Of a stretch of DNA of 64,000 nt, positions 1 through 64,000 are shown piece by piece. The position numbers and the translations under genes are program-made. Origin of the DNA: a virus; the IMG/VR virus record IMGVR_UViG_3300025921_000002, positions 1 to 64,000 of that record. One strand, given 5' to 3'. Positions within the stretch are counted from its first letter, which is position 1, and each line of letters starts with the position of its first letter. The notes below the pieces were generated by a model that saw only the letters and a program-made list of their open reading frames with translations, did not search any database and had not been told where the DNA came from.

Positions 1-175
1 GCCGGAGTTCCAGTTGCCGGAGTTCCTGTCGCCGGAGTTCCTGTAGCCGGAGTTACTGTCGCCGGAGTTCCAGTTGCCGGAGTTCCAGTTGCCGGAGTTC
101 CAGTTGCCGGAGTTCCAGTTGCCGGAGTTCCTGTAGCCGGAGTTCCAGTTGCCGGAGTTACTGTTGCCGGAGTTC
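1..175. repeat. 15-bp tandem repeat (gccggagtt[c/a]c[a/t]gt[t/c/a]), about 11.5 copies, coding on the - strand
   Basis: Directly visible; 15-nt period equals a 5-aa repeat. Confidence 0.97.
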
Positions 176-501
176 TTTAAACCAGTATTATCTTTACCAC
201 TATTAACAATCCCCAAAACCTCAATCCATGACAATTCACGTATCAATTCTATTTTATAGGTGCAGTGCTTATCACCATCTATTATAGGTGTTCCATGGTC
301 GATTATTTCAAACACCCGATTTTTTGAATCGAATGAATAATAACCGAAACAATCTGCGGCAATGGGGCAGTAGTGAAACCCACGTTCACATATTTCTATA
401 GAACCTTTATGGGTGTAAACTTTGTTTAGCTCATATTGAAATGAGCGGCAATTCATGTTTTCATCGGTTACCTTGTAACCTTTTTTAATTTGATTTTCCA
501 T
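1..501 (-). CDS. Phage pentapeptide-repeat protein, truncated at the left window edge (missing from the ORF track)
   Basis: ATG at 501; reads MENQIKKGYKVTDENMNCRSFQYELNKVY...ICERGFHYC...IELIRELSW, then (N/D/Y)(W/R/S)NSG repeats to the edge with no stop. The N-terminal GYK..CR.FQY..C..GFH.C pattern is typical of this phage family. Confidence 0.85.
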   Translation of the reverse strand, partial: MENQIKKGYKVTDENMNCRSFQYELNKVYTHKGSIEICERGFHYCPIAADCFGYYSFDSKNRVFEIIDHGTPIIDGDKHCTYKIELIRELSWIEVLGIVNSGKDNTGLKNSGNSNSGNWNSGYRNSGNWNSGNWNSGNWNSGNWNSGDSNSGYRNSGDRNSGNWNSG

Positions 502-531
502 TGTTTTGAAAGCTTTTAATTTTGTATGGAA

Positions 532-618
532 CAAATGTATAAAATAGTTTTTAAATACGCAACAATTATTTTTTAATAATTTTTAATTTGCAATTATCAT
601 TTATACTTTTTACCTTTA
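532..618. promoter_or_regulatory. Divergent Bacteroidota-type promoters
   Basis: -7 boxes TACATTTG (-, 532-539) and TACCTTTA (+, 611-618) in an AT-rich gap between divergent ORFs. Confidence 0.6.
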
Positions 619-671
619 CAGTCGTTAACCGGAGCAATAGTTCCTATACTTATTTTAAAAACCTAAAAAAG

Positions 672-965
672 ATGATGACAACAACTTACGGGGGCAACCC
701 ACGGTACTTGCACGAACTACCTGACGGAACATTTTTCGGTAGCCCGTTTGAATCGTTTTTACAGCTGGAATTAAATCAGCTATATCACGAAAAGCTACAG
801 CGATATAGTTCGGCTTTCATCGGCCCCGATTATATTAGGCTTACGGTCGGCGGTAGCGTGGATGAAGTTGTGGCTTCCATTCGGAATATAGTAGGTTCGG
901 ATTATATTGTACACGGAAGCAAGTATGGTTTCAATAAAAATATAACAATAAAAGTTAAGCCATGA
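672..965 (+). CDS. Hypothetical protein (probable start 672)
   Basis: ORF with A-rich leader before ATG 672; overlaps the next ORF by 4 nt. Confidence 0.6.
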   Translation: MMTTTYGGNPRYLHELPDGTFFGSPFESFLQLELNQLYHEKLQRYSSAFIGPDYIRLTVGGSVDEVVASIRNIVGSDYIVHGSKYGFNKNITIKVKP

Positions 966-1967
966 GTAATTTAATAACACAAGCCGCAGATAAAGCCATT
1001 GAGGACTTTAAATACCGTGAAGCATTCGCATTTATAGTCGGTTATATAACCGCTGGCAAGAATTTGGATCAGCCATTAAGCCCTAAAATGTTATTTCAGC
1101 GGGTTTATGACCATTACGGCATTGCACCGATACCTTCTATCTGCGAAGAACTCGGTTTAATTATTAAAGAGCCTAACGACACTAAAAAGTAAAAACCATG
1201 AACGCAAAACCACAAACATTAACCGTAGTCACTCCCAAAGAAAAGCCGACCGGGAAAAAGACAATGAAACAACTGACAGGCAGAAGATATGTTAAGCCTG
1301 TTTTAAACCCACCCGTATTTGGCGAGGAACTGGTTGACTTCAAAGTTAAAGGACTTTTTTGGATGGGTGTTAAACTTTATGAAAGATAAACCACTACATT
1401 ATTGGTTACCACCTCGTATTATAAAGCTAATAAAAGCAGGCAACGTGCGGGTGTATAAGTCGTTGAAGGAATTTAAAGAACGTAACAATGGTGAAGAAAA
1501 CCGATGCGAGAGATAAAATACTCTTTAAACATTATACGTATCGCGGCGGCGCTGAATATGTTGATATTATTACGGCAATGGAGGAATACGCAAACTATAA
1601 AATAAAACCCCTTTTAAAGCGAATAGAAAAATTAAAACAAAATGGCAAAATCAACTAACTGGACACTTTCAGATGCTAACAAAAAATAGAAAAAATGGAT
1701 AATTGGAGTAAAGGTGACGTAAAGTTTAACTTAGGTAAAAAGCCTATTTCGTTCAGTATTTATAATAATCTCCCGAATGTTCCGGGGCTAAGATTAGAAG
1801 ATGCTGTAACTAACTGGCTTGCCCGCACAGACGAATATACGGATGAATCCCTGTGTGCCTATATAATGAGCAAAGATATTAACCTGCGGGCTTATACGGC
1901 TTCTCAATTTGCTAATATACTTTTAGAAATAATGAAAGAAGAAAAACTTGAAGAAGATGGACAATAG
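962..1967 (+). other. Run of small hypothetical genes (962-1192, 1198-1389, ~1379-1516, 1488-1658, 1695-1967)
   Basis: Tightly packed or overlapping short ORFs typical of a phage operon. Confidence 0.6.
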
Positions 1968-2502
1968 CGAATTATCAGCATGGGCTAAAAAAGGCTATGT
2001 TGAATCTAATGGTAAACTTGTACGGGCTTCATCACTGGTAGTTAAAAATGTGAGTAAGTTGCCGGATTTAATGGCTGAATTTGGTGATACTACCTCTAAG
2101 ATTTCAGTTAATAAGAAAGTCCGTAATGCAACTAAGGTTGAAGCCGATGGGGTGAAGTTTGATAGCCGTCTTGAAAAGACCATGTACGACCTTTTAAAAG
2201 GCGCAGGGATTGAGTTTGAATTTCAAAAGGTCTATACCCTTCAAGAAAAGTTCCGTTATGGTACAGAGGCTATTAGGGCTATAACGTGCCGCGTAGATTT
2301 TTACATACCTTCAAAAACGCTGCTTATAGATACAAAGGGCTATGCGAACGATGTTTCACCTATAAAATACAAGATGCTTAAAAATCTATTGTATGAGCAG
2401 TTTGAGGCCGGATATTATAACCTTTTGCCAAATATCGAAATGCCAAAGAACATCAAAGATTGCGAGGCGCTAATCAATAAACTAAAGTACTCAAATATTT
2501 GA
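1948..2502 (+). CDS. DUF1064-like PD-(D/E)xK endonuclease
   Basis: K.RNATKVEADGVKFDSRLE, FQKVYTLQEKF, VDFYIP and IDTKG motifs. Confidence 0.75.
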   Translation: MKKMDNSELSAWAKKGYVESNGKLVRASSLVVKNVSKLPDLMAEFGDTTSKISVNKKVRNATKVEADGVKFDSRLEKTMYDLLKGAGIEFEFQKVYTLQEKFRYGTEAIRAITCRVDFYIPSKTLLIDTKGYANDVSPIKYKMLKNLLYEQFEAGYYNLLPNIEMPKNIKDCEALINKLKYSNI

Positions 2503-2532
2503 TAATAAGCAACTAAAATCGTAACTTATAAC

Positions 2533-2748
2533 GTGAATAGATGTAAAATAATGGACGTAATTGAAGTAAGCGCCCTGTGTGTCACATTCCAAAAACGAAT
2601 ACTTCAATACGGTGGCAGACAAGCAACTTTAGAAGCGATAGAACAAGAGCAACAAACTAAATATGAACCACCAAAACCAAAGTTTATATGGCCTCAAACA
2701 AAATATGGCCGAGCAAAAGCAAGGATGACTTACTTAAAAAACCTATAA
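2533..2748 (+). CDS. Hypothetical protein
   Basis: ORF within the operon. Confidence 0.5.
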   Translation: MNRCKIMDVIEVSALCVTFQKRILQYGGRQATLEAIEQEQQTKYEPPKPKFIWPQTKYGRAKARMTYLKNL

Positions 2749-2751
2749 ATT

Positions 2752-3375
2752 ATGAACACACCAAATTTAGCCAAGGCAGTAATAGCTGTAATGACCGCCG
2801 TAAAGGGGATAGAAAAATCCATGACGGTAGGAACGGGCAATAATTCCTACAAGGGTATTGCCGATAAAGACGTTAAACAGGACATAGGAAAGGCGATGCA
2901 AGCAAACGGCCTGTGCATTCTTCCCATTGGCGTAGAAGCTAAAACGCAAATTGACCGATGGGAAGAAAGTTATAACGGTCAGGCAAAGCAAAAGCAATCG
3001 GTATTAACCGAAGTGGTAACCAAATACCTGCTATTACACGAAAGCGGGGAAAGCATTGAACTGGCGGGTTACGGACACGGCATTGACAGCCAAGACAAAG
3101 CCGCAGGCAAGGCAACAACCTACGCCCTTAAATACACGTTGCTTTACACCTTTATGGTTGCTACGGGTAAGATAGACGACACGGATAACGAGCATTCAGA
3201 TACTAAGGATGTACCAAAGCCATTACCGGGATTATTGCCGGGGACAGACGCATGGGCCAAAGCTGTGGTTTACCTGTCCAAAGACGGAAATGTGGGTGAG
3301 ATAAAGAAGAAATACTATATCGCACCTGACCACGAACAAAAGTTAATGAATGAATCACTTTTAGCAATTCAATAA
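2752..3375 (+). CDS. erf: ERF-family ssDNA-annealing recombinase
   Basis: DSQDKAAGKATTYALKYTLL..F..ATG..DDTD matches the ERF signature G..TYA.(R/K)Y.L...F......D.D. Confidence 0.85.
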   Translation: MNTPNLAKAVIAVMTAVKGIEKSMTVGTGNNSYKGIADKDVKQDIGKAMQANGLCILPIGVEAKTQIDRWEESYNGQAKQKQSVLTEVVTKYLLLHESGESIELAGYGHGIDSQDKAAGKATTYALKYTLLYTFMVATGKIDDTDNEHSDTKDVPKPLPGLLPGTDAWAKAVVYLSKDGNVGEIKKKYYIAPDHEQKLMNESLLAIQ

Positions 3376-3376
3376 C

Positions 3377-3904
3377 ATGAGCGCATCAAAACAGGGATTT
3401 CAGGAAATACGGCAAAGTGCCGGGGATGAAAGAGATTATTTACCCGCTCCGCAGGCGTTACAGAACGGTATCGTAACCCTAAAAACAATAGGGGGTGATG
3501 GTATAGACGAGTTAGCTAAAGAGTTCGTGGCGCGTTATACGGACGGGAATCACAGCCCCGCAGAGGGGTTGGCTTTAGCTAAGAAGTTAGGCGACTTTGT
3601 GGAGTTGGTAAAGGCTAACATTTCAGATAACGCCACTAATGAACTAAAGTTAGGAAAAGGCGAAAAAGCTACGGTAGCCGGAATGGTTGTTAGTGAGCAA
3701 ATGGCAGGCGTTCGCTATGACTACACGGTTTGTAAGGACGTTTTATGGGACAAGTACAATAAGCTGAAAGGTGAACGTGAGGAGTTCTTAAAAACGGTCA
3801 AAGGACAGGTTATAACAGGCGACCCTGAAACAGGGGAAACATGGATGGCACATGAACCGTCTAAATCGGGTAAAATGACTTTGATATTTAAATATCCGAA
3901 GTAA
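3377..3904 (+). CDS. Phage hypothetical protein in the recombination module
   Basis: 175-aa ORF directly after erf. Confidence 0.7.
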   Translation: MSASKQGFQEIRQSAGDERDYLPAPQALQNGIVTLKTIGGDGIDELAKEFVARYTDGNHSPAEGLALAKKLGDFVELVKANISDNATNELKLGKGEKATVAGMVVSEQMAGVRYDYTVCKDVLWDKYNKLKGEREEFLKTVKGQVITGDPETGETWMAHEPSKSGKMTLIFKYPK

Positions 3905-4353
3905 TGCCAGTTAGAAATTACGATGCCATTATCGAAAACGGTACTTACAATTTCGTACACAAAACTTATGTGCTACGGGATATAGCAGAATCCTTTGAAG
4001 ATAAAGACAAAGTAACCATAACGATTAAAAGCCGAAGGAAGCCCCGGAGCTTAAAGCAGAACGCCTACATGCACATGTGTATGCAGATGATAGCGGACGA
4101 AACAGGTAATAGCTTAGAGCGCGTAAAAAGCACGTTAAAAGCGATGTACGCTAAAAAACCTTTACTGGATAAAGAAGGTGAGCAAATATTTGACCCGACA
4201 ACGGGCGAAGCAGTATTTTATATTCAGAACACGTCTGATTTTAGTACGATTGAGGCTTTTGAGTTTACCGAGAATGTCAGAATGTTCGCACAGGATTTTT
4301 GCAACCTTTACGTACCGTTACCTGATGAAAATATTGAACTGCCTTTGAAATGA
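3904..4353 (+). CDS. NinB/Orf-like recombination accessory protein
   Basis: KPRSLKQNAYMH...IADETG...TSDFSTIEAFEF..V..FA....Y.PLP pattern. Confidence 0.7.
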   Translation: MPVRNYDAIIENGTYNFVHKTYVLRDIAESFEDKDKVTITIKSRRKPRSLKQNAYMHMCMQMIADETGNSLERVKSTLKAMYAKKPLLDKEGEQIFDPTTGEAVFYIQNTSDFSTIEAFEFTENVRMFAQDFCNLYVPLPDENIELPLK

Positions 4354-4387
4354 CAGTTTTAAAAACAATTAGTTACGACCCTAAACT

Positions 4388-4848
4388 ATGATTTACGCTA
4401 TTATAAAGTTCTCACAGCCATTTAACCCACAGGTGGTAAAAGATATTTGCTTAGAATATAATATAGTGGCTATGGTAATGAATTTAAAAGAAAATGAATG
4501 GTGTTTAGAGACGGAGGATGCCGCTAACTTCTTTTGGTTCGGGTATGACTATCAGAAAAAGTTTTCAGACTGGTACAGGAATAACTCAATGGTGGTGCTG
4601 GACTTTAAAAGTAAGCAGTTTGGCAGTGAAAAGAAACGTTACGCTAAAAGAAAATGAACTTGCCTGACCATATAATTAAAAAGAATGACAAGTGGTATTT
4701 AAATACTAAAACGTCAAAGTACATTTCGGCTGATTACATCGAAACGTGGCTTGAAAATTATTGGAAATACCACAGTTCAGATAATGTTAAACCGAGATTA
4801 AGTTACGAAAAAAATATCAAATTAGCAAAGAAAAGATGGGATATATAG
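4388..4848 (+). other. Two small hypothetical genes (4388-4657, 4654-4848)
   Basis: ATGA-overlapping ORFs. Confidence 0.55.
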
Positions 4849-4852
4849 GGCT

Positions 4853-4911
4853 AAAAAAAGGAAAAGCCCCATCGGGGTGACGGAGCCTGAATCCTATTAT
4901 GGACGTATGCT
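4853..4911 (-). ncRNA. Putative ~60-nt antisense sRNA
   Basis: Consensus promoter TTTG(4946-4943)-N19-TACTTTTG(4923-4916). The transcript AGCAUACGUCC... ends in a GGCUCCGUC/GAUGGGGCU hairpin followed by U-runs. Confidence 0.6.
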
Positions 4912-4964
4912 GTAACAAAAGTAACAAAAAATTTGCCAAAGTCAAAACTATTTTTTAAATTAGC

Positions 4965-5300
4965 ATGTCGGTTGTATTCATTGTACCGACAGGACGTATG
5001 CTAAAGTCCGCACAAAAACAATAGTCGAAAGTCACGTTACAGCATAAATAGTCCCGCACTGACTTACAAGGTGTCAACGGGCGAACTGATGGGCACGACC
5101 GAGAGCTGTAAATGGTCAATCTAATAGGAGGTACGGGTTACCACCAAAGGGTATTGAAATAAGAAAACGACAAGTAGGCACGAATGGTGAAGGCAAAAAA
5201 TAAAAAAGTTATTTTGATTAAACCATTAAACTCATTGAAAGGAATAAGGTGTTCCCCACCCCTATCAGGAGTATAGACCTTGCTTTGACTAATGATTAAA
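4965..5300 (+). ncRNA. Putative structured leader or ncRNA
   Basis: ORF-free on +. Promoter TTTG(4932)-N20-TAAATTAG(4956). Hairpins tgtcggt/accgaca and ggac-gtatgctaaa-gtcc. Confidence 0.45.
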
Positions 5301-5345
5301 ATATTAATTTTAAATAGCAATCTATTCACTAAACTTTAAAACAAA

Positions 5346-5576
5346 ATGAACTGGATAAAAGCCACAGACCCGGACACATCGCCACCGCAGAATGATAATT
5401 ACGATTGCTCAACTTATAAAGTTCCTGTTATATACCTGACATCTCAAGGGTATAGGGATATTAGCTGTGCATGGGCAGATGTGCAAGACGGTGATATACT
5501 TTGGTTTTGCGATGCTAAAAATTGTGACAGGGTTTTATTTTGGTTAGACAACGTACCTGAATGGGATAAATTATGA
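5346..5576 (+). CDS. Small protein, DUF551-like
   Basis: MNWIK.....PP N-terminus and V.FW...P C-terminus. Confidence 0.45.
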   Translation: MNWIKATDPDTSPPQNDNYDCSTYKVPVIYLTSQGYRDISCAWADVQDGDILWFCDAKNCDRVLFWLDNVPEWDKL

Positions 5577-6013
5577 TGTATTGTCAACCAACCACCTTTA
5601 CAGGCTTACAGCCCTACTCTTTAAAGCCTAAGCCCTGCACTAAGTGCGAAGCTGTAATAAAGAGACGTGAACGCTTTAAAGCCAAACTAAAGCCATTTGT
5701 GGAAGTGTACGGGCGTGAAATGATGAATGCTTTTTACGCTTATTGGAGTGAGTTAAATAAAAGCGGTACAAAGATGCGTTGGGAACTGGAAAAGATTTGG
5801 CAGTTGAATTTAAGACTTTCGAGATGGGAGAAAAACCAAAAGTTTACAACCACACCTAAACAGCAGGCAGAGTTTTTAAACTACTACGATGCGAAGTTTG
5901 AAAAAAGTCTGACAGACGTAGATAAAATGAGATACACCCAATTTTTAATTAAATTAGGATGGATACAAAGAAAAACACATGAAGGCTCTTTTGCGGGCTG
6001 GATAAAACCTTAA
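5573..6013 (+). CDS. Protein resembling the C-terminal domain of Bacteroidota phage replication-initiation proteins
   Basis: YGREMMNAFYAYWSELNKSGTKMRWELEKIW....RL.RW motif; no N-terminal wHTH. Confidence 0.6.
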   Translation: MMYCQPTTFTGLQPYSLKPKPCTKCEAVIKRRERFKAKLKPFVEVYGREMMNAFYAYWSELNKSGTKMRWELEKIWQLNLRLSRWEKNQKFTTTPKQQAEFLNYYDAKFEKSLTDVDKMRYTQFLIKLGWIQRKTHEGSFAGWIKP

Positions 6014-6017
6014 TAAC

Positions 6018-6569
6018 ATGGATTTAGAAATAACCAAGCCGATACATAACGGTGATTACGTAGAAGATTTCCCGCATGAAAATGGCATGTATATGCACAT
6101 TTGTGTTAATTGTAAAGAGAAATTCTTAGGACATAAAAGACGAATTCATTGCAAGACGTGCGATTTAACCAACAGTCCAAGAGTAACATTTTCAGTACCG
6201 GAAATATATAGAGTAAAAACGGGTATCATGGCAAGTGACGAAAGTTACGGCTGTAATGGCGTTTTTATAATCCCAGTCAATTACGATGAACCCGGCGTGA
6301 AGTATTATCAATGCATAGTTTCGGATGGTATGGGTTGGCGACACGTGTCGGTTGTGATGGTTAATGAAAGGAAGGAATCATCAAACGTTTTGCCATCATG
6401 GGAAGATATGTGTTACCTTAAAGATTGTTTTTGGGATAAAGACCAATGCGTTGTTCAATATCACCCGCCAGAAACCGAGTACGTAAACAATCATAATTAC
6501 TGTCTGCATCTTTGGCAACCGACCGAATTTAAATTTCCAATGCCTGATAAAATAATGGTTGGCTTATGA
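6018..6569 (+). CDS. Conserved phage protein with N-terminal CxxC...CxxC zinc ribbon
   Basis: GWRHVSV...PSWEDMC..KD.FW.....VQYHP....YVNNH..CLHLW motif. Confidence 0.75.
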   Translation: MDLEITKPIHNGDYVEDFPHENGMYMHICVNCKEKFLGHKRRIHCKTCDLTNSPRVTFSVPEIYRVKTGIMASDESYGCNGVFIIPVNYDEPGVKYYQCIVSDGMGWRHVSVVMVNERKESSNVLPSWEDMCYLKDCFWDKDQCVVQYHPPETEYVNNHNYCLHLWQPTEFKFPMPDKIMVGL

Positions 6570-6810
6570 AGCAAATATGTTAAACCGTAACCCAACACCC
6601 GAAACAAAAGAACCTATGTGGAACACAGACAAAATACAAGCCTACTTTAAAAGAGAATTACCTAACGAAATACAACTCGATAGTGTTACCAAAATAACTA
6701 ATGTAAGGCGGTTTGTGGATAGTCATATAGCAGTTTTAAGGAACAAAGAAACTAATCCTACCTATTTGCCCTATTATCACAGGCTCTTACAGCTAACCAA
6801 ATTGTTATGA
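6559..6810 (+). CDS. Hypothetical protein
   Basis: ORF within the operon. Confidence 0.6.
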   Translation: MAYEANMLNRNPTPETKEPMWNTDKIQAYFKRELPNEIQLDSVTKITNVRRFVDSHIAVLRNKETNPTYLPYYHRLLQLTKLL

Positions 6811-7091
6811 GATGGTATAATTACATCATTTCCCGCGATCTAAAAGCATTCCATACAGGCTATTGCAAAGACATTATAAAAGCCATAAAGATGCACAAGG
6901 ACTTTCCGGGTATGGTATGGCCGCCACGTCCAAATCTATTAATTCATTTGGAAGCAAGTGCCACCGAAGATGAAGCGCGATGCAGATTAGAAGAAATAAT
7001 AAGTTTAACCCACGCCCAAAAGATAAAACTGGTAGAAACGAACAACCCGGACTTTTTAGAGTTGCAGCCCGGTGTAAACATAATCCTTTAA
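6807..7091 (+). CDS. Degenerate small GIY-YIG (UPF0213/YhbQ-like) protein
   Basis: YNYII...HTGY.KD..KA...H, L.HLE....DEA and K..LVE..NP.F.EL spacing; catalytic Arg apparently lost. Confidence 0.55.
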   Translation: MRWYNYIISRDLKAFHTGYCKDIIKAIKMHKDFPGMVWPPRPNLLIHLEASATEDEARCRLEEIISLTHAQKIKLVETNNPDFLELQPGVNIIL

Positions 7092-7102
7092 AAATCACAA
7101 TT

Positions 7103-7450
7103 ATGACCACAGAGTACTTTGTCGGTTTACCGATAGCAACGCAAAAGGTTTTTTTAAACGATGAGGCAGAGCCAAAAAAGGAAAGGATAACCCAAAAGAT
7201 TTTCGATAATTTTAAAGTTGATATTCTGTTAAAGGATAGTTCAATACGAACAAGGGATGCGGTTCTTGCGCGTCAAGTATCTATGTACTTCGTTAAGAAG
7301 CGCACAGCCTTATCATTAAAGCAAATAGGTGCTTATTTTGGCGGTCGTGACCACAGTACAGTTATTTATGCCATTGAGACCGTAAACGATCTTTATGACA
7401 CTAACAAAGGCTTTAGAACTCGCATTGACGAATTAAATATGGTGGTATGA
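7103..7450 (+). CDS. Stand-alone DnaA domain IV (C-terminal HTH) protein
   Basis: R.R..V.ARQVSMYF....T.LSLKQIG.YFGGRDHSTVIYA is the DnaA_C signature. Confidence 0.9.
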   Translation: MTTEYFVGLPIATQKVFLNDEAEPKKERITQKIFDNFKVDILLKDSSIRTRDAVLARQVSMYFVKKRTALSLKQIGAYFGGRDHSTVIYAIETVNDLYDTNKGFRTRIDELNMVV

Positions 7451-8025
7451 AATTAAAGGCCGGGACTGAATTTACGCGGAATGGAAAGCCCGTGTGGGTT
7501 GAACATGATTTACAGAATGGCTTTGTTAACGTTTGTGACGCCATTACAAGGCTACCAAGCGACAATTACGAAGTGGTTGGTATAGATACACTGTTCCCAA
7601 AAAATAATGGCTCTACGGGCAGGAAATTCGGCAGTACGTTTTTAAGAACTAGGCTAACACCCGAAAAGAAAAGCGAGAAAGAAGAAATGAGAGCTTTTTT
7701 TAAAAGCCTCGAAGTTCCTTTCAATTGTGCCGAATGTGGTAAGCCTTTATATGCTTATGGAGAGTTTGCTAAACGATGTGTTTCAGCACACATTTTGCCA
7801 AAAAATAGTTTTGAAAGTGTTAAAACGTGTGCGGATAATATCGTATATTTAGGTTGTGATTTGGTTGCAGGTGTATGTGATTGTCATACTTTTTACGATT
7901 ATTCCGTAGAGAACAGGATAAAGATGAAAATTTACCCGGCGATAGTTGAACGTTTTGAAACTAAACTTAAACACCTTTTGACCGATAAGGAATTAGTAGA
8001 CGCATTAGATTATTTAGGATTATGA
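7447..8025 (+). CDS. NinG/HNH-like zinc-binding nuclease
   Basis: CAECG...SAHILPK...NIVYL...CH..YD. Confidence 0.55.
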   Translation: MKLKAGTEFTRNGKPVWVEHDLQNGFVNVCDAITRLPSDNYEVVGIDTLFPKNNGSTGRKFGSTFLRTRLTPEKKSEKEEMRAFFKSLEVPFNCAECGKPLYAYGEFAKRCVSAHILPKNSFESVKTCADNIVYLGCDLVAGVCDCHTFYDYSVENRIKMKIYPAIVERFETKLKHLLTDKELVDALDYLGL

Positions 8026-8219
8026 AAATAGAACCTATAAGCACCGAGCTAAATCAGCAGTTGGTTGATTTACAAAGCGTGTACCGGGAAGAACTAAACA
8101 AAATGGGTATCCCTGAAAATTTAGAGGGTAAGATAACTAATCAGGTTGTTTCTACTAATGAAACAAGCAAGCATATTTATGAGGCTTATTTAAGCAGACT
8201 TAAAGCATTCTTGCGTTAG
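8022..8219 (+). CDS. Hypothetical protein
   Basis: Last ORF of the + operon. Confidence 0.5.
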   Translation: MKIEPISTELNQQLVDLQSVYREELNKMGIPENLEGKITNQVVSTNETSKHIYEAYLSRLKAFLR

Positions 8220-8292
8220 CGATTGAAGCGGCATCCTTTGCTTCTATCAGTAAAGATATAGCGGAAAGCGCGACCCGATAGGGTAACGCCCA
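8212..8292 (+). ncRNA. Flavo-1-like structured RNA / Bacteroidota intergenic repeat
   Basis: gcgttagcgattgaagcggcatccttt...aaagatatagcggaaagcgcgacccgatagggtaacgccc closely matches the Flavo-1 consensus as I recall it. Confidence 0.7.
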
Positions 8293-8743
8293 AAAATAAG
8301 AAAAGGCGGCTATTTCTAACCACCTTCAATTTAAGGCACCAAAGCTCAATTATAGGACACTTTCATTTCAAATGGTACTTAGATACCACTAACAAGATAA
8401 ACGTTAACTGATACGCTTATTAGATGCCTTCCTGAACAAATTAGTAAGGTCAAGTAATTCCTTAGACCAATTAACATTAATAAAAAGATAAGCAGCAGAT
8501 ACAATGAGTACCATACCGATAGTAAACTGTAAAAAGTTCATGCTGTAGCCTCCTCTAATAACCAGTCAATAATATAAACCAAGCGGTTTGATGGTTGATA
8601 ATCTGCATCAAAATCCTCTGTTTCGTCGAGGTGGAGGTCAATTTTTTCCCTAAACTCTTGTAAGAGCATTTTTAAATCGTGTGTCATTTGTTTTTAGGTT
8701 TTTAATTGTGTATATTTACGTTAGTTAAAATCGTTCATTGAAA

Positions 8744-9330
8744 TTAGATAGGGAATATGGTATAATTTGGTGTCCATTCTCCGCATAGGTCGCAGAGTAT
8801 TTTAGCAGCTTTAATCATTGTTTCGGCTGTATACTCTTTGTCGCCAGTCATTTCCAATAGTTCAAATGCTGCTCTATTTTGCTGCATAACTTCACTAACA
8901 ATTAAGTTAGCCAGTTTTACGGGATGACCTTCACTTTGCATGAAAAGCCATTTTTGATAAGCGGTTGCTTTCATCTTTTAAGCCCCCTGTAAAAATCCTG
9001 CTTCTCAGCATCGTTCATTAAAATGGTTTCAGGGTGGAATTCTTTATAAAAGTCGTCTGACTCTTTTTGAATATCATACAGAGCTTTAGCGTTTTTCATC
9101 CAAAAGTTTTGGTATGCTTCATCGGCTGTAACAAGTAAGAGATTGCCGCAATATTCGTTTATGTAGTTTTCGCAATCCTCGAAATCTTTCGGGAACATAG
9201 GTATATCCTCAATCTCGGTTGCCCCTGTTAATTCGTTTTCGTTATAGATTTTTTGTGTAAACTCTATAAATTGCTCGTCCGTGTCGAATTCCCATTTAAC
9301 GCCGTCGATGTTTTCTACTGTGGTTTTCAT
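8744..9330 (-). other. Two small early proteins (8744-8974, 8971-9330)
   Basis: Coupled ORFs with A-rich leaders; the second is very acidic. Confidence 0.65.
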
Positions 9331-9417
9331 GTTAATTTATTTGATTTTAAAGGTTTATTTGTCTATATTTATACAAAGTAAAATAACTGTTTTTGCTTTA
9401 GTTCTTTGACGTGTTAG

Positions 9418-9960
9418 TTAAGCCGTTTGTAATGTTTCAAATTCAATCAATTCGTCGATATAATCAATCAATTCGGCAGACCTGAAACATTCAGCCACTT
9501 TTAATTCAAGCTGTGTAAATTCGCAGTTGTTATAATCCCGGTCAGCTATTAAGCCGATGAAATATCCTTTAAGGAGGGACAAATCATTGGAAATACTTAT
9601 ATCTACAATCTCGGATGGTTTAATGTCCCTGTAGATGCATTTTGCGCCCGTGTACTGCATGTTTTCGCAAGAGCAATCGTCACACACCTGTTCGTCATCC
9701 AATTCAATTTTAAGGACTATAACGCGGCAATCTTTAGCTATTGCACAAGCAATTTGACCGCTTTCATTAGCCATTCTAAATGCCTCTTGTTCGTACTGGT
9801 CTTCATCTAAACAATTAGCTTCTCCGCATCCTTTAGGCTCCCAAAGATAAATAGCATCTTCCGAGCAGTTCCACAGCTTATTTTCGCTGCAAGACAGGCC
9901 ATATTTTAAAATTGATTGCAGGTTATCTGCGCTTGTTCCGTGGTAATAAGTAGTTTTCAT
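9418..9960 (-). CDS. ADP-ribosyltransferase-fold protein
   Basis: YYHGTS..NL.SIL..GL, AIYL, VIVLKI and I.P..I motifs. Confidence 0.65.
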   Translation of the reverse strand: MKTTYYHGTSADNLQSILKYGLSCSENKLWNCSEDAIYLWEPKGCGEANCLDEDQYEQEAFRMANESGQIACAIAKDCRVIVLKIELDDEQVCDDCSCENMQYTGAKCIYRDIKPSEIVDISISNDLSLLKGYFIGLIADRDYNNCEFTQLELKVAECFRSAELIDYIDELIEFETLQTA

Positions 9961-10048
9961 GTTATTTTATTTAAGGTTTTTAAAGTGTGTTTAGCGCCCT
10001 ATTCTATGCATGACATAATGTAGTTTTCTTTTTATAGGGCTGTGAGAG

Positions 10049-10375
10049 TTAAATATAGTGATATAAAGGATGTTGATATAAAACGCGTTTACCTTTTGAT
10101 TCGGTTATTTTAACTATACAATGGTCTAACATTGCGCCGCCGCCGTAACTACGTTTATTATACACAAGCAAGGGGATTTTAATGCTGCCAGTTGAGCGAC
10201 CAACATAACCCGTAACATAGTGCATTTCATTCCAGTCACGCCCTGTTGACGTGTCGCCGTAATGTACGCGGATACGATAATTGTTTAAACGGGCATTTTC
10301 AAGTACATTGATAACATTTTGACGGGTTTCCAAGTGGTAAAAAGTCCCGTTAATTGATTGATATTGTTTTTCCAT
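10049..10375 (-). CDS. Conserved phage early protein
   Basis: RIRVHYGD..TGRDW.E....G.VGRSTG..KIPLL..N.RS.GG.A.LDHCIVKI motif. Confidence 0.75.
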   Translation of the reverse strand: MEKQYQSINGTFYHLETRQNVINVLENARLNNYRIRVHYGDTSTGRDWNEMHYVTGYVGRSTGSIKIPLLVYNKRSYGGGAMLDHCIVKITESKGKRVLYQHPLYHYI

Positions 10376-10431
10376 GTTTTACACCTGCTTATTTTAATCC
10401 GTTCAGGTTACGGGCTTTAAAAGGTTTTTAG

Positions 10432-10476
10432 AGACTGTATCAGGAATCGAACACTGATTAAGAACCATTACAGCCT
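10432..10476 (-). ncRNA. tRNA-like minihelix element
   Basis: 7-bp stem aggctgt/acagtct, TGG-containing linker and T-arm with G-TTCGATT-C; no anticodon arm. Confidence 0.5.
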
Positions 10477-10698
10477 GTAGGAGTTAGTTGATCGGCTCTA
10501 TTCTTACATAAGTGCCGAGAAATAGTAATTCTGCTTTTAATCTTTGTGCTTCATTTAAAGTAAGGGGAACTAAATTTATTTTTTTGCTTTGGTGAATTAA
10601 GTTAAAAGTTTCCATAATTTTTAAGTTTTTAAGAACCGGGTGCAATCACGAATTGCCTGTTTTCTATAACCCGATTGATTTTCTCTTAATTGAGACAC

Positions 10699-10710
10699 TT
10701 CAAAGAACAA
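10699..10710 (-). promoter_or_regulatory. boxA-like antitermination element
   Basis: TTGTTCTTTGAA downstream of several hairpins in the early transcript. Confidence 0.4.
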
Positions 10711-10790
10711 AACCATCACGGCTCTTACCGCCAATTGCCCAACTAATTTAATAGTATGGGCTGGCAGACTGCTAAAGACTTAGCAGAACT

Positions 10791-11281
10791 TTAGAGTATT
10801 TTAATTAAATCTTCTCTTGTTTTATATAATCTAACTTCGCTATATGTACCACCACCACAAGCCGAGCCGTAAGAAGCTAACTCATATTCGATATTGATAA
10901 AGGATGCGCTTGCTAATATTCTGATATATGCAATTTTCCCGCGTGTTATTCTGTTATTATTCATAAAATAAACCACATCGCCTATTTTAAATTTGTTGTT
11001 TACTTTCATGGTTAATAGCAGATTAGTGTGTTAATATCGTGGTTAAGCAGGGTACAAAAACCCCTGCTATCAACTGTGTAATAAATCTTTTTATATTGTG
11101 GCTTTCCGGCTACTATTTTAATAGCTTCGTAGTAATATTTGCCGTCTGCATCTTCATAACCCGGCTTGCCTGAATTAAGCCATTTAAGGTCGCTTAATTT
11201 ATAGATGCAATTGGTTGGAACTGCTGAATCGTAGTAAAGACCTGTTTTAAAGTCAAATACTAAAGTTGTTTCTGTTGTCAT
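10791..11281 (-). other. Two small early genes (10791-11009; 11012-~11281)
   Basis: ORFs downstream of the -7 box TATACTTG (11340-11333). Confidence 0.6.
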
Positions 11282-11473
11282 TTTGCTAAGTTTTTTAGTT
11301 TTACTGTTTCCGTCGAACCGTTTCGACAATGCAAGTATACATACTATTTTTCATTTGTCAATACTAATTATGATTTATTTTATATAATCTTATCAAATAA
11401 AAGCTAAGTGACTGAAAATCAACCTAATTCTTTTTCATTTGCAAGTGTGAAATATTGTACTTATATTTGCAGT

Positions 11474-11689
11474 ATGCAAGCAAGGGATATAACCAGTAAA
11501 CTAAAGACGCGGCGCAAAGAGCTAAAACTCACCTTGCAAGATGTTGCTGACCTTACGGGTGAAACCAAACAGTATATAAATATCATTGAAAACGGCGCAA
11601 ACACCAAATTAGATAAGCTAATCAAACTGGCGAAGGCTTTAAACCTCACTGTTACACTATCAGAAAACATAACCTACAAACCCGATTGA
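11474..11689 (+). CDS. XRE/Cro-type HTH regulator, probably leaderless (start 11474)
   Basis: LKTRRKELKLTLQDVADLTG..KQYI..IENG...L.KLAKAL; TATATTTG lies 4 nt before the ATG. Confidence 0.85.
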   Translation: MQARDITSKLKTRRKELKLTLQDVADLTGETKQYINIIENGANTKLDKLIKLAKALNLTVTLSENITYKPD

Positions 11690-12182
11690 AGCCTAATAAA
11701 CCCCTAATAACAAAGAGGAAAGCACTCCTTACTAAGTAATACACCCTAAATAAAGACCTACAGCCAACCAGAGGTAAAAAGCATACTAACTGTCAACCAA
11801 CTACCAAAACCCCCTTAAATCGCCTAAAACACCCCAAAAACAACAAAATAAGACAATACCAGCTAAGGCAATAAGCTACACCAGTAAACAAAGTTTAGTA
11901 TTTGTAAACAATCAAGTGAGTTTATTATATATAGTGCTGTAATAAGGCAATTGTTAGTTACTCATGGCTGTGGTTGACTGATTAAACAGCTTTTTTGAGT
12001 GGTGATGTTATAAGAGAGGCTGAATAAATCCATTTTATTAATGGTAATGCGTTAATAAGGACTAATTTGATAGCTTTATTCAACGGTAATAATCCCTTTT
12101 ACAAAGAAACAAACACAAAATAACAACCCCAAAGCCTAAAACAATAGTATAACTTCACACAACAACATACTACATTTGTAAA

Positions 12183-12365
12183 ATGAGGCACATTTATGTT
12201 ATAATAGACTTAGATAGTAATGATTTACACGCGTATACGCGACTAACCAGCTTAACAAAGAAGCATAAGCTAAACACCCAAACGATCAGGAATCACTACT
12301 GTAAGCATCGTACGAACAAGTACAGCAATGGACTGGTAACAGTCATCAAACTCCCTTTGCGATAG
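12183..12365 (+). CDS. Small basic HTH-like protein, probably leaderless
   Basis: TACATTTG-4 nt-ATG. Confidence 0.55.
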   Translation: MRHIYVIIDLDSNDLHAYTRLTSLTKKHKLNTQTIRNHYCKHRTNKYSNGLVTVIKLPLR

Positions 12366-12762
12366 GGTAGGAGGGAAGGTTTAGTAAGGCTAAACAAAGT
12401 TTAATTAACGTAATGTTTATTATCATACGTAATAAGCTGTTACAACCCATAACCAAAAGGTTATAATGAACACCCAACATTCACCTTTTCAAAAGGACAC
12501 CAGACAATAGCTTTTTAGCTTTCAACTTTTATAAAGTTTTGTTGAGGGGTGTACCCATTGACCCCCCGGGGATGTTCCCAAAAGGTGTTGATGGGGTGGG
12601 AATAGGGGGTGGGTACTCTATACAGAGACGTACACCTTTTCTACAAAAGCACCCCCATGCCTTTTATTAAAGTACCCATATAAAAAAGAGTATATAAGAT
12701 AAGAAGGGGCTTATAAAATAGTATTGTGTATCAATGATTTAACGATTTGTCCATACCACAAC

Positions 12763-12798
12763 GTTGGTAAATACACCGCGATTGTTGGTATATACACC
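12763..12798. repeat. Two 15-bp direct repeats (gttggta[a/t]atacacc), 21-bp period
   Basis: Copies at 12763-12777 and 12784-12798. Confidence 0.75.
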
Positions 12799-12862
12799 AA
12801 AGTCGTTGCATTATTTTTGAAATAAAGTTGCATTTTAAATACAATAGTTTTATCTTTACGGC

Positions 12863-13324
12863 ATGGCTACAAAGCATTTCTTAGAGAGTAAAACAATAAG
12901 CCGTGTAGACCCGGAAACGGGAGAAATAGTTGAGACCGAAGTCAAAAAGCTGGTTAAGGTTAATATGGGCAAGCAGGAGGAATTTTACATGACCTACTGT
13001 AGTTATTTGAGTTCTCTTTATGAATTGACCTATGCCGACGATATAAAGCTCATGGTTAAGTTATGTGAGTGGGGTGAGTTCGATACTGGGGATGTTCAAT
13101 TGACAAGCGCGAGAAGGCAGGAGATAACTGATACGATGGGTATGCACAACTCAAACATCTCGAAGTCTATTAAGAGGTTAAAGGAAAAGAATTTAATTGC
13201 GGGGGACAAGGGAGCGTTTAAAATAAACCCGGTTATCTTTTGGAAAGGCGATAGAGCCGTAAGAAAAGATATTTTGAAAAAGGACGGATTGAGCGTAATG
13301 TTTAACTTTCAGGTTGGGGAATGA
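12863..13324 (+). CDS. RepL-like winged-helix replication/regulatory protein
   Basis: VDPETGEI N-terminus; RQEITDTMG....ISKSIKRL.EKNLI....G.FKINP..FWKG. Confidence 0.7.
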   Translation: MATKHFLESKTISRVDPETGEIVETEVKKLVKVNMGKQEEFYMTYCSYLSSLYELTYADDIKLMVKLCEWGEFDTGDVQLTSARRQEITDTMGMHNSNISKSIKRLKEKNLIAGDKGAFKINPVIFWKGDRAVRKDILKKDGLSVMFNFQVGE

Positions 13325-13584
13325 TTTTAGTAAAGGTAAAACGCTCGGCTCATGGTAAATCGGCATATGCGGAGTATAAAGATGTTGGTTATTCGCTACG
13401 GGTGTACATTTATCATAACAAGCCATGTACGAAAGAATATGGCGAATGGTTTTTAGTTTGCCACCAAACGGAGAAGGGCGAAAGGGAACAAAGAATTGTT
13501 TTTGATAATTATTTAGATTTTAGGAACTTTAGGTCGGAAAAAGATATTGAACTTAATTATGATGAAAAAGCATCCGGGGTTTAA
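13321..13584 (+). CDS. Hypothetical protein
   Basis: ATGA overlap with the upstream gene. Confidence 0.5.
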   Translation: MILVKVKRSAHGKSAYAEYKDVGYSLRVYIYHNKPCTKEYGEWFLVCHQTEKGEREQRIVFDNYLDFRNFRSEKDIELNYDEKASGV

Positions 13585-13714
13585 AGCCGTAGCGGCATCA
13601 ATCTCAAAGAAAAAAGGGGTTAGTAAAAAGAGTGCTGATGCTATTTTAGCGAGTGCATCCCGTAAAAACAAAAAGACAAGTTCTAACCCACGTTTAAAAA
13701 AAGTAAAGGGATGA
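13559..13714 (+). CDS. 51-aa Lys-rich small phage protein (not in the ORF track)
   Basis: MMKKHPGFKAVAASISKKKGVSKKSADAILASASRKNKKTSSNPRLKKVKG; resembles a recurrent phage HPGFKAV...NPRLK.VKG family. Confidence 0.75.
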   Translation: MMKKHPGFKAVAASISKKKGVSKKSADAILASASRKNKKTSSNPRLKKVKG

Positions 13715-14236
13715 TTGAATTAGAAGTTAACGGTCGGAAGTTATTTTTTGATGATGTTCAGGCAAGACAACAACAAGATTGGTTAGATAAGCGTGAAAAT
13801 CATGTGATGTGGGTAATGTCAGGCGGATTATTAGGCAAGAGGGACGAATCAGAACCTGTACAACAATGGCAAAGAACGAACTAATCATAGACCTTACTCA
13901 AGCAAAGACCTCGCTGACTTTTGTTGAGGGCGACCGTCCTGTACACGGCGTTACCCTAAACACCCTTGACGTAGAACAAGCTATTACCGACTGGATAACC
14001 GAGAACACAGAGTGGGCTAAGTTTTTTGAAGGAACACCTATATGACCTTTAGAGAAATAGAGAACGGCTTTAAAGACCAACTGACCGAGTGTAACGTGAA
14101 CGAAACGTTCTATTTGTTACACCACACCGCCCGTCAGTCTAACCATAAACATCTGAACTTCGTACAGACAGAAGAACTGCTTGACCTTTTTATGAAAGTC
14201 TGGAAGGAAATAAAAAAAGGCCACCCAACGGGATAG
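13711..14236 (+). other. Three small hypothetical genes (13711-13884, 13866-14045, 14042-14236)
   Basis: Chained overlapping ORFs. Confidence 0.55.
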
Positions 14237-14248
14237 CCTAATTTCACC

Positions 14249-14500
14249 TTACGAACCGCTAACAAGTGTAGATACAGACTCATTTACAAGGTACACATGG
14301 CTAATGCCTGAATTATTTTCAAAGTCATTAGTGTGAACGGCTGTGTTAATGCCCTGTGAAGCTGCCGGGTAACCGTGCTTTTGGTTTGTAGTAGCCGCCA
14401 CTGCGAACTTGATCTGGTCGCCGGGGATAGCATACGTTGCTGATGGGGACAGGTTTGTGCTGTCTTTGGTGAATACGCTCACCGAAATAAGTTGTGCCAT
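14249..14500 (-). CDS. Small Ser/Thr/Ala-rich protein, possible virion decoration protein
   Basis: Structural-type composition; own promoter (TACATTTA at ~14554-14547). Confidence 0.5.
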   Translation of the reverse strand: MAQLISVSVFTKDSTNLSPSATYAIPGDQIKFAVAATTNQKHGYPAASQGINTAVHTNDFENNSGISHVYLVNESVSTLVSGS

Positions 14501-14585
14501 TTGGAATCGTTAAAAGAAGTCTTAAAAATTAATCGTTAATTACTTGTAAATGTAATTATTATTTGCTTATGTCAAGTACTCTTTT

Positions 14586-14710
14586 TACCTTTACTGACAG
14601 CAGAGTAATTTAGAATGAAACAAGAAATCAAAAACTTCCCGGCAGACCGTCATTCGTTAGTAGATTACTCTGCGGTAAACTCGTCGTTTGTGTCTGACCG
14701 GGTTTTTTAA
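14586..14710 (+). promoter_or_regulatory. Promoter plus structured leader/attenuator with a 31-aa leader ORF (14615-14710)
   Basis: -7 box TACCTTTA; helix gcagagtaat/attactctgc; helix cccggcagac/gtctgaccggg followed by T6. Confidence 0.55.
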
Positions 14711-14720
14711 TTTAAACGCT

Positions 14721-15101
14721 ATGAAATATACAGACGGAGTTGATTTAAAGGACCTGAAAAACATTTTAGCAGGAATGGGCATTCCATATAGCCCTGAAAG
14801 TTCAGCAATAGCCCAAAAGGCAATTAAAGAACATCCCGATGAAGAAGTAGCAGGCGCTATAATGCGATATACTAACTTATTTGAAACCATACCCGGAATT
14901 AAAAGAGAAATGGAAGAAACAGAAGAACAACTACCCTTTAAAGGAATATGCCTTTCAATGGTATTGGATGCCCGTATGCAGGCACTTGACTTAGCCAGAG
15001 AGTTAAACCAAGAAGGGGTTAACCTAAAAACAGCAGGTCAGGCAGAGATTTTGAGGGATGCAGAACAGATTTTTGGTTGGATGCTTAAAGATTTGCAGTA
15101 A
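14721..15101 (+). CDS. Hypothetical protein (probable start 14721)
   Basis: First gene after the structured leader. Confidence 0.6.
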   Translation: MKYTDGVDLKDLKNILAGMGIPYSPESSAIAQKAIKEHPDEEVAGAIMRYTNLFETIPGIKREMEETEEQLPFKGICLSMVLDARMQALDLARELNQEGVNLKTAGQAEILRDAEQIFGWMLKDLQ

Positions 15102-15871
15102 TGGCGCTGATTGTAATTTGCTGTTATGATACCGAAGAAAACGGGCGTTATGAATACACGGATGCAACATTGCGTTCACTTCAAAGAACAGTTGATTGGT
15201 CGAAACACAGATTGATAGTTGTTGATAATGGAAGTGATGAATCGTGCCGAGGAATAATCTTTAGGGGTGTAACGGCGATTGGAGCGAAATTAATTACACT
15301 TCCTGAAAATGTTGGAACAAGTAAAGGGCTGAACGAGGGTATGCGTCTAAGAAAAGAACATGAACACGTTTTGAAAGCAGACAACGATGTCGAATGGCTA
15401 TATCCTAATTGGCTTGATGAGTTAGAAGAAGCAATTGAGCGAGACCCGACAATTGGAATATTAGGTCTTAAACGCAAAGACCTTATCCAAAACCCATATC
15501 ATGAAAGCGAGCAATACCGAAGTGAATATAGGATGCTGCCACATGAACCGGGTCAGCGCTGGATAACCGTAGAAGCCACGGCAGATATTATGGGTACTTG
15601 TACTTTATTCAACTATCGATTAATTGACAAAATAGGAGGTAGCGCACAACCGAAATTATACGGCCTTGAAGATTGTCTCTATTGCCTTCGTTCGCATTTA
15701 GCAGGTTTTTATAATGCTTTCCTTCCTCACATTGAAATAAATCACCTTGACAGGGGAGATAACCCATACGTGCAGGTAAAACAAAGGCAGGCTGGCGAAG
15801 CATGGCCTATCTATCATGAATGGCACAAAGGATATATTGAAGGGACAAGACCATTATACGAAGAAATATGA
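15101..15871 (+). CDS. GT2-family (GT-A) glycosyltransferase
   Basis: LIVVDNGS, N.G.SKGLNEG, DND (DxD) and YGLED..YC.R...AG motifs. Confidence 0.9.
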   Translation: MALIVICCYDTEENGRYEYTDATLRSLQRTVDWSKHRLIVVDNGSDESCRGIIFRGVTAIGAKLITLPENVGTSKGLNEGMRLRKEHEHVLKADNDVEWLYPNWLDELEEAIERDPTIGILGLKRKDLIQNPYHESEQYRSEYRMLPHEPGQRWITVEATADIMGTCTLFNYRLIDKIGGSAQPKLYGLEDCLYCLRSHLAGFYNAFLPHIEINHLDRGDNPYVQVKQRQAGEAWPIYHEWHKGYIEGTRPLYEEI

Positions 15872-16473
15872 TTTTAGGAGACAGCGCAGAGTATGAATAC
15901 CTTTCAGAAGCGGTAGCTTTAAGCAAAGATGTTGAGGGGATGTGCATAGAAATTGGTGTCCGGCGCGGTCTTGGTACTAAGACCATTATCGACGCTGTAA
16001 GGCAATATTGCCCACACAAAACCGTGGTTGCCGTAGACCCATACGGTTCAATACCATACGTTGGGCAAGAGCATATCGGTGAAATAAGGCTGGATTACGA
16101 TAATCCTATGAAGTTTGATTGCATGGTTGATTTATGGAATTATGTTCGTGAAAATCCTGTTAATTTCAGGCCGGAATGCCTTACTGATTATGAGTTTTTT
16201 GATAAGTACCATGACGGTGTACCGAAGTACGACATAGATATTGCAATAGAAAAACTGTATAGTATGGCGCATTTGGATGGGCCTCATAATTTTGAACACG
16301 TAAGTACAGAAATTGAATGGTTTAATCTACGAATGAACGGCGGTTCGGTAATTGTAATTGATGATGTGAGTCCAGAGTATATTGATATTAAGCCAGTAAA
16401 TGAACTGCTTGATTTTTTGGGATGGGATTTGGTAAAAGAAGGTAACAAGAAAAATCTTTATGTTAAACGGTAA
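15868..16473 (+). CDS. Class I SAM-dependent methyltransferase (Methyltransf_24/TylF-like)
   Basis: IEIGVRRG, VAVDPY, AHLDGPH and GSVIVIDD. Confidence 0.85.
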   Translation: MILGDSAEYEYLSEAVALSKDVEGMCIEIGVRRGLGTKTIIDAVRQYCPHKTVVAVDPYGSIPYVGQEHIGEIRLDYDNPMKFDCMVDLWNYVRENPVNFRPECLTDYEFFDKYHDGVPKYDIDIAIEKLYSMAHLDGPHNFEHVSTEIEWFNLRMNGGSVIVIDDVSPEYIDIKPVNELLDFLGWDLVKEGNKKNLYVKR

Positions 16474-17320
16474 ACAGATAGCCTTTTTAAAAAAAGCCAA
16501 AGAACTAAAAGGATGTGGGGTTTATGAAATTTGGTCACCATCAAATAAGGTTTATATAGGGCAGACGACTAACTTTTTCAAAAGGTTTATGTCTTATTTT
16601 TCCATGCAATGCAAAGCGCAAAGAAAGTTATATAATTCATTTTTGAAATACGGAGCGGATAAGCATGACTTTAAAATTGTTTTAGTTGAATATACTTGGC
16701 GCTACGATCAAAAAAGACTTGATGAAACCGAGCAGAGATTAATGGATTTTTATAGAAACCACGACTATGAATTATTAAATCTAAGAGAGGCTGGACATAG
16801 GGGTAAATTTAGTGAAGATAGCAAGCAGAGGCTTAGTGAAGTAAAAAAAGGTAAAAGATTAGGTGAAGATAACCCCAATTGGGGTAAGGGTTGTTTTGGT
16901 GAGGCTAACGGAATGTTTGGGAAGAACCATTCGGCTAAATCGAGACAAAAAATACTTGATACAAAATTAGAAAGATACGGCGAAGTTTGGGCTAAAAATG
17001 CAGCATTAGCCGAGGAAAAGAGACTTGAATCTATAAAAAACTGGAAGAACAAGGTAAGTAAAAACATGACCGGCTCTAAACCAACGCCACGAAAGGTTGT
17101 CCAGCTTTCCGAATCCGGTGAATATATAAATCTATTTGATAGTATGTATAAAGCTGCTACTGCAATTGAAATACATCCTTCTCATATATCAAAAAGCGTC
17201 CGCAAAAACAAGTTTGCGCCTACAACCCGATTTAGATTTATGTACAAGGAGGTATATGAAGATTTAGTAATAACTAAGTTATTTATTGAAACCGGACTAA
17301 TTCATCATATAGCCCTATGA
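16460..17320 (+). mobile_element. Free-standing GIY-YIG homing endonuclease with NUMOD3/NUMOD1-like repeats
   Basis: GVYEI......YIGQT..F.KR...Y; GEDNPNWGK and NGMFGKNHS..SRQK; V.Q....G..I..FDS...AA. Overlaps both neighbours. Confidence 0.88.
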
Positions 17321-17976
17321 ACATCAAACTCATAACCGTAACGTCACATCCTGAATTAGCAGAGAACCTAATCAAGTCAGCCACTAAACACGGTTGGGAT
17401 TTAGAGGTAATTAAAGTTGATTGGAAAGGATTTGGGACAAAGCTAATCGCCACGTACGAATACTTAAAAGCACATCCAGAAGTTGAGCAGTTTGTTTTTG
17501 CAGATGCTTTCGATGTTGTTGTTTTGGGAACCCCACAAGAGTTTGAAGAAAAAATACCTAATATAAATAAAATTTGGCTATCCACTGAAAAGGGTTTGTG
17601 GCCTCCGATTTTAGAACCGTACAGAAAATTATATGTAAGTCCATTTACGGATTTTAAGTTCGTTAATAGCGGGTGTTACTATTCTCCCTCAAAGCGATTC
17701 ATAGATTTGTTTGATACTTTTGAACCCAAACAAGAAACAGATGACCAGTTTTGGTTTAATTTGGCTTATCTATTTTCAACTTACGGAAAGCATCAGTATT
17801 TTAACTCAATAGGAATAGATGAGAATCAAATGCTATTTAATTCTCACAGCCATATGGCAGAAGGTGAATACGGCTATGAAAATAACAGAGTTCAGATACT
17901 TGGAAACGAACCGATATTTATTCATTTTAACGGCAAAACAATAGACCTAATATTTAACGAAAGGATAAAGATATGA
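17317..17976 (+). CDS. PLOD/LH3-type (procollagen glycosyltransferase-like) GT-A domain protein
   Basis: W.GFG.K, FADAFDV, STEK.LWP, FVNSG.Y, DDQ.WF and IH.NG motifs. Confidence 0.8.
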   Translation: MNIKLITVTSHPELAENLIKSATKHGWDLEVIKVDWKGFGTKLIATYEYLKAHPEVEQFVFADAFDVVVLGTPQEFEEKIPNINKIWLSTEKGLWPPILEPYRKLYVSPFTDFKFVNSGCYYSPSKRFIDLFDTFEPKQETDDQFWFNLAYLFSTYGKHQYFNSIGIDENQMLFNSHSHMAEGEYGYENNRVQILGNEPIFIHFNGKTIDLIFNERIKI

Positions 17977-18131
17977 AACGTTTTTTAATAAGTTTTTCTT
18001 ATGCTCTATTATTCGCAATTTTAGCCGTAATTCTATTTAAAAGATTCGATATGGGTCAATTTTTAATGGGATGGATGTCTTGTGTTGTTTTTTATACCGC
18101 GTATTCTGTAACTAAAGAGATTTTAGCATGA
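17973..18131 (+). CDS. 52-aa two-TM membrane protein (not in the ORF track)
   Basis: MKRFLISFSYALLFAILAVILFKRFDMGQFLMGWMSCVVFYTAYSVTKEILA; ATGA overlaps on both sides. Confidence 0.65.
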   Translation: MKRFLISFSYALLFAILAVILFKRFDMGQFLMGWMSCVVFYTAYSVTKEILA

Positions 18132-18826
18132 ACCTACAACAATTGAAAGACGAATGGGCTAATGTGCCGGAGTTTCATAAAGCTATCCATGAAAGTTTCT
18201 GCGACTTTGTTAACGCTGACGAAAAGTTAAAGCGGCATCGTGATTGGGTAGAAACTAATATGTGGGGTTTTGGAGAACGTAGTTTTTGGTGGTTGTGGAA
18301 AATAATCTGTGATGAACTGCCTGAACATGCCGATGTATTGGAAGTAGGAGTTTTTAGAGCCGCGACACTATCCGTAATTGGTATGCTACGCTCTGATATA
18401 TCCTTAACAGGTGTTACGCCATTAAACACAGCCGGAGACGTTTGGGAAAGCGACTATAGGGCAGACATAGACAAGATTTTTGACCTGTTCAACAAAGTAA
18501 GACCAACAATCATTCAAGGATATAGCCAAGAGGAAAGGGTTATTGAAATGGCGAGGCTACTTTCGCCTTATGATGTAGTTTATCTGGATGGAGATCATAG
18601 CTTTGATGGAACTTTAGCCGACTTTAACAACTACGCACCAATGGTAAAGGTAGGTGGCTACTTGGTCGTAGACGACTGCAACAACGATTTAAATTTCCCA
18701 CCACAGGGTTTTTTCACAGGTATCCAAACGGTCACAGATGCTAAGTTAAAGTGGCTTGAAACACAAACGGACTTTGAATTTACCGCAAGTTGTGTTCACA
18801 TTTCAATATTTAGGAGGATAAAATGA
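18128..18826 (+). CDS. Class I SAM-dependent methyltransferase (Methyltransf_24-like)
   Basis: VLEVGVFRA and YDVVYLDGDHS.....DF..Y..MVK.GGYLVVDD. Confidence 0.88.
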   Translation: MNLQQLKDEWANVPEFHKAIHESFCDFVNADEKLKRHRDWVETNMWGFGERSFWWLWKIICDELPEHADVLEVGVFRAATLSVIGMLRSDISLTGVTPLNTAGDVWESDYRADIDKIFDLFNKVRPTIIQGYSQEERVIEMARLLSPYDVVYLDGDHSFDGTLADFNNYAPMVKVGGYLVVDDCNNDLNFPPQGFFTGIQTVTDAKLKWLETQTDFEFTASCVHISIFRRIK

Positions 18827-19095
18827 TAAAGCTAATTTTATTATGGCTCGTAGCTGGATTGCTAATGTCCATATTCAGTTGTAAGAAACAGAATGCTTGC
18901 GAGGTTGGCGACACCTGCTTGGTCAAGAAGCATATTTTCAATGATGGCGCTTATCAGCCACATTCATCATTAAAGGCTTTAAAAATCAACAAAAAATATA
19001 CCGAGTTGTGGGGTAAGACCTATTTAGATTGTTCTGATAGCCGGGACACCATTTGGAATTTTCCGCAGGAAGATTTATACAAAGTTGGAGAATGA
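18823..19095 (+). CDS. Putative lipoprotein
   Basis: Hydrophobic signal followed by the Bacteroidota-type lipobox IFS-C-KK. Confidence 0.55.
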   Translation: MIKLILLWLVAGLLMSIFSCKKQNACEVGDTCLVKKHIFNDGAYQPHSSLKALKINKKYTELWGKTYLDCSDSRDTIWNFPQEDLYKVGE

Positions 19096-19234
19096 GGAAT
19101 CAACAGGCAAGACTTAACTTTTTAATCCGGGAACGAGAAATCGTTTTAAGGGATAACCCTCAATTAAAAGACACACCCATAGTAATAATACATGATATGA
19201 GAATAGAAGCATTGGAAAGGTTCTTGGGGCTAAG

Positions 19235-20212
19235 ATGAGAAAGAAAATACTTTATTACCCGTTGGAGAAACGTGATTCGACCTCGTGGTGGCGGGTAGTG
19301 GGAATACTACCATTCATTTATCACGAAGATATTGATTTATGCGATATATCTGACACCAAAATATTTGATTGGACGGTTTTTTCAGGCGCTTCTGCATTAC
19401 TAATTCAGCGTCCATTTGCCCAAGACCATTTAACGGTCATTATGGGTGCTAAAAATTCAGGATTAAAAATAATTACTGACTATGACGATGATTTAACGTG
19501 TGTAGATATGTTCAACCCCACGCATCAACTTTATCAGCAATTTCAAAATACTTTAAAAGAATGTTTAAAGCTGTCAGATGAGGTTTGGGTTTCTACACAG
19601 GCTATTTTTGATAGCTACAAACAGTACAATTCTAATATACATATAATTCCTAATGCCCACAATGATTATTTTATGCCAGTTAGCAAAAAAAGGGCATTTA
19701 ATATGGATTCAAGGAAGGTTTTTTGGCGTGGAGGAATGTCACATTCGGCAGATGTGCTTGAAAAAGCCGATGAATTAATTAAAATTATTAATGAAAACCC
19801 TAACTGGGATTTTAATTTTTGTGGAAGCCGTTTTGAATATATTGAAATGCGTACAGGGGATAATCACAACATAGTTCAATATATGAGTATGTTAGAGTTT
19901 TTCAGGTATTTTAATAGTGAAAATCCCAACATTACTATTTTCCCATTAAGAACAACCCCGTTTAATAGGGCAAAAAGTAATATAAGCTGGATGGAGGCGA
20001 CTTACGCAGGCTCTTCGTTTTTTGGAAATACCGATTTACCTGAATTTAATCAAAGTGGCGTATACCCAATATCAACACTCCCCGATTATGTAGGCAAAGA
20101 CAGGCATGAAGCATTAGCTTATGCTAATAAAATTTCATGGGAACTTATTTGCGATACGCTTTTACTTTCCAACATAAACAAAATAAGACTGAACCGCCTA
20201 TTGGAGATATGA
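19235..20212 (+). CDS. GT-B (GT4-like) glycosyltransferase
   Basis: IQRP, DYDDD, D.VWVST, IPNA, W.GG.SH..D and PL...FNRAKSNI.W.E..YAG motifs. Confidence 0.85.
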   Translation: MRKKILYYPLEKRDSTSWWRVVGILPFIYHEDIDLCDISDTKIFDWTVFSGASALLIQRPFAQDHLTVIMGAKNSGLKIITDYDDDLTCVDMFNPTHQLYQQFQNTLKECLKLSDEVWVSTQAIFDSYKQYNSNIHIIPNAHNDYFMPVSKKRAFNMDSRKVFWRGGMSHSADVLEKADELIKIINENPNWDFNFCGSRFEYIEMRTGDNHNIVQYMSMLEFFRYFNSENPNITIFPLRTTPFNRAKSNISWMEATYAGSSFFGNTDLPEFNQSGVYPISTLPDYVGKDRHEALAYANKISWELICDTLLLSNINKIRLNRLLEI

Positions 20213-20775
20213 GAGATAAGGCTACCCGTGAACGGATTGAAAGACTCAAGCAGGAGATTTTAGATTTAAAGGCGGAAGTTAAACGTTTAAAAACAAAGCC
20301 ACACGGCCGCCCACGTAAGCCTGTTAAAGAAATAAGGCTAACCAAGAGCTTATCAACGTTGAAGCGAAAGATAAAAGAAGTACGGGAGCGTAAACCCCTT
20401 AAAATAGTCAAAGAGGTAGTTACCGATGCAAAGCTAATAGCTGACCTTAAAAAAGCAGAGCAGAAACTTGAAAATCAAGAAAAGTTCTATAAGTCACGAG
20501 AAACAGAAATAGCTTGGAAAGCCGTAAAAGCATGGGAGAGATTAGCAGAGCAAAAAATCACTACATTTGATGAACTGCGCCTGCTGAACATGGAAGGTAA
20601 CTTTTGGCTGCGTGACATAGGCATAAAAAGAGCGCAGTATTTAAAGTTTGCCAAGCCCTATTTGGAAGCTAACTATTTGAAGAAAAACGAAAAGGGTGGC
20701 AGTTATTACGTCACCTACTTTGGTAAGGAAAGATTACAGGAAATAATGAACCATATTTATAATGAAAGCATCTAA
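20209..20775 (+). CDS. Basic coiled-coil protein with an AT-hook (GRPRK) and a wHTH-like C-terminus (probable start 20209)
   Basis: Sequence motifs; ATGA overlap with the upstream gene. Confidence 0.55.
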   Translation: MRDKATRERIERLKQEILDLKAEVKRLKTKPHGRPRKPVKEIRLTKSLSTLKRKIKEVRERKPLKIVKEVVTDAKLIADLKKAEQKLENQEKFYKSRETEIAWKAVKAWERLAEQKITTFDELRLLNMEGNFWLRDIGIKRAQYLKFAKPYLEANYLKKNEKGGSYYVTYFGKERLQEIMNHIYNESI

Positions 20776-21505
20776 AGGCACATACATCCTGTCAATCATT
20801 GACCACAAGAGCGAGTACGACTTAGGTGGTGTTACTATTCAAATTGAAAAGCAATACGAAAACAACCTGCGGGAGCGCAACCCACAATTAGGAAAAGTTG
20901 AAGGACTACCCGATGATAACTGGTTGAGCCTTGAAATAGGCGATACCATAGCCGTAAACCACTTTACTTTTTACGGGGATATAGGAAAAGACAAAAGTTT
21001 CACCCTGAAAGACCATTTCGAAATAGACGAAGTAAAGTATTTCCCCGCAAAAGCAAACCAGATGTTTTTCAGGTATAATGACGGCATTCCCGAACCGTTT
21101 GACGAGTACGTGCTTTGTGACTACTTCGAGGACGAGTATGAGAAATTTGGCCTATACCTGACCAGAAAAGGCATACGATGCACCCACGGAGAATATGCCG
21201 GACAGGAGGTCTACTGTCTTAAACACTCTATGTATGCTATTGAACTGGACAAGAAAGTATTCTACAAAGTCAGGAAAGACGAAATAGTGATGGTAGGCGA
21301 AGAATTAAGACCGGGATGGAATATTGTTCAGCCCTATCCTGAAACGTTCGTAGACATCATTGGATGGACTCCACCGAATAACCACAGGGCTAAGTGTATA
21401 AAAGGCGATTACGAAGGACAGGATATACAAGTGTTCCGAGGGCAAGGCGTAGAATATGAAGATTACAGGATTATAGACGAAGAAATGATATGTTTTGAAC
21501 TATGA
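20762..21505 (+). CDS. GroES-like co-chaperonin-fold protein
   Basis: GKVEGLP....LEIGDTIAVNH pattern; position upstream of the terminase as in crAss-related phages. Confidence 0.5.
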   Translation: MKASKGTYILSIIDHKSEYDLGGVTIQIEKQYENNLRERNPQLGKVEGLPDDNWLSLEIGDTIAVNHFTFYGDIGKDKSFTLKDHFEIDEVKYFPAKANQMFFRYNDGIPEPFDEYVLCDYFEDEYEKFGLYLTRKGIRCTHGEYAGQEVYCLKHSMYAIELDKKVFYKVRKDEIVMVGEELRPGWNIVQPYPETFVDIIGWTPPNNHRAKCIKGDYEGQDIQVFRGQGVEYEDYRIIDEEMICFEL

Positions 21506-21912
21506 ACAGACCCGATTTAAAAAAAGCAGATAAATCCACTTTGGATTACATAGAATACCTTGAGGGGTGTTTGAATGGCGTTGACGAGCTTTCGTTAGCA
21601 CTTCAATACGCTACCCATATCTTAGCAGGTGACATTTACAAGCTATGCGATGGTACTGGTATTGAAATGAAAGAAACCGATGAGGGCGTAGAGTACATCA
21701 ACCACCTGTCAATCCTTAAGGGAAGCCCAAAAGACAAAACTTTTGACCAATTAATGGATGTTTTTACTAACTTCGGAAGTAAAATAATGGCTGTTAACAA
21801 AAATAACAAGCCACAAGCCCAAGAAAAAGGCAAAATAGGTGTAAAACCGGGAGGAAACCCGTTTGAACACGTTATAACCGAGGTAAAAAGGAATGGCAAT
21901 CCAAGAATTTGA
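21502..21912 (+). CDS. Possible terminase small subunit
   Basis: Position only (overlaps the TerL start). Confidence 0.35.
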   Translation: MNRPDLKKADKSTLDYIEYLEGCLNGVDELSLALQYATHILAGDIYKLCDGTGIEMKETDEGVEYINHLSILKGSPKDKTFDQLMDVFTNFGSKIMAVNKNNKPQAQEKGKIGVKPGGNPFEHVITEVKRNGNPRI

Positions 21913-23971
21913 TATTTATGAAGGGCTTATTTATAAAACGCCCGAAATCCCACCTATAGAATCAATTCGAGGCAGTCACTTACCTAAAGAAGACCAAGTT
22001 TGGTACAGGGACACCACCTATCTAAAATTCAATTGGAATGATAACCCCAAAAACGGCTCTGTTTGGTGGGAAGAACCCGAACCGGGTCAAATTGAATGGT
22101 ACTATGAAGAAATAAACCGAATCCTTAATGGCGAATGGATAATGATTAATGGCGTACCCACGTTCCTTAATCTATTCGCTTATTTTTACCATGCTTGGTT
22201 TGTTACGAAGGAAGGCGTATATCCTGAATACCGGGATACGTCACTATTGTTCTTTCGTTTTGTTGAATTGGTTTATGCCAACCCCAAATGCAGGGGTGGC
22301 AATACGATGAAGGGACGACGAAAAGGCGTTTCCACCATGTGCATGTCTATTATGCTTCAATTTGGTCTTATTAAGCAAAATACAGAACAGGGCATAACAT
22401 CTAAATCAGCCGTCGATGCCGAGAAAATTTTCAAGCTAATGCTTGTCAATGGCTATTCTAAATTGCCTAACTTTTTAAAGCCTCGTCTTAGCGGTAATGA
22501 TTTGCCTGTAAAGACCATGCACATAGTTAAACAGTCAGGCAAGGTTACAAAGGAAAGCCAAACAGGTGCAGAGAAAGAGGGACTAAATAATAAGATAGAA
22601 TGGAGAGCGCCGGGGCTAAACGTATTTGACGGTGACGGCTTATGGTGTTTGCTTCTGGATGAAATTTCCAAATGGGAAGACGTAAATTGCGATGAGTATT
22701 TAGAGATTGCATTGAATATAATCATTGCTGGAAGGAACATTGGAAGGATTATAGCCATTACGACTGTTAACAGGGGCGACAAGGGCGGAACGAGGTATAA
22801 GATAGTTTGGGATAACTCAAGTCAGCTTAAAACAGATGATTTGGGGCAGACTAACAATAAATTATTTCGCTTATTTATGCCGGGTTACATGGGTGGCCGT
22901 GAGGGCGGATGGATTGATAAATATGGTAATTCAGTTTGGGACACACCGACACCTGAACAAACGGAATGGTTAAAGAACGACCCGAACACACTTGACCCAT
23001 ATATCGGTTGTAAAGCCTATTGCGAACTACAACGAAAGTTAAAAGCTAACGACCCCGAAAAGCTACAGGAAGAAATACGAATGTTCCCCTTTAATCCAAA
23101 GGAAGTATTCGATAGCGCAAACAATCAATGTCATTTCAATACTACAGACTTAAATAACCAAAAGGAGCGTGTTTTAAGCCGTATAGAAGCAGCAAATCCA
23201 TACAGGATAGGATTATTCAAAAAAGATGACGCAAGCGGCAGAGTGGAGATAAGAGACTGTAAAGTAGACGACCCTAAAGGCTTCTATTGGTATTTCCTCG
23301 AAACGTTGGATAGGGATGAGTCAAATAAATGGGTTTGGCAGGGAGGGCAAAAAACCCCGAACAACACAGACTACGGTGCGGCAGGTGTCGATACGTTTTC
23401 TAATAGCGAAGCGACAGCCGAAAAAGGCTCTGATGCCGCAATAGTCATTCATAAAAGGTACAACGCTATCGAACCCGAAGAAAGTGGTATGCCCGTTGCT
23501 TTCGGAGTGGGTAGACCAAAGAATAAACTATTTTTCCACCAACAGTTATTTTGGGCTTTAGAGTACTACGGGATAAAAGCTCTTGTTGAACGTGCGCCTA
23601 CGGACTGGTTTGACTATGCAAAAGACAATAAACTTTTAGGCTACCTGATTAAGACAAACCTTAAACTCAATGGGCAGGAAGTTTACGGCATAGCCCCGCA
23701 AGATAAAGAGGGTAGAGAGCAGCATTTAACAGAAATGGTTGAATGGGCAGATAATAATATCGAGAAGCTATGGTTTTTACGCATCATAGAAGATATGTTT
23801 GAATTTAACGTAGATGAGCGAACGCTGTTTGATGGTTGCATGGCTTTTGGTTATGCACTAATGGGCTGTAAAGACAAATACAGGCGACCCGTTATCCCTG
23901 TTAACGAAGCACAAGTGGTAAGAATTTATAATTTACGTGAGAAATATGGAAAACCATCTTACGGGAGATAA
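21893..23971 (+). CDS. terL: Terminase large subunit
   Basis: Walker A KGRRKGVS, Walker B LLLDE, ITT coupling motif, RNase H-like GVDTF...SDAA and a C-terminal D..MAFG.AL. Confidence 0.92.
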   Translation: MAIQEFDIYEGLIYKTPEIPPIESIRGSHLPKEDQVWYRDTTYLKFNWNDNPKNGSVWWEEPEPGQIEWYYEEINRILNGEWIMINGVPTFLNLFAYFYHAWFVTKEGVYPEYRDTSLLFFRFVELVYANPKCRGGNTMKGRRKGVSTMCMSIMLQFGLIKQNTEQGITSKSAVDAEKIFKLMLVNGYSKLPNFLKPRLSGNDLPVKTMHIVKQSGKVTKESQTGAEKEGLNNKIEWRAPGLNVFDGDGLWCLLLDEISKWEDVNCDEYLEIALNIIIAGRNIGRIIAITTVNRGDKGGTRYKIVWDNSSQLKTDDLGQTNNKLFRLFMPGYMGGREGGWIDKYGNSVWDTPTPEQTEWLKNDPNTLDPYIGCKAYCELQRKLKANDPEKLQEEIRMFPFNPKEVFDSANNQCHFNTTDLNNQKERVLSRIEAANPYRIGLFKKDDASGRVEIRDCKVDDPKGFYWYFLETLDRDESNKWVWQGGQKTPNNTDYGAAGVDTFSNSEATAEKGSDAAIVIHKRYNAIEPEESGMPVAFGVGRPKNKLFFHQQLFWALEYYGIKALVERAPTDWFDYAKDNKLLGYLIKTNLKLNGQEVYGIAPQDKEGREQHLTEMVEWADNNIEKLWFLRIIEDMFEFNVDERTLFDGCMAFGYALMGCKDKYRRPVIPVNEAQVVRIYNLREKYGKPSYGR

Positions 23972-24029
23972 TATCGAAAAATTTTCATTATTACAAAAAG
24001 TTATATAGATTTATATCCAAAATAAAAAG

Positions 24030-26465
24030 ATGGTTGATAATGGCACTTACACCAGAGGACAGTTTCCGAGTCCTTTGTTGCCCCGAAAAGAAATGGATAA
24101 ACCCGAAACAGGTCGGGCAGTAGGAAGTGCTATCTATCAAACATCTGTTCTCGGGAGCAATAGTTACTACTTCATAAGAAACCAACAATTCGCAGAAAAT
24201 CGTGTTTTTGGAGCAGGTAAACAGCCATTTCAAACGTATCTTGACCTATTAGGAACAGACGGAAAAGTGTCCTACCTCAACCTGGACTTCCACCCGAGGC
24301 CAATAGCCCCCAAGTTTCGTGACATCCTAATCAACGACATCATGTCCCGTATGGAAAACGTGGACTGTACGGGTTTGTCGCTTGAAATACAGAAGCGCAA
24401 AGACATGAAAAAGACCGAAATGGCCTTTCAAATGGAGCATGGGGATTACTTACAGCAGATACAGCAAAGCGCAGGGGTACAATTAGCGCAAAAACAAGAC
24501 TTCATCCCCGAAAACGAGGAAGAACTGGAACTTTGGGACAACCTAAAACCTAAAGAAAAAGAAGAACAGCTAATGGAATGGGGTATAGACTTCATTCTTT
24601 ATAACAACGACTGGAACTCCATCAAAAAAGAAGTGACAGGTGACTTAGTTGACACAGGGTTAGGTGCGACACAGACTTACTTTGACGGGAGAAAAAGAAT
24701 AAGGGTAAAAAGAGTAAGGCCGGAATACATGGTTTACGGCACAACCAACACGCTGAACTTTAGAAACGTAGCTTACATAGGGCATTTAGAAAGGCTTTCG
24801 ATTACCGATGTGCGCTCTATGTACCCGAATACGCCTGAAAAAGACTTGTACAGGGCGGCTTACCAAAACCGGGGACTTTATGCCAACCCCGACCAACTAA
24901 CCGACTTTATTCAGGACTTTGAAATAGCCTACACCCGACCTTATGACAGTTGGCTCATAGATGTAATGTTCTATGAGTACAAAGTAATGAAAACTATCAA
25001 CTACGTCAAGGGAAAGGATAATAACGACAACCCAATTTTTGATCTGAACCGCAAAACAGACGGAAGCAACCCCAATAAAAAGACCTTTCAATTCCAAATA
25101 CCAACCATCTATAAAGGCGCATGGATGATTGGCTCTGACACGATGCTTGCGTGGGGCGAAATGGAAAACCTGATAAGAAGCCGGGAAGATGTTGAAGATG
25201 TAAAGTTCTCCTATTCGCTTTACATGCTCAACAACAACGGGGATATGTTGCCTACTTCTCCAATGGAAATGATGCGCTCAAGCATTGTGCAGATGGATTT
25301 GGCGATACTAAGGATGCAGAACGTTATAGCCTCAACCCCGCCTAACGGTATGAAGATGGACTTGGATGCCATTACCGAACTTGATTTGGGTAAAGGTATC
25401 GGTAAAGTCGGCCCACTCAAACTAAGGGAACTATGGATGCAGACAGGTGACGTTTACTACTCATCTTCTAAGATTTCAGGTGACAACGCCAACCGTAGTC
25501 CTATTGAGCAAAACATGAATGAGTTGGGGGATAAACTCAAACAGTACATCGAGGTATATAATTTTGAACTGAATTGTATTAGGGACTACTTAGGCATAAA
25601 CGAGGTAAAGGACGGCTCACAGGTCAACCCACGGATAGGGTTAGGGGTGATGCAAGGGCAACAAGCAGCCTCAAACTTGGCCACAGCACACATCTACGGC
25701 GGGTGGGTGTCACTGATGACCGACACCTGCGAAGCAGCGGCGATACTCTTTTGGGATGCACTCAATACCCCAGAAACCAATGATATGTACATTAGGTTGC
25801 TCGGTAAGCAAAATGCCGACTTCTTGCTGTATAACAAGGAACTAACAAGGTCTAACTACCTGACTAAGATAAGCGTTAATATGTCCACGCAGGACAGGAT
25901 GTGGCTCAATCAACAGATAGAAGTAGCATTGGCTCAAGGTAAGTTACAGTTAGAAGATGCTCTTATGGTCAATAAGTACGCAGCCTTTAACATTGAGTAC
26001 GCCATACGTTACCTTTCCTTCATGGAGAAAAAGCGTACCCAAATGGCACAGCGTCAGCAAATGCAGTTAGCGCAGCAGCAACAGCAGGCTACCCAAAGCC
26101 AAGCTGATTCTTTAATGCAACAAAAACAACAAGCAGAAATTGATAAAGATAAGAGAGATGCAGCTAAGATTGAAAAAGAAGCTATTAATGACCATAAATT
26201 ATTAATACAACAATTAATTAATGCTGCACTTTTAGAGCAGCAAAAAACCGGACAACCACTTCCGGATTATGTTCAATTAGCTATAAACGAACAGTTAAAA
26301 GGCAAAGTTTTAGAACAAGAGGCACAGATAGAAGCCCTTACTGACGCATTAGAAATACATGATTTACAAATGACGCAAAATATAATACAGCAACAAAGTC
26401 AACAGTCTCAATCACCGGAAGCAGTTAATCAACAACAGCAAGCGCCGGGGCAGCAAGCGGCTTAA
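24030..26465 (+). CDS. Portal protein (crAss-like)
   Basis: 811 aa after TerL; PKFRDILIN, IRDYLGINE..DG and a Gln-rich C-terminal coiled coil. Confidence 0.85.
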   Translation: MVDNGTYTRGQFPSPLLPRKEMDKPETGRAVGSAIYQTSVLGSNSYYFIRNQQFAENRVFGAGKQPFQTYLDLLGTDGKVSYLNLDFHPRPIAPKFRDILINDIMSRMENVDCTGLSLEIQKRKDMKKTEMAFQMEHGDYLQQIQQSAGVQLAQKQDFIPENEEELELWDNLKPKEKEEQLMEWGIDFILYNNDWNSIKKEVTGDLVDTGLGATQTYFDGRKRIRVKRVRPEYMVYGTTNTLNFRNVAYIGHLERLSITDVRSMYPNTPEKDLYRAAYQNRGLYANPDQLTDFIQDFEIAYTRPYDSWLIDVMFYEYKVMKTINYVKGKDNNDNPIFDLNRKTDGSNPNKKTFQFQIPTIYKGAWMIGSDTMLAWGEMENLIRSREDVEDVKFSYSLYMLNNNGDMLPTSPMEMMRSSIVQMDLAILRMQNVIASTPPNGMKMDLDAITELDLGKGIGKVGPLKLRELWMQTGDVYYSSSKISGDNANRSPIEQNMNELGDKLKQYIEVYNFELNCIRDYLGINEVKDGSQVNPRIGLGVMQGQQAASNLATAHIYGGWVSLMTDTCEAAAILFWDALNTPETNDMYIRLLGKQNADFLLYNKELTRSNYLTKISVNMSTQDRMWLNQQIEVALAQGKLQLEDALMVNKYAAFNIEYAIRYLSFMEKKRTQMAQRQQMQLAQQQQQATQSQADSLMQQKQQAEIDKDKRDAAKIEKEAINDHKLLIQQLINAALLEQQKTGQPLPDYVQLAINEQLKGKVLEQEAQIEALTDALEIHDLQMTQNIIQQQSQQSQSPEAVNQQQQAPGQQAA

Positions 26466-26970
26466 TTATATTTAAGTTTGCAAATTCTCCACGATACTTA
26501 ACCGCAGCGCTATTATATGCGAGAGCTGCTTTTTCTTCTATTTTAAATAACCCCAGATAAACATTTTTACCATCTATTCTAATTTGACTTCTCCAGCATG
26601 TGCTATTGGAAGATTTAAATTTGTAAACCCCCAAATATTGAGATGAAGAATTTCTCATGGATGTTCTATTTTGAGCGTTTTGAATGCGAGATGCTGCTCT
26701 CAAATTTTCAATCCTATCATTCCCGCAGTTTCTATCTATATGGTCGACGTTTTCAGGTAAGTAGCCGTAATGCCATAGGAAAATTATTCGGGAAGCAATA
26801 AACACTTTGCTATTTAAATATACTTTGCGCCTACGCTCGTGCCTTTTGGTGGAAAAATAACCCGCCTCATCACCGGGATTTTTCTTGTAATTACTACTTA
26901 TTATTTTCCAATAAAGGACTCCGTCTTTGTAATCAAATGTATTCCGTACCAGTTCTTGTGTAAGTTCCAT
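26425..26970 (-). mobile_element. HNH-AP2 homing endonuclease
   Basis: VDHIDRN..NDRIENLR.AS..QN..N and AP2 domain YLG.F..E..AA.AYN.AA....GEFA.LN. Confidence 0.92.
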
Positions 26971-26980
26971 AAAAATAAAA

Positions 26981-27063
26981 AAACCTATTAAGGGTTCAAC
27001 CGATTGCGCCAGTCTCCCCCAAATAGGGTTTTAATGTTTTTGATGCGGAGCGCAATTCCGAAT
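26981..27063 (-). ncRNA. HNH-leader pseudoknot RNA, copy 1
   Basis: CGGA-ATTGCGC-TCCG ... GGGGGAGA-ctg-GCGCAAT-cgg-TTGAACCC, downstream of TATATTTG (27078-27071). Confidence 0.7.
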
Positions 27064-27104
27064 TACAATTCAAATATAAGTAATATCCTACTAATTTGCA
27101 ATAG

Positions 27105-27287
27105 TTAACGTAAAGCCAAACTATGTCCATTAACAAACCAAAGTATAGCACCCAATATCACCAATAGGATAATAATGCCTTTAACAATGGTAGGAATAGG
27201 CCAAATATACCGCTCGAATACCCAAAGTATGAGTGCGACAACCCCTAAGAATATCAGTAAGTAAAGAAGTTGTACGAGGATTTGCAT
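27105..27287 (-). CDS. 60-aa two-TM membrane protein
   Basis: Two hydrophobic helices separated by YIWPIP. Confidence 0.7.
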   Translation of the reverse strand: MQILVQLLYLLIFLGVVALILWVFERYIWPIPTIVKGIIILLVILGAILWFVNGHSLALR

Positions 27288-27366
27288 GGTGTGATAACAA
27301 AAAATAATGTCAAAAGTTTGGACATTATTACTTTAAGTTATAGATTTATACAAAAATTGTCAAAAT

Positions 27367-28419
27367 ATGGCTTTGTCGCAACTTGAACAAGAATACTACA
27401 ACGACCTTTTAGCACCACCAATTGATGAAACAATACCACCCGCAGACGACACTCCGCCTGCCGATGATACCCCACCAGTTGACCCGCCAATAGATACTCC
27501 ACTTGCTGACGAAATACCGCCAGTCGATGAAGTTCCGCCCGTAGTAGTGACTCCACCAGTTGTTACACCGCCCGTAGATACGCCTTCGGTTTCAACCAAA
27601 AAATACATCCCTCTCGAAGATGAGAAAACCATCTACGACACTTTAGCTAAAAAGTACGGGCATGAAAGAATGAAACCCGAAGAAAAGGCTTTAGCTTTTA
27701 TAGCACAGCAAAATCCGGGTTTAGACGAAAACGAAATACTATTTATTGCGGCAAATGACTACGGTATAGGCGTTGACAAGATTAGCGACGAAGATTTAAC
27801 CGACGAACAGATATTAAACCTTAAAAAACAGGAAATATCCCGTAAAAAGCTAATGTACCAAGCCGACCAATTCTTTAAAGAAGAAGCCGGAAAGGTAGAA
27901 TTGCAGGGATATGACCCGCTTGACCTTGACCCTGACTATAAATCTTATCAGGAAAGGCAAATTCAGGCTCAAAAAGACGAAGAAGAACGCAGTAAGAAAT
28001 TTAACGAAATATTAAACGATATCCAAACTACCGCCTCATCATTAGCGGAACATACAGAAAAGGTTGAAGTTGACATCGACGAAAGCAAGTTGCCTTTTGA
28101 TTTAAACTTTAAACTGGACAAAACAAAACAAGATAAGCTGTCTGACTATGCACAACGGTATTCGCCGTCTGATGCAGAAGTTAGTCAATTCACAGACCCG
28201 AAAACAGGCAAGTTCGACTATAAGGGTTACCTGACTTATCTTATTCCATCTGTATTTGCCCGTGAATTACTAAAAGCAGGCGTCAAGCAAGGCATCACCA
28301 CAGACCGCGAAAAATTCATCGAAAAGGAACTCAAAAATTCCACGTTAAGGAATAATGAGGCTTCCAAAGTAGTGGATAAGGAGTTTGATTTGGTTGATGC
28401 GTGGACGTTTGGTAAATAA
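27367..28419 (+). CDS. Capsid scaffolding protein (acidic; PPADDTPP repeats at the N-terminus)
   Basis: Position between portal and MCP; acidic low-complexity N-terminus. Confidence 0.65.
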   Translation: MALSQLEQEYYNDLLAPPIDETIPPADDTPPADDTPPVDPPIDTPLADEIPPVDEVPPVVVTPPVVTPPVDTPSVSTKKYIPLEDEKTIYDTLAKKYGHERMKPEEKALAFIAQQNPGLDENEILFIAANDYGIGVDKISDEDLTDEQILNLKKQEISRKKLMYQADQFFKEEAGKVELQGYDPLDLDPDYKSYQERQIQAQKDEEERSKKFNEILNDIQTTASSLAEHTEKVEVDIDESKLPFDLNFKLDKTKQDKLSDYAQRYSPSDAEVSQFTDPKTGKFDYKGYLTYLIPSVFARELLKAGVKQGITTDREKFIEKELKNSTLRNNEASKVVDKEFDLVDAWTFGK

Positions 28420-28454
28420 TTAACAAAAAACGTCGAACTTAACAACTTAAAAAA

Positions 28455-29813
28455 ATGGCATACAACAACACAGGCCAGAACCCATCACAGGTTTCTTTAG
28501 CCAATATTAATTATCAGTACGAATCTGATTTATCTATGCTCGTACCGCGCGCATACCCAAAATTCATTAACCAATTCCCGTCTTTAGCATCTAAAAACTA
28601 CATCGTGATGCGTGAAGGACAGGGCGATATGGTTTACACAGACAACAAGACCTTTTACTTCTGGACTAAAAAAGGAAAGAACGTTCCGTCATTCAAGGTA
28701 TCAACTTTGGTAGCTCCCGGCACACCGTCAGGAACCATCACTTGCTCTACCGCTTATCAGTATGACAGCAACACTCTTTCCCCTTTTGGTAACGGTTGGT
28801 ATTTCTATAACGATAGCACAGGTCAAACTATTCAGTTGACCAACGTGGTAAATTCAGGCGGTGTTACTACTGCTACCGCCACCACAACTGACGGGAGCAA
28901 CCTTTCTATCGCTACTACTGACCTGATGATATTTGACGCTACGGTAGTAGGTGAGGCTTCCGGTTCACAGACCACAATGGCAACCATTGACGTAAAGAAC
29001 ACCAACTATTGCGATACCATCAAAAGTACGCAGACCTTTACCGACTGGTCGTTATTCGAGCGTTTGGACATCCCTAACAATCCCGCAGGTTTCGATAAAA
29101 TCCGCTACCGCCAACAGGCAGATGAGCGTGATCGGTTCCTTTATCAGCAGGAACGTTTGCTGATGTTCAACAAGCCTATCACCAACATCACCGGGGTAAC
29201 CGCACAGCACACAGGCTTATTGCCACAAGTGCAGTTAGGCGGTCAGACTGACACGACCTCAACCATCGTTAATCAGGCTTACTTCGACAACTGGCGCAGG
29301 CTTATCGACGCACAGGGTTATTCAATGGAGTACGATGCTTTGCTAAACGTAGAGCTTCGTATGAAGTGGGAAAACTTTATACAGTCAACCTATAACAATG
29401 GTTCGATTGTGTATTTGGATTCACCTGCTTTCACCCACGGCCCTGCCGATTTGAACAGGAACTTCCAAGCCTACAACTTCCACGGGATTAAATTGAACTT
29501 TATGACCTACGATTACTTCTCAAGCGCCAACATTGCCGGACAAGTTCCGAACTCTGGCTTGTGGAACAACGCCGTATTGTTCATTCCAAGAGGTGAGGGT
29601 ATTGACCCTGCTACCAACGTAAACGTACCACGTTTCAGCGTAAGGTGGCAAGGTGTTGACGAAGGTTCAAGTGCTATCAAACTTCGTTTGACTGGCGGTC
29701 TTGCACCTATCGCAACAGACGACATCGAACACTTAGTTGTATCAACTGTAACCACAAAAGGTTTGCAGGCATTTGGTATCAACGGCTACATGTTCGGTCA
29801 GTTAGCTGCATAA
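28455..29813 (+). CDS. Major capsid protein
   Basis: 452 aa; strongly biased codons; HK97-like TGLLPQV and C-terminal GLQAFGIN; followed by a hairpin. Confidence 0.85.
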   Translation: MAYNNTGQNPSQVSLANINYQYESDLSMLVPRAYPKFINQFPSLASKNYIVMREGQGDMVYTDNKTFYFWTKKGKNVPSFKVSTLVAPGTPSGTITCSTAYQYDSNTLSPFGNGWYFYNDSTGQTIQLTNVVNSGGVTTATATTTDGSNLSIATTDLMIFDATVVGEASGSQTTMATIDVKNTNYCDTIKSTQTFTDWSLFERLDIPNNPAGFDKIRYRQQADERDRFLYQQERLLMFNKPITNITGVTAQHTGLLPQVQLGGQTDTTSTIVNQAYFDNWRRLIDAQGYSMEYDALLNVELRMKWENFIQSTYNNGSIVYLDSPAFTHGPADLNRNFQAYNFHGIKLNFMTYDYFSSANIAGQVPNSGLWNNAVLFIPRGEGIDPATNVNVPRFSVRWQGVDEGSSAIKLRLTGGLAPIATDDIEHLVVSTVTTKGLQAFGINGYMFGQLAA

Positions 29814-29816
29814 TAT

Positions 29817-29851
29817 TAAGGGGGCGGGAATTAACTTGCCCCCTAATTTTT
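29817..29851 (+). terminator. Hairpin/terminator after MCP
   Basis: gggggcggg...cttgccccc followed by a T-run. Confidence 0.6.
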
Positions 29852-29856
29852 ATAAC

Positions 29857-30726
29857 ATGAATGATTTAGCACTCAAGCCCGTAATGGGCAGACCAAAAAA
29901 AGAAAACGTTCCGGTAGAAAAAAAGGAAGAAAGGCTTGTTGACGTAGGTTTTGAGATAGACCCTGAAAAGGACTATATCTTTGAAACCATTAAAAAGTCG
30001 CCAAACCCACGCCACGAAGTATTAGCTTCTACCTGCCGGATATTTGACACCGAAGAAAAGAGGTACAGGGATATTATCTACATTCCTACCGCCCCATCCA
30101 TCTTTAAAGAGGATTTGGACGAAAGCTGGGATGCTATACCCTCACCGCCACTATTCTTTTACCGCGACCAACTGATTATACACGGTCAGGATAAAAGAGG
30201 CATGGAGTATGTGATGATGCACTCTGACTACGAGTTCAGCCCTTTTAAAGTGTCGGGCAGGCAACCTAAGTTTACTTTAGTAGACAAAGAAGTGCAGGAA
30301 AAGATAAAGGCCAAAATACACGAGGCGCAGTTTAAGGCGCAGGAAGCCATTAAAAAACTTCCTATTGAAGATTTACGCCCTATCGCAAGAGTGGTGTTTG
30401 GCGTAACTGAAATAGCCGATACAGCCATTGTGAATAAAATGAATGAAATCGCCAAATCAGACAAAAAAGGAACAGGGAAACTTCCGGCAGAACAAATACT
30501 GGAAAATATCGGAAACCCTGAACTGGTAAGGCGCTACAATATACAGTCAGGCATAGACAACGGTTTAGTATTTATTGACACGAATACAAGTCAGGCAAGG
30601 TTCAGAGAAAACAACGTGTTTATCCTGCAACTAAAAAGCCGCGACTACGTGAAGGAACTGGTGGACTTCTCCAACACAGGCGAGGGCATGGAGTTTTATA
30701 ACCAGTTGAAAAAGAAAATGAATTAA
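29857..30726 (+). CDS. Conserved post-MCP protein (probable start 29857)
   Basis: Position and size as in crAss-like morphogenesis modules. Confidence 0.65.
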   Translation: MNDLALKPVMGRPKKENVPVEKKEERLVDVGFEIDPEKDYIFETIKKSPNPRHEVLASTCRIFDTEEKRYRDIIYIPTAPSIFKEDLDESWDAIPSPPLFFYRDQLIIHGQDKRGMEYVMMHSDYEFSPFKVSGRQPKFTLVDKEVQEKIKAKIHEAQFKAQEAIKKLPIEDLRPIARVVFGVTEIADTAIVNKMNEIAKSDKKGTGKLPAEQILENIGNPELVRRYNIQSGIDNGLVFIDTNTSQARFRENNVFILQLKSRDYVKELVDFSNTGEGMEFYNQLKKKMN

Positions 30727-30777
30727 AATCTCCCTCCTCAAAGGGACTAATTTCATAGGTTTATAGGTTTAGGTTAG

Positions 30778-30813
30778 AGTGATAAGCTGCGAGAGTTTGT
30801 CACTTTATTTTTT
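30778..30813 (+). terminator. Intrinsic terminator
   Basis: agtgataagc/gtttgtcact followed by a T-run. Confidence 0.65.
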
Positions 30814-30853
30814 TATATTTACAATGAGAATTTGGTTTTAGAGTGGTTAATGG

Positions 30854-30882
30854 AAAGCAGGTTTGAATGGCCTGCTTTTTTT
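30854..30882 (+). terminator. Intrinsic terminator
   Basis: aaagcaggt/gcctgcttt running into T7. Confidence 0.75.
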
Positions 30883-30937
30883 GTTTTTAATATCTGAAAT
30901 ATTCTTTACATTTACTACGGTATAACAAAAAAGAATA

Positions 30938-31594
30938 ATGGCGGTTTCGATTGATTACGTTCACCAACTTGTTTACGATCTTGCGGCTAAACAGCTCGCC
31001 TCGTTCCCAAGTCCGAACGATTTTAATAATTACGCTGAACTTGCATCCATAGACCTTTTTAACTACTATAACGACGAAAGAAACAAAGAGTTGATAGATG
31101 TTAAAATGGGGCAGACTATAAATATCCCTAACACACTTTCAGACTTTGTTGTTTATCAGGCCGTAATGGAGCAAAGCGGGAATGAGTTTTTATACCCCGA
31201 TGATTTCATGTATGACTTGGCTTTAACAAACAGCGTATCGAAAGCAGATTTCAAAAAAGTTGACCCTGATAAGATATTCAACTATATCAACAGCACGATT
31301 GATGCGCCAAGTTTGGACTTTCCGATTTATATGCCCCTTGATCAAAGCAGGGTAGTGGTTTATCCTACGGTAATTCCATCGTTAACGTATCTTAGAAAAC
31401 CAATAACACCCGTTTGGGCTTATACAGTAATAAATAATAGACCTGTTTATGACCCGCTAACAAGCGTAGACTTTGACTGGAGTCCGACAGAGGTTTACAG
31501 GCTTACAATGAGAATATTAAACTACTTTGGAATTTCTATTAGGGATACCGAGCTTATGCAAGAGGCACAACAATTAACCATAGGAGCAAGCTAA
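30938..31594 (+). CDS. Tail ring/adaptor protein 1
   Basis: P.DFNNYA..A..D.F, YLRKP..PVWAY and ILNYFGISIRD patterns typical of crAss-like ring proteins. Confidence 0.7.
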   Translation: MAVSIDYVHQLVYDLAAKQLASFPSPNDFNNYAELASIDLFNYYNDERNKELIDVKMGQTINIPNTLSDFVVYQAVMEQSGNEFLYPDDFMYDLALTNSVSKADFKKVDPDKIFNYINSTIDAPSLDFPIYMPLDQSRVVVYPTVIPSLTYLRKPITPVWAYTVINNRPVYDPLTSVDFDWSPTEVYRLTMRILNYFGISIRDTELMQEAQQLTIGAS

Positions 31595-31595
31595 G

Positions 31596-32246
31596 ATGGC
31601 ATTAACTACGAAATTAGAGGTTGTTCAGGAAATACTATACGAGGTATTCGGGGGAATGCAATCCAACCAATCCGCTATTTCCGAAAATTTCATTTTGCGT
31701 AAGTTAAATGACCGGATAGCAGAAGCGGCGGTTAAGTCTGCTTTTGGCTCTTATAATCTCGATGGATGCGTTTGTGTTGATGATATATTCAATCTTACCT
31801 ATTCAGCGTTAACATTGCTTACAGATAGCAATAACGGGCTTAAATATGTGGTACTACCAACGCAGCCAATAGGCTTACCGTCCGGAAGGGCTTTTAATGT
31901 TTATCCACCTAATAATTTGGGCGGTATTCAGCAAAGCACATTCAAACCAATTTCGAGAGGTGAAGTGACCTATATAAGAAGTTTACCGGTAATAAAAAAG
32001 ATATTCCACTTTGTTGAAAACGGAAGGTTATACATCATTGATAATTACAATTTGAGCCAATATTTCCCTACGCTGAATATGACTGTCACTTCTTCGGGGG
32101 CAAATAACCTGACAGATATACTTAACTTGCCCGATGATATGATAGCCGGAGTCAAAATGTTAGTAATACAGGATTGCAAACAAATGATGATGTTAGCAGA
32201 TACAACGCCACTCCCACAAAGCGATGCACCAGAACCAAGAAACTAA
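31596..32246 (+). CDS. Tail ring protein 2
   Basis: Size and position; LP.DM motif near the C-terminus. Confidence 0.6.
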   Translation: MALTTKLEVVQEILYEVFGGMQSNQSAISENFILRKLNDRIAEAAVKSAFGSYNLDGCVCVDDIFNLTYSALTLLTDSNNGLKYVVLPTQPIGLPSGRAFNVYPPNNLGGIQQSTFKPISRGEVTYIRSLPVIKKIFHFVENGRLYIIDNYNLSQYFPTLNMTVTSSGANNLTDILNLPDDMIAGVKMLVIQDCKQMMMLADTTPLPQSDAPEPRN

Positions 32247-33011
32247 ATGGAAAATACACTATCACCACTTATAAGCCTCGATGAGATAGTTAACGGTTAT
32301 CTCGATCAACATCAAAGGCCACAAGGCCAATACAGGCGCATATACAGCATTGCTATTCGTGGTTATAGGTTATTCTACCGTGATAGTTTAGGCTTGCCTA
32401 AAAGCGTTACATTGCCCATACAGGCAAATGGTGTAGCTACCCTACCAACTGATTTTATGAGTAAGATACAGATAGGCGTTTTAAATGAAAGGGGTGAATT
32501 TGCTTCGCTTGTAGAAGATAATAACCTATCGCTTACAGATGCGGTTTCTTCGGACAGGCTTAGTCAAAAACAATACCATACCCAATACGATAACACCGAT
32601 TATATTTTAGGTTTCGAGGACTTTAATAACGGAGTTTATCCCGGTTGGGGTTACGGTCAATTAGGTGTTGGTGGGAATAACCTTATTGGAAGCTACCGTA
32701 TAGACTACACCGACAGGGTAATTGTACTTAACTTTCATTACAGGCCGACAAACCTAATATTAGAGTATTTGGCTATGCCGACCAATAACGGGGAATATGC
32801 AGTACATCCTTTCTTTCAAGAGGCGCTAATAGCTTATATCAGGTGGCAGGACAGCGTAGGTAACAAGACTATTGGGATAAGCCAACAAAGGGATAATAAG
32901 GCTATTTATGATATGGAGTATAAGAATGCAAGGAGAGCCATGCAGCCATTCGATCCGTCCGATGCTTCAAATCAATATCGTAAAAGCCAACGTATGGCCG
33001 TAAAATCATAA
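32247..33011 (+). CDS. Tail ring protein 3
   Basis: SLDEIVN.Y, LPTDF, ILEYL and VHPF.QEAL.AYI.W. Confidence 0.65.
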   Translation: MENTLSPLISLDEIVNGYLDQHQRPQGQYRRIYSIAIRGYRLFYRDSLGLPKSVTLPIQANGVATLPTDFMSKIQIGVLNERGEFASLVEDNNLSLTDAVSSDRLSQKQYHTQYDNTDYILGFEDFNNGVYPGWGYGQLGVGGNNLIGSYRIDYTDRVIVLNFHYRPTNLILEYLAMPTNNGEYAVHPFFQEALIAYIRWQDSVGNKTIGISQQRDNKAIYDMEYKNARRAMQPFDPSDASNQYRKSQRMAVKS

Positions 33012-33015
33012 TACG

Positions 33016-36000
33016 ATGTGCGCGGTAATGAAGGATTTCAAGATGTTCCAAGCCGGGGGTTTGGATTATGATAGCGCAGTTGAAGTCCGTGCTAAAAATG
33101 ATTATTTTCCAGCGTTTAACATTCGCCCTCAAGGGGTAGCAGGCTTAGACGAGGGGTATATAGCTAACATTGAGTCTAATCAGCTTCTTTCAGCCTCGGT
33201 AGCCCCCGGAATATCCCGTTGCATAGGTTCAGCGGGTTTTGAGTCAGCAAGGTTTGGCGTGGGTATTTATTTTAATTCAGCAGGCTATAATCAAATAAGG
33301 AAAGTTGACTACGATACCGACACGGTTACTACGATTGATATTTCAGCGTGGCCTTTAAGCCCTCAAAACTACGTCAACGACATTAAGTTAGTCAATAACG
33401 AATTTTTGTTGATGAATGACGGACATAACCCACCATTCTACGTTAACCTACCTGCACTGGAAGCAGGCGACTATGGGGAAACAACGGCAACAGACTTTAT
33501 GTTAGCCAAGCCGCAGCCGTGGTATCCTGCCTCGGCTTCTTATAGCGATGACGCAAGCAGGGCTGTAAATCTTCTCAATACCAAGTTATTCAGGTTCAGA
33601 ACACAGTTTATAGGACTTTATAACGAACCAAGTATAGATGGGGTTATTTCACCGCTATTCATCCCCGAAGAACAGTCTACACCGAGGGTCGGAACAGACG
33701 TAACCAAAAATAATAATCTAATTATAAAGGTTGACGCGGGAACAGACAGGGTAAAGACTTTGGTACTTGACGGGCAATACGGTGTAACGGATTGGTTTAC
33801 GGTCAGGACAATAGACCGGGCAGATATACTTGCACTTCCTTTAAATATCGACATACCTACGCAAGTTTACGAGGCATACGACCCTGCTACAAACCTCTAT
33901 ACGTTCGTCTTTTATAACGATGGGTTATACGTAAACAAACCTGTACTTGAAACCGACCAACAGTATTCTAACGTTCCTATTACCGCAGGGGCATTAGAGA
34001 TACTCAACGGCAACCAAGTAGTGTTTGGTGATATAACCACAGGTTATTACAAACCCGTAATAGACGTTTCGCTAAGCGCCACAAACTATAATCCCAATTT
34101 AAGCCTGCCATTTACCGATTCAAGCCCGTTAAGGCAACTAATTGTTAACCCCGGTCAGTCAGGTTCGGGATTAGGCAACCACAAGAGGTTAGTACAAATA
34201 GAGTTTACAGGAGTCGTTCAGCAGGGAGATATATTAACCATCGTCATGGTTGACATACGAAACGCAGGGAATACACTGACTTATGTTTTCCCTTGTGACT
34301 TCGCAGAAAGCGGGGACACGGCACTATTTATTACCAATTTAGCCCCTGAAATAGCAAGCACAAGTGTTTACACCCCTACCGACGGTTTTACCATAGGTTT
34401 GAATATTGTAACGCAGCCTTTCTTTACGCTGCAATCTTCGACCATAACATTATTTAACCCCGGCTCAACTGTATTTAAATCCATACATGCTTTAAAACTT
34501 AACTCATCCTATCAATTAGCTTTTGCGGGTTATGATTATTTCGGCAGACCTTTCCCTATAGTGACGGATGCCAGTTGGATATTAAAAACTAACTCTTACG
34601 GGCAGTCACACGGGGCAACGCCACAATTCAACTGGAAAATAAACACGCCAACCGCGCCGGAGGGGATGTATACTTACCAGTGGCTTATATCGCAAAATAA
34701 CACCCACCTGCAAGACCTGTATATGCTTGCTTCCATAATAGCCTATGAGGGGACATGGGATGCCACAGCAAACACCCCGACGCTTGCAGCAAACACAGGA
34801 ACTACGGGTTTCGTGTATAAGATTACTGGCCCCGGCTCACAGAATTTAGGTATGGGGGAAACGGCCTATATGACTAACGACTACGTGCTTTATAATGGGT
34901 CGGCATGGACAGTTATCCCGGGAAGCTATGGTGACCTTTCAGATACCACAGCCTACTACTTTTACCTGAACTCACTTCAAGCGTTTAACGCAAGGAACAA
35001 TACCTCTATTTTAAACTACGACTACACGGTTAACGACAGGTGTACTTTAGCCTATTATGATGATGCCGGAAATATAAACTACTTCGACGGTGTAGTAAAC
35101 CCGATTGTCGATGTGGCTGTTTTGGGTTATGATGCCTCGGTATTCTTTCTAAAGGTCAATAAGGCAAGTGGCTTTGACTCATCTACCATTGTAGGTAAAA
35201 ATGTGATGCTTGAACTTTATACGCCAAAATCGGTTCAGTCAAGCCCCGAAGCACAGGTATTCTACGAAACAGGTGTGGTTTATAAAGTAATAGATGGCCA
35301 GTACGAAACCCTGCAAGGTGTAATAACAGACGGTGACGCCTACTTTAAAACAAGGCAAATCCCCGGCTCAATAGACCCAAATACCACTTATTCAACGGTT
35401 GTTGAAGATTTTAACTTCTCTGATTTTTACCCGTCAAGGTATACTTCCTACGGCAGACCGAGAATAATTGATGATGTTTTAGGCAGGATTAGAAAAATAG
35501 CCAATATCATTTACTCACAACAGTATATTGTAGGCTCAAAGAATAACGGGCTTCCTGTTTTCTACGTAGCAGACGTTTATGGCGAAGCAGGGGGACAAAC
35601 CTCATCTTCTTACGGGGCTATTGTTAAACTTATTCAGATAAACAACGAATTAATTGACCTGCAAGAGTTGAATCACGGCTCTATTCCGGTTTTTATTAAT
35701 ATTATCGAAGATCAAATCGAACAGCAGAATGTAGCCATTTCTGAAAAGATACTCGGTAACATAAGATATACCTATTCAATTCACATTGGGGTAGGCGTAG
35801 CCAAAGAATCCATTGCCGTTTACAACAACATCATCTACTGGATAGACAGCAACAGAAGCGAGCCGATAAGGTGGAATAGCGCAAACGGGGCTATTCCTAT
35901 CAACGAGAAGATGTCAAAATACTTTAGGCAAGTACTGGCAGCGGCTTACGCAGCCGGGCTTAAAGTTATTGGCTATTACGATATTTTCAACGACGAGTAT

Positions 36001-36903
36001 GTCATAGCCATTCAAAGAGAAGATGGGACAGTACATGCTTTTGGCTTCAATGATACTAACTGGCAGTATAGGTTACAATTCTCGGTTTTACCGGGAGAAA
36101 TAACCATTACCACAAACCCTTTACACAGCTCACCATCTTATAATAATGTTACAGGTATCGTTGTAATAACGCCAAGTGTCAATTATGTGGGCAGTGATAG
36201 CTTCCAGTTCTCATTCGGTAACACCCATAGCCCAAGCACAAGGAACTTATGCTACAATTGGATTTCTGGGAGTGGTATAGTTTATGACTTTTACTTTAAC
36301 GAGGTAAGTGGTGCGCCACAATCCACAGAAATAGCCTCCAACACCATTTCAGTGGGTGGAAATGATTATGCTGTACCAATAAGTATTGTTGGTACAAGTT
36401 CACCTGAATACTCAGTAAACGGCGGGGCGTGGACAAACGCATCCGGAACGGTAAATGCAGGCGATATTGTCCAAGTAAGGCTAATCAGTGCAGGCGCACC
36501 ATCAAGTATAGAAACTGCCACGTTAACCATCGACAGCAAATCAGCAGAGTTCGATGTAGTAACAGGAACGGTAGATAATTTCGTGGTAGCACCGGGCAAT
36601 TACGGGATAAGCATAAGAGGGGTGAATGATGTAACAACTACTGGAGTTCCACCATCACTAAGCACCATTAACGTTGCGCCGGGCAACACGCTAAATACGG
36701 CTTACACTGCGGTAACAGCAGGGCAGATACACGTAAATATATCAGGCACACCAGTTATCCCGGGACACGTCAGGATTTATACTTCGGTAGGTGGTGTTCC
36801 TTTCGATAATGCAAATTTAGTTACAGGGCAAACAATATATAGTTTAAATTTACCATCGGCAAGCGACCCAACGCAAATTAAAATTGGGACGGAAACTTTT
36901 TAG
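33016..36903 (+). CDS. Tail muzzle/stabilization protein, N-terminal part, with appended Ig-like domains
   Basis: GGLDYD start; NQVVFGDIT.GY; YQLA...YD.FGR; YGAIVKL; GYYDIFNDEYV; then P..NYVGSDSF Ig-like modules. Confidence 0.75.
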   Translation: MCAVMKDFKMFQAGGLDYDSAVEVRAKNDYFPAFNIRPQGVAGLDEGYIANIESNQLLSASVAPGISRCIGSAGFESARFGVGIYFNSAGYNQIRKVDYDTDTVTTIDISAWPLSPQNYVNDIKLVNNEFLLMNDGHNPPFYVNLPALEAGDYGETTATDFMLAKPQPWYPASASYSDDASRAVNLLNTKLFRFRTQFIGLYNEPSIDGVISPLFIPEEQSTPRVGTDVTKNNNLIIKVDAGTDRVKTLVLDGQYGVTDWFTVRTIDRADILALPLNIDIPTQVYEAYDPATNLYTFVFYNDGLYVNKPVLETDQQYSNVPITAGALEILNGNQVVFGDITTGYYKPVIDVSLSATNYNPNLSLPFTDSSPLRQLIVNPGQSGSGLGNHKRLVQIEFTGVVQQGDILTIVMVDIRNAGNTLTYVFPCDFAESGDTALFITNLAPEIASTSVYTPTDGFTIGLNIVTQPFFTLQSSTITLFNPGSTVFKSIHALKLNSSYQLAFAGYDYFGRPFPIVTDASWILKTNSYGQSHGATPQFNWKINTPTAPEGMYTYQWLISQNNTHLQDLYMLASIIAYEGTWDATANTPTLAANTGTTGFVYKITGPGSQNLGMGETAYMTNDYVLYNGSAWTVIPGSYGDLSDTTAYYFYLNSLQAFNARNNTSILNYDYTVNDRCTLAYYDDAGNINYFDGVVNPIVDVAVLGYDASVFFLKVNKASGFDSSTIVGKNVMLELYTPKSVQSSPEAQVFYETGVVYKVIDGQYETLQGVITDGDAYFKTRQIPGSIDPNTTYSTVVEDFNFSDFYPSRYTSYGRPRIIDDVLGRIRKIANIIYSQQYIVGSKNNGLPVFYVADVYGEAGGQTSSSYGAIVKLIQINNELIDLQELNHGSIPVFINIIEDQIEQQNVAISEKILGNIRYTYSIHIGVGVAKESIAVYNNIIYWIDSNRSEPIRWNSANGAIPINEKMSKYFRQVLAAAYAAGLKVIGYYDIFNDEYVIAIQREDGTVHAFGFNDTNWQYRLQFSVLPGEITITTNPLHSSPSYNNVTGIVVITPSVNYVGSDSFQFSFGNTHSPSTRNLCYNWISGSGIVYDFYFNEVSGAPQSTEIASNTISVGGNDYAVPISIVGTSSPEYSVNGGAWTNASGTVNAGDIVQVRLISAGAPSSIETATLTIDSKSAEFDVVTGTVDNFVVAPGNYGISIRGVNDVTTTGVPPSLSTINVAPGNTLNTAYTAVTAGQIHVNISGTPVIPGHVRIYTSVGGVPFDNANLVTGQTIYSLNLPSASDPTQIKIGTETF

Positions 36904-36934
36904 GAAAATAAATAAAATGAGTATATTTACAATA

Positions 36935-37013
36935 CCGACCGCAAGCGGATTTAAGAAACTTAAAGAGCCATTAAACGGGGGAGATGTCTTGCGGCGTTGA
37001 ACCCGGTTAATGG
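36935..37013 (+). ncRNA. HNH-leader pseudoknot RNA, copy 2
   Basis: CCG-ACCGCAAG-CGG ... GGGGGAGA-tgt-CTTGCGG-cg-TTGAACCC, downstream of TATATTTA (36922-36929). Confidence 0.7.
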
Positions 37014-37027
37014 TATTCTTTTTTAAA

Positions 37028-37468
37028 ATGAAACCGACTATATTTTCAGATGGTAGATTGTATGGGTTTACAAACGAACAAAGATTTAAAACTAAATTTG
37101 AAGTAAATGAAGAAACAGGATGTTGGGAGTGGAATGGTAGAATTAATAAAGGTGGCTACGGAAAGTTCACTTTTAATAACAAAGAATTAACGGCTCACAG
37201 AGTTTCATACATGCTACACAAAGGGGAAATACCTGATGGACTGCATGTATGCCATACCTGTGACGTAAGGCATTGCGTCAACCCAGATCATTTATGGTTG
37301 GGGACGAATGCTGATAATATGGCTGATAAAGTTAAAAAAGGGAGATTTGCAACAACCCATGGGACATACCAAATGTATTTTAGAAGAGGGTGTCGCTGTG
37401 AAATATGTGTAGATTGGTCAAGAAAAAGATATAGAAAAGGTGACCGGATTGACTCAAATAGAGAATAA
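37028..37468 (+). mobile_element. HNH homing endonuclease (probable start 37028)
   Basis: GCWEW.G....GYG.F......AHRVSY....G.IP.G..VCHTCD...CVNPDHL.LGT..DN..D. Confidence 0.93.
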
Positions 37469-38333
37469 CAGAATCATAATAGATTTAACCCAAGCGGCTT
37501 TATCTACCGGCTGGTCTGTTAATGGAAGCCAAGCTGACCATGTGCAGTGTAATGCCGGGGATATATTTTTGCTTGGCTACCCTCTTGTTGTAGGTCAATC
37601 CTACCGATATACCGTACAGGCAACAGTAAGTTCAGGCTATTTACAGGCTATGGGTGGCGTACAGCACACTACGGGAGGTTTTATTGAAGAAACTATTGTT
37701 GCCACAGGAACACAATTCTTTTTTTACGCTAACGGTAACTGCACGATACAAGACTTCGTTATTGAAGCATTTGCCCCGACTGTAAGCATTTATGAGCAAA
37801 GTACGGTAGCTTTTTCAGAAAGGTTGAATAAATGGACTTCATTCTACACCAAACGCCCTGAAAGCGCCTATTCGATGTATAAAAAGACTTATGAATGGCT
37901 TGAGGGTGATGTTTACCTTGTAGAAAGTGGGTCAAATGACAGGTGTAAGTTCTTTGGAGTACAATACCCTGCTACTATTTGGTTCTCTACAAATCAGCAA
38001 CCAACGCTTGCTAAGACGTTTATGTCTATTAATTACCAAGCAAGCCAATTGTTAATAACACCACCAAGCGGAGTTTATACATCGACAGGGCAATACTCGG
38101 AATTAATTGAGCAGGATTTCTTACAGGACACCTTAAACAACGGTGATAAGGTCTACTTTACGGAAGGCCTCGCACAGGCTTATTACATGAGGGCAATCCC
38201 AGATATGATAGAGGGGCAACAATTGAAAGGCAATTATCTTGAAATGGGTTTGCAGACCACATCGCCAAGTTCAATATTGACTTTATTTAGCACAGAAATA
38301 GGTTATGTGCATTCTTACCAAAATATAAGATAA
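37440..38333 (+). CDS. Tail muzzle/stabilization protein, C-terminal part
   Basis: TVAFSE..NKWTSFY...PE, FFGVQY...I.F..N.....K.F..I and G..LKGNYL are motifs normally found at the end of the single-gene muzzle protein. Confidence 0.7.
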
Positions 38334-38350
38334 TTACATATATTTATACC

Positions 38351-38785
38351 ATGAATGAGGCGATTGCTTTAACGTACGAAGAAAACATTGAAGCGGTAAA
38401 GTTAGAAATGATTAAACTTGGCCTTAAAACGCCAAACGTGGAAGGATTTTTTACACCGGGGCTTTATACAAGGGTGGCTTTTTTTGACGCAGGAGATTAT
38501 ATTATAAGCGAAAAGCATAAAACTGAACATCCTTTTTGCCTATTGAGTGGTAAGATACGAATAATTAACTTTGACGAGGGAGAACATGAGTTAGAAGCCC
38601 CGTTCATAGGCGTTACAGCCCCCGGAACGATACGCTTCGCGCAGGCAGTAACTAAAGTAGTTTGGGCAACGTTCCACCCTACTAAGATAAAAGTGAATGG
38701 TGATTTTGAAGCGGCGGTTAAAAAGGTTGAGAAAAAGGTTATTGAAAAAGATAAAAGAAAGGAATTAAGAGTATGTCATGGGTAG
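38351..38785 (+). CDS. Cupin-fold protein of the virion-ejection gene cluster
   Basis: FTPGLY.R..F..AG......HK.EH...L.SG.I...APF.....PG..R.....VW.T.H. Confidence 0.65.
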   Translation: MNEAIALTYEENIEAVKLEMIKLGLKTPNVEGFFTPGLYTRVAFFDAGDYIISEKHKTEHPFCLLSGKIRIINFDEGEHELEAPFIGVTAPGTIRFAQAVTKVVWATFHPTKIKVNGDFEAAVKKVEKKVIEKDKRKELRVCHG

Positions 38786-39417
38786 CAGTTGCCGTAGCAG
38801 GCGCAACGTTAACATATAAAGTAGCTAAAGGTATTTCTGATAAGCACACCGCCAACCAGATTGATAAGGGCAATCCCTTTCCTACAGAAAACGTACAGCC
38901 CGAATATCAGGAAAACGTTAATCAGGCACAGCAAATGGCTCAAACTGGCCTACCCGAACAGCAATATAATAACCAGCTTAATAATATTCAACGAAACCAA
39001 GCGGGGGGCTTAATGGCTATTTCGCGCTCCGCTAACCCCGGTGCTAACGTAGCTTCTATATTAAGAACAGGCAACGACTCCACCAATACCCTGAACGCAC
39101 AGGACGCTATGATGCGTAACCGCAATCTTTTAAACCTTTTAAACCAAAGGATGCAACTGGCTCAACAAAAAGACAAGGCATGGGACTGGAATCATCAACA
39201 AAGATATTTACAGAACTTGGCCAAAGCCAACGCATACAGGAGCGCAGGTAATCAAAGCATCAATTCGGGGGTAAGCGAAGCCGCAGGAACAGTGACAGCC
39301 GCTAATGGCGCAGGAGCATTTTCAGGAGGAGGTGGTGGTATGGGTGGAGGCGGTTATTCAGGCGGATTTACAGATAGTTCCGCAGGTACAGGTCAACAAT
39401 TTGCATCCTACGCATAA
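38773..39417 (+). CDS. Internal virion/ejection protein (small)
   Basis: MSWVAVAVAG hydrophobic start, Gln/Asn-rich coiled coil and Gly-rich tail. Confidence 0.7.
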   Translation: MSWVAVAVAGATLTYKVAKGISDKHTANQIDKGNPFPTENVQPEYQENVNQAQQMAQTGLPEQQYNNQLNNIQRNQAGGLMAISRSANPGANVASILRTGNDSTNTLNAQDAMMRNRNLLNLLNQRMQLAQQKDKAWDWNHQQRYLQNLAKANAYRSAGNQSINSGVSEAAGTVTAANGAGAFSGGGGGMGGGGYSGGFTDSSAGTGQQFASYA

Positions 39418-40775
39418 TGGCAGAGATACAACCAAACTGGAACTCTTATTACAGCCCACAGGCTTACGATACCTTTAAAGGCAATCCCGGCCTCGACGAC
39501 CTTAATAAACGCTATGCCCAAATAGAAAAGGATAGGGAACTTGACAGACAGTTATTAGGTCAGCAAATCTCTAAAATGAACTTTGGTGGCGTTAAGCCTG
39601 CCGACGTGGGTGACCTGCAAAACCAGTACAACGATATTCTAAACGCCTATCAAAAGGCAAGGTCAATCACCGACCCTATGAAACGGGCGCAACTGACTAT
39701 GGAGTTGAGGCAGAAGATGAACGGTCTGCAATATAACGTGGAGAATAAAAAAGAGAACCACAGTCAGGAATTAAAGATGTTCGAGCAAATGAACCATCCT
39801 AATGCTTTCCCGGCTGACAACGCACAACAATTAGTAGGTGATGTGATAGGTACACCAACCGGAAGCCCCGAATATCAAACAAAATTAGAGGCTTTCAGAA
39901 ACGGTTGGCAGGATAAACCTGTTGACTTGGGAAAACTAACAACAACAGCCTTTACTAAAAACCTGACCAAAAGCACCAATTCAGGGCAAGAAATAAAAGA
40001 CCCCGCGACAGGACTTTTCAGGAATCAGATTATCAAAACCTCTGATGTTCCAAAAGCCGCTTACACCAACGAGATTGTAAACAGCGCATTAGGCGACAAA
40101 AGAACACTACATACCATAAGTAAGCTATACCCTGATTTGCCACCTGCACAAGCAGTTACACAATTTGCAAATGATAGTTATGAAGACCAAAAGCGTAAGT
40201 TGATAAGTGACACAACTTATAGCGCACCGCATATGAGTTATGACCAACATTTAGGCTTACAGGAAAATGCTGCAAGGCTTAAATCTAAATACCCATCGTT
40301 CGGTCAACAGCAAAACCTTACACCAATTTATAGGCAAAAATTAGTTGGTGATATGTTGAATGGTGTGCCGGGAAGTGGCGAAACTTTAGTCAATAAACTA
40401 AAAGCAGACCCATCCTATCAAAGACCTTTGGGTATTAAGGTAAATGGAGATAATATTCAATTTACAATACCCGATAAATTAAAAAATAAAATAGATAGTG
40501 ATGGAAAACCGTCGTGGCAGGTAGAAGTTCCTACACGGGTTGTTACAATTAATAAAAAAGACCCAAATGCAGATGTTCAGCTTAACGAATTAGTTAACCA
40601 ACTTACAGGCGAAAAAGTTGACATTTCCTCTTTAAGGACACAAGGCGGTAAAAAGCATGTTGCAGTTTCGGTTAGCAGTCAACCTGCAAAAGTAACCAGT
40701 CAAGACGAATACAATAAAGTACCTAAGGGCACTCAATACATAGCACCTGATGGTAAAATTTATATCAAAAAATAA
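39417..40775 (+). CDS. Internal virion/ejection protein (medium)
   Basis: Position; C-terminal EYNKVPKGTQYIAPDGKIYIK motif. Confidence 0.6.
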   Translation: MAEIQPNWNSYYSPQAYDTFKGNPGLDDLNKRYAQIEKDRELDRQLLGQQISKMNFGGVKPADVGDLQNQYNDILNAYQKARSITDPMKRAQLTMELRQKMNGLQYNVENKKENHSQELKMFEQMNHPNAFPADNAQQLVGDVIGTPTGSPEYQTKLEAFRNGWQDKPVDLGKLTTTAFTKNLTKSTNSGQEIKDPATGLFRNQIIKTSDVPKAAYTNEIVNSALGDKRTLHTISKLYPDLPPAQAVTQFANDSYEDQKRKLISDTTYSAPHMSYDQHLGLQENAARLKSKYPSFGQQQNLTPIYRQKLVGDMLNGVPGSGETLVNKLKADPSYQRPLGIKVNGDNIQFTIPDKLKNKIDSDGKPSWQVEVPTRVVTINKKDPNADVQLNELVNQLTGEKVDISSLRTQGGKKHVAVSVSSQPAKVTSQDEYNKVPKGTQYIAPDGKIYIKK

Positions 40776-43700
40776 TGGGACAATTTAGCTGGACTCCACC
40801 ATCAACTGATGAACCTGTAAAGAAAACAGGATGGACTCCACCTGCTTCTGATATTCCTGTCGTTGAAAAAAAAAGTCCAGTTGGCAACGCTTCTGTGGCT
40901 ACCTCAACGCAGTCTGGCGATGGCTCAAGTCCTTCCCCTCTCCAACAAAGTCTTACTAATGCTATGAAAGCGTATAGCATTACGCATACGCCAAAAGAAG
41001 TTAGTGATGTTCAAAACACAGTAAGCCAACAAAAACAAGAGGATAAAATAGCAAGAACCCCCGATGCTGTAGTTGCCCATGAGAAATACATGGAAACACC
41101 CTTAGGTAAAACACAGGGCGCTTTTCAATATGTTGGCTCTAAAGCCTCTAAAGGTGCTTTACAGATAGCTAAAGGCGCTACGTGGCTATATAATCATACT
41201 TCGGCCAATCCAATTCAGGGAATGATTGATGAAGTAAGTAATCAGCATAAAGGACAGGAAGATTTTTTCAACAAAGCAGATAAGGCAACTAACTTAGGTT
41301 TGACAGCTACCGACCTGCAAAACATTGAAAGCAATAAAGGTATAGGTGCTTCTGCCTTACGCACCGCAGGAACGTTCGCCGAGATAGCGCCAACAATATT
41401 AGGCGGCGAAGCATCTGGCGCACCAAAACTTGCCTTTGCATTACAGGGATTAGGACAGGGAAAAGAAACAATGGATGCAGTTGACCCCGACCATAAAGTT
41501 AACCCTGCAATAAGGGACGGCTTTATAGCCCTGAATGGCGCTTTTAATGCCGCTTTAATGGGTGACGCAGCAGAAACTAACTTTGCTAAAATGCCTGCCG
41601 CATTACGCGGTAAAATAAGTTCAGCTTTAGCTATGGACGCTATTAAGCAAAATGGCGAAAAAGAAATAACTGGTGAACTTGTTGACCATACCGTAAAAGA
41701 CTTTGCCCATAACTTTTATAAATTAGGCACAGACTATGTACAAAAGGTAGCCCGTACAGGCGTTGACCTTTCAGCATTGCAAGCAGCAACTGGCTTAGCT
41801 AAATATGGTGTAAATAAAGCAAGTGGGCAGGAGGTTTTTAAAAATCCCGCAGGAGAAACCGCAGAAGGGGTAAGCAACGCTGTTTTACAGCAAGCACCTG
41901 TTTTTGGTGCAGCAGGTACAGTAGGTGACCTTTCAAAGTTAACTCCTTATTCATCTTTTAAAAACGAGGTTTTTGAGAATATTGTTAAAGACCCAAGCCA
42001 AACAGATGCTATTAAACAGGAAATAGCACAACATGGTCAGGAAAGAGGATGGACACCGGAAGAAATTCAGGCCACTAACGACCATATTGACCAAATAAAA
42101 ACAGTAGCGCAAAGACTCCCTGAAACTATTAAACCTGAAAAAAAATCAGATGCAGTTCAATTAGTACTTGATCGGGATGCCCTAAAGAAACAACTGGCTA
42201 ATGAAGTTGGTAAAAGAGGCGCGATGGATGAGTCTGTTAAGGATTTGCCTAATGCTCACGAAGAATGGCTTACTGACAAGATTGAGCAAGCGAACGATAA
42301 GTTAAGGGCTATGGCTACGGGCAAGCGTACAACTTATTCTAAAGGCGTTGGCGACGAGGAAGGAAAGTTCTTCAAAACTACCAACGGCGAAAAGGAAGAA
42401 ATAACTGAAAATAGGTATAACTTAGAGAAGTTAGAACGCACAGCAAATGAAAATACTAATGAACAAGAAAAAATAAACAACAATGAAAAAATCAGCAACC
42501 AAAGCGAACAAGAAAGCGGTGTTCAGCAAACCGCCAGCGGGGAAAAAGTGGCAGAACAGCCCGGCAACCCCACCGAAAGCGTCCAAGCCATCGGCAACGG
42601 TAGTAGCGAAAATGAAGAAAGGCTGTTAACAACAGGGGGTGAACAGCCCCCTTTAAAAGCCATTAAAAACAAGGTTGATGAAAAAAATGCTCAAGACCCG
42701 GATTTTTCAGAAAAGAATTATGACGCATGGGAAGAGCACCGAATGGGTTTGGAAAAACAAATATTCCATGAGCCAATAGATGAAAATTTACCCATTAGTG
42801 AAAATATTAAACTTTTAAATAAATCATTAGAACCTGAATTTGAAAAAATAAAACAAGTTATAGGCGATGATGAAGTTGCTGATAAGTATATTTCAGCTAT
42901 CCAACGTAACCCAAAACGTGCTGAAAAAATAAGGAATGAATTACCAAAAGATGTTCAGGGTAAACTATTCAACCGAATAAATGAGGATGATTTTGAAGAT
43001 AATAAACAGCAAACTGACGAATTTGAACATCTTAATTCAGAAAGCGATAGGGATATAACAGACGAAATGAAATTTTCATGGATAGGGAAAAAAATAACCT
43101 CTCCATCCGACATGCAAAAGCCATTTAATCGAGTTATTGTGAAGGATTTAATTTCCCAATTGGCTGACAAGGGTTATTCGCAGGAAGAAATAGTCCGAAG
43201 GGCTATGCAAGACCGTGTTAGTCGGGGCGATAATGCCGAGCATGTAACTGAATTGGTTAAGGCTGTTTTGGAAGAACACGGTAAAAAATCTGAACCACAA
43301 CAAAAACAAATAGAAGGAGGTAAAAATGCCACTAAAACCGGGAACATCGAAGAAAACAATCAGCAGCAACATCAAGGAACTGTTGGACAGCAACAGGGGG
43401 TCGAAGAAAATCGGCAACACCAAGAAGAACCTGTCGCTAAAAGCCAAACAGAAACAGGCGGTAGCAATAGCATTGAGCAAGGCGGCCAAGTCAAAAAAAC
43501 AATCCTAACTAAACGAGCCTACGAAGGAGAGATACAGCTCGAAGTAAAAAAGCATCTTGAAGAAAAGGGGCTGACACGTAAGTCATTCTCACAAGAGGAA
43601 CGCTCTAAACAAGCTACCGACTTTATTAATAAGTTTGGTGAAGAAGCGGCACAAAAAGCAGTTGAAGCAGGAGATATAGACGGTGGTATGGCCGCATCTG

Positions 43701-45898
43701 TATTAGCACAACTAAAAATAAAAACCGATAAGGCAATGTCCGATTTCCCCGAAGGAAGTGAGGAACGCGATGCTTTGGCTAAAAAGCAAGCCGACATAAT
43801 AAACCTCATGGAAAAAAAGGGTTATTTAGGCGGTGAATTTAACGGGCAGTTAGCGCATGAATACCAAAACGCTGAATTAGACTTTGCCAATGTTAAAAGA
43901 CAAGTTGAGGACTTAACTAAAAAGCCACTTACCGCAGGTCAGGAAAAGAAGATCAAAGAAATTACTTCTGAAAACGAAAAGCTAAAAGCACAATTACAGG
44001 AAGCCGAAGCTAAGCTAATTGAAGAAACTGACAAGGCTTTTGAATCTGGCAAAGAAGCCGCTAAAACAGAAACCAACGCTGAAAAAGCAAAAAGAATAGC
44101 TCAAAAACTAAGAGATAATGCCAAGCTAAATAAACCGGGCATTTTTTCTGCGGCAACACCTGCATCTTTAATTTGGGACGGTGCTATTGAAGTAACAGCC
44201 AAAAGCATTGAAGCAGGCGGTAAACTGGCTGACGCTATTGAAGCAGGTATCAAACATATCAAAGCAAGCGATTGGTATAAAAACCTGCCTGCAAACAAGA
44301 AAGAACTTGCTGAAAAAGAGTTTAAACGTGTTAATTACGAACATTCAGGCAGTACCGATGTAGAGGACTTGCAGGAAAGGTTTGTTGACAAAACCGACAA
44401 TAAGTTCACCCCCAACGAGGCTAAAGACATTTGGGGCTACATGAAGAAAACCTATATTGAAAATGGCACTTCATATCGGGATGCCCTTTCAAAAACAGCC
44501 GAAGATTTAGGGCTTTCTTGGAGGCAAGTTAGCGAAGCCGTAACCACGCCAAAGGTCAAAAGAATGTCGGATGAAATGTGGAAACGTCAATCCGAATACA
44601 CCCGAAACAGAACCGCTATTAAGAATTGGATAGATACTCAAACAGCTAATCCTTTTATGAAAGCCCTTAGAAAGGTTTCAGGTGCTTTTAGGGGGTTGGC
44701 TGTATTTGGTCACGGTGGCATATTTGTTGGCACACACGCGGGTACGACAGTATTTAATCCGTCTATGTGGAATAAAACAATACCTGCTTTTTTTAGAGGT
44801 TGGAAGTTTGCCTACGGAAACGAGGGTAATTATCAGCGTTCAATGGAAGAATTAAAAAATTCTCCAAATTATCTTATTGCTCAAAGAGCGGGTTTGAAAA
44901 ATAATCCTGAAAGAATAAATACAGAGGAATATCAAAAATCTCAACAATATTTAGGCAGAGCAGGATTAGCCGGAGAAAGAGGATTTAATGCCATAAAAGT
45001 GCTTCGGCAGGACTTATTTGACTATCATTTCAATAAACTGTCACCTGCGGAAAGAGATGACCCGGAAGTAGCTAAGAGCATAGCTAAATTAGTTAATTTG
45101 GCTACAGGAGCGACTAACTTAAAAATACCATCATGGGTACAAGAAGTTTCATTTGCCGGGGGTATGGAGGGTTCAAGATGGGAAAAGTGGCTAAGAAGCC
45201 CCGCAGAGGCCGCAGATATTGCCATGAAAGCCATATTCACGCCTGACAAAGCAACTACCGAGGAGCGTATTTTTGCAAAAGTATGGGCAAGACGGGTTGG
45301 TGAGCAATTGGCCACATTCAGTGCGCTACTTTTAGCTAATTCTGCTATTCAAAATACTTTAAATCCTAAAAATCCTGTAAATTATACAAACCCCGATAAG
45401 CCGGACTTTATGAAATTTAAGTTTGGAGATAGGACTATTGACCCAACATCGGGCATGTTAGGTGTAGGAAAGTTTATATATAAAGTAGGTAAATTACCAT
45501 TCCAAAGCGAAAAAGAATTACATGGTGATAAAAAGATTGCCGCTTTAGGTAAGGATTTGCTTCAATACGGTAGAGGAAAACTTGCTCCATTTTATGGCAC
45601 GGTAGCCGATGTATTTACAGGAAGGGATTTTAACGGAAACCCGCTACCATATAGTAAGGAAAAACCGGGTAAAGGGCATCATAAATTAGGTTATGGAGAG
45701 TACGCTTTAAGTAAAGCCCCGTTGCCGGGAGCGGAAGCTGCAAATGTTACTTATAAATCAGCCGAAGAACATGGAGCGCATGTCCCTACATTGGATGATG
45801 TGATAAAAGGATTCTGGTCAGGGGCTATTTCAGGGGCAACAGGATTTAGGGTTGGCGAATACGATGCCAACTCCCCTGAAAATAAAAAGAAAAAATAA
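40775..45898 (+). CDS. Large internal virion/ejection protein (1707 aa)
   Basis: Size, Ala/Gly-rich then helical composition, position after the smaller ejection genes. Confidence 0.7.
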   Translation: MGQFSWTPPSTDEPVKKTGWTPPASDIPVVEKKSPVGNASVATSTQSGDGSSPSPLQQSLTNAMKAYSITHTPKEVSDVQNTVSQQKQEDKIARTPDAVVAHEKYMETPLGKTQGAFQYVGSKASKGALQIAKGATWLYNHTSANPIQGMIDEVSNQHKGQEDFFNKADKATNLGLTATDLQNIESNKGIGASALRTAGTFAEIAPTILGGEASGAPKLAFALQGLGQGKETMDAVDPDHKVNPAIRDGFIALNGAFNAALMGDAAETNFAKMPAALRGKISSALAMDAIKQNGEKEITGELVDHTVKDFAHNFYKLGTDYVQKVARTGVDLSALQAATGLAKYGVNKASGQEVFKNPAGETAEGVSNAVLQQAPVFGAAGTVGDLSKLTPYSSFKNEVFENIVKDPSQTDAIKQEIAQHGQERGWTPEEIQATNDHIDQIKTVAQRLPETIKPEKKSDAVQLVLDRDALKKQLANEVGKRGAMDESVKDLPNAHEEWLTDKIEQANDKLRAMATGKRTTYSKGVGDEEGKFFKTTNGEKEEITENRYNLEKLERTANENTNEQEKINNNEKISNQSEQESGVQQTASGEKVAEQPGNPTESVQAIGNGSSENEERLLTTGGEQPPLKAIKNKVDEKNAQDPDFSEKNYDAWEEHRMGLEKQIFHEPIDENLPISENIKLLNKSLEPEFEKIKQVIGDDEVADKYISAIQRNPKRAEKIRNELPKDVQGKLFNRINEDDFEDNKQQTDEFEHLNSESDRDITDEMKFSWIGKKITSPSDMQKPFNRVIVKDLISQLADKGYSQEEIVRRAMQDRVSRGDNAEHVTELVKAVLEEHGKKSEPQQKQIEGGKNATKTGNIEENNQQQHQGTVGQQQGVEENRQHQEEPVAKSQTETGGSNSIEQGGQVKKTILTKRAYEGEIQLEVKKHLEEKGLTRKSFSQEERSKQATDFINKFGEEAAQKAVEAGDIDGGMAASVLAQLKIKTDKAMSDFPEGSEERDALAKKQADIINLMEKKGYLGGEFNGQLAHEYQNAELDFANVKRQVEDLTKKPLTAGQEKKIKEITSENEKLKAQLQEAEAKLIEETDKAFESGKEAAKTETNAEKAKRIAQKLRDNAKLNKPGIFSAATPASLIWDGAIEVTAKSIEAGGKLADAIEAGIKHIKASDWYKNLPANKKELAEKEFKRVNYEHSGSTDVEDLQERFVDKTDNKFTPNEAKDIWGYMKKTYIENGTSYRDALSKTAEDLGLSWRQVSEAVTTPKVKRMSDEMWKRQSEYTRNRTAIKNWIDTQTANPFMKALRKVSGAFRGLAVFGHGGIFVGTHAGTTVFNPSMWNKTIPAFFRGWKFAYGNEGNYQRSMEELKNSPNYLIAQRAGLKNNPERINTEEYQKSQQYLGRAGLAGERGFNAIKVLRQDLFDYHFNKLSPAERDDPEVAKSIAKLVNLATGATNLKIPSWVQEVSFAGGMEGSRWEKWLRSPAEAADIAMKAIFTPDKATTEERIFAKVWARRVGEQLATFSALLLANSAIQNTLNPKNPVNYTNPDKPDFMKFKFGDRTIDPTSGMLGVGKFIYKVGKLPFQSEKELHGDKKIAALGKDLLQYGRGKLAPFYGTVADVFTGRDFNGNPLPYSKEKPGKGHHKLGYGEYALSKAPLPGAEAANVTYKSAEEHGAHVPTLDDVIKGFWSGAISGATGFRVGEYDANSPENKKKK
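42483..42629 (+). CDS. Nested +1-frame 48-aa Lys-rich protein
   Basis: MKKSATKANKKAVFSKPPAGKKWQNSPATPPKASKPSATVVAKMKKGC, preceded by the A-rich leader aataaacaaca. Confidence 0.5.
   Translation: MKKSATKANKKAVFSKPPAGKKWQNSPATPPKASKPSATVVAKMKKGC
43326..43508 (+). CDS. Nested +1-frame 60-aa Lys-rich protein (MPLK.G.S.KTIS.NI.E...QKQAVAIALS.A family)
   Basis: Recognisable small phage protein pattern; GAAGGAGG-TAAAA-ATG upstream. Confidence 0.75.
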   Translation: MPLKPGTSKKTISSNIKELLDSNRGSKKIGNTKKNLSLKAKQKQAVAIALSKAAKSKKQS

Positions 45899-46417
45899 TT
45901 AACACTTTCTATTTTTTCTATATTCAGCATTTCTCGCTAATACCATTTCTCTATTATTTTGGTAATATTCAGCTTGTTTTCGCTTATTACTTTCGGCATT
46001 ATTTAATCGCCACTGTTTTTGATATTCCCTTTCTAATTCTACGCAGCCGTCGCACCTGCATCCATTTCTAAACATGCTTCTTGATGGACATTGCGCCGTT
46101 GGCAATCTTCCTTTGTTCTGTGCATCATTTATATTTTCTTTATTTGTGCCTATCCACAAATGAAATGGGCTAACGCATTTTCTATTATCACATCTATGGC
46201 AAACAAACATTCCTTCTGGAATTTCTCCAATATAAAATTGATAAGAAAATCTATGTGCAAGTATTCTTTCTTGTTTTATCTTAAAATTACCATAGCCGCT
46301 TACATTTAATGGAGATTGCCATTCCCAGCATTGCGTTTCTGGATTTATAAGATATTTTTTTGTAAATCTTTCTATTGGGGATACCGCTAAATAATCCTTT
46401 CTCCCAAGTCCAGCCAT
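45899..46417 (-). mobile_element. HNH homing endonuclease (probable start 46417)
   Basis: CWEW......GYG.F......AHRFSY....GEIP.G..VCHRCDN..CV.P.HL..GT..EN..D, plus a C-terminal GCRCDGC shared with the 37028 HNH. Confidence 0.93.
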
Positions 46418-46426
46418 AGTAATAAA

Positions 46427-46510
46427 AAGTCCTGTTCCGGGTTCAAGCGATTGCGCCACTCTCCCCCAAAACAGGACTCTAAATATCTTTATTCGGAGCG
46501 CAATTCCGAT
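46427..46510 (-). ncRNA. HNH-leader pseudoknot RNA, copy 3
   Basis: CGGA-ATTGCGC-TCCG ... GGGGGAGA-gtg-GCGCAAT-cgc-TTGAACCC, downstream of TACCTTCG (46526-46519). Confidence 0.7.
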
Positions 46511-46581
46511 TACTTATACGAAGGTAAGAAAAAACTTTTTTATATTATTCTTTTTGTTATTTTTACTAAAAAATAAATATC

Positions 46582-47915
46582 ATGGCTATCATAATCACAT
46601 CGCCTGTTACTGGAAGTTTAAGGATTCAGTCAACCGCAGCATCTCCGCAGGTAAGTTATCTGACTAATATAGCTACTTGTATTGTTTCGGGTGATTACAG
46701 TTCTAATTCTGTTTTAATAACAGATACAGACAACAGGTTACTCGAACAGTTCCCGGTATCAAGCATTACCCGTATATCAGCATCAACACAAGGATTCGAT
46801 TTAACTTTCGCTGTTGACGCAATTGCAAGCCTTATAATGAAGTAGCCATGAGCGTAGTAACATCAGCATTAATAACCCAGTCCCCAAGTGGAAGCGTAGT
46901 TACCTTTACAGATAACACAACCGGATTGGTTGGTACGATTACCCGAACGCTTGCCGTTTATGATGATAATGGCAACCTTTTAGCTAATCCTGTTTTTAGC
47001 GGGAATGTGGCGACCTATGATATTACCTCTGATATTTTTATGGCGTTTGTAGAAAACATAACCGATGATAACGGCTCTTATACACAGACCCTGCATTATC
47101 AATCTACGGCATTTTTTGAAAACTCTTTTTCTAATGCCATTGCAGGGGTAACTTCGCCATATGGAAATGATAGTGGCACTATATATAATTTGAACTTAGC
47201 GATGGACTATTATATGGCTTGTTTGCGCTTCTTTATTGGTGGATTTGGCGTTTCGGCTCAAAACATGATAACCCAAGCGAATTTTTACGTGTCGACTCCT
47301 TTCTACAGTTTATAAATTATGCCGAGCCAACAAGAGATACAAGACGTAATATTATCAGCACAGTATAAAGAGGCTATACTGGTACAGAAAAACTATGACC
47401 TTGTTAATTCAGGCAACCCACAACAAAACTACCCTTTAATTAACTATTTAAGACTCAATATAACGGGGCTTTCCTTTCAGCTAAATAGACCTGATTACAC
47501 AAGTTCAACAACGTTAACTATTTACGACAGGCTTCAAAACATCATAGGATTTGACACTACTATCAACTCACTTGACCCTGACGCACAGATACCGGGAACA
47601 GTAATAGAGATAGTTAACCCTGCGGGATATACCGCACCAATAGACTTTGGATGGGCTGATTTTAGTACAGATGGAAGCCCAGACGGAGGCCAAACTCGTG
47701 TGCAATACCTTAACGCTAATTGGGCAGGCTTAAACCCATTTATGGAACTAATAAGCCCGGCAGGAACAGCTTTGGTATTAGGGTTAGATTACTCAATTTT
47801 AAGTGCCGGGGGCATAATGATTTTAGATACTTCAATAGTCCTACCCGGAATCGGAAGTGGTGCGGGAATTGTAGATGGTCAGACTTTACGGGCTTATAGT
47901 TACGCTTTAGCTTAA
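46582..47915 (+). other. Three putative tail hub/fibre-attachment genes (46582-46845, 46848-47315, 47319-47915)
   Basis: Ser/Thr/Gly-rich, charge-poor virion-like composition; upstream of the fibre-like genes. Confidence 0.55.
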
Positions 47916-47920
47916 ACAAT

Positions 47921-50900
47921 ATGAGAAAATGGTTACTGCTTTTTCTGCTTTTACCTTTAAAAATATTTGCCGCAACATGGTTCGTCAGTCCGACCGGGAA
48001 TGATGGCAATAGTGGCACAAGTTCCGGCTCGCCATTCCTCACGCTCGCAAGAGTTCAAACGGCCTACCATGCAGGCGATATTATAGAATTACAATGCAAT
48101 GGGACTTATATAGGTACTTTAACCATAAGCGCGGCATCACAAGTAATTAAATATGGGTCGGGGACTCAACCATTAATAAGTGGCTTTGAAACATTAAGTG
48201 GATGGGCAAGCGTTGGGACTAACCTTTGGCGTGTACACGACGCTAATTTAGGCGCTACTGTTAAGGTTTTCACTATAAACGGCACTCAATACGCACCGGG
48301 ACGTTTTCCTAAAGTCGGTTATTCAATTTACACGGCCTCAACTGCCAACACTTCAATAACAGCCGCAGGATTAGCCGGGACATGGGGAGCAAACGCACAG
48401 GTAGTTATTCGTAAGAACCATTTTAACATGACTACCTATCCTATCGTTTCGGTAGTTGGAAACGTAATAACTTATAGTGGTGGCAGTGGCGATGTCCCAA
48501 CACCGGGTTCAGGCGCTTTCATTCAAAATAGCTTAAATGCTTTAAGTCAAAACGGGGACTGGTATTATGATGGCGCAGGTAATATAACCCTTTATTGGGT
48601 AGGAACACCACCAGTAAACATTCAAGCGTCAAGATACGACAGGTTAATAAATATAACAAGCGGAAGCGGCGCTATTGTAAATGGGATTAACCTGACAGGT
48701 GCAAATGCCTATGCTATTTACGGCAACAACACTACATCGGCTCAAATAGTCAATTGTACCATTACTCAAAGTGACATTGGTGTTTATCTGAATAACAACA
48801 CCTCATCAATTATAAATGGCTGTATTTTCAACCAAATTAATGGAAATTCCATCACTTTAGCTACCTCAAACTCTAATACTATTAACAATACGACGGTAAC
48901 TACTTCAGGCATGATACCGGGGATTGCTACGGAATATTCGGGTATAAGAGTAATACCAAACACAGCAAGAAACACAATCATCACCAATAGCACAGTAAGT
49001 AACACGGGTTACAATGGATATTTTGTTCAAGGGCAAGTAACCATGCAAAATGATATAGGTCACGACTGCCTGAATTTACTTGATGATGGCGCGATTTATT
49101 ATTTTGACGTCGGCCAAACGGCTGTTACAATCCCCGCTTCTGTGGTTAGTAATTGCATAGGGTACAATGCAAATGGCGCACCCGTAGGAACAAACGATGG
49201 CAAGAATGAAGCAGTTGTCTTTTACGCAGACGATAACACCAATCACTTTACGTTCTCACATTGCGTAGGTTATAATGCGGGGCAGTACATTTTTTTCAGC
49301 CATAACAATCAAAATGTGACGTGGAGTAATTGCTTAGGATATAACGCAGGCATTTCCACAATGGCTATGATACACGACAGATTAGGTGGTAAGCTATCCA
49401 ACATTACTTTAGCAAACAACCAATTTATAAACACCATAGGGCAAATCCTGATACTGCGCTCAATTTGGACAGACTCAACTCCGGCAGACTTAACCAATTG
49501 GGGCGTTGCAACGAATAATGCGTACGGCAACAACGTAACCGTAGCCAACCCCTTTCAAACCCAACTATACAGCCAACCCGTACAAAACTTAACGTTCGCA
49601 GGTTGGAAAACAGCCACAGGGCAAGACGGTTCAAGTTCGTACCAAACTATTCCAAGCCCCTCGGCTTTGTACCCTAATCCCACAAGCACAAGTACCACTA
49701 CTACTCTTTCAGCAGTTTATAAAGACCTATTAGGTAACTCTTATAGTGGGGTGACAAGTATAGCCGCGTATAGTGCTTTGTATTTGTACTATTTTGGGGC
49801 TATCCCGCCCGTTGCACCTTCAATTTCGTATAGCCCAAATAATTATACGTTTTACGTTAATGACCCCATACCAAGCCCTATTACCCCGGTTAACGTTGGC
49901 GGAGCAATGACAAGTGCAGCGATTAACACTCCACAACCATCGGGCATTTTATTTAACACCACAACCGCAGTTTTTACAGGAACGCCACTTGCTTTAAGCC
50001 CCTCACATACTTATACCGTGAACGGAATTAACGCCGGAGGTTCAAGTTCAACACCAATCACGTTTGCTATTATCGACCACCCTCCAGTAGTATCTTACAA
50101 TAATAGCCCCCAAACAGCTACTATTAACGTTGCTATGACTCCGATGAGTCCTACACTTGTGAGTGGTGGGGCGGTTACAAATTATACTTCGGCTACGGCA
50201 CTTCCGGCAGGCGTTACTATAAATTCAGTTTCCGGTGTTATCAGTGGGGTGCCTACGGTTTTGATACCCCTGACCACATTCAATATAAATTGCTCGAACT
50301 CGGGGGGTGTGTATGTAGTTCCCATTCAACTCGGTGTTACCAATCCTGCCCCCGCTTTGCCTCACGTGACTTATAGTCCATCCACTGTTGTATTGCCTAT
50401 TAATATTTCAATGGTACCATTAGTGCCAACATCGACTGGTGGCGTAGTGGCAAGCTATTCAGCCGCTTCATTACCTGTGGGCGTTTCGCTGAATACAAGT
50501 ACCGGAGTTGTCAGCGGTACCCCTACTACTTTAACTTCGCCAACCGTATACCCAATCATTGCCCATAATGTAACAGGTGATTATACAACTAACATAACTT
50601 TGTCGGTAATCAACACGACCCCCAACCCTCCTGTGCCATCATATAACCCAGCTACGGTAGTTTTTCAGTTAGGACATATAATTACACCAATGGTTCCTTT
50701 CAATAGTTCTGACCCCGCTACAAGTTGGTCTATTGCGCCTGCTGTGAGTGCCGGATTATCCTTTAGTTTAACTACAGGAATTTTAACAGGAACCCCAAGT
50801 GCTTTATCACCTGTTACTTCTTATACGGTTCGGGCAGATAACACAGGCGGCCACAATAATACGACCATCACTTTATCAGTAGTCAATCCACCTCCTACGC

Positions 50901-50953
50901 CAGTTATACGTGTACGCACCTCGAAGCATCCAATATTTATCAATAGGCATTAA
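47921..50953 (+). CDS. Sec-signal protein with a right-handed beta-helix (pectate-lyase-like) and about four putative Ig repeats; depolymerase/adhesin-like
   Basis: MRKWLLLFLLLPLKIFA|ATWFVSPTGNDGNSGTS.GSPF.T; DDGAIY; repeated LP.G.S.N..TG..SGTPT. Confidence 0.85.
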   Translation: MRKWLLLFLLLPLKIFAATWFVSPTGNDGNSGTSSGSPFLTLARVQTAYHAGDIIELQCNGTYIGTLTISAASQVIKYGSGTQPLISGFETLSGWASVGTNLWRVHDANLGATVKVFTINGTQYAPGRFPKVGYSIYTASTANTSITAAGLAGTWGANAQVVIRKNHFNMTTYPIVSVVGNVITYSGGSGDVPTPGSGAFIQNSLNALSQNGDWYYDGAGNITLYWVGTPPVNIQASRYDRLINITSGSGAIVNGINLTGANAYAIYGNNTTSAQIVNCTITQSDIGVYLNNNTSSIINGCIFNQINGNSITLATSNSNTINNTTVTTSGMIPGIATEYSGIRVIPNTARNTIITNSTVSNTGYNGYFVQGQVTMQNDIGHDCLNLLDDGAIYYFDVGQTAVTIPASVVSNCIGYNANGAPVGTNDGKNEAVVFYADDNTNHFTFSHCVGYNAGQYIFFSHNNQNVTWSNCLGYNAGISTMAMIHDRLGGKLSNITLANNQFINTIGQILILRSIWTDSTPADLTNWGVATNNAYGNNVTVANPFQTQLYSQPVQNLTFAGWKTATGQDGSSSYQTIPSPSALYPNPTSTSTTTTLSAVYKDLLGNSYSGVTSIAAYSALYLYYFGAIPPVAPSISYSPNNYTFYVNDPIPSPITPVNVGGAMTSAAINTPQPSGILFNTTTAVFTGTPLALSPSHTYTVNGINAGGSSSTPITFAIIDHPPVVSYNNSPQTATINVAMTPMSPTLVSGGAVTNYTSATALPAGVTINSVSGVISGVPTVLIPLTTFNINCSNSGGVYVVPIQLGVTNPAPALPHVTYSPSTVVLPINISMVPLVPTSTGGVVASYSAASLPVGVSLNTSTGVVSGTPTTLTSPTVYPIIAHNVTGDYTTNITLSVINTTPNPPVPSYNPATVVFQLGHIITPMVPFNSSDPATSWSIAPAVSAGLSFSLTTGILTGTPSALSPVTSYTVRADNTGGHNNTTITLSVVNPPPTPVIRVRTSKHPIFINRH

Positions 50954-51108
50954 TAATTAAAAAGTCATACCCATTTTACTAATCTCACGCTATCAGGACA
51001 CTTGCTTTCGATTTTCTTGCACTTAGTACAGATATACAAAGGTCTATTCCCTGCTGTTTTAATCCAAGAATGACCTAATAATTTACAAGTCCAGTTCTTC
51101 ATGGTGGT

Positions 51109-51354
51109 TTATTTTGTTACTACTTTTACCATAGCCCCGCCTGCATCAATGGTTTCGGCTAATTTGTTGTCTTTATATAGCAGGTAGGTATTGCCGTTTT
51201 TTACGTATTTATCGCAGTAGTGGATGTAGCCTATGATGCCCATATAAAACGTCAACTCATATTTTCTATCCTTATTATTAATAACTTTTGACTGATTGCA
51301 GGAGTTTAAACATAGTGCAAAATAATAATAACTGCGACTGCACACGTTGCCCAT
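51109..51354 (-). CDS. Small possibly lipoprotein-like protein
   Basis: LNS-C motif near the N-terminus; start uncertain. Confidence 0.35.
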   Translation of the reverse strand: MGNVCSRSYYYFALCLNSCNQSKVINNKDRKYELTFYMGIIGYIHYCDKYVKNGNTYLLYKDNKLAETIDAGGAMVKVVTK

Positions 51355-51437
51355 AATTGCCAAACTTTTGTAAACGGGCAACCGACCATTAGCAAATAAC
51401 CTTCTTCTTCTATCATTTTGTTTCTACTGATTTAACT

Positions 51438-51767
51438 TTAAATGATTCCATTTCGTCTAACAATTCCGCATAGTTTGTTAACTTCATCGTTTTGGTTAAC
51501 CGAATGAGATTTATCAAATTCAGATTCATACAAACCGGGAATATCATAGGTGACGAATTTATTCAAATCCATTTTTAGCCACGAACATATTTTAAATAAG
51601 GTATCAACCTCGAATGTTTTTTTGGACAGTACCCGCGATAATGTAGGGGTTGATATGCCGATTTCCTTAGAGAAAAACCTAAGCCCTAATTTCTTATTAT
51701 TAGCGTAGTTAGCTAAAAACATCTTATCATTAATGGACTTAATGAAAAACCACTGATTAAATTTCAT
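51438..51767 (-). CDS. XRE HTH regulator
   Basis: LGLRFFSKEIGISTPTLSRV......VDTLFKICSWL; TATCTTTG 3 nt before the ATG. Confidence 0.8.
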   Translation of the reverse strand: MKFNQWFFIKSINDKMFLANYANNKKLGLRFFSKEIGISTPTLSRVLSKKTFEVDTLFKICSWLKMDLNKFVTYDIPGLYESEFDKSHSVNQNDEVNKLCGIVRRNGII

Positions 51768-51847
51768 AATCAAAGATACAGTTATCCAATATCAATTGCA
51801 ACTTTTTTATTAAATAAATATTTTTAACTTTACGCAACAATTCAGCT

Positions 51848-54800
51848 ATGCGTAAATACTTATTACTGCTTCTGTTCCTTTTCCCCCTAATCTGTTTTGC
51901 GCAAGCAATCACACAGCAGGTAAAATCTCCAGCATCAGGTAGTTCAGCGGGTAATTCCTTTTTCCAATGGTACTCCGGCAACTACACTGGCTATCTTGGT
52001 GTTCCTTTCGGTACTAATGCAGTAACCAACAGGGCAACTGACATGAACGGTCTGATATATGTTCAGCTTGCCGACAGTACATTGCAATTCCGCTACAATG
52101 GCACATGGATACCCATTGGAAGCGGTGGAGGTGCTACAAGTGCTATCTACTTTTCGACCCAATTTGCGGGGTTAGGCACAATAGTTTCGCCCATCATTCC
52201 GAATGCAGACTCAATATTATTAGCGAACCAAATTACCAAACAGAATGTTTATAGTTATTTCAGAAAAGTAAGAACAGATACCGCCTTTTTTGGTCAGACA
52301 AGCCCCTCCTTAATCACAGGTGGACTACAGGCCGGAGTACTATCCTTACCCACCGCTACAAGCGGAACTAAAGGCGGATTAGGTGTACAGCTACTCGCTC
52401 AACCCACAGGCAACACCTCAATAGGCTACAACTCTATTATTTCAAGCGTTGAAACAGACACTTTAGAGGGCAGAAACTTTACCAACTATATGAATGCGTT
52501 CACTGGCGCAGTCAAGCACAGAGGTACAGGAATAGTAACTAACGCGAGTGATTTTGTAGCCCAAAGCCCCTACATTTCAAGCGGCGGAACAATAGCTAAC
52601 CAGTCAGGTATCGTTATACAGCCTCAAAAAATAACAGGGGTAACTAACGGGTATAGTATTTTACAATTAGGTACAACCGATAAGAACATCTTTAACGGGC
52701 CGATACACGCCTTTAACGTCCCCGTAGATTCATCCCCTGACACAGTTTTAACCCTTGTAAACGGTAAGATTTCAAGAGCAGCTTATATAGGTGGTACAAG
52801 CGGTAATGCTATCATTTCAGGGCTTGCCATGAGCTTATTCATCAATGGAAGCGGGGATACCTCTATAGTTGTCAGCCCCGGAACATGGCGAATTAACAAC
52901 ACCATCTATTCTAAAGCTACTTCATCTTTTTTCCCTATTTTACCAAGACCGATAGCAGGTGAGTTCTTTTACGAAACAGCCTACGCCACTACTTCTAATA
53001 CGATTTCTATCATAGCCGGAACATCAAGCCCCACACCAATAGAACCTGCTATACCTGCTAATACCGTTAGGGTAGGTTCGGCTTTAGTGAGCAATACGGG
53101 GATAGTGATAACTCCGACTACGCAAAGTACAATATACAACAATAACGACAGTTTAACAAGCAATAGAACGGTTTTTTTTAGCAATCATTATTTACAAATG
53201 GGCGATACGCTAAATAATAAAGCTCTATTTATAATCCAACCTATTGGAAATTCAATAGCTATGCTGGATTATAATTTAACCTCCGCAGAAAATGGACAAA
53301 TTGGTATTAGTCAAAATGCATCATCTATTGTTTATCAAGACACTTTGGGCAATAATAGCCAAGCAATAACTACAACGTCATTCTCATCGATAGCGTCTCA
53401 ATCTCTGGGGCAGGAATTTTCACTTTCATTAAATGGCGGCGTATCGGTTTCCCATGATGCTATCTTTGCTGATAGCTATAATTTTAGAGGCATTGAATAT
53501 GACCATGCCACCCACTACACTCCTAACGACTATACCCTGTTAAGCAAATACATGGCTGATAGCCTTTATTCAGGTGGTGTTAACATTTACAATTCAGACG
53601 GTACGTTAACCGGGGCAAGAACAGTTTCCGGTGGTGGTAATACCCTTCAATTTAGTTTACCAATAGAAGATTTTTCAGGAACAGAAACTTCAAGTCTAAA
53701 TCTTAATGGCACATCCACAAGCTTAATAGCCAGTTATGGTACAGGGGACACTTATAATTTATCCTCAACTATATCGGGAACAAATACCTCATTAGTTATA
53801 AATAGGATAAATTCAGCAAATGTAACTGGCTTTGAAATAAATAACACAGGTACAGGGATTATTGTTAAAGACGAGATAGGGGCTATAGGCCTTGTAGCTA
53901 ACACTTCGATTGATACCGCCAATATGACATCCAATCCTAAAGCATACGTTACGAGTGAGTGGGTGGCGGGACGTAGTGTGGGTGCTTTCCTTCCCCTAAC
54001 TTTCCCAACAGATCAGCACATAGACGGGGCACATCATTCACTGGTTTTTGAAACATTTACATCCGATAACGTAAATGAAGGAGTTTTAGCCATTGATTCA
54101 AGTGGATTTTATTTAGGGGCTTATACCTCCGGTAATCAGGTCATTAGAACAGGCCATTATACCGCTACAGGGAGCGGTTTAGATGTTGTTAATGATTTAG
54201 GCACCGGATTTAAATATAGCAATGCCGCTGACTATGCGACTATAGGTACGACTGATACATTAGGCATGGCCCCTGTTGGATGGGTTCAGCGATACGTGGC
54301 AGCGCATGCAGGAACTGGAACTGTAACCTCTGTATCCGGAACAACCAATAGAATAACCTCTACAGGCGGAGCAACCCCTGTAATTGATATATCTTCAACA
54401 TTTGAGGCTCTTTTAGGTAAGGTTGCAAATCCCTTATCTCAATTCGCCTCAACCACATCTGCTCAATTGGCGGGGGTGTTGAGTGATGAAAGCGGAACCG
54501 GGGTAGTGGCTTATACCACCAATCCGGTATTTACAACACCGAATTTAGGGACGCCATCGGCTGTTACTTTAACTAATGGGATGGGGCTGCCTGCTACCGG
54601 GCTGACAGGGACGCTTCAAGTTGCTCAATTCCCGGCGCTAACCGGAGATGTTACAACGTCAGCTGGCTCGCTGGCAACAGCTATCGGCGCAGGGAAAGTA
54701 ACCAACACGATGCTTGCCGGGAGTATATCCGCTTCAAAATTGGTTGGGACGGATATAACAACGGTCGGCACATTAGCGGCTGGTTCGATACCCTATTCGC

Positions 54801-55651
54801 TATTGACCGGAACGCCAACAATACCTACCGGAGCCAATCCAACAGCAAGCGCAGGTTTATCGGCGGTAAATGGTTTAGCGGCTACATTTATGCGCAGCGA
54901 TGGGGCGCCCGCTATAGATCAAAGCATATCCCCCACATGGACAGGGTTTCATACATGGAGTAAATCCAATATCGGAACGGGAGTTGGAACAGCCTTAGCT
55001 AACGTACTCGGGCTATGGAAAAATCCGACAGCCGCATTGGTCGGAGCAGTTCAAAATTCGCCTTTTAGCGGGTGGGAGGCCCAAGATTGGAATACATCTG
55101 CCGGAGGTTCATCGCAGGCGGTCGATATTTTGGTGCGCGCAGAAGCTGTGCAGGGAACAAACGCAAGTGCCGATCTGGCATTCTATTTAGCCGTTAATGG
55201 TGGTAATCCCGCTGCTACTGGCGTTAAGATTGGTGGAACGGGGAGAATCACTGCTCCTGCCTATACGATCAGTAACGCACCATCAACATCTGCATCTACG
55301 TATGATATTTTAACACGCAATACCTCTACTGGAGTGCAAGAGAAAATAACGTCAGCCACACTTTTACCCGCAGCTTCGGTTTCATCCGCCGGAACTCTAA
55401 CGCTGGCTCATGGCATTGATTATGTATTTACAGGCACCACAGCAACCTATACATTGCCTGCCATATCGGCAACAACCACTGGCAGGGCATACCAGATAAC
55501 AATAAAAAACAGAGGCAGTGGTTTGTTGACGGTTAACTCGGCAGCGGGTGGTAATGATATTTATACGACATCAGCCGTATCTACTTTTACTATATCAGCA
55601 GGTAGTTCTGCTACGCTAATGCCGGATGGCACATATTTTAACCTTGAGTGA
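51848..55651 (+). CDS. Mosaic tail-fibre-like protein with a Sec signal peptide
   Basis: MRKYLLLLLFLFPLICFA|Q; fibre shaft motifs NIYNSDGTLTGARTV, GTGTVTSVSGTTNRITSTGG, SDE.GTG...F.TP.LGTPS and LTGDVT; C-terminal T.TLPA..GR.Y..IKN.G.G.LTV. Confidence 0.8.
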   Translation: MRKYLLLLLFLFPLICFAQAITQQVKSPASGSSAGNSFFQWYSGNYTGYLGVPFGTNAVTNRATDMNGLIYVQLADSTLQFRYNGTWIPIGSGGGATSAIYFSTQFAGLGTIVSPIIPNADSILLANQITKQNVYSYFRKVRTDTAFFGQTSPSLITGGLQAGVLSLPTATSGTKGGLGVQLLAQPTGNTSIGYNSIISSVETDTLEGRNFTNYMNAFTGAVKHRGTGIVTNASDFVAQSPYISSGGTIANQSGIVIQPQKITGVTNGYSILQLGTTDKNIFNGPIHAFNVPVDSSPDTVLTLVNGKISRAAYIGGTSGNAIISGLAMSLFINGSGDTSIVVSPGTWRINNTIYSKATSSFFPILPRPIAGEFFYETAYATTSNTISIIAGTSSPTPIEPAIPANTVRVGSALVSNTGIVITPTTQSTIYNNNDSLTSNRTVFFSNHYLQMGDTLNNKALFIIQPIGNSIAMLDYNLTSAENGQIGISQNASSIVYQDTLGNNSQAITTTSFSSIASQSLGQEFSLSLNGGVSVSHDAIFADSYNFRGIEYDHATHYTPNDYTLLSKYMADSLYSGGVNIYNSDGTLTGARTVSGGGNTLQFSLPIEDFSGTETSSLNLNGTSTSLIASYGTGDTYNLSSTISGTNTSLVINRINSANVTGFEINNTGTGIIVKDEIGAIGLVANTSIDTANMTSNPKAYVTSEWVAGRSVGAFLPLTFPTDQHIDGAHHSLVFETFTSDNVNEGVLAIDSSGFYLGAYTSGNQVIRTGHYTATGSGLDVVNDLGTGFKYSNAADYATIGTTDTLGMAPVGWVQRYVAAHAGTGTVTSVSGTTNRITSTGGATPVIDISSTFEALLGKVANPLSQFASTTSAQLAGVLSDESGTGVVAYTTNPVFTTPNLGTPSAVTLTNGMGLPATGLTGTLQVAQFPALTGDVTTSAGSLATAIGAGKVTNTMLAGSISASKLVGTDITTVGTLAAGSIPYSLLTGTPTIPTGANPTASAGLSAVNGLAATFMRSDGAPAIDQSISPTWTGFHTWSKSNIGTGVGTALANVLGLWKNPTAALVGAVQNSPFSGWEAQDWNTSAGGSSQAVDILVRAEAVQGTNASADLAFYLAVNGGNPAATGVKIGGTGRITAPAYTISNAPSTSASTYDILTRNTSTGVQEKITSATLLPAASVSSAGTLTLAHGIDYVFTGTTATYTLPAISATTTGRAYQITIKNRGSGLLTVNSAAGGNDIYTTSAVSTFTISAGSSATLMPDGTYFNLE

Positions 55652-55692
55652 GACACGCCTTTTCAAAATTATAGTTATTATATTTACAAGAC

Positions 55693-56142
55693 ATGCAACC
55701 GACCGAACAGGAACTTAAAACAGTCAGGATAACCGCAAGATTATTTTTCTCGGTTAGCGTTATATTTGCTGTCTGCCTTGCATTTGTTTTCGCCAAGTCA
55801 GCAGAATATAATCCAGCCGTAAAATACTTTACGTCGGCGGGGGCTATCAACCAGCCTGTACGGGTTTGGGATGGCATTATAACAGTCACAACTGGCACGG
55901 CGCAATCGGTTGATATATCAAGTGCCGGATTTACCTCTATCAATTCTGTAGTTGTTACACCAGCTAATAACACAGCATCAACAACATCGATGCCAATAGT
56001 TTCAATAAAATCGTACACGGCTACCTCGGTCGTTTTTAATACTTTGGTTAGCAACACTGCCGGAATCGGTATTTTGGTAGGGCTTATTGTCCCATCATCA
56101 ACCACTGGAATGCAGGTTCATGTGCACGTAGACGGATGGTAA
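55693..56142 (+). CDS. Signal/anchor helix plus a small beta-rich fibre-tip-like domain
   Basis: Hydrophobic residues ~17-34, then a Ser/Thr-rich domain ending VHVDGW. Confidence 0.6.
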   Translation: MQPTEQELKTVRITARLFFSVSVIFAVCLAFVFAKSAEYNPAVKYFTSAGAINQPVRVWDGIITVTTGTAQSVDISSAGFTSINSVVVTPANNTASTTSMPIVSIKSYTATSVVFNTLVSNTAGIGILVGLIVPSSTTGMQVHVHVDGW

Positions 56143-56160
56143 ATTTAAACTCAACACGAT

Positions 56161-56385
56161 ATGGAAACAGCAATTGATTACCTTAAAAGAATATATGACG
56201 AACAGCCTGACTTATTTGATGCTTTGGCCATAGCTACTATTAAACGTCATATAGGCATTGAGCCCCTAACAGGCGGATGCAATCCCGACAACTGCCACGG
56301 TACGGTTGGATGCAGCAAATCAACATCACATGGCGCCTGCTCATGTGTCGGAAATGTATGTACATGGGTTCCTGATTTGGGATGA
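56161..56385 (+). CDS. Peptide precursor-like ORF: 39-aa leader, Gly-Gly, 35-aa six-Cys core
   Basis: ...EPLTGG|CNPDNCHGTVGCSKSTSHGACSCVGNVCTWVPDLG. Confidence 0.65.
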   Translation: METAIDYLKRIYDEQPDLFDALAIATIKRHIGIEPLTGGCNPDNCHGTVGCSKSTSHGACSCVGNVCTWVPDLG

Positions 56386-56762
56386 AAGCCATTGTATTTA
56401 TAACATGCTGGACTATTTATCTTTTCGGGTTTGGTTTCTATATTTTTGCCGAAGTTTTTACAGATTGGCCTGTTTTTCAGGTTAGGTGCATTTTATGGTG
56501 TTCTTTAATGGAACTTTTTATCGCTATGGCTGTTTTAGAGAACATACCGAATAGATGGTTAGCCGATACATTTTTATATAAACAGTTTATTCTTATTGCG
56601 TGGTTTACTTTAATTGTTACAGCAGGATTTGTCATGCTGAACGGGAATGGATTAGTACAAAATCCCTACTTGAATTTAGGGTGTTTTTACTGCGCGAATT
56701 TGTTATTTAGTTTCATTATCTTAAGCACCGGAATTAAAAATGGAATTTTCAAAGAGCATTAG
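56382..56762 (+). CDS. Four-TM membrane protein
   Basis: Four hydrophobic segments; ATGA-coupled to the peptide gene. Confidence 0.8.
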   Translation: MKAIVFITCWTIYLFGFGFYIFAEVFTDWPVFQVRCILWCSLMELFIAMAVLENIPNRWLADTFLYKQFILIAWFTLIVTAGFVMLNGNGLVQNPYLNLGCFYCANLLFSFIILSTGIKNGIFKEH

Positions 56763-56763
56763 A

Positions 56764-57093
56764 ATGACACAACCCCAAACTTATAATCTCGACTGGATGG
56801 CCTTAGGGGAATGGGCAATATCAGTAGTCGGCATATTAATCGCTTTTTTCGGGTTTACAAACAAGTGGTTTAAAGATAGGGTTGATGCCCGTGAAAAATA
56901 CGCACAACAGCAAAAGCAGGAAAAGCAAGATTTTATTGAAAAGGTAGTTATTGCTACCGTATCTGCAACGCTTAACAGTACCCTCGGTGGCATAAAAGAA
57001 GATATTGCGACCCTATTTAAATATCGTGAAGATGACAGAACCCATAGTGACGGTCAATTCAGGGAATTGATGAAAGAGATAAGAAAGCCGTAA
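56764..57093 (+). CDS. Single-TM coiled-coil protein, holin-like (probable start 56764)
   Basis: N-terminal TM and a charged helical C-terminus. Confidence 0.55.
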   Translation: MTQPQTYNLDWMALGEWAISVVGILIAFFGFTNKWFKDRVDAREKYAQQQKQEKQDFIEKVVIATVSATLNSTLGGIKEDIATLFKYREDDRTHSDGQFRELMKEIRKP

Positions 57094-57102
57094 CTTTGCC
57101 GA

Positions 57103-57414
57103 ATGCTTGAAATATTCAAAGAATATGGTTTACCATTAGGGATATTAATTGTACTTGCCTATTGGTATGCTAAAAAAGATAAACAGCACCGCGAGGAACG
57201 TGAAATTTTGGAACGTACCCGAAAGGAAGAACGCGAAACCTTAGAAAAACTTCACCGCGATGAACGGGAAAGTGTGGAGCGGTCACACAAAGAAGAACGA
57301 GATACTCTTCGTAAGACCGTAGAGGGCATCGCAGATAATTCAAACAAAGCGTTTAACAACTCCACCCAAGCCTTAACAGAGTTATCTACTCTTGTTAAAT
57401 CTATGAAGAAATGA
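57103..57414 (+). CDS. BhlA/UviB-like single-TM holin-like protein with four 11-aa repeats
   Basis: EYGLPLGILIVLAYW, then a charged coiled coil. Confidence 0.55.
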   Translation: MLEIFKEYGLPLGILIVLAYWYAKKDKQHREEREILERTRKEERETLEKLHRDERESVERSHKEERDTLRKTVEGIADNSNKAFNNSTQALTELSTLVKSMKK

Positions 57415-57585
57415 CTACTTAAGTAAGGTCTTAACCCAATCCCTGAATAGTTGGTTAAAAGAACGCCCAAAGATGGCACGTATTGCTTCTTTATCCTTTT
57501 CAGGTATCAGAACTTCCATAGGTACGTAATCTGTTTTTTTACGGCCTGAATTAGGTCTTGCTCCACCTCTGCTTTTAGTAGTCAA
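57415..57585 (-). CDS. Small GGARPNSGRK-motif DNA-binding protein (TTG start; not in the ORF track)
   Basis: RGGARPNSGRKK..YVPMEVLIP; overlaps the upstream stop codon. Confidence 0.6.
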   Translation of the reverse strand: MTTKSRGGARPNSGRKKTDYVPMEVLIPEKDKEAIRAIFGRSFNQLFRDWVKTLLK

Positions 57586-58886
57586 TGTTTTTTATTCTTA
57601 ATATCTCTTATTACAAATGTGTCGGTATTGTCTTTTATATTTTCACCCTGAATTTTAAACATCTTAATCTCTTTGCCATGAGCAAAAATACTATCACTGA
57701 CGATACCATATAGAGACTCATCTGAAATATCAAAACCAGTCCCTTCCAATGCCTGCTTGTCAATGTTAAATTTCTTTTTCATAAAGAGCATTGATTCAGG
57801 TTATGTGGTTCTTCGCAAGATACTACCAAGTATCTTAGGTCATCTTCTTGACCAATTTTTTGAACATATAACCCTCGATTACGCAACTCATCAAAAAGCA
57901 ATTCATTCCTTTCACTCACAGAACCTGCTGGAAATTGCGTTCTTTTAATGACACTCATCTTTTTTGACTGATTAATAACATTGTGATATGCAGATGGATT
58001 TTTATATTGCTCACGTTCCTCAAAAGGAGTGTTTGCCCAAAGCGGCCTATCTTTATTTTCCATGTTATTTAAAATAGTGATGAGCCAATTCCGTTCCTTT
58101 TATAATTATAAGCATAATTGCTCCGATAATCATAACAACATCAACACATTTCCGAGCGTGTTCTATCGTTCCAAACTTTTCCATAACTTACAAATTTTTT
58201 AGTGCAATGGCTATTATAAATAGCGACCAACAAATAATGTAAAACCATTTGTTATAAAATAACTTGTTCATCTTTTTATCCTTAAAATTATGTTAATTAA
58301 AATTCCGAATAACAGTAACTCTATCATAGCTTAAAATAACTTTAGCATTTTGGCAATAATAATTGCGGCTACCTGCGAAAAAGAACCAATGCAAAACCAA
58401 ATGGCTCTTATCTTATTCTCCCTTTGCATAAAAAGTAAACCTTGTACCAAAAACAGTAACATGCAAATCATGCATTGCGCCAACAGGTGTTTCAGGTGTC
58501 GGCTCTACAAACGATGGCACTTTTCCAAAGTTTTTTGACAAATACAACTCAAGTTGCATCCTGAACTTTTGATTGTTATCGAATTTTACGTTTCTTATCC
58601 CAAGATTTTTCAAAGCCCTGCATAATTCTTGCAGATACAACTCAAAATGCTTTGGTTCTAAATCCAAATCGTTTGCCGTGGTGGTTTTTTCTTCTTCCAT
58701 TTTAATCATTGATTTAAAAAAGTCTTTAGGAGTAGATAATTTATCCAATCCAAAAGATTTCATATCTTGTACAGTGTAATGGGTAGTAAATATATTTCCA
58801 CACCTATCTATAATCACACTTCCCCCATTTTTATTGGAATAAACGTCTCTTATGTCAAGATGAGAAGTTATTTTAGCTTTTTCCAT
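57582..58886 (-). other. Minus-strand island of small genes (57582-~57782, 57779-58063, several <60 aa, 58413-58886)
   Basis: Chained ORFs starting from TATCTTTG-4 nt-ATG at 58886. Confidence 0.6.
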
Positions 58887-58963
58887 ACACCAAAGATAAA
58901 AACAATTATTGAATTAAACAAGTGTTTTTCAAAGTATTTGGAGAATTGTTTTATATTTACAAC

Positions 58964-59260
58964 ATGACATCCGAACATTTAGAAATGCTTGCCAGTCAAA
59001 TCATGTTTTGGGGCATAACTGTTTTCTCCTGTATGATATGGTGGGAATTTTATAAGTCAAGGGATGGCAGGATGAGGGTGCTTGTCCTCTATCTATTCGG
59101 AAGTAAAACGTTTATTTACGGGGGTGCGGGACTCTTTTTTCTCCTTTATGATTTCGGCTATTTCCGTGACTTCCCTCAACTCTATCTTAGGCTTATTTTA
59201 AACGCCCCCATGATAGTTATTATGGTAGAATGGTACAGATATATCAAGTATAAAAAATAA
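58964..59260 (+). CDS. Three-TM membrane protein (probable start 58964)
   Basis: TATATTTA-4 nt-ATG; hydrophobic helices. Confidence 0.7.
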   Translation: MTSEHLEMLASQIMFWGITVFSCMIWWEFYKSRDGRMRVLVLYLFGSKTFIYGGAGLFFLLYDFGYFRDFPQLYLRLILNAPMIVIMVEWYRYIKYKK

Positions 59261-59460
59261 TGGCTTATATCGCTTTATTTGGCTTTGGTTTTTTAATGGG
59301 ATTAATTGCTCCGCATCATAAACTATACATTAAAATAGCTGACTTATACCAAAAGGCCACTAAGAAATTTATAAAGGCTATGAGGCGACGCGGAAAAAAG
59401 ATTAACCGATTAATGGTTGAACGTAATGAATTAAAACAAAGACTTGGTGAGCCTGTTTAA
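59260..59460 (+). CDS. Single-TM basic coiled-coil protein
   Basis: Hydrophobic N-terminus and basic tail. Confidence 0.6.
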   Translation: MAYIALFGFGFLMGLIAPHHKLYIKIADLYQKATKKFIKAMRRRGKKINRLMVERNELKQRLGEPV

Positions 59461-59525
59461 TAATCAGCTTCCACACTTTCAAAAAATGGCATATCACTCG
59501 ACAAGATAATGAGGGTATGCCATTT

Positions 59526-62500
59526 TCATGGATGCTCGTTTGCTATTTTCATTAATCTGATTTCTTCACGCAGCCGCCCGTTTTCTTCTCTCAACTGGTT
59601 TTGCAAATCATCGTTATATTTCGTCAGACTATCAGGATAGTACGGGCAATTTTTATGATGTTTAATTTCTCCACCGTCATAATGCATACATCCCATTACG
59701 CATTTAGATTCGGCGGCTTGTTTGTTAGTGGGTGTCATGCTGTTGATTTTTTAAGCGTTGATCTATTTTTTCCATTACTGAATTATAGAGACTGTTACAT
59801 TGCTCCTCACTAAGTTTTTTATCCAGGATGAATTCGTCTATATTATTTCCGCCCGTGGTCAGTAAAGCGGCCTGAATAACCCGTAACTCATCATGCGTAA
59901 ATTTCATGTTTGCCATTATCATTCTCCTTCTTTGCTTATGGTGGGTGGTGATGGTAATGGACGCCAGTGGGTGACGTTGATTTTATGCCTGTCAATGGTT
60001 CTAAAACAAGGGTCGTCAAGCCCCCAATATAATTCAACGGGACGGCTAAATCCATTCTGCCATGTTAGATAATATGAGCTTGCTTCCGGCAGCCTATCTT
60101 CAACACTTGTCCACTCATTCTCCTTTCTCAACCTCTCATTCTCTTCAGCTAATTGTTGGGTGTGGAGGGATAGTTGTTGGGTGGCGTAAAACTCCATCGC
60201 TTCTAAAGCTTCCTTTTTGCTCACATCGCCGTTATCCCATTCAGCATCAAAAGAACCAGTAACGGCCTTTGTTAAATAATCCTCCGCGCTTTTACTCTCC
60301 GGTTTGGCGGGGATGGATTGTTCTGTCTTATTCATGGGTGAGTTTTTATCGTTCATAACCTTTTCAACCGCTTTTGCGGCTTTATTAAAAAGCTTTGCGC
60401 CAAATCGTTTTTTAACGACCTCGGTATTTTCGGCTATCCGTTTGTTAAGTGCCTTAAGCTGCTTGGCGGTTAGGCCGGCCGGGGCGTTATCTTCTTTTTT
60501 CATTTCAATGCTTGGTTAATGGCTGGAGTTATTTTATATGAATCTTGATATTCAAGCCTGTTTTTATATTCCAGTATTATAGATAAATTCAGCTCCTTGA
60601 ACTCTTTAAGAGCTTCTTTTGCCTGAAACTGTTCTGATTCTGTAGCTAATGAGTTTGTAATCAAGTCGGCCACTTTATTGTAACTAAGAACCAGTTTTGT
60701 TATGTGGTCATGTTCTGGCTGCCCTGTGCCGATTATGCCGCTTGGGTGTGCATCTTCCCAAAGAGATTTATAGCATTTCTCATCTTCATTTTTAGGTTCT
60801 ATGCAATAAACTGCATTCAACCATCCACAGGCTGTACCATGAAGATAATTGGGTACGCCGCAAACACATTTTTCATTATCTAAGTTTTCCATTTTTCTAT
60901 AAATTTAATAGTATATTTATTTGTTGTACCTGATATTCCAAATCTTCAAGCCGTTCTTCAATTGTCTTTTCCCCCTGCTTATCTTCTTTCGGCTCTGCGG
61001 GGGTGATGATGCGCCAGATATATCTATGCGTTCCTATTGGAGTTGCCTCTGATTCATCCTTTAAATCGCGCCATGTCCCAGCGAAAAGCCTTTGGAATAT
61101 CAGTTCAGCCTCTTTCGGTTCGTTGCCTTTATATGGCTGCATATCGGGCGTAAATACAAGGAAATGATTTCCGTATTCATCAGTGCCCATTTCGTTATTG
61201 GTAGTTATTTTGCTCATTATATACCCCTTTCTAATTGGTAAAGTAATTGACTTATTTCCGACGCGAAATTCATTTCCTTATTTGGAGCGGGGCCAGTTTC
61301 GCTATCTCTAATATCCTGCCGATCTTCCATATACTCCAAAAGCTCGATCAGTAAATCCTCCGCATTAACGCTATATGGCAATACCCTTTCGTATTTCCTG
61401 ACAGGTAGGATTTGCCAAATTTGCCTAATATCACAGCCTTTAAAATTTTGAGCGTCCTTATCGGTTCGCCATACATCCGTTATAACATCCTGATACTGCC
61501 ATACCAACTCCGCTTCCACCTCTCCGTCTAACATAAATTTATCCCCGTTGGGTAGATAGCAGTCGTGTGTTTGGACGGTGCGCTCGAATTGAGTCCATAA
61601 GGCATGGTCTTGTTTCATTCGACGTATTTCAGCCTGCTCTTGCTCGTCAGCCATTATAGCTGCGTCTCCGCGTGTCCAGTCCGATCTTGGCTCTTTGTCC
61701 CCGTAAGGATTTTTTAGTCGCCCTTTGCCGTTATTGGTTTGAATTTTCATGGTTAACTTTTTTATAGCTGCGATATGGTAAAAAGTTGTGCTGATATAGG
61801 TATTTAAAGAAATTCGTCGGAACATTGTAGCCCTCTTTTCTGTAGACTTTCCACGATGAATAACTTATGTGTATTATTACCCACCCAACAGGCATTATAA
61901 ATAACAGCACATAGCAGAAGTAGTTTAATGCCTTTCTCATAAGTAAAAGTATTTAAGATAGTTTGGGGTAATAAACAAATCTTCGCCTTTATTATCAGTC
62001 AGGCAGTTATTGTCCGGCGAATCGTACATTTCATTTTTGGTGAATAGCTCACCCTGTCCGATTATATTAATGGTTTCCCGGCATTCGATCCGGCTACCCT
62101 TTTTGATCATTATTTCTTTAAGTTCCATAGCTAATTATTTTGAGTCTGATTAACGAGTTTAGCCTTATTAAAGGCTTCTAAAGCCTCTGATAATATTTCG
62201 CCGACTATTTCTATATCTCCGCGATAAACGATGTAACAGCCGTCTTCTTTCGAGCCTCCAATGCTCAATCTATTGGTTATCGGGTCTATTGGTTCTTTGA
62301 CTATCTTAAATCTGAAACCATTTGGCGTGGTTAGTAAAATTGCTTTTTCCATTTTCTACTTAGTTTTCACCCACCCCAACTCAATTATCTCCTCCGGTGA
62401 CAGGGTGCGTGGTTCGCCGGAGTGGGTGAGGTAGGTTTTCATTATTTCCTGCTGTTAAGTGTTTACTGTTGGGGTGGGTGGGTTAACCAATTGCCTTTTC

Positions 62501-62915
62501 GCATTTTTTACAGCGTTGCTTTTCAGGCAGTAAAAAGAATGTTTTTACGTCAGGGTTCGCCCGGTTAATGGCATTACTCTCTGTCACTTCGAGGCCGCAA
62601 AAGGTTTGGTCTGCCATTGATATTCGTAAATGGTGCTTTTTCATGATCTTCTTTAAGTTATTATTCTATTGTAGAGCCATCTGATTCCTATATTTCTATT
62701 TGTTTAAGCCGTTTTATTATGCACTTTTCGCATGTTGCAACAGTATCAACTTCATGCCATCCGTTCCCTCTTATGCCCGGTTTAGCACCACATAAGGCAG
62801 CATTCCCCCAATATCCGGCAGTTCCTTTCGGCAACGGCTCAACAAAATGAACAACGCTGCCTTTATCTCTTTCAAAGCCGTTAAATGCTCTGCCTGATTT
62901 TATTGCTGTTTTCAT
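59526..62915 (-). other. Run of small hypothetical genes, including a DUF551-type C-terminus in 59919-60503
   Basis: Overlapping ORFs; WTSVEDRLPE...VTHWRPLPSPP. Confidence 0.7.
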
Positions 62916-63130
62916 AATCTATCTTTTTTTAAACCTGTTATTTGTTTAGTCCAGTAATTCTATTCCCATTTGGCGTTGTTGCCGTACCTAAGCAGACATT
63001 GCAGGTTTTTAAATCCTTAGCTTGCTTGCTCTTGGTTTGATACATATTACCGCATTTTTTACAGCGGCATCTTACCGTTTGGCTCATGGCGTTATTTGTT
63101 TAGTAGGGATGGGGATTGGTAGAGGTTACC

Positions 63131-64000
63131 TTATTGAAAAGGTTCGCAACTTTCCGCGCAATCTTCCTGTTCGTCTAAGTCAAAATCATATTCAGCACCA
63201 TCTGTTTTTAATGATTGATCGTCCCATCTATCAAATGGCTGTTTGCTTTCTTCAATCAATTCGTCTATGCTTTCACCTTGCCTAAAAAATCGGACTGGTG
63301 TTTTATCGGATCGCATCTTAGCGGGTTTAACCTGCTCATATTTGTTTTCCATGCCTCTATTCCATTCGGGCTGGCAATCGCCGTCCTGGAGTTGCGTTAA
63401 TAGCTTACGCTTAGATTTTTTATGGCATAGATTACAGTTTCCCTCATAGTCTTTTAATTGTAAGTCAAAAGATTGGTTAAGCCAAAATACAGCAACATCG
63501 GCTTTATTAATATTCCAATCCCAAAGTGGATACCACTGGTGCTTTTCTTTTGCCTTAATGAGATTGACTCTTTTTGGTTCGTCTTTTCTGTATCCAATAA
63601 CGGTGGTGTAATTCCTAAAATCGCCCCATCCAATCGATCTTGCATAGCTACGAATAGGATTAGTTTTTAACTCCCGCGTACAATGCTTGAATTTAGCATT
63701 AGGTATGCCATATTTCTTTATAACTTCTTCAAAAACCTCGCCTTTCCTTTTGGCTGTTTCAAAATTAACTACCCTGTGCGTAGATGATTTACGGCTCCCG
63801 TGATGCACAACGGCTTCAACCCATACAATCGGTAGTCCAAATATTGTTTCCAATTGATGAACAAAAACCAAAGTAGCTTCCTTCTCCCGACTGGTATTTG
63901 CAAAAACAAATATCATCTCATAAGCATCCTTAAACCTTTTCCATAGCATATATGCCATTAACGCCGAAGTTCTGCCGCCGCTTGTTGATATTAAAATCCG
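63131..64000 (-). CDS. PAPS-reductase-like (PP-loop) protein with a Cys cluster, 5'-truncated
   Basis: The frame is open to the edge: RILISTSGGRTSALM, FANT.RE, CTRELK..P, GYRKDE..R, GNC.LC..K and C.ESC. Confidence 0.85.
   Translation of the reverse strand, partial: RILISTSGGRTSALMAYMLWKRFKDAYEMIFVFANTSREKEATLVFVHQLETIFGLPIVWVEAVVHHGSRKSSTHRVVNFETAKRKGEVFEEVIKKYGIPNAKFKHCTRELKTNPIRSYARSIGWGDFRNYTTVIGYRKDEPKRVNLIKAKEKHQWYPLWDWNINKADVAVFWLNQSFDLQLKDYEGNCNLCHKKSKRKLLTQLQDGDCQPEWNRGMENKYEQVKPAKMRSDKTPVRFFRQGESIDELIEESKQPFDRWDDQSLKTDGAEYDFDLDEQEDCAESCEPFQ

Follow-up and report, generated by a model that had tools for sequence, protein, structure and literature searches.

Sec signal peptides on two large fibre- and spike-like proteins of a soil Bacteroidota podovirus suggest maturation outside the cytoplasm

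Textbook tailed-phage assembly is wholly cytoplasmic, and classical receptor-binding proteins, which carry no signal peptide, fold and attach there. The locus described here raises the question of where two large late gene products, P0001 (1010 aa) and P0002 (1267 aa), mature and act, given that both open with type I Sec signal peptides. They are encoded in a window of 64,000 nucleotides, the whole stretch of DNA that was analysed, from a short-tailed phage (podovirus) with a 75-kb genome and a soil Bacteroidota host. The best explanation, though taken as a whole we hold it only tentatively, is that the source is a lytic Bacteroidota podovirus and that P0001 and P0002 are late proteins of its virion module; the parts of the genome examined hold no signs of lysogeny. 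The leader-bearing genes and their parts are:

47921..50953, + strand: P0001, 1010 aa; a leader and a predicted right-handed beta-helix over about residues 18-620 are followed by four He_PIG Ig domains and a C-terminal tail
47921..47971, + strand: P0001 signal peptide, 17 codons; P0010 and the 433-aa proteins of related loci have a functionally equivalent leader
51848..55651, + strand: P0002, 1267 aa, a leader-bearing modular fibre-like protein
51848..51901, + strand: P0002 signal peptide, 18 codons; M1, P13 and Q19 invariant in 18 family members
51902..52123, + strand: N-terminal domain of mature P0002, conserved, residues 19 to about 92, with an invariant Asp (D76) in a DST sequon
54422..54967, + strand: tail-fibre-type repeat region of P0002, residues 859-1040, common to leaderless phage proteins (tblastn to phage records)
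55693..56142, + strand: P0003, 149 aa, beta-rich behind an N-terminal leader that is either a signal anchor or of the long-n-region type

The original prediction that both large proteins carry classical Sec signal peptides is confirmed, and the ORFs match the coordinates at which they had been placed. The N-terminus of P0001 (MRKWLLLFLLLPLKIFA followed by ATW) divides into MRK, WLLLFLLLPL and KIFA before Ala, with cleavage predicted between IFA and ATW; that of P0002 (MRKYLLLLLFLFPLICFA followed by QA) divides into MRK, YLLLLLFLF and PLICFA before Gln, with cleavage predicted between CFA and QA. Both show the Sec/SPI pattern of a positive n-region, a hydrophobic h-region of 7-15 residues, a helix breaker near -6 and small residues at -3 and -1; in P0002 the h-region is rich in Leu, the helix breaker is Pro at -6, and Gln occupies +1. 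The same pattern recurs in at least 49 relatives, and because the leaders of P0010, P0004 and these further proteins are conserved in function and not in sequence, they exceed what chance would yield. M1, P13 (-6) and Q19 (+1) are invariant across an alignment of 18 diverged P0002-family members, which bears out the proposed fit of P0002 to the Bacteroidota Q-rule. Neither P0001, with Ala at +1, nor P0010, with Thr, fits this rule, which is followed by the 433-aa slot-1 proteins of related loci (SEA before QT). To judge from their sequences, the P0001 and P0002 leaders are of the same kind, with no recent duplication; recent copying of the leader from one gene to the other was rejected, as only 26 of 51 DNA positions agree and the two leaders use different codons.

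Translation from a start downstream of the signal is implausible in P0001 because the next Met (about residue 331) lies deep inside the protein and a beta-helix-type N-terminal motif directly follows the leader, as in cellular homologues, and in P0002 because Met66 falls within the conserved N-domain. In the tailed phages known so far, fibres are assembled inside the cytoplasm, and P0001 and P0002 could do the same if their hydrophobic N-termini went unused for export, whether through a late-infection block of Sec or because the helix is an assembly or trimerisation element. We regard this as very improbable: the residues around the predicted cut (Gln, invariant, at +1; Pro at -6; small side chains at -3 and -1) mark a signal-peptidase substrate and not an assembly element, the leader sequences vary while keeping a generic Bacteroidota pattern, and the excess of glycosylation sequons described below is limited to leader-bearing relatives. 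Predicted export of both proteins through Sec is thus well supported. T9SS secretion was rejected, as Pfam and NCBIfam searches found no T9SS C-terminal sorting domain (PF18962/TIGR04183, type B) in P0001, P0002, P0004 or P0010, and so was lipoprotein anchoring through signal peptidase II, there being no lipobox; position +1 is occupied by Ala (P0001) or Gln (P0002), and the sole Cys of P0002 lies at -3. Since the leaders appear genuine and come with neither a T9SS C-terminal domain nor a lipobox, the default destination of both proteins would be the periplasm. Host-recognition proteins of this phage very probably mature outside the cytoplasm, because a host secretion signal is found on both fibre- or spike-like proteins and is kept throughout the relatives of the phage.

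What P0002 does after export may be approached through its modular build. Its family has in common the leader and some 90 residues behind it, which are attached to differing distal parts in proteins of 167-1615 aa. Relatives of its internal domains mostly do without a leader (97 of 148), and on our reading many of these have N-termini of the kind found on ordinary phage fibres. Residues 859-937 are 51% identical to the product of a gene annotated 'tail fiber protein' (MW202697), and P0005 matches residues 859-921 at 65% identity. Searched by sequence against PHROG, Pfam, NCBIfam and the PDB, P0002 returned no match, including no PHROG or Pfam tail-fibre family. The AlphaFold model of the N-domain (pLDDT 66) is too poor for a structure search. 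Atlas suggests a 'phage tail like trimerisation region' at the P0002 N-terminus (score 0.87), which we treat as a lead only.

The N-domain had no solid match in 401 Bacteroidota genomes, pattern scans of 185,579 species genomes and IMG/VR found nothing, and an alignment scan of IMG/VR gave no relatives. Because the bacterial genome and pattern searches gave no solid match, the family looks confined to free phage contigs. A prophage 'moron' reading was rejected on the lack of a solid family match in the bacterial genomes searched. The N-domain profile did give two weak, near-full-length matches with a similar motif on cellular leader-bearing Bacteroidota proteins (G114, G146). These matches would suit a role of the exported fibre-like proteins as adhesins, which the infected cell would display or shed, on the model of Bdellovibrio mosaic fibre proteins or S. 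mitis phage PblA/PblB, with the N-domain binding a component of the host envelope and not the virion. So would the build of the MAT fibres of Bdellovibrio bacteriovorus, in which a signal peptide and a conserved beta-rich N-domain of about 100-130 aa precede phage-fibre-like shafts and variable, exchangeable tips (PMC10769870). Like P0002, to which they are compared in build only, MAT fibres are exported, and they serve the recognition of other cells' surfaces. They differ in that they are encoded by cellular genes and stand on the predator's own surface, while the P0002 gene lies in a phage virion module, and in that many end in an S74 chaperone-protease domain, PF13884, which Pfam did not find in P0002. 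We consider the adhesin role unlikely, as the outer-membrane route is absent (neither T9SS domain nor lipoprotein signal), the family was found on phage-like contigs only, with no solid match in 401 Bacteroidota genomes and none by pattern in 185,579 species genomes, and the lack of lysogeny signs in the parts examined means that display would last only minutes to hours.

P0001 presents a different profile. Pfam finds four stretches of He_PIG Ig domain (E 3.9e-15) and a right-handed beta-helix (PF13229) at 23.3 bits, under the 25.9 gathering cut-off; PF13229 is carried by P0010, which is 52% identical over 98% of P0001, and by 20 of the 21 further homologues listed. The short C-terminal tail (VIRVR...I) is conserved in the C-terminal alignment. 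Cellular Bacteroidota homologues have leaders and often a T9SS C-terminal domain (PF18962), and the closest non-phage relatives are cellular secreted enzymes, which counts against a virion role; tblastn found no relatives among cultured phages, and a scan of IMG/VR with P0001 found none. Classical tailspikes (P22 gp9, SGNH-esterase spikes) likewise combine beta-helix or esterase domains with Ig or fibre modules, are conserved proximally and variable distally, and are encoded at the distal end of the virion module. Unlike them, P0001 has its beta-helix directly after the leader and no recognisable N-terminal domain for docking on a particle, which again counts against a virion role.

The order of genes around the two proteins associates them with the virion module, whose relevant members are:

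33016..36903, + strand: central tail protein, 1295 aa, no leader, with PHROG minor tail and tail protein matches
40775..45898, + strand: giant internal or cargo-like protein, 1707 aa, closing the core virion module
46582..46845, + strand: 87-aa signal-less protein, with a 51% identical homologue in the same place in L006, L008, L014 and L018
46848..47315, + strand: 155-aa signal-less protein, with 32-55% identical homologues in the same place in all longer related loci
47319..47915, + strand: 198-aa signal-less protein, conserved in its N-terminal three-helix bundle, variable in its C-terminal beta domain

Synteny extends over 13 related bog-lake phage loci, taken from metagenomes, in the order cargo gene, 90-, 156- and 194-aa genes, leader-bearing beta-helix/Ig protein, leader-bearing fibre and small membrane proteins, so that both slots are leader-bearing; the 1707-aa protein shares 60% identity along 868 aa with the giant protein that precedes this cassette in L006, L014 and L018. 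SGNH esterase and beta-helix domains, which are typical of phage receptor-binding proteins, are frequent in the two slots. Across the 75-kb genome there are no fibre-like genes besides those of P0001 and P0002. It had been claimed that no long signal-less fibre gene is visible, and this requires qualification: the 1295-aa protein is long and signal-less, though it is not fibre-like. It is the only other large tail protein of the genome, is homologous to phi19:3 gp120 ('structural protein' in its record) and may possibly be the primary receptor binder, a point against P0002 as the host-recognition fibre.

The 198-aa protein, whose gene stops 5 nt upstream of the P0001 start, is a candidate virion-side adaptor. 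Its model (pLDDT 71) has no fold match in the PDB and no recognisable tail-fibre-attachment fold, which counts against docking; a likeness to the T7 fibre N-domain proposed by Atlas (0.87) was set aside as unsupported for want of a PDB fold match and is kept as a lead only. PHROG, Pfam, NCBIfam and PDB sequence searches with the 87-, 155- and 198-aa proteins returned a single marginal match, of the 155-aa protein to a PHROG without assigned function (E 0.009). On the far side of P0002, the signal-anchor helix predicted for P0003 is present as a hydrophobic helix at about residues 17-35. P0003 has no family match (PHROG, Pfam, NCBIfam) and no sequence match in the PDB, and is possibly a periplasm-facing partner or chaperone; its position in related loci is taken by a different small leader-bearing gene (L018 15706-16086).

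A further mark of the exported state comes from the Bacteroidota O-glycosylation sequon, D-(S/T)-(A/I/L/V/M/T), for which expectations were obtained by shuffling. P0002 holds 11 sequons against 5.0 expected (11 of 1000 shuffles reach 11), all inside residues 76-803. Leader-bearing relatives hold 321 against 148 expected (2.2-fold, z about 15), or 252 against 132 when the first 130 aa are removed, while leaderless relatives show no excess (163 against 205 expected) and control motifs stay flat in the same comparison. Neither the cytoplasmic virion proteins of the window nor P0001 (1 against 2.7) is enriched, and within the family enrichment is uneven, the 1920-aa fibre of L018 having 5 against 5.5. 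P0002 is probably O-glycosylated at D-S/T-hydrophobic motifs by the host's periplasmic system. An SPI leader exposing Gln together with a sequon excess is what P0002 and its leader-bearing relatives share with known Q-rule and O-glycosylation substrates, which are cellular envelope or secreted proteins (PMC5837995, PMC10653852, PMC8550257, PMC12871550) and which P0001, with Ala at +1 and no sequon excess, does not resemble. The earlier proposal that the fibres are exported is strongly supported by comparison as regards Sec export and cleavage before Gln, for which the invariant Gln at +1, the -3/-1 rule and the restriction of the sequon excess to leader-bearing relatives argue; P0001 itself lies off the Q-rule.

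Cultured phages offer a partial parallel. In the Cellulophaga Pachyviridae, a distantly related podovirus lineage (portal 24% identity), phi18:3 gp085-087 begin with a leader that exposes Gln at +1, and their GenBank notes read 'structural protein, experimental MS/MS'; phi19:3 gp087-089 and gp094 have the same N-terminal features and are annotated structural by similarity, and gp090 has a leader without Gln at +1 and without structural annotation. Like P0001 and P0002, these proteins are consecutive and large, and they adjoin small membrane proteins and a lysin gene. They differ in being shorter (303-785 aa), in lacking sequon enrichment and in their position, which is upstream of the terminase instead of behind the cargo gene, and they have no detectable similarity to P0001 or P0002. 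Exported proteins can co-purify with virions, a caveat on MS/MS support. No paper in the searchable literature remarks on the leaders of these Cellulophaga phage structural proteins.

Export need not lead to the virion. P0001 and P0002 may instead act on the envelope of the infected cell late in infection, by receptor destruction, glycan trimming, stripping or masking of nascent surface polysaccharide (which would keep progeny from sticking to debris and shut out superinfecting phage), or by helping envelope breakdown beside the lysis cassette. We regard this as a serious rival, possible if somewhat doubtful. The periplasmic default destination, the mostly cellular and secreted beta-helix family of P0001, the SGNH esterase domains in relatives and the position immediately before the small membrane proteins of a lysis-type cassette all favour it, as does the regulatory sequence around P0002:

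51109..51773, - strand: insertion between the leader genes, holding an XRE/Cro-type HTH gene (51438-51773) and a 90-codon ORF
51825..51832, + strand: promoter-like box TAACTTTA, similar to the -7 box of Bacteroidota and lying 15 nt ahead of the P0002 start

The HTH gene (Pfam HTH_26, E 1e-4) belongs to an insertion specific to the window and missing in related loci, in which the leader genes directly adjoin each other, and TAACTTTA beside it seems to be a promoter element of P0002; a promoter of its own for P0002 counts against a virion fibre. T5 Llp, lambda Lom/Bor and Sec-dependent endolysins are phage-encoded proteins with Sec leaders, some encoded in or beside tail-fibre regions, that act on the host envelope, and Llp and Lom/Bor are not tail-fibre parts. 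Unlike P0002, such exported accessory proteins are small, single-domain, neither modular nor fibre-like, and mostly prophage-expressed or early. Phage-encoded Q-rule proteins have been noted only in P. gingivalis phages, as genes of unknown function suggested to be outer-membrane modifiers (PMC10367356). Against an envelope role stand proteins of up to 1920 aa in which a conserved N-module is joined to swapped distal modules, with repeats common to leaderless fibres, which is a host-range signature; the 1295-aa tail protein would then be the sole candidate receptor binder in the genome, and leader-bearing proteins of the cultured relatives are annotated structural from MS/MS.

Our preferred reading, put forward tentatively, is that exported fibres are joined to virions at lysis. 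This route gains indirect support because the genes lie in the virion module, P0002 is modular and shares domains with leaderless fibres, and the Cellulophaga proteins are MS/MS-annotated. P0001 and P0002 would be translated with Sec leaders, cross the inner membrane and be cut by host signal peptidase I; Gln19 of mature P0002 would be converted to pyroglutamate by host glutaminyl cyclase, and the protein O-glycosylated by the host's general periplasmic system. P0002 would serve as an exchangeable distal fibre that docks through its conserved N-terminal domain and whose distal modules can be swapped, and P0001 as an exported beta-helix/Ig partner that binds or cleaves glycans. Folded and modified, both would be held in the periplasm until the adjacent holin-type lysis cassette opens the inner membrane and the fibres meet fibre-less particles built in the cytoplasm, docking on the signal-less 87-, 155- or 198-aa proteins or on the 1295-aa central tail protein. 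Leaders, conservation, synteny, sequon excess and presence in RNA libraries are supported by sequence comparison, and we infer cleavage, glycosylation, periplasmic folding and, above all, post-lysis docking on virions. The full two-compartment scheme, with cytoplasmic heads and tails, fibres that are routed through Sec, trimmed, pyroglutamylated, O-glycosylated and added at lysis, and host-made glycans on the receptor-binding organ, is more conjectural still.

To our knowledge no tailed-phage assembly route of this kind is known, and our literature search found no paper describing leader-bearing fibres of this kind. If the scheme is true, it would add an assembly step, docking at or after lysis, and make infectivity dependent on host Sec, signal peptidase, glutaminyl cyclase and the O-glycosylation system, so that host export and modification systems would open new ways to resistance and give host-range engineering new handles. 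The particles could bear host-type glycans, with relevance to recognition by other bacteria, grazers and animal immune systems, and these genes, in a widespread group of Bacteroidota phages, would be misannotated by pipelines that count a signal peptide against a virion function. The cultured Cellulophaga phages put the two-compartment question within direct experimental reach.

Presence of the locus in RNA libraries is seen in contigs from three rhizosphere libraries that extend over the 5' ends encoding the two leaders with an identity of at least 99%, at a coverage so low that uncovered stretches of the region are not evidence of silence. Contigs from two of the RNA runs start at 51853 and 51862, where a DNA contig continues through, a weak hint of a P0002 promoter.

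The two long proteins of the fibre locus, the beta-helix/Ig protein P0001 and the fibre-like protein P0002, each begin with a Sec type I signal peptide (leader), as the original prediction had proposed. In both, a positively charged n-region precedes a Leu-rich core, position -6 is Pro, and positions -3 and -1 hold small residues. The ORF coordinates of that prediction were all confirmed, and the signal or anchor helix ascribed to the next gene product, P0003, corresponds to a hydrophobic helix at residues ~17-35.

Leader-bearing genes and the gene downstream
47921-50953: P0001, 1010 aa; N-terminus MRKWLLLFLLLPLKIFA, cleavage site, ATWFVSPTGNDGNSG
51848-55651: P0002, 1267 aa; N-terminus MRKYLLLLLFLFPLICFA, cleavage site, QAITQQ
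55693-56142: P0003, with hydrophobic N-terminal helix

Translation from a start downstream of the signal, raised earlier as an outcome that would undo the claim, is implausible for both proteins because the next Met falls inside the protein body: near residue 331 in P0001, well inside the protein, and at residue 66 in P0002, within a conserved domain. In P0001 a beta-helix-type N-terminal motif directly follows the leader, and its cellular homologues show precisely this arrangement. The likeness between the two leaders reflects a generic Bacteroidota type; a recent duplication was rejected, as only 26 of 51 DNA positions are identical.

An exhaustive HMMER search with P0002 residues 1-850 identified the leader and the following ~90 residues (the N-domain) as a module shared by no fewer than 18 representatives that are ≤50% identical, on proteins of 167 to 1615 aa with otherwise different bodies. 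M1, P13 and Q19 are invariant in an 18-sequence alignment, as is Asp76, which lies within a DST sequon (the Bacteroidota O-glycosylation motif) of the N-domain. A crude leader rule flagged 49 of the 148 relatives, and P0038 and P0058 were added by eye; in most of these 51 the predicted cleavage site reads Ala, Gly or Ser, then Gln. The remaining 97 have no leader, and to our eye many of them start as ordinary phage fibres do. In P0002, the repeats at residues 859-1040 match phage genes, one annotated 'tail fiber protein', and the module occurs on varied bodies. We conclude that P0002 is a fibre-type mosaic in which selection maintains a leader as part of the proximal module. A pattern scan found the N-domain neither in IMG/VR nor in 185,579 species genomes, and searching 401 Bacteroidota genomes with its profile gave five marginal matches only, two of which cover most of the N-domain, both in cellular leader-bearing proteins. 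These two weak, near-full-length matches are open frames of 1439 and 525 aa at L100 (G114:C1) and L101 (G146:C11), which share a motif of the form G.L.P…N…G..Y.Q.SD…Y…W.P; the proteins may be cellular cousins of the phage module.

The virus record totals 74,996 bp and is rated complete by CheckV, and its first 64 kb make up the window; rhizosphere and soil metagenomes contain the window DNA. PHROG profiles recognise several virion structural proteins in the window besides those listed here.

Landmarks of the virion module
21893-23971: large terminase (PHROG profile)
24030-26465: portal (PHROG profile)
33016-36903: 1295-aa tail protein (PHROG profile)
40775-45898: giant internal or cargo protein, 1707 aa (gene-order comparison)
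47319-47915: 198-aa protein, neighbour of P0001 (alignment and predicted structure)
51109-51773, minus strand: insertion between P0001 and P0002, with an XRE/Cro-type HTH gene (51438-51773) and a 90-codon ORF

The portal shares 22-27% identity with those of Flavobacteriia short-tailed phages (Cellulophaga phi19:3, phi18:3 and kin of the Pachyviridae, Maribacter phage Panino and the Flavobacterium 'elemo' phages), and gene order is the same as in these phages up to the 1707-aa protein. A metagenome scan with the N-domain yielded 13 loci, from bog lakes, and all the longer ones keep the gene order of the window.

Gene order in related loci
Slot 1: homologue of the 1707-aa cargo protein
Slots 2, 3 and 4: genes of 90, 156 and 194 aa
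Slot 5: 433-aa protein, leader MYRLKWIILVLILLPFYSEA followed by QT, beta-helix and He_PIG domain
Slot 6: N-domain fibre with a leader, 609-1920 aa; SGNH/GDSL esterase domain in some
Slot 7: third leader-bearing protein, sometimes present
Slot 8: small membrane proteins

The products of slots 2 to 4 are 32-55% identical to those of the window's 87-, 155- and 198-aa genes. The 198-aa family combines a conserved N-half, predicted to form a three-helix bundle, with a variable C-half of at least three unrelated types; this build would fit an adaptor, but a search of the PDB gave no fold match in support. P0001 is tightly coupled to the gene upstream, across a gap of 5 nt. The insertion at 51109-51773 is peculiar to the window and absent from related phages; with it in place, P0002 has a promoter-like box to itself (TAACTTTA, 51825-51832). 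HNH_3 homing-endonuclease genes lie on opposite strands within the virion module (37010-37468 and 45899-46459), with homologues at shifting positions in related loci (e.g., L009 3531-4040 and L014 14232-14726). Upstream of the cassette, related phages have a 432-aa gene of unknown function, some copies of which are split by a LAGLIDADG intein (777 aa; compare L011 4049-6382 with L018 5150-6448); the window has no homologue.

Substrates of the Bacteroidota general O-glycosylation system, whose motif is D-(S/T)-(A/I/L/V/M/T) (PMC8550257), lie outside the cytoplasm (reviewed in PMC12871550). P0002 contains 11 sequons, all within residues 76-803, against 5.0 expected, a number reached in 11 of 1000 shuffles; no enrichment is seen in P0001 (1 against ~2.8), the 1295-aa tail protein (4 against 5.0), the cargo protein (0 against 3.6) or the portal (2 against 1.9). 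The 51 leader-bearing relatives together have 321 against 148 expected (z 15, a value that overstates independence because the representatives are mutually related), and still 252 against 132 without their first 130 aa, 35 of the 51 exceeding expectation. The 97 leaderless relatives are slightly depleted (163 against 205). Four control motifs show no excess in either group, being flat or depleted. Enrichment is uneven, with 13 against 4.7 in the 1485-aa fibre of L009 and 5 against 5.5 in the 1920-aa fibre of L018. The contrast with leaderless relatives that have these domains in common is nevertheless hard to explain without export, and the excess may be read as an independent sign of periplasmic exposure.

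We consider it highly probable that P0001 and P0002 are exported and cleaved; that the leader is not used is a lesser possibility, contradicted by the invariant cleavage-site features. Neither a T9SS domain nor a lipobox was found, so the default destination is the periplasm. Surface display resembling the MAT fibres of Bdellovibrio (PMC10769870) would need an outer-membrane route, of which there is none, and is likewise a lesser alternative.

Leaders of this kind occur in cultured relatives. The GenBank entries of phi18:3 gp085, gp086 and gp087 read 'structural protein; annotation based on experimental MS/MS proteomics analysis', and these proteins begin with MKNKITIIMILMSISFGYS followed by QV, MKKTIYILSILLLTISGVSA followed by QT and MKHTFSIVLFFILSIGLNA followed by QT, respectively. 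In phi19:3, similar leaders followed by Gln open gp087-089 and gp094, which are annotated structural by similarity, while gp090 (hypothetical) has a leader and no Gln at +1. The Cellulophaga genes, too, lie immediately upstream of small membrane proteins and the lysin gene; their products have no sequence similarity to P0001 or P0002 and no sequon excess. The putative fibres of Panino, in contrast, have no leaders, and therefore both solutions exist in the wider clade.

From the periplasm onward we infer the fate of the fibres: they would mature there while particles are built in the cytoplasm, and would dock once the neighbouring lysis cassette has breached the inner membrane. We hold this preferred reading tentatively, at somewhat short of an even chance. 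It is favoured by the virion-module position and 5-nt coupling to upstream genes, by a build of conserved proximal and variable distal parts, by domains typical of receptor-binding proteins, and by the MS/MS-annotated Cellulophaga proteins together with the lack of any other fibre-like gene across the 75-kb genome. The main rival, an envelope-acting, non-virion role of the exported proteins, is somewhat less probable and best fits P0001, which counts cellular enzymes among its relatives and has neither an N-terminal docking domain nor Gln at +1 nor a sequon excess. P0001 has four He_PIG Ig stretches (Pfam, E 3.9e-15) and a right-handed beta-helix score near threshold. Its closest relative, P0010, from a 69-kb contig, is 52% identical across 98% of its length with a different leader (MRIKLLTLLLCLPFIANSA followed by TWY); all its other homologues are cellular, from soil Bacteroidota and further bacteria; they have leaders, and many also carry a T9SS C-terminal domain. 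P0001 and the 433-aa proteins have in common a short C-terminal tail, VIRV[RP]...I, which may be a docking peptide. The VIRV[RP] stretch, then ~8 residues, follows the last Ig domain of bodies that differ in length (1010 against 433 aa).

C-terminal tail
50894-50950: window
9900-9945: L018
9304-9349: L011

Three rhizosphere RNA libraries yielded contigs that match the region at ≥99% identity. One (47899-48163) spans the P0001 start, and two (51853-52207 and 51862-52097) begin 5 and 14 nt downstream of base 1 of the start codon of P0002, where a DNA contig is continuous; the leader-coding parts of both genes are thus present in RNA libraries, which falls short of proof of transcription and does not fix the start codon. 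The HNH gene region at 45800-46581 is covered by none of these contigs. The two contig starts hint weakly at a candidate P0002-specific transcript start downstream of the TAACTTTA box.

Q-rule proteins (Gln at +1) of unknown function have been noted in P. gingivalis phages (PMC10367356), and phage DGR target proteins are stated to have no signal peptides (PMC6199706); our literature searches uncovered no account of tail fibres with leaders, or of tailed-phage parts that mature in the periplasm. The present analysis adds the N-domain family, in which Gln is invariant, the conserved order of the two leader-bearing slots, the contrast between relatives with and without a leader, and the RNA-library coverage.

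As pure speculation, a putative glycosyltransferase/methyltransferase cassette upstream of the terminase (15101-20212) could tailor a glycan of the fibre if the exported fibre is O-glycosylated and its glycan is lipid-linked and made on the cytoplasmic side. Inside this cassette lies a lipoprotein-like small exported protein (…LMSIFSC, 18823-19095), and another small exported protein, with a Q-rule leader (MKYLTFILLAFALNASA followed by QE), is encoded outside the window on the minus strand (G000 73571-73852).

Follow-up and report, generated by a model that had tools for sequence, protein, structure and literature searches.

A rare, conserved and unannotated gene pair encoding a small Cys-rich protein and a four-helix membrane protein at the tail-fibre/lysis junction of phages

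The DNA analysed here (the window) is a 64,000-nucleotide stretch of a viral genome, positions 1 to 64,000 of the IMG/VR record IMGVR_UViG_3300025921_000002. A late structural operon on its plus strand ends with a pair of genes, which begins 18 nt behind the preceding gene and encodes a Cys-rich protein of 74 residues and a membrane protein of 126 residues with four transmembrane segments (4-TM). The locus has the following features:

51848–55651, plus strand: 1267-residue fibre-like protein with an N-terminal signal-peptide-like segment (open reading frame, ORF)
55693–56142, plus strand: 149-residue protein that combines an anchor helix at its N-terminus with a beta-rich domain, encoded between fibre gene and peptide gene (ORF)
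56161–56385, plus strand: gene of the 74-residue Cys-rich small protein (ORF; homologues by full HMMER and profile search; AF2)
56161–56250, plus strand: N-terminal two-helix domain, residues 1–30, helices 4–14 and 16–30 (AF2 secondary structure and alignment)
56251–56277, plus strand: variable Gly/Pro/Asp/Thr-rich linker, residues 31–39, with 'GG' at its end (tally over 22 family members)
56278–56382, plus strand: 35-residue Cys mini-domain with C40, C45, C51, C60, C62 and C67, W69-V-P and a beta-hairpin (58–63/66–71)
56382–56762, plus strand: 126-residue four-helix inner-membrane protein, predicted N-in/C-in (hydropathy, positive-inside count, AF2)
56661–56669, plus strand: (N/D)-P-Y motif, N94-P95-Y96, in the loop that joins helices 3 and 4, predicted to be periplasmic (alignments; topology from charge)
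56764–57093, plus strand: 109-residue single-TM protein, 117 residues if read from the ATG at 56740 (ORF, hydropathy)
57103–57414, plus strand: 103-residue protein with a hydrophobic N-terminus (residues 9–23) and charged E/R/K repeats (ORF)

Residues 1–39 of the Cys-rich protein end in TGG and are followed by a core with the pattern C-x4-C-x5-C-x8-C-x-C-x4-C-TWVPDLG. The stop codon of its gene (TGA, 56383–56385) overlaps the start codon of the 4-TM gene (ATG, 56382–56384) in an ATGA coupling. The stop codon of the latter (56760–56762) is followed, after a single nucleotide, by the ATG at 56764. This start (M-T-Q-P-Q) is favoured over the alternative in-frame ATG upstream, at 56740, because the homologue in a related locus, L089, begins with M-E-Q-P-Q. 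The gene of the 103-residue protein is the last in this plus-strand block. The overall anatomy, from the six-Cys core of the 74-residue ORF through the ATGA coupling, the 4-TM protein and the 1-nt gap to the two single-pass charged proteins, is as given in the preliminary description of the locus. Short contigs identical to 55985–56323 and 56582–56988 are present in one rhizosphere metatranscriptome; they are RNA-library contigs and do not prove transcription. A scan for sigma-70 promoters and terminators was uninformative, Bacteroidota promoters being outside its coverage.

Full HMMER and profile searches place the Cys-rich protein in a family with 22 members found. In the family alignment, G50, C51, G58, C60, C67 and W69 are invariant, the Y7-L8 motif of the N-terminal domain is nearly so, and the core is rich in Gly, Thr, Asn and Pro. 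The number of core cysteines (4, 6 or 8) is even in all 22 members: the second, third, fourth and sixth (C2, C3, C4 and C6) are kept in every member, C1 and C5 are missing together in the five members that have four, and P0026 has gained two jointly. In two near-identical copies of the locus, L089 and L066, the peptide genes differ by six synonymous codons and one non-synonymous codon. Judged by these alignments, the peptide gene is real, its pattern is well beyond chance, and both it and the 4-TM gene are under purifying selection.

The 74-residue protein has no match in Pfam, PHROG, NCBIfam or PADLOC, and a PDB sequence search returned chance matches only. No GenBank phage matches the locus at the DNA or protein level, word-index searches with the peptide and with the 4-TM protein returned only the queries themselves, and scans of IMG/VR with either protein gave no match. 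A degenerate DNA pattern of the core found one true locus in IMG/VR, L002, while two spacing variants of the pattern gave none or chance matches only. Six metagenome stretches found with the core pattern were confirmed as family members by HMM. The 54 stretches that the pattern picked up in bacterial species genomes, in a scan that was run once and misses members with other Cys spacings, are chance matches in high-GC frames, and all were rejected. Among the HMMER matches, eight extracellular proteins that are large and repetitive (HYR, Big_9, cadherin-like) were set aside as compositional or uncertain.

Genomic context covers five lineages, namely the window, L002 (part of a second phage genome, G001), L089/L066, L030 and L039; members P0003–P0006, P0010, P0011, P0014, P0020 and P0024–P0029, from Logan/ENA assemblies, come without context. 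In all five lineages, the peptide gene is followed by an adjacent and overlapping 4-TM gene. Two of these genomes, that of the window's phage (G000) and G001, are complete and otherwise nearly unrelated, and the functional linkage of the two genes, which the preliminary description had proposed, is thus supported. In an all-against-all BLASTP comparison of G000 and G001 (380 × 250 ORFs), the peptide pair is the only clear match (E-value of 4.6e-10), with the fibre pair (E-value of 0.003) ranking third and the 4-TM pair (E-value of 0.01) seventh among all ORF pairs. The fibre-like protein of G001 (1247 residues) is encoded directly upstream of the peptide gene. The two fibre-like proteins are mutual best matches in otherwise unrelated genomes, so that fibre, peptide and 4-TM genes look like one cassette. 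Searches of G001 for terminase, portal and fibre genes were empty. Neither an integrase nor a resolvase was found in G000 or G001 and, together with the lack of a copy in the bacterial-genome scan, this makes the module look like a late gene of virulent phages. In our reading, the pair and the upstream fibre-like gene have passed between virulent phages of Bacteroidota-type hosts that are not otherwise related, or have persisted in them. The Cys-rich and 4-TM genes are a rare, conserved and unannotated pair at the junction of tail-fibre and lysis genes.

The AF2 model of the whole 74-residue protein is one compact fold (pLDDT of 89.5, pTM of 0.78), the lowest-confidence block of which is the linker (residues 31–39). 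The preliminary description had a helical leader of 39 residues; in the model, residues 4–30 are indeed helical, but residues 31–44 are coil. The protein has neither a signal peptide nor a TM segment and is acidic (nine D/E versus five K/R). A lipoprotein reading of L-T-G-G-C was dropped for want of a hydrophobic signal segment. Foldseek searches against the PDB and BFVD and a VIA-align search against 48,161 chains gave nothing above an E-value of 2 or a Z-score of 3.1, which does not prove that the fold is new. We read the 74-residue product as a small folded protein and not a precursor peptide, made up of an N-terminal domain, a variable and flexible linker and a mini-domain held together by cysteines.

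Inhibitor cystine knots have six cysteines paired C1–C4, C2–C5 and C3–C6. The joint loss of C1 and C5 in five members does not fit this pairing, the third loop of the core has eight residues versus the usual 0–5, no fold match was listed for the PDB or BFVD, and the pairing cannot be read from the model. As to SCIFF/ranthipeptides and other Cys-rich RiPP precursors, which have a family model and an adjacent radical-SAM maturase, the protein gave no NCBIfam match at an E-value of 10 or below, and PF04055 is absent from G000 and G001. The always-even Cys count hints at disulfides, i.e. at a location outside the cytoplasm. The four universally kept cysteines could equally form a Zn(Cys)4 site in a cytoplasmic protein.

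The 126-residue protein has four hydrophobic segments, modelled by AF2 as helices 2–26, 31–54, 64–88 and 95–119 (pLDDT of 76.5). Its homologues are located behind the peptide gene in L002, L089/L066, L030 and L039 (pairwise E-values of 5e-5 and 6e-5), and the (N/D)-P-Y motif is conserved among them in multiple and pairwise alignments. In being small, phage-encoded and membrane-spanning, it resembles holins. Neither the window's protein nor its three relatives match a holin in Pfam or PHROG, and the C-terminal tail (9–11 residues with two K/R and one D/E) is short and weakly charged, unlike that of typical holins. The idea of a DsbB/VKOR-like protein was dropped, as its C-x-x-C motif (C-F-Y-C) is not conserved in the relatives. 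A prediction of the complex of the 4-TM protein with the peptide scored 0.00 but had no controls and speaks neither for nor against binding.

In G000, G001 and L089/L066, the 4-TM gene is followed by genes for charged proteins with a single TM segment. In the window, the first of them has one TM segment (around residues 21–37 of its long form) and an 80-residue, highly charged helical tail. Its only PHROG matches, to holin and lipoprotein families, are weak (E-values of 6e-4 to 8e-4), and it is weakly similar to an 85-residue protein in the same position in L089 (E-value of 0.013). The 103-residue protein had been labelled BhlA-like, for which Pfam gives no support: there is no match to BhlA or any other holin family at an E-value of 1 or below, and the best Pfam matches are unrelated and far below cut-offs. 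Its best PHROG match is a family of unassigned function (1.6e-4). The architecture of both proteins, an N-terminal transmembrane domain and a coiled coil, fits that of an i-spanin, the one family hint being a match of the 103-residue protein to the Rz-like spanin phrog_1327 (E-value of 0.02). No ORF of at least 30 residues with an o-spanin lipobox was found in any frame of 56740–57414.

The surroundings of the pair differ between lineages. In L039, an NlpC/P60-type lysin (phrog_1259, 5e-29) is ATGA-coupled directly behind the 4-TM gene. The lysin of G001, of the GH25 type, is encoded on the same strand 2.2 kb downstream, and genes for a TM protein and a lipoprotein come after it. In the window's phage, the only recognisable endolysin (PF00959, 3.8e-22; genome positions 69430–69858) is 13 kb away and has a 2-TM holin candidate right behind it. 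A link to lysis genes, which goes with the lysis-control idea of the preliminary description, is seen in these relatives but not in the window's phage.

A late role of the pair in the envelope or in lysis is probable. The explanation that we favour, still tentatively, is a mobile late-gene pair in which a holin-like or lysis-timing 4-TM protein has a dedicated, uncleaved and soluble Cys-rich partner; the lysis role and the physical binding of the two proteins are what we infer from gene order and conservation. The Cys-rich protein would be made without an export signal and be translationally coupled to the four-helix inner-membrane protein. The single-TM charged proteins encoded downstream may be further membrane proteins of lysis (holin, antiholin or i-spanin-like). 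Should the pair work in this manner, the partner would have the somewhat better chance of acting in the cytoplasm as a Zn-bound regulator, and a slightly smaller one of leaving through the membrane lesion and oxidising to a disulfide form.

The position right before a lysin gene is the classic holin position, and the coupling of the 4-TM gene to the lysin in L039 thus counts in favour of a lysis pair. So do the GH25 lysin gene downstream of the pair in G001, the single-TM charged proteins encoded behind the 4-TM gene and the lack of an integrase or resolvase in both phages, while the compact fold, the variable GG and the split form in L039 favour an uncleaved partner. Several observations weigh on the other side. 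The phage of the window has its own 2-TM holin candidate beside the endolysin and does not need the 4-TM protein as a holin, and the missing holin family match and the short, weakly charged tail of the 4-TM protein are also against this role. The order of fibre genes followed by lysis genes is common in phages, which makes the position at their junction weak evidence, and a fibre-linked role fits the travelling of the fibre-like gene with the pair equally well. Finally, the even Cys count hints at a place outside the cytoplasm, which is out of reach before lysis for a protein that lacks an export signal.

Two known lysis systems resemble the proposed pair in part. The lysis cassette of phage P2 (Y-K-lysA-lysB/lysC) encodes LysA, a putative antiholin with four transmembrane domains, followed by the i-spanin LysB. 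The window similarly has a 4-TM protein followed by single-TM coiled-coil proteins, but there is no detectable homology, P2 has no gene for a soluble Cys-rich protein before lysA, and the G000 cluster has no o-spanin lipoprotein. In phage T4, small soluble proteins are dedicated to a lysis membrane protein, the holin T: of its antiholins, RI is periplasmic and RIII, which is close to the Cys-rich protein in size (82 residues) and lacks an export signal too, is cytoplasmic, and lysis is controlled by protein–protein contact (PMC8385771, PMC11413866). T has one TM segment and a large periplasmic domain, whereas the 4-TM protein has four helices with tiny loops; there is no similarity in sequence or fold, and RIII has no Cys cluster. 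Little is known about how phages of Bacteroidota breach the three-layered envelope, and in most cases no spanins can be recognised in them. A regulator or effector of lysis in this position would be a new class of component in phage lysis, and the pair deserves attention as an unannotated one that is under purifying selection, moves between unrelated phages and includes a predicted fold for which no structural relative was found.

The alternative that survives best, although it is unlikely, ties the Cys-rich protein to the upstream fibre, as an assembly factor, a virion tip or adhesin subunit or a receptor-masking factor; the 4-TM protein would then be a co-travelling membrane factor (e.g. for superinfection exclusion) or the first gene product of the next module. 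It is common for fibre genes to be transferred together with a small chaperone or adhesin gene located downstream (Mu S/U, P2 H/G, T2 gp37/gp38), and receptor-masking genes adjoin those for receptor-binding proteins (llp/oad of T5). Like the genes of Mu U, P2 G and T2 gp38, the peptide gene is small and travels between phages with a large fibre-like gene: it is directly behind this gene in G001, one variable ORF separates them in G000, and L030 has a fibre-like fragment and one ORF upstream. The even Cys count would also suit a final location outside the cell. However, known chaperones of fibres exceed the 74-residue protein two- to threefold in size, and this protein shows no similarity to Mu U, P2 G or T2 gp38. 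Between G000 and G001, the Cys core is strongly conserved although the fibre-like proteins have unrelated C-termini, the opposite of what is expected of a receptor-specific adhesin or chaperone. Moreover, it is the 4-TM gene that the peptide gene overlaps and always adjoins in one operon. The gene between fibre and peptide varies, the 149-residue protein of the window not being significantly similar to what L030 or L039 encode at the corresponding site, and L039 couples the pair to a lysin. If it does serve the fibre, the Cys-rich protein is an unusually small fibre accessory.

More doubtful is an effector that the holin releases. The Cys-rich protein would wait in the cytoplasm together with its 4-TM partner, enter the periplasm only at triggering by the membrane protein or proteins, in the manner of canonical endolysins, oxidise to a disulfide-locked mini-domain and act on the outer membrane or the wall in place of spanins; a redox-switched factor of lysis timing is a variant of this idea. 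It would reconcile the missing export signal with a core that looks extracytoplasmic, being rich in Gly, Thr, Asn and Pro and having an even Cys count in all 22 members, with parity kept both where C1 and C5 are lost together and where two cysteines are gained jointly, in P0026. The gene is in or beside the lysis genes in L039 and G001, and the G000 cluster has no candidate for a lipobox-bearing o-spanin. There is also a precedent for an effector without a signal: gp28 of phage phiKT, the 'disruptin', is a small outer-membrane lysis effector without an export signal, and about 15% of phages lack spanins (bioRxiv 10.1101/515445). Its gene is one of the lysis genes of phiKT, in which no spanins are recognisable, and the protein gets to the envelope only once the holin has triggered. 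Yet gp28 is cationic, amphipathic and free of cysteines, whereas the 74-residue protein is acidic, Cys-rich and folded. The lipoprotein behind the lysin of G001 could be part of a spanin, and the four universal cysteines could equally be a cytoplasmic Zn(Cys)4 site.

Such a site is central to an explanation that we hold to be improbable, in which the locus is a late membrane module related neither to lysis nor to fibres (e.g. for superinfection exclusion or progeny protection) and the 4-TM protein has the Cys-rich protein as its Zn-binding adaptor in the cytoplasm. Phages commonly have small membrane proteins with roles of this kind, e.g. Imm and Sp of T4 and SieA of P22. The separation of the G000 cluster from the endolysin, the conservation of C2, C3, C4 and C6 in all members and the absence of an export signal agree with this explanation. 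On the other hand, exclusion genes are mostly early genes or are expressed from prophages, while the pair ends a late structural operon with a gap of just 18 nt, and in L039 it is coupled to a lysin.

The least probable explanation is that of the preliminary description, in which the Cys-rich protein is a double-glycine precursor that a host C39 ABC transporter cleaves and exports. The secreted product would be a signal or a bacteriocin, which the 4-TM protein senses or to which it confers immunity. Immunity genes usually sit behind the peptide gene and encode a small membrane protein, as the 4-TM gene does here, and the window's copy has GG right before the first cysteine. The rule for such leaders is Gly-Gly, Gly-Ala or Gly-Ser at −2/−1 of the cleavage site, and they are recognised as a helix with hydrophobic residues at −4, −7 and −12 (Leu at −12) and Glu at −8 (PMC6363468). 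In the window, Leu at −4 and Ile at −7 agree with this; Pro at −5, Gly at −8 and Lys at −12 do not, nor does the coil predicted for residues 31–44. A strict GG before the first cysteine is found in 6 of the 22 members, and 14 have GG or GS no more than two residues from the core, but 8 have no GG, GS or GA near it. By this tally, the GG is a variable linker and not a conserved cleavage site.

The split form of the protein in L039 also speaks against a cleaved leader. There, the N-terminal domain is encoded by one ORF (705–1022) and the core by another (1043–1192), so the former cannot serve as a leader in cis. The family HMM of the N-terminal domain missed the first ORF, a protein of 105 residues with a hydrophobic insertion of 30 residues, which was matched only by the N-terminal domain of the window's own protein, with a gapped score of 59.3 versus 23.4 ± 4.5 in 3000 shuffles and as the best of 2108 background ORFs. 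The single confident fold of the entire protein in AF2 points in the same direction, and no NCBIfam GG-motif or bacteriocin family matches at an E-value of 10 or below.

The preliminary description had noted that no C39 exporter is encoded in the window; the C39 peptidase (PF03412) is in fact absent from the entire genome of the phage (G000, 100% complete) and from G001, and so is a radical-SAM enzyme. Seven control genomes were positive for PF03412, among them Bacteroides thetaiotaomicron, and transporters of this kind do occur in Bacteroidota genomes. A phage-borne bacteriocin–immunity pair is unlikely, given that G000 and G001 have no integrase or resolvase and that the pattern scan of bacterial species genomes yielded no copy. 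The phage-borne precedent is sublancin, a glycocin of the SPbeta prophage with the immunity protein SunI. As in this and other C39/PCAT systems, the window has a helical N-terminus, GG before a Cys-rich part and an adjoining gene for a membrane protein. In contrast to such systems, the family does not conserve the GG, the residues at the recognition positions are at odds with the rule and the N-terminal domain can be a separate protein. Moreover, a transporter, a thiol-disulfide oxidoreductase and a modifying enzyme are all missing from the cluster, and the phages have a virulent look. A Gly-Gly ahead of a Cys-rich tail in one sequence alone is insufficient to call a secreted peptide, and here it was the family alignment that removed that reading.

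The peptide locus closes a long plus-strand block of structural genes and is followed by a strand switch. Two large fibre-like proteins and then a 149-aa anchored protein are encoded upstream of the locus. The TGA stop of the peptide gene shares bases with the ATG start of the gene for a 126-aa protein (the 4-TM protein), and the next gene opens one base past the stop of the latter.

Features of the peptide locus and its upstream flank
47921–50953 and 51848–55651: large fibre-like proteins (1010 and 1267 aa)
56161–56385, + strand: 74-aa peptide, residues 1–39 of which end in T-G-G
56382–56762, + strand: 126-aa 4-TM protein
ATG at 56764, + strand: single-TM protein with a long charged tail
next after the single-TM gene, + strand: 103-aa protein, hydrophobic at its N-terminus and carrying charged repeats

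Beyond residue 39, the peptide reads C-x4-C-x5-C-x8-C-x-C-x4-C-T-W-V-P-D-L-G. The 126-aa protein has four hydrophobic segments and, in its AF2 model (pLDDT 76.5), four long helices. All sequence features listed in the preliminary description (the 74-aa ORF, the GG and Cys core, the ATGA overlap, and the 4-TM, single-TM and 103-aa proteins) are present; its label ‘BhlA-like’ for the 103-aa protein is not borne out, as neither BhlA nor other holin models of Pfam match at E ≤ 1.

Judged by its relatives, the peptide gene is real and a member of a small family. A word-index search of 5.8 billion clusters returned only the peptide itself. Among 1.84 billion representatives, full HMMER recovered 12 small relatives (67–105 aa, E 1e-17 to 1.5e-4), to which a profile search added seven and metagenome contigs two. 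G50, C51, G58, C60, C67 and W69 are invariant in the 22-sequence alignment, and Y7, C45, T55 and P71 are nearly so. Between L089 and L066, two nearly identical copies, the peptide gene shows six synonymous codon differences and one non-synonymous, and the 4-TM gene four and one, respectively; a soil variant carries two changes in the peptide gene (56229 and 56238), both of which, by our own codon reading, would be third-position and synonymous. The peptide has no match in Pfam, PHROGs, NCBIfam or PADLOC, and structure searches found no relative, although a new fold is not thereby proven. Both the family and its linkage to the 4-TM gene are new; none of the libraries searched contains a description of either.

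This linkage is the strongest result of the sequence comparison. In every lineage with a visible flank (n = 5: the window; L002, which is the locus of a second phage genome, G001; L089/L066; L030; and L039), an overlapping gene of a multi-helix membrane protein lies directly 3′ of the peptide gene. The 4-TM proteins show weak but detectable mutual similarity (pairwise E 5e-5 and 6e-5) and have an (N/D)-P-Y motif in common in the loop before the last helix. G001 (53.6 kb, 34.5% G+C, with a tape-measure-like gene) is a phage of another type than G000, the source of the window. When the two are compared ORF by ORF, the peptide (4.6e-10) is the sole clear common protein at E < 1e-3; in a relaxed list, the upstream fibre-like pair ranks third (0.003) and the 4-TM pair seventh (0.01). 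When G001 was searched with the G000 terminase, portal and full-length fibre proteins, nothing was found. Given these ranks and empty searches, the fibre-like, peptide and 4-TM genes appear to form a block common to otherwise unrelated genomes. Alternatively, the peptide may be an accessory of the fibre cassette, which we consider rather unlikely. The gene between fibre and peptide varies across lineages, as do those behind the 4-TM gene.

The large fibre-like proteins of G000 and G001 (in the latter, L002:5824–9567(-)) have a P-T-W-T-G-F-H-T motif in common. They also carry signal-peptide-like starts (M-R-K-Y-L-L-L...F-A-Q; M-K-K-L-I-F-L-L...K-A-Q), which is odd for tail-fibre-like proteins, as these are assembled in the cytoplasm. 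A moron-like 111-aa helix-turn-helix-like gene is wedged between both fibre-like genes of G000 on the opposite strand (51438–51773(-)).

The best-supported reading, which we hold tentatively, is that of a mobile late-gene pair. The 4-TM protein would be a holin-like or lysis-timing four-helix membrane protein, the peptide its dedicated, uncleaved, Cys-stabilised soluble partner, and the single-TM proteins behind the 4-TM gene further lysis-type proteins. As a kind of system, the pair is probably a variation on lysis or late-membrane gene sets already known from phages. An ATGA junction couples the 4-TM gene of L039 to that of an NlpC/P60-type peptidoglycan hydrolase (phrog_1259, 5e-29; Pfam NLPC_P60, 0.0029); this position, directly before the lysin, is the classic holin position. 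In G001, the fibre, peptide and 4-TM genes are followed by those of two single-TM proteins, by two unknown genes, and then by a GH25 lysin (7.6e-31), a TM protein and a lipoprotein. The last two (127 aa, TM at the N-terminus; 179 aa, lipobox L-V-G-C) form a candidate pair of spanin-like proteins (G001 17189–19982; L002:1787–3398). In L089 and L066, the 4-TM gene is followed by genes of an 85-aa single-TM protein, which starts like that of the window (M-x-Q-P-Q), and of a tail-anchored coiled-coil protein. Between these two, L089 carries an HNH homing-endonuclease gene (L089:1072–1581(+); HNH_3, 3.2e-5) that L066, near-identical in all else, lacks; the 85-aa gene differs by 17 non-synonymous codons between the copies and is far more diverged than the adjoining peptide and 4-TM genes.

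The sole recognisable endolysin of G000 (Phage_lysozyme PF00959, 3.8e-22) is encoded at 69430–69858, 13 kb from the peptide locus, and 86 nt past it lies the gene of a 96-aa protein with two hydrophobic segments; together they are likely a canonical endolysin–holin pair (69430–70234; L147:5430–6234). Because the endolysin lies outside the window with a two-TM neighbour of its own, the 4-TM protein is not obviously the holin of G000. Neither genome contains an integrase or resolvase, and when 185,579 bacterial species genomes were scanned for a core pattern of fixed Cys spacing, only chance hits came up; the module thus appears to belong to virulent phages and to be expressed with their late genes, a setting that speaks against a bacteriocin–immunity pair of a lysogen.

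The core contains four cysteines in five of the 22 members, six in sixteen and eight in one, never an odd number. C1 and C5 are jointly absent from the 4-Cys members, and one member, P0026, has gained two adjacent cysteines. This parity matches disulfide-bonded domains but rests on perhaps two evolutionary events, and the four cysteines kept in all members could be a Zn(Cys)4 site. The peptide has no signal peptide and no TM segment, and would therefore be either cytoplasmic, with its core metal-bound, or in an oxidising place only upon lysis; the balance leans slightly towards disulfides. An envelope effector released by the holin would fit the latter case and is unlikely; less likely still is a non-lysis membrane function with the peptide as a Zn-binding adaptor, which would fit the former. 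A 224-aa ORF in the early region of G001 (735–1409(-)), with a long run of C-S-S-C/C-x-x-C repeats, is Cys-rich but unrelated to the peptide.

The secreted double-glycine leader peptide with a 4-TM sensor or immunity protein and holin-like genes, as first proposed, is very improbable: the leader is contradicted by the family alignment, the C39 rule, the arrangement of L039, the predicted fold and the gene content. A strict GG precedes the first Cys in six of the 22 sequences; GG or GS lies within two residues in 14 and is missing from eight, and the stretch behaves like a Gly/Pro/Asp/Thr-rich linker of variable length. By the published rule, C39 substrates combine GG, GA or GS with a helix on which Val/Leu -4, Leu -7, Leu -12 and Glu -8 are displayed (PMC6363468); the peptide carries Leu at -4 and Ile at -7, yet Pro at -5, Gly at -8 and Lys at -12, and its residues 31–44 are coil in the AF2 model. 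That model, from the 22-row alignment, is a single confident one (pLDDT 89.5, pTM 0.78) with helices 4–14 and 16–30 and a hairpin (58–63/66–71), and its high pTM suggests that the N-terminal and core parts pack together. In L039, a separate 49-aa ORF, whose short N-terminus is hydrophilic, encodes the core, and the N-domain (residues 1–30 of the peptide) is found on a 105-aa ORF just upstream (L039:705–1022(+)), which matches residues 8–18 over 11 residues and continues with A-L-A-I-A-T and G-I-x-P-L, broken by a 30-residue hydrophobic insertion. Its gapped local score of 59.3 (shuffles 23.4 ± 4.5, 0/3000 reaching 59.3) is the best of 2108 background ORFs. Being on a separate protein, this N-domain cannot direct cleavage or export of the core as a leader. 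Genes for a C39 peptidase or a radical-SAM enzyme are absent from both G000 and G001. The insertion of L039 (I-G-V-I-I-V-G-G-S-L-V...), situated between the two helices of the N-domain, might anchor the protein in the membrane, a hint that the N-domain acts there.

The window covers positions 1–64,000 of G000, an IMG/VR virus record (74,996 bp, CheckV 100% complete, 39.6% G+C). G000 is a tailed phage: its large terminase (8.9e-72) and its portal (1e-79) each match a PHROG family. The terminase shares ~25% identity with its counterparts in Flavobacterium and Cellulophaga podophages, which makes a host within the Bacteroidota probable. A second membrane-gene pair without a family match (58922–59460, + strand), separated from the peptide locus by four minus-strand genes, encodes a 112-aa multi-helix protein and a 66-aa single-TM basic protein whose start is the last base of the preceding stop codon. 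Runs of glycosyltransferase/methyltransferase-like genes appear near structural genes in G000 (15101–20212) and in G001 (42606–45721, a visual assignment from N-terminal sequences only). DNA of the window is present in metagenome runs from rhizosphere and soil. Short contigs identical to 55985–56323 and 56582–56988 occur in a rhizosphere metatranscriptome run, which shows presence and does not prove transcription; a 95–99% variant of these segments is found in a soil run and fragments in a freshwater run.
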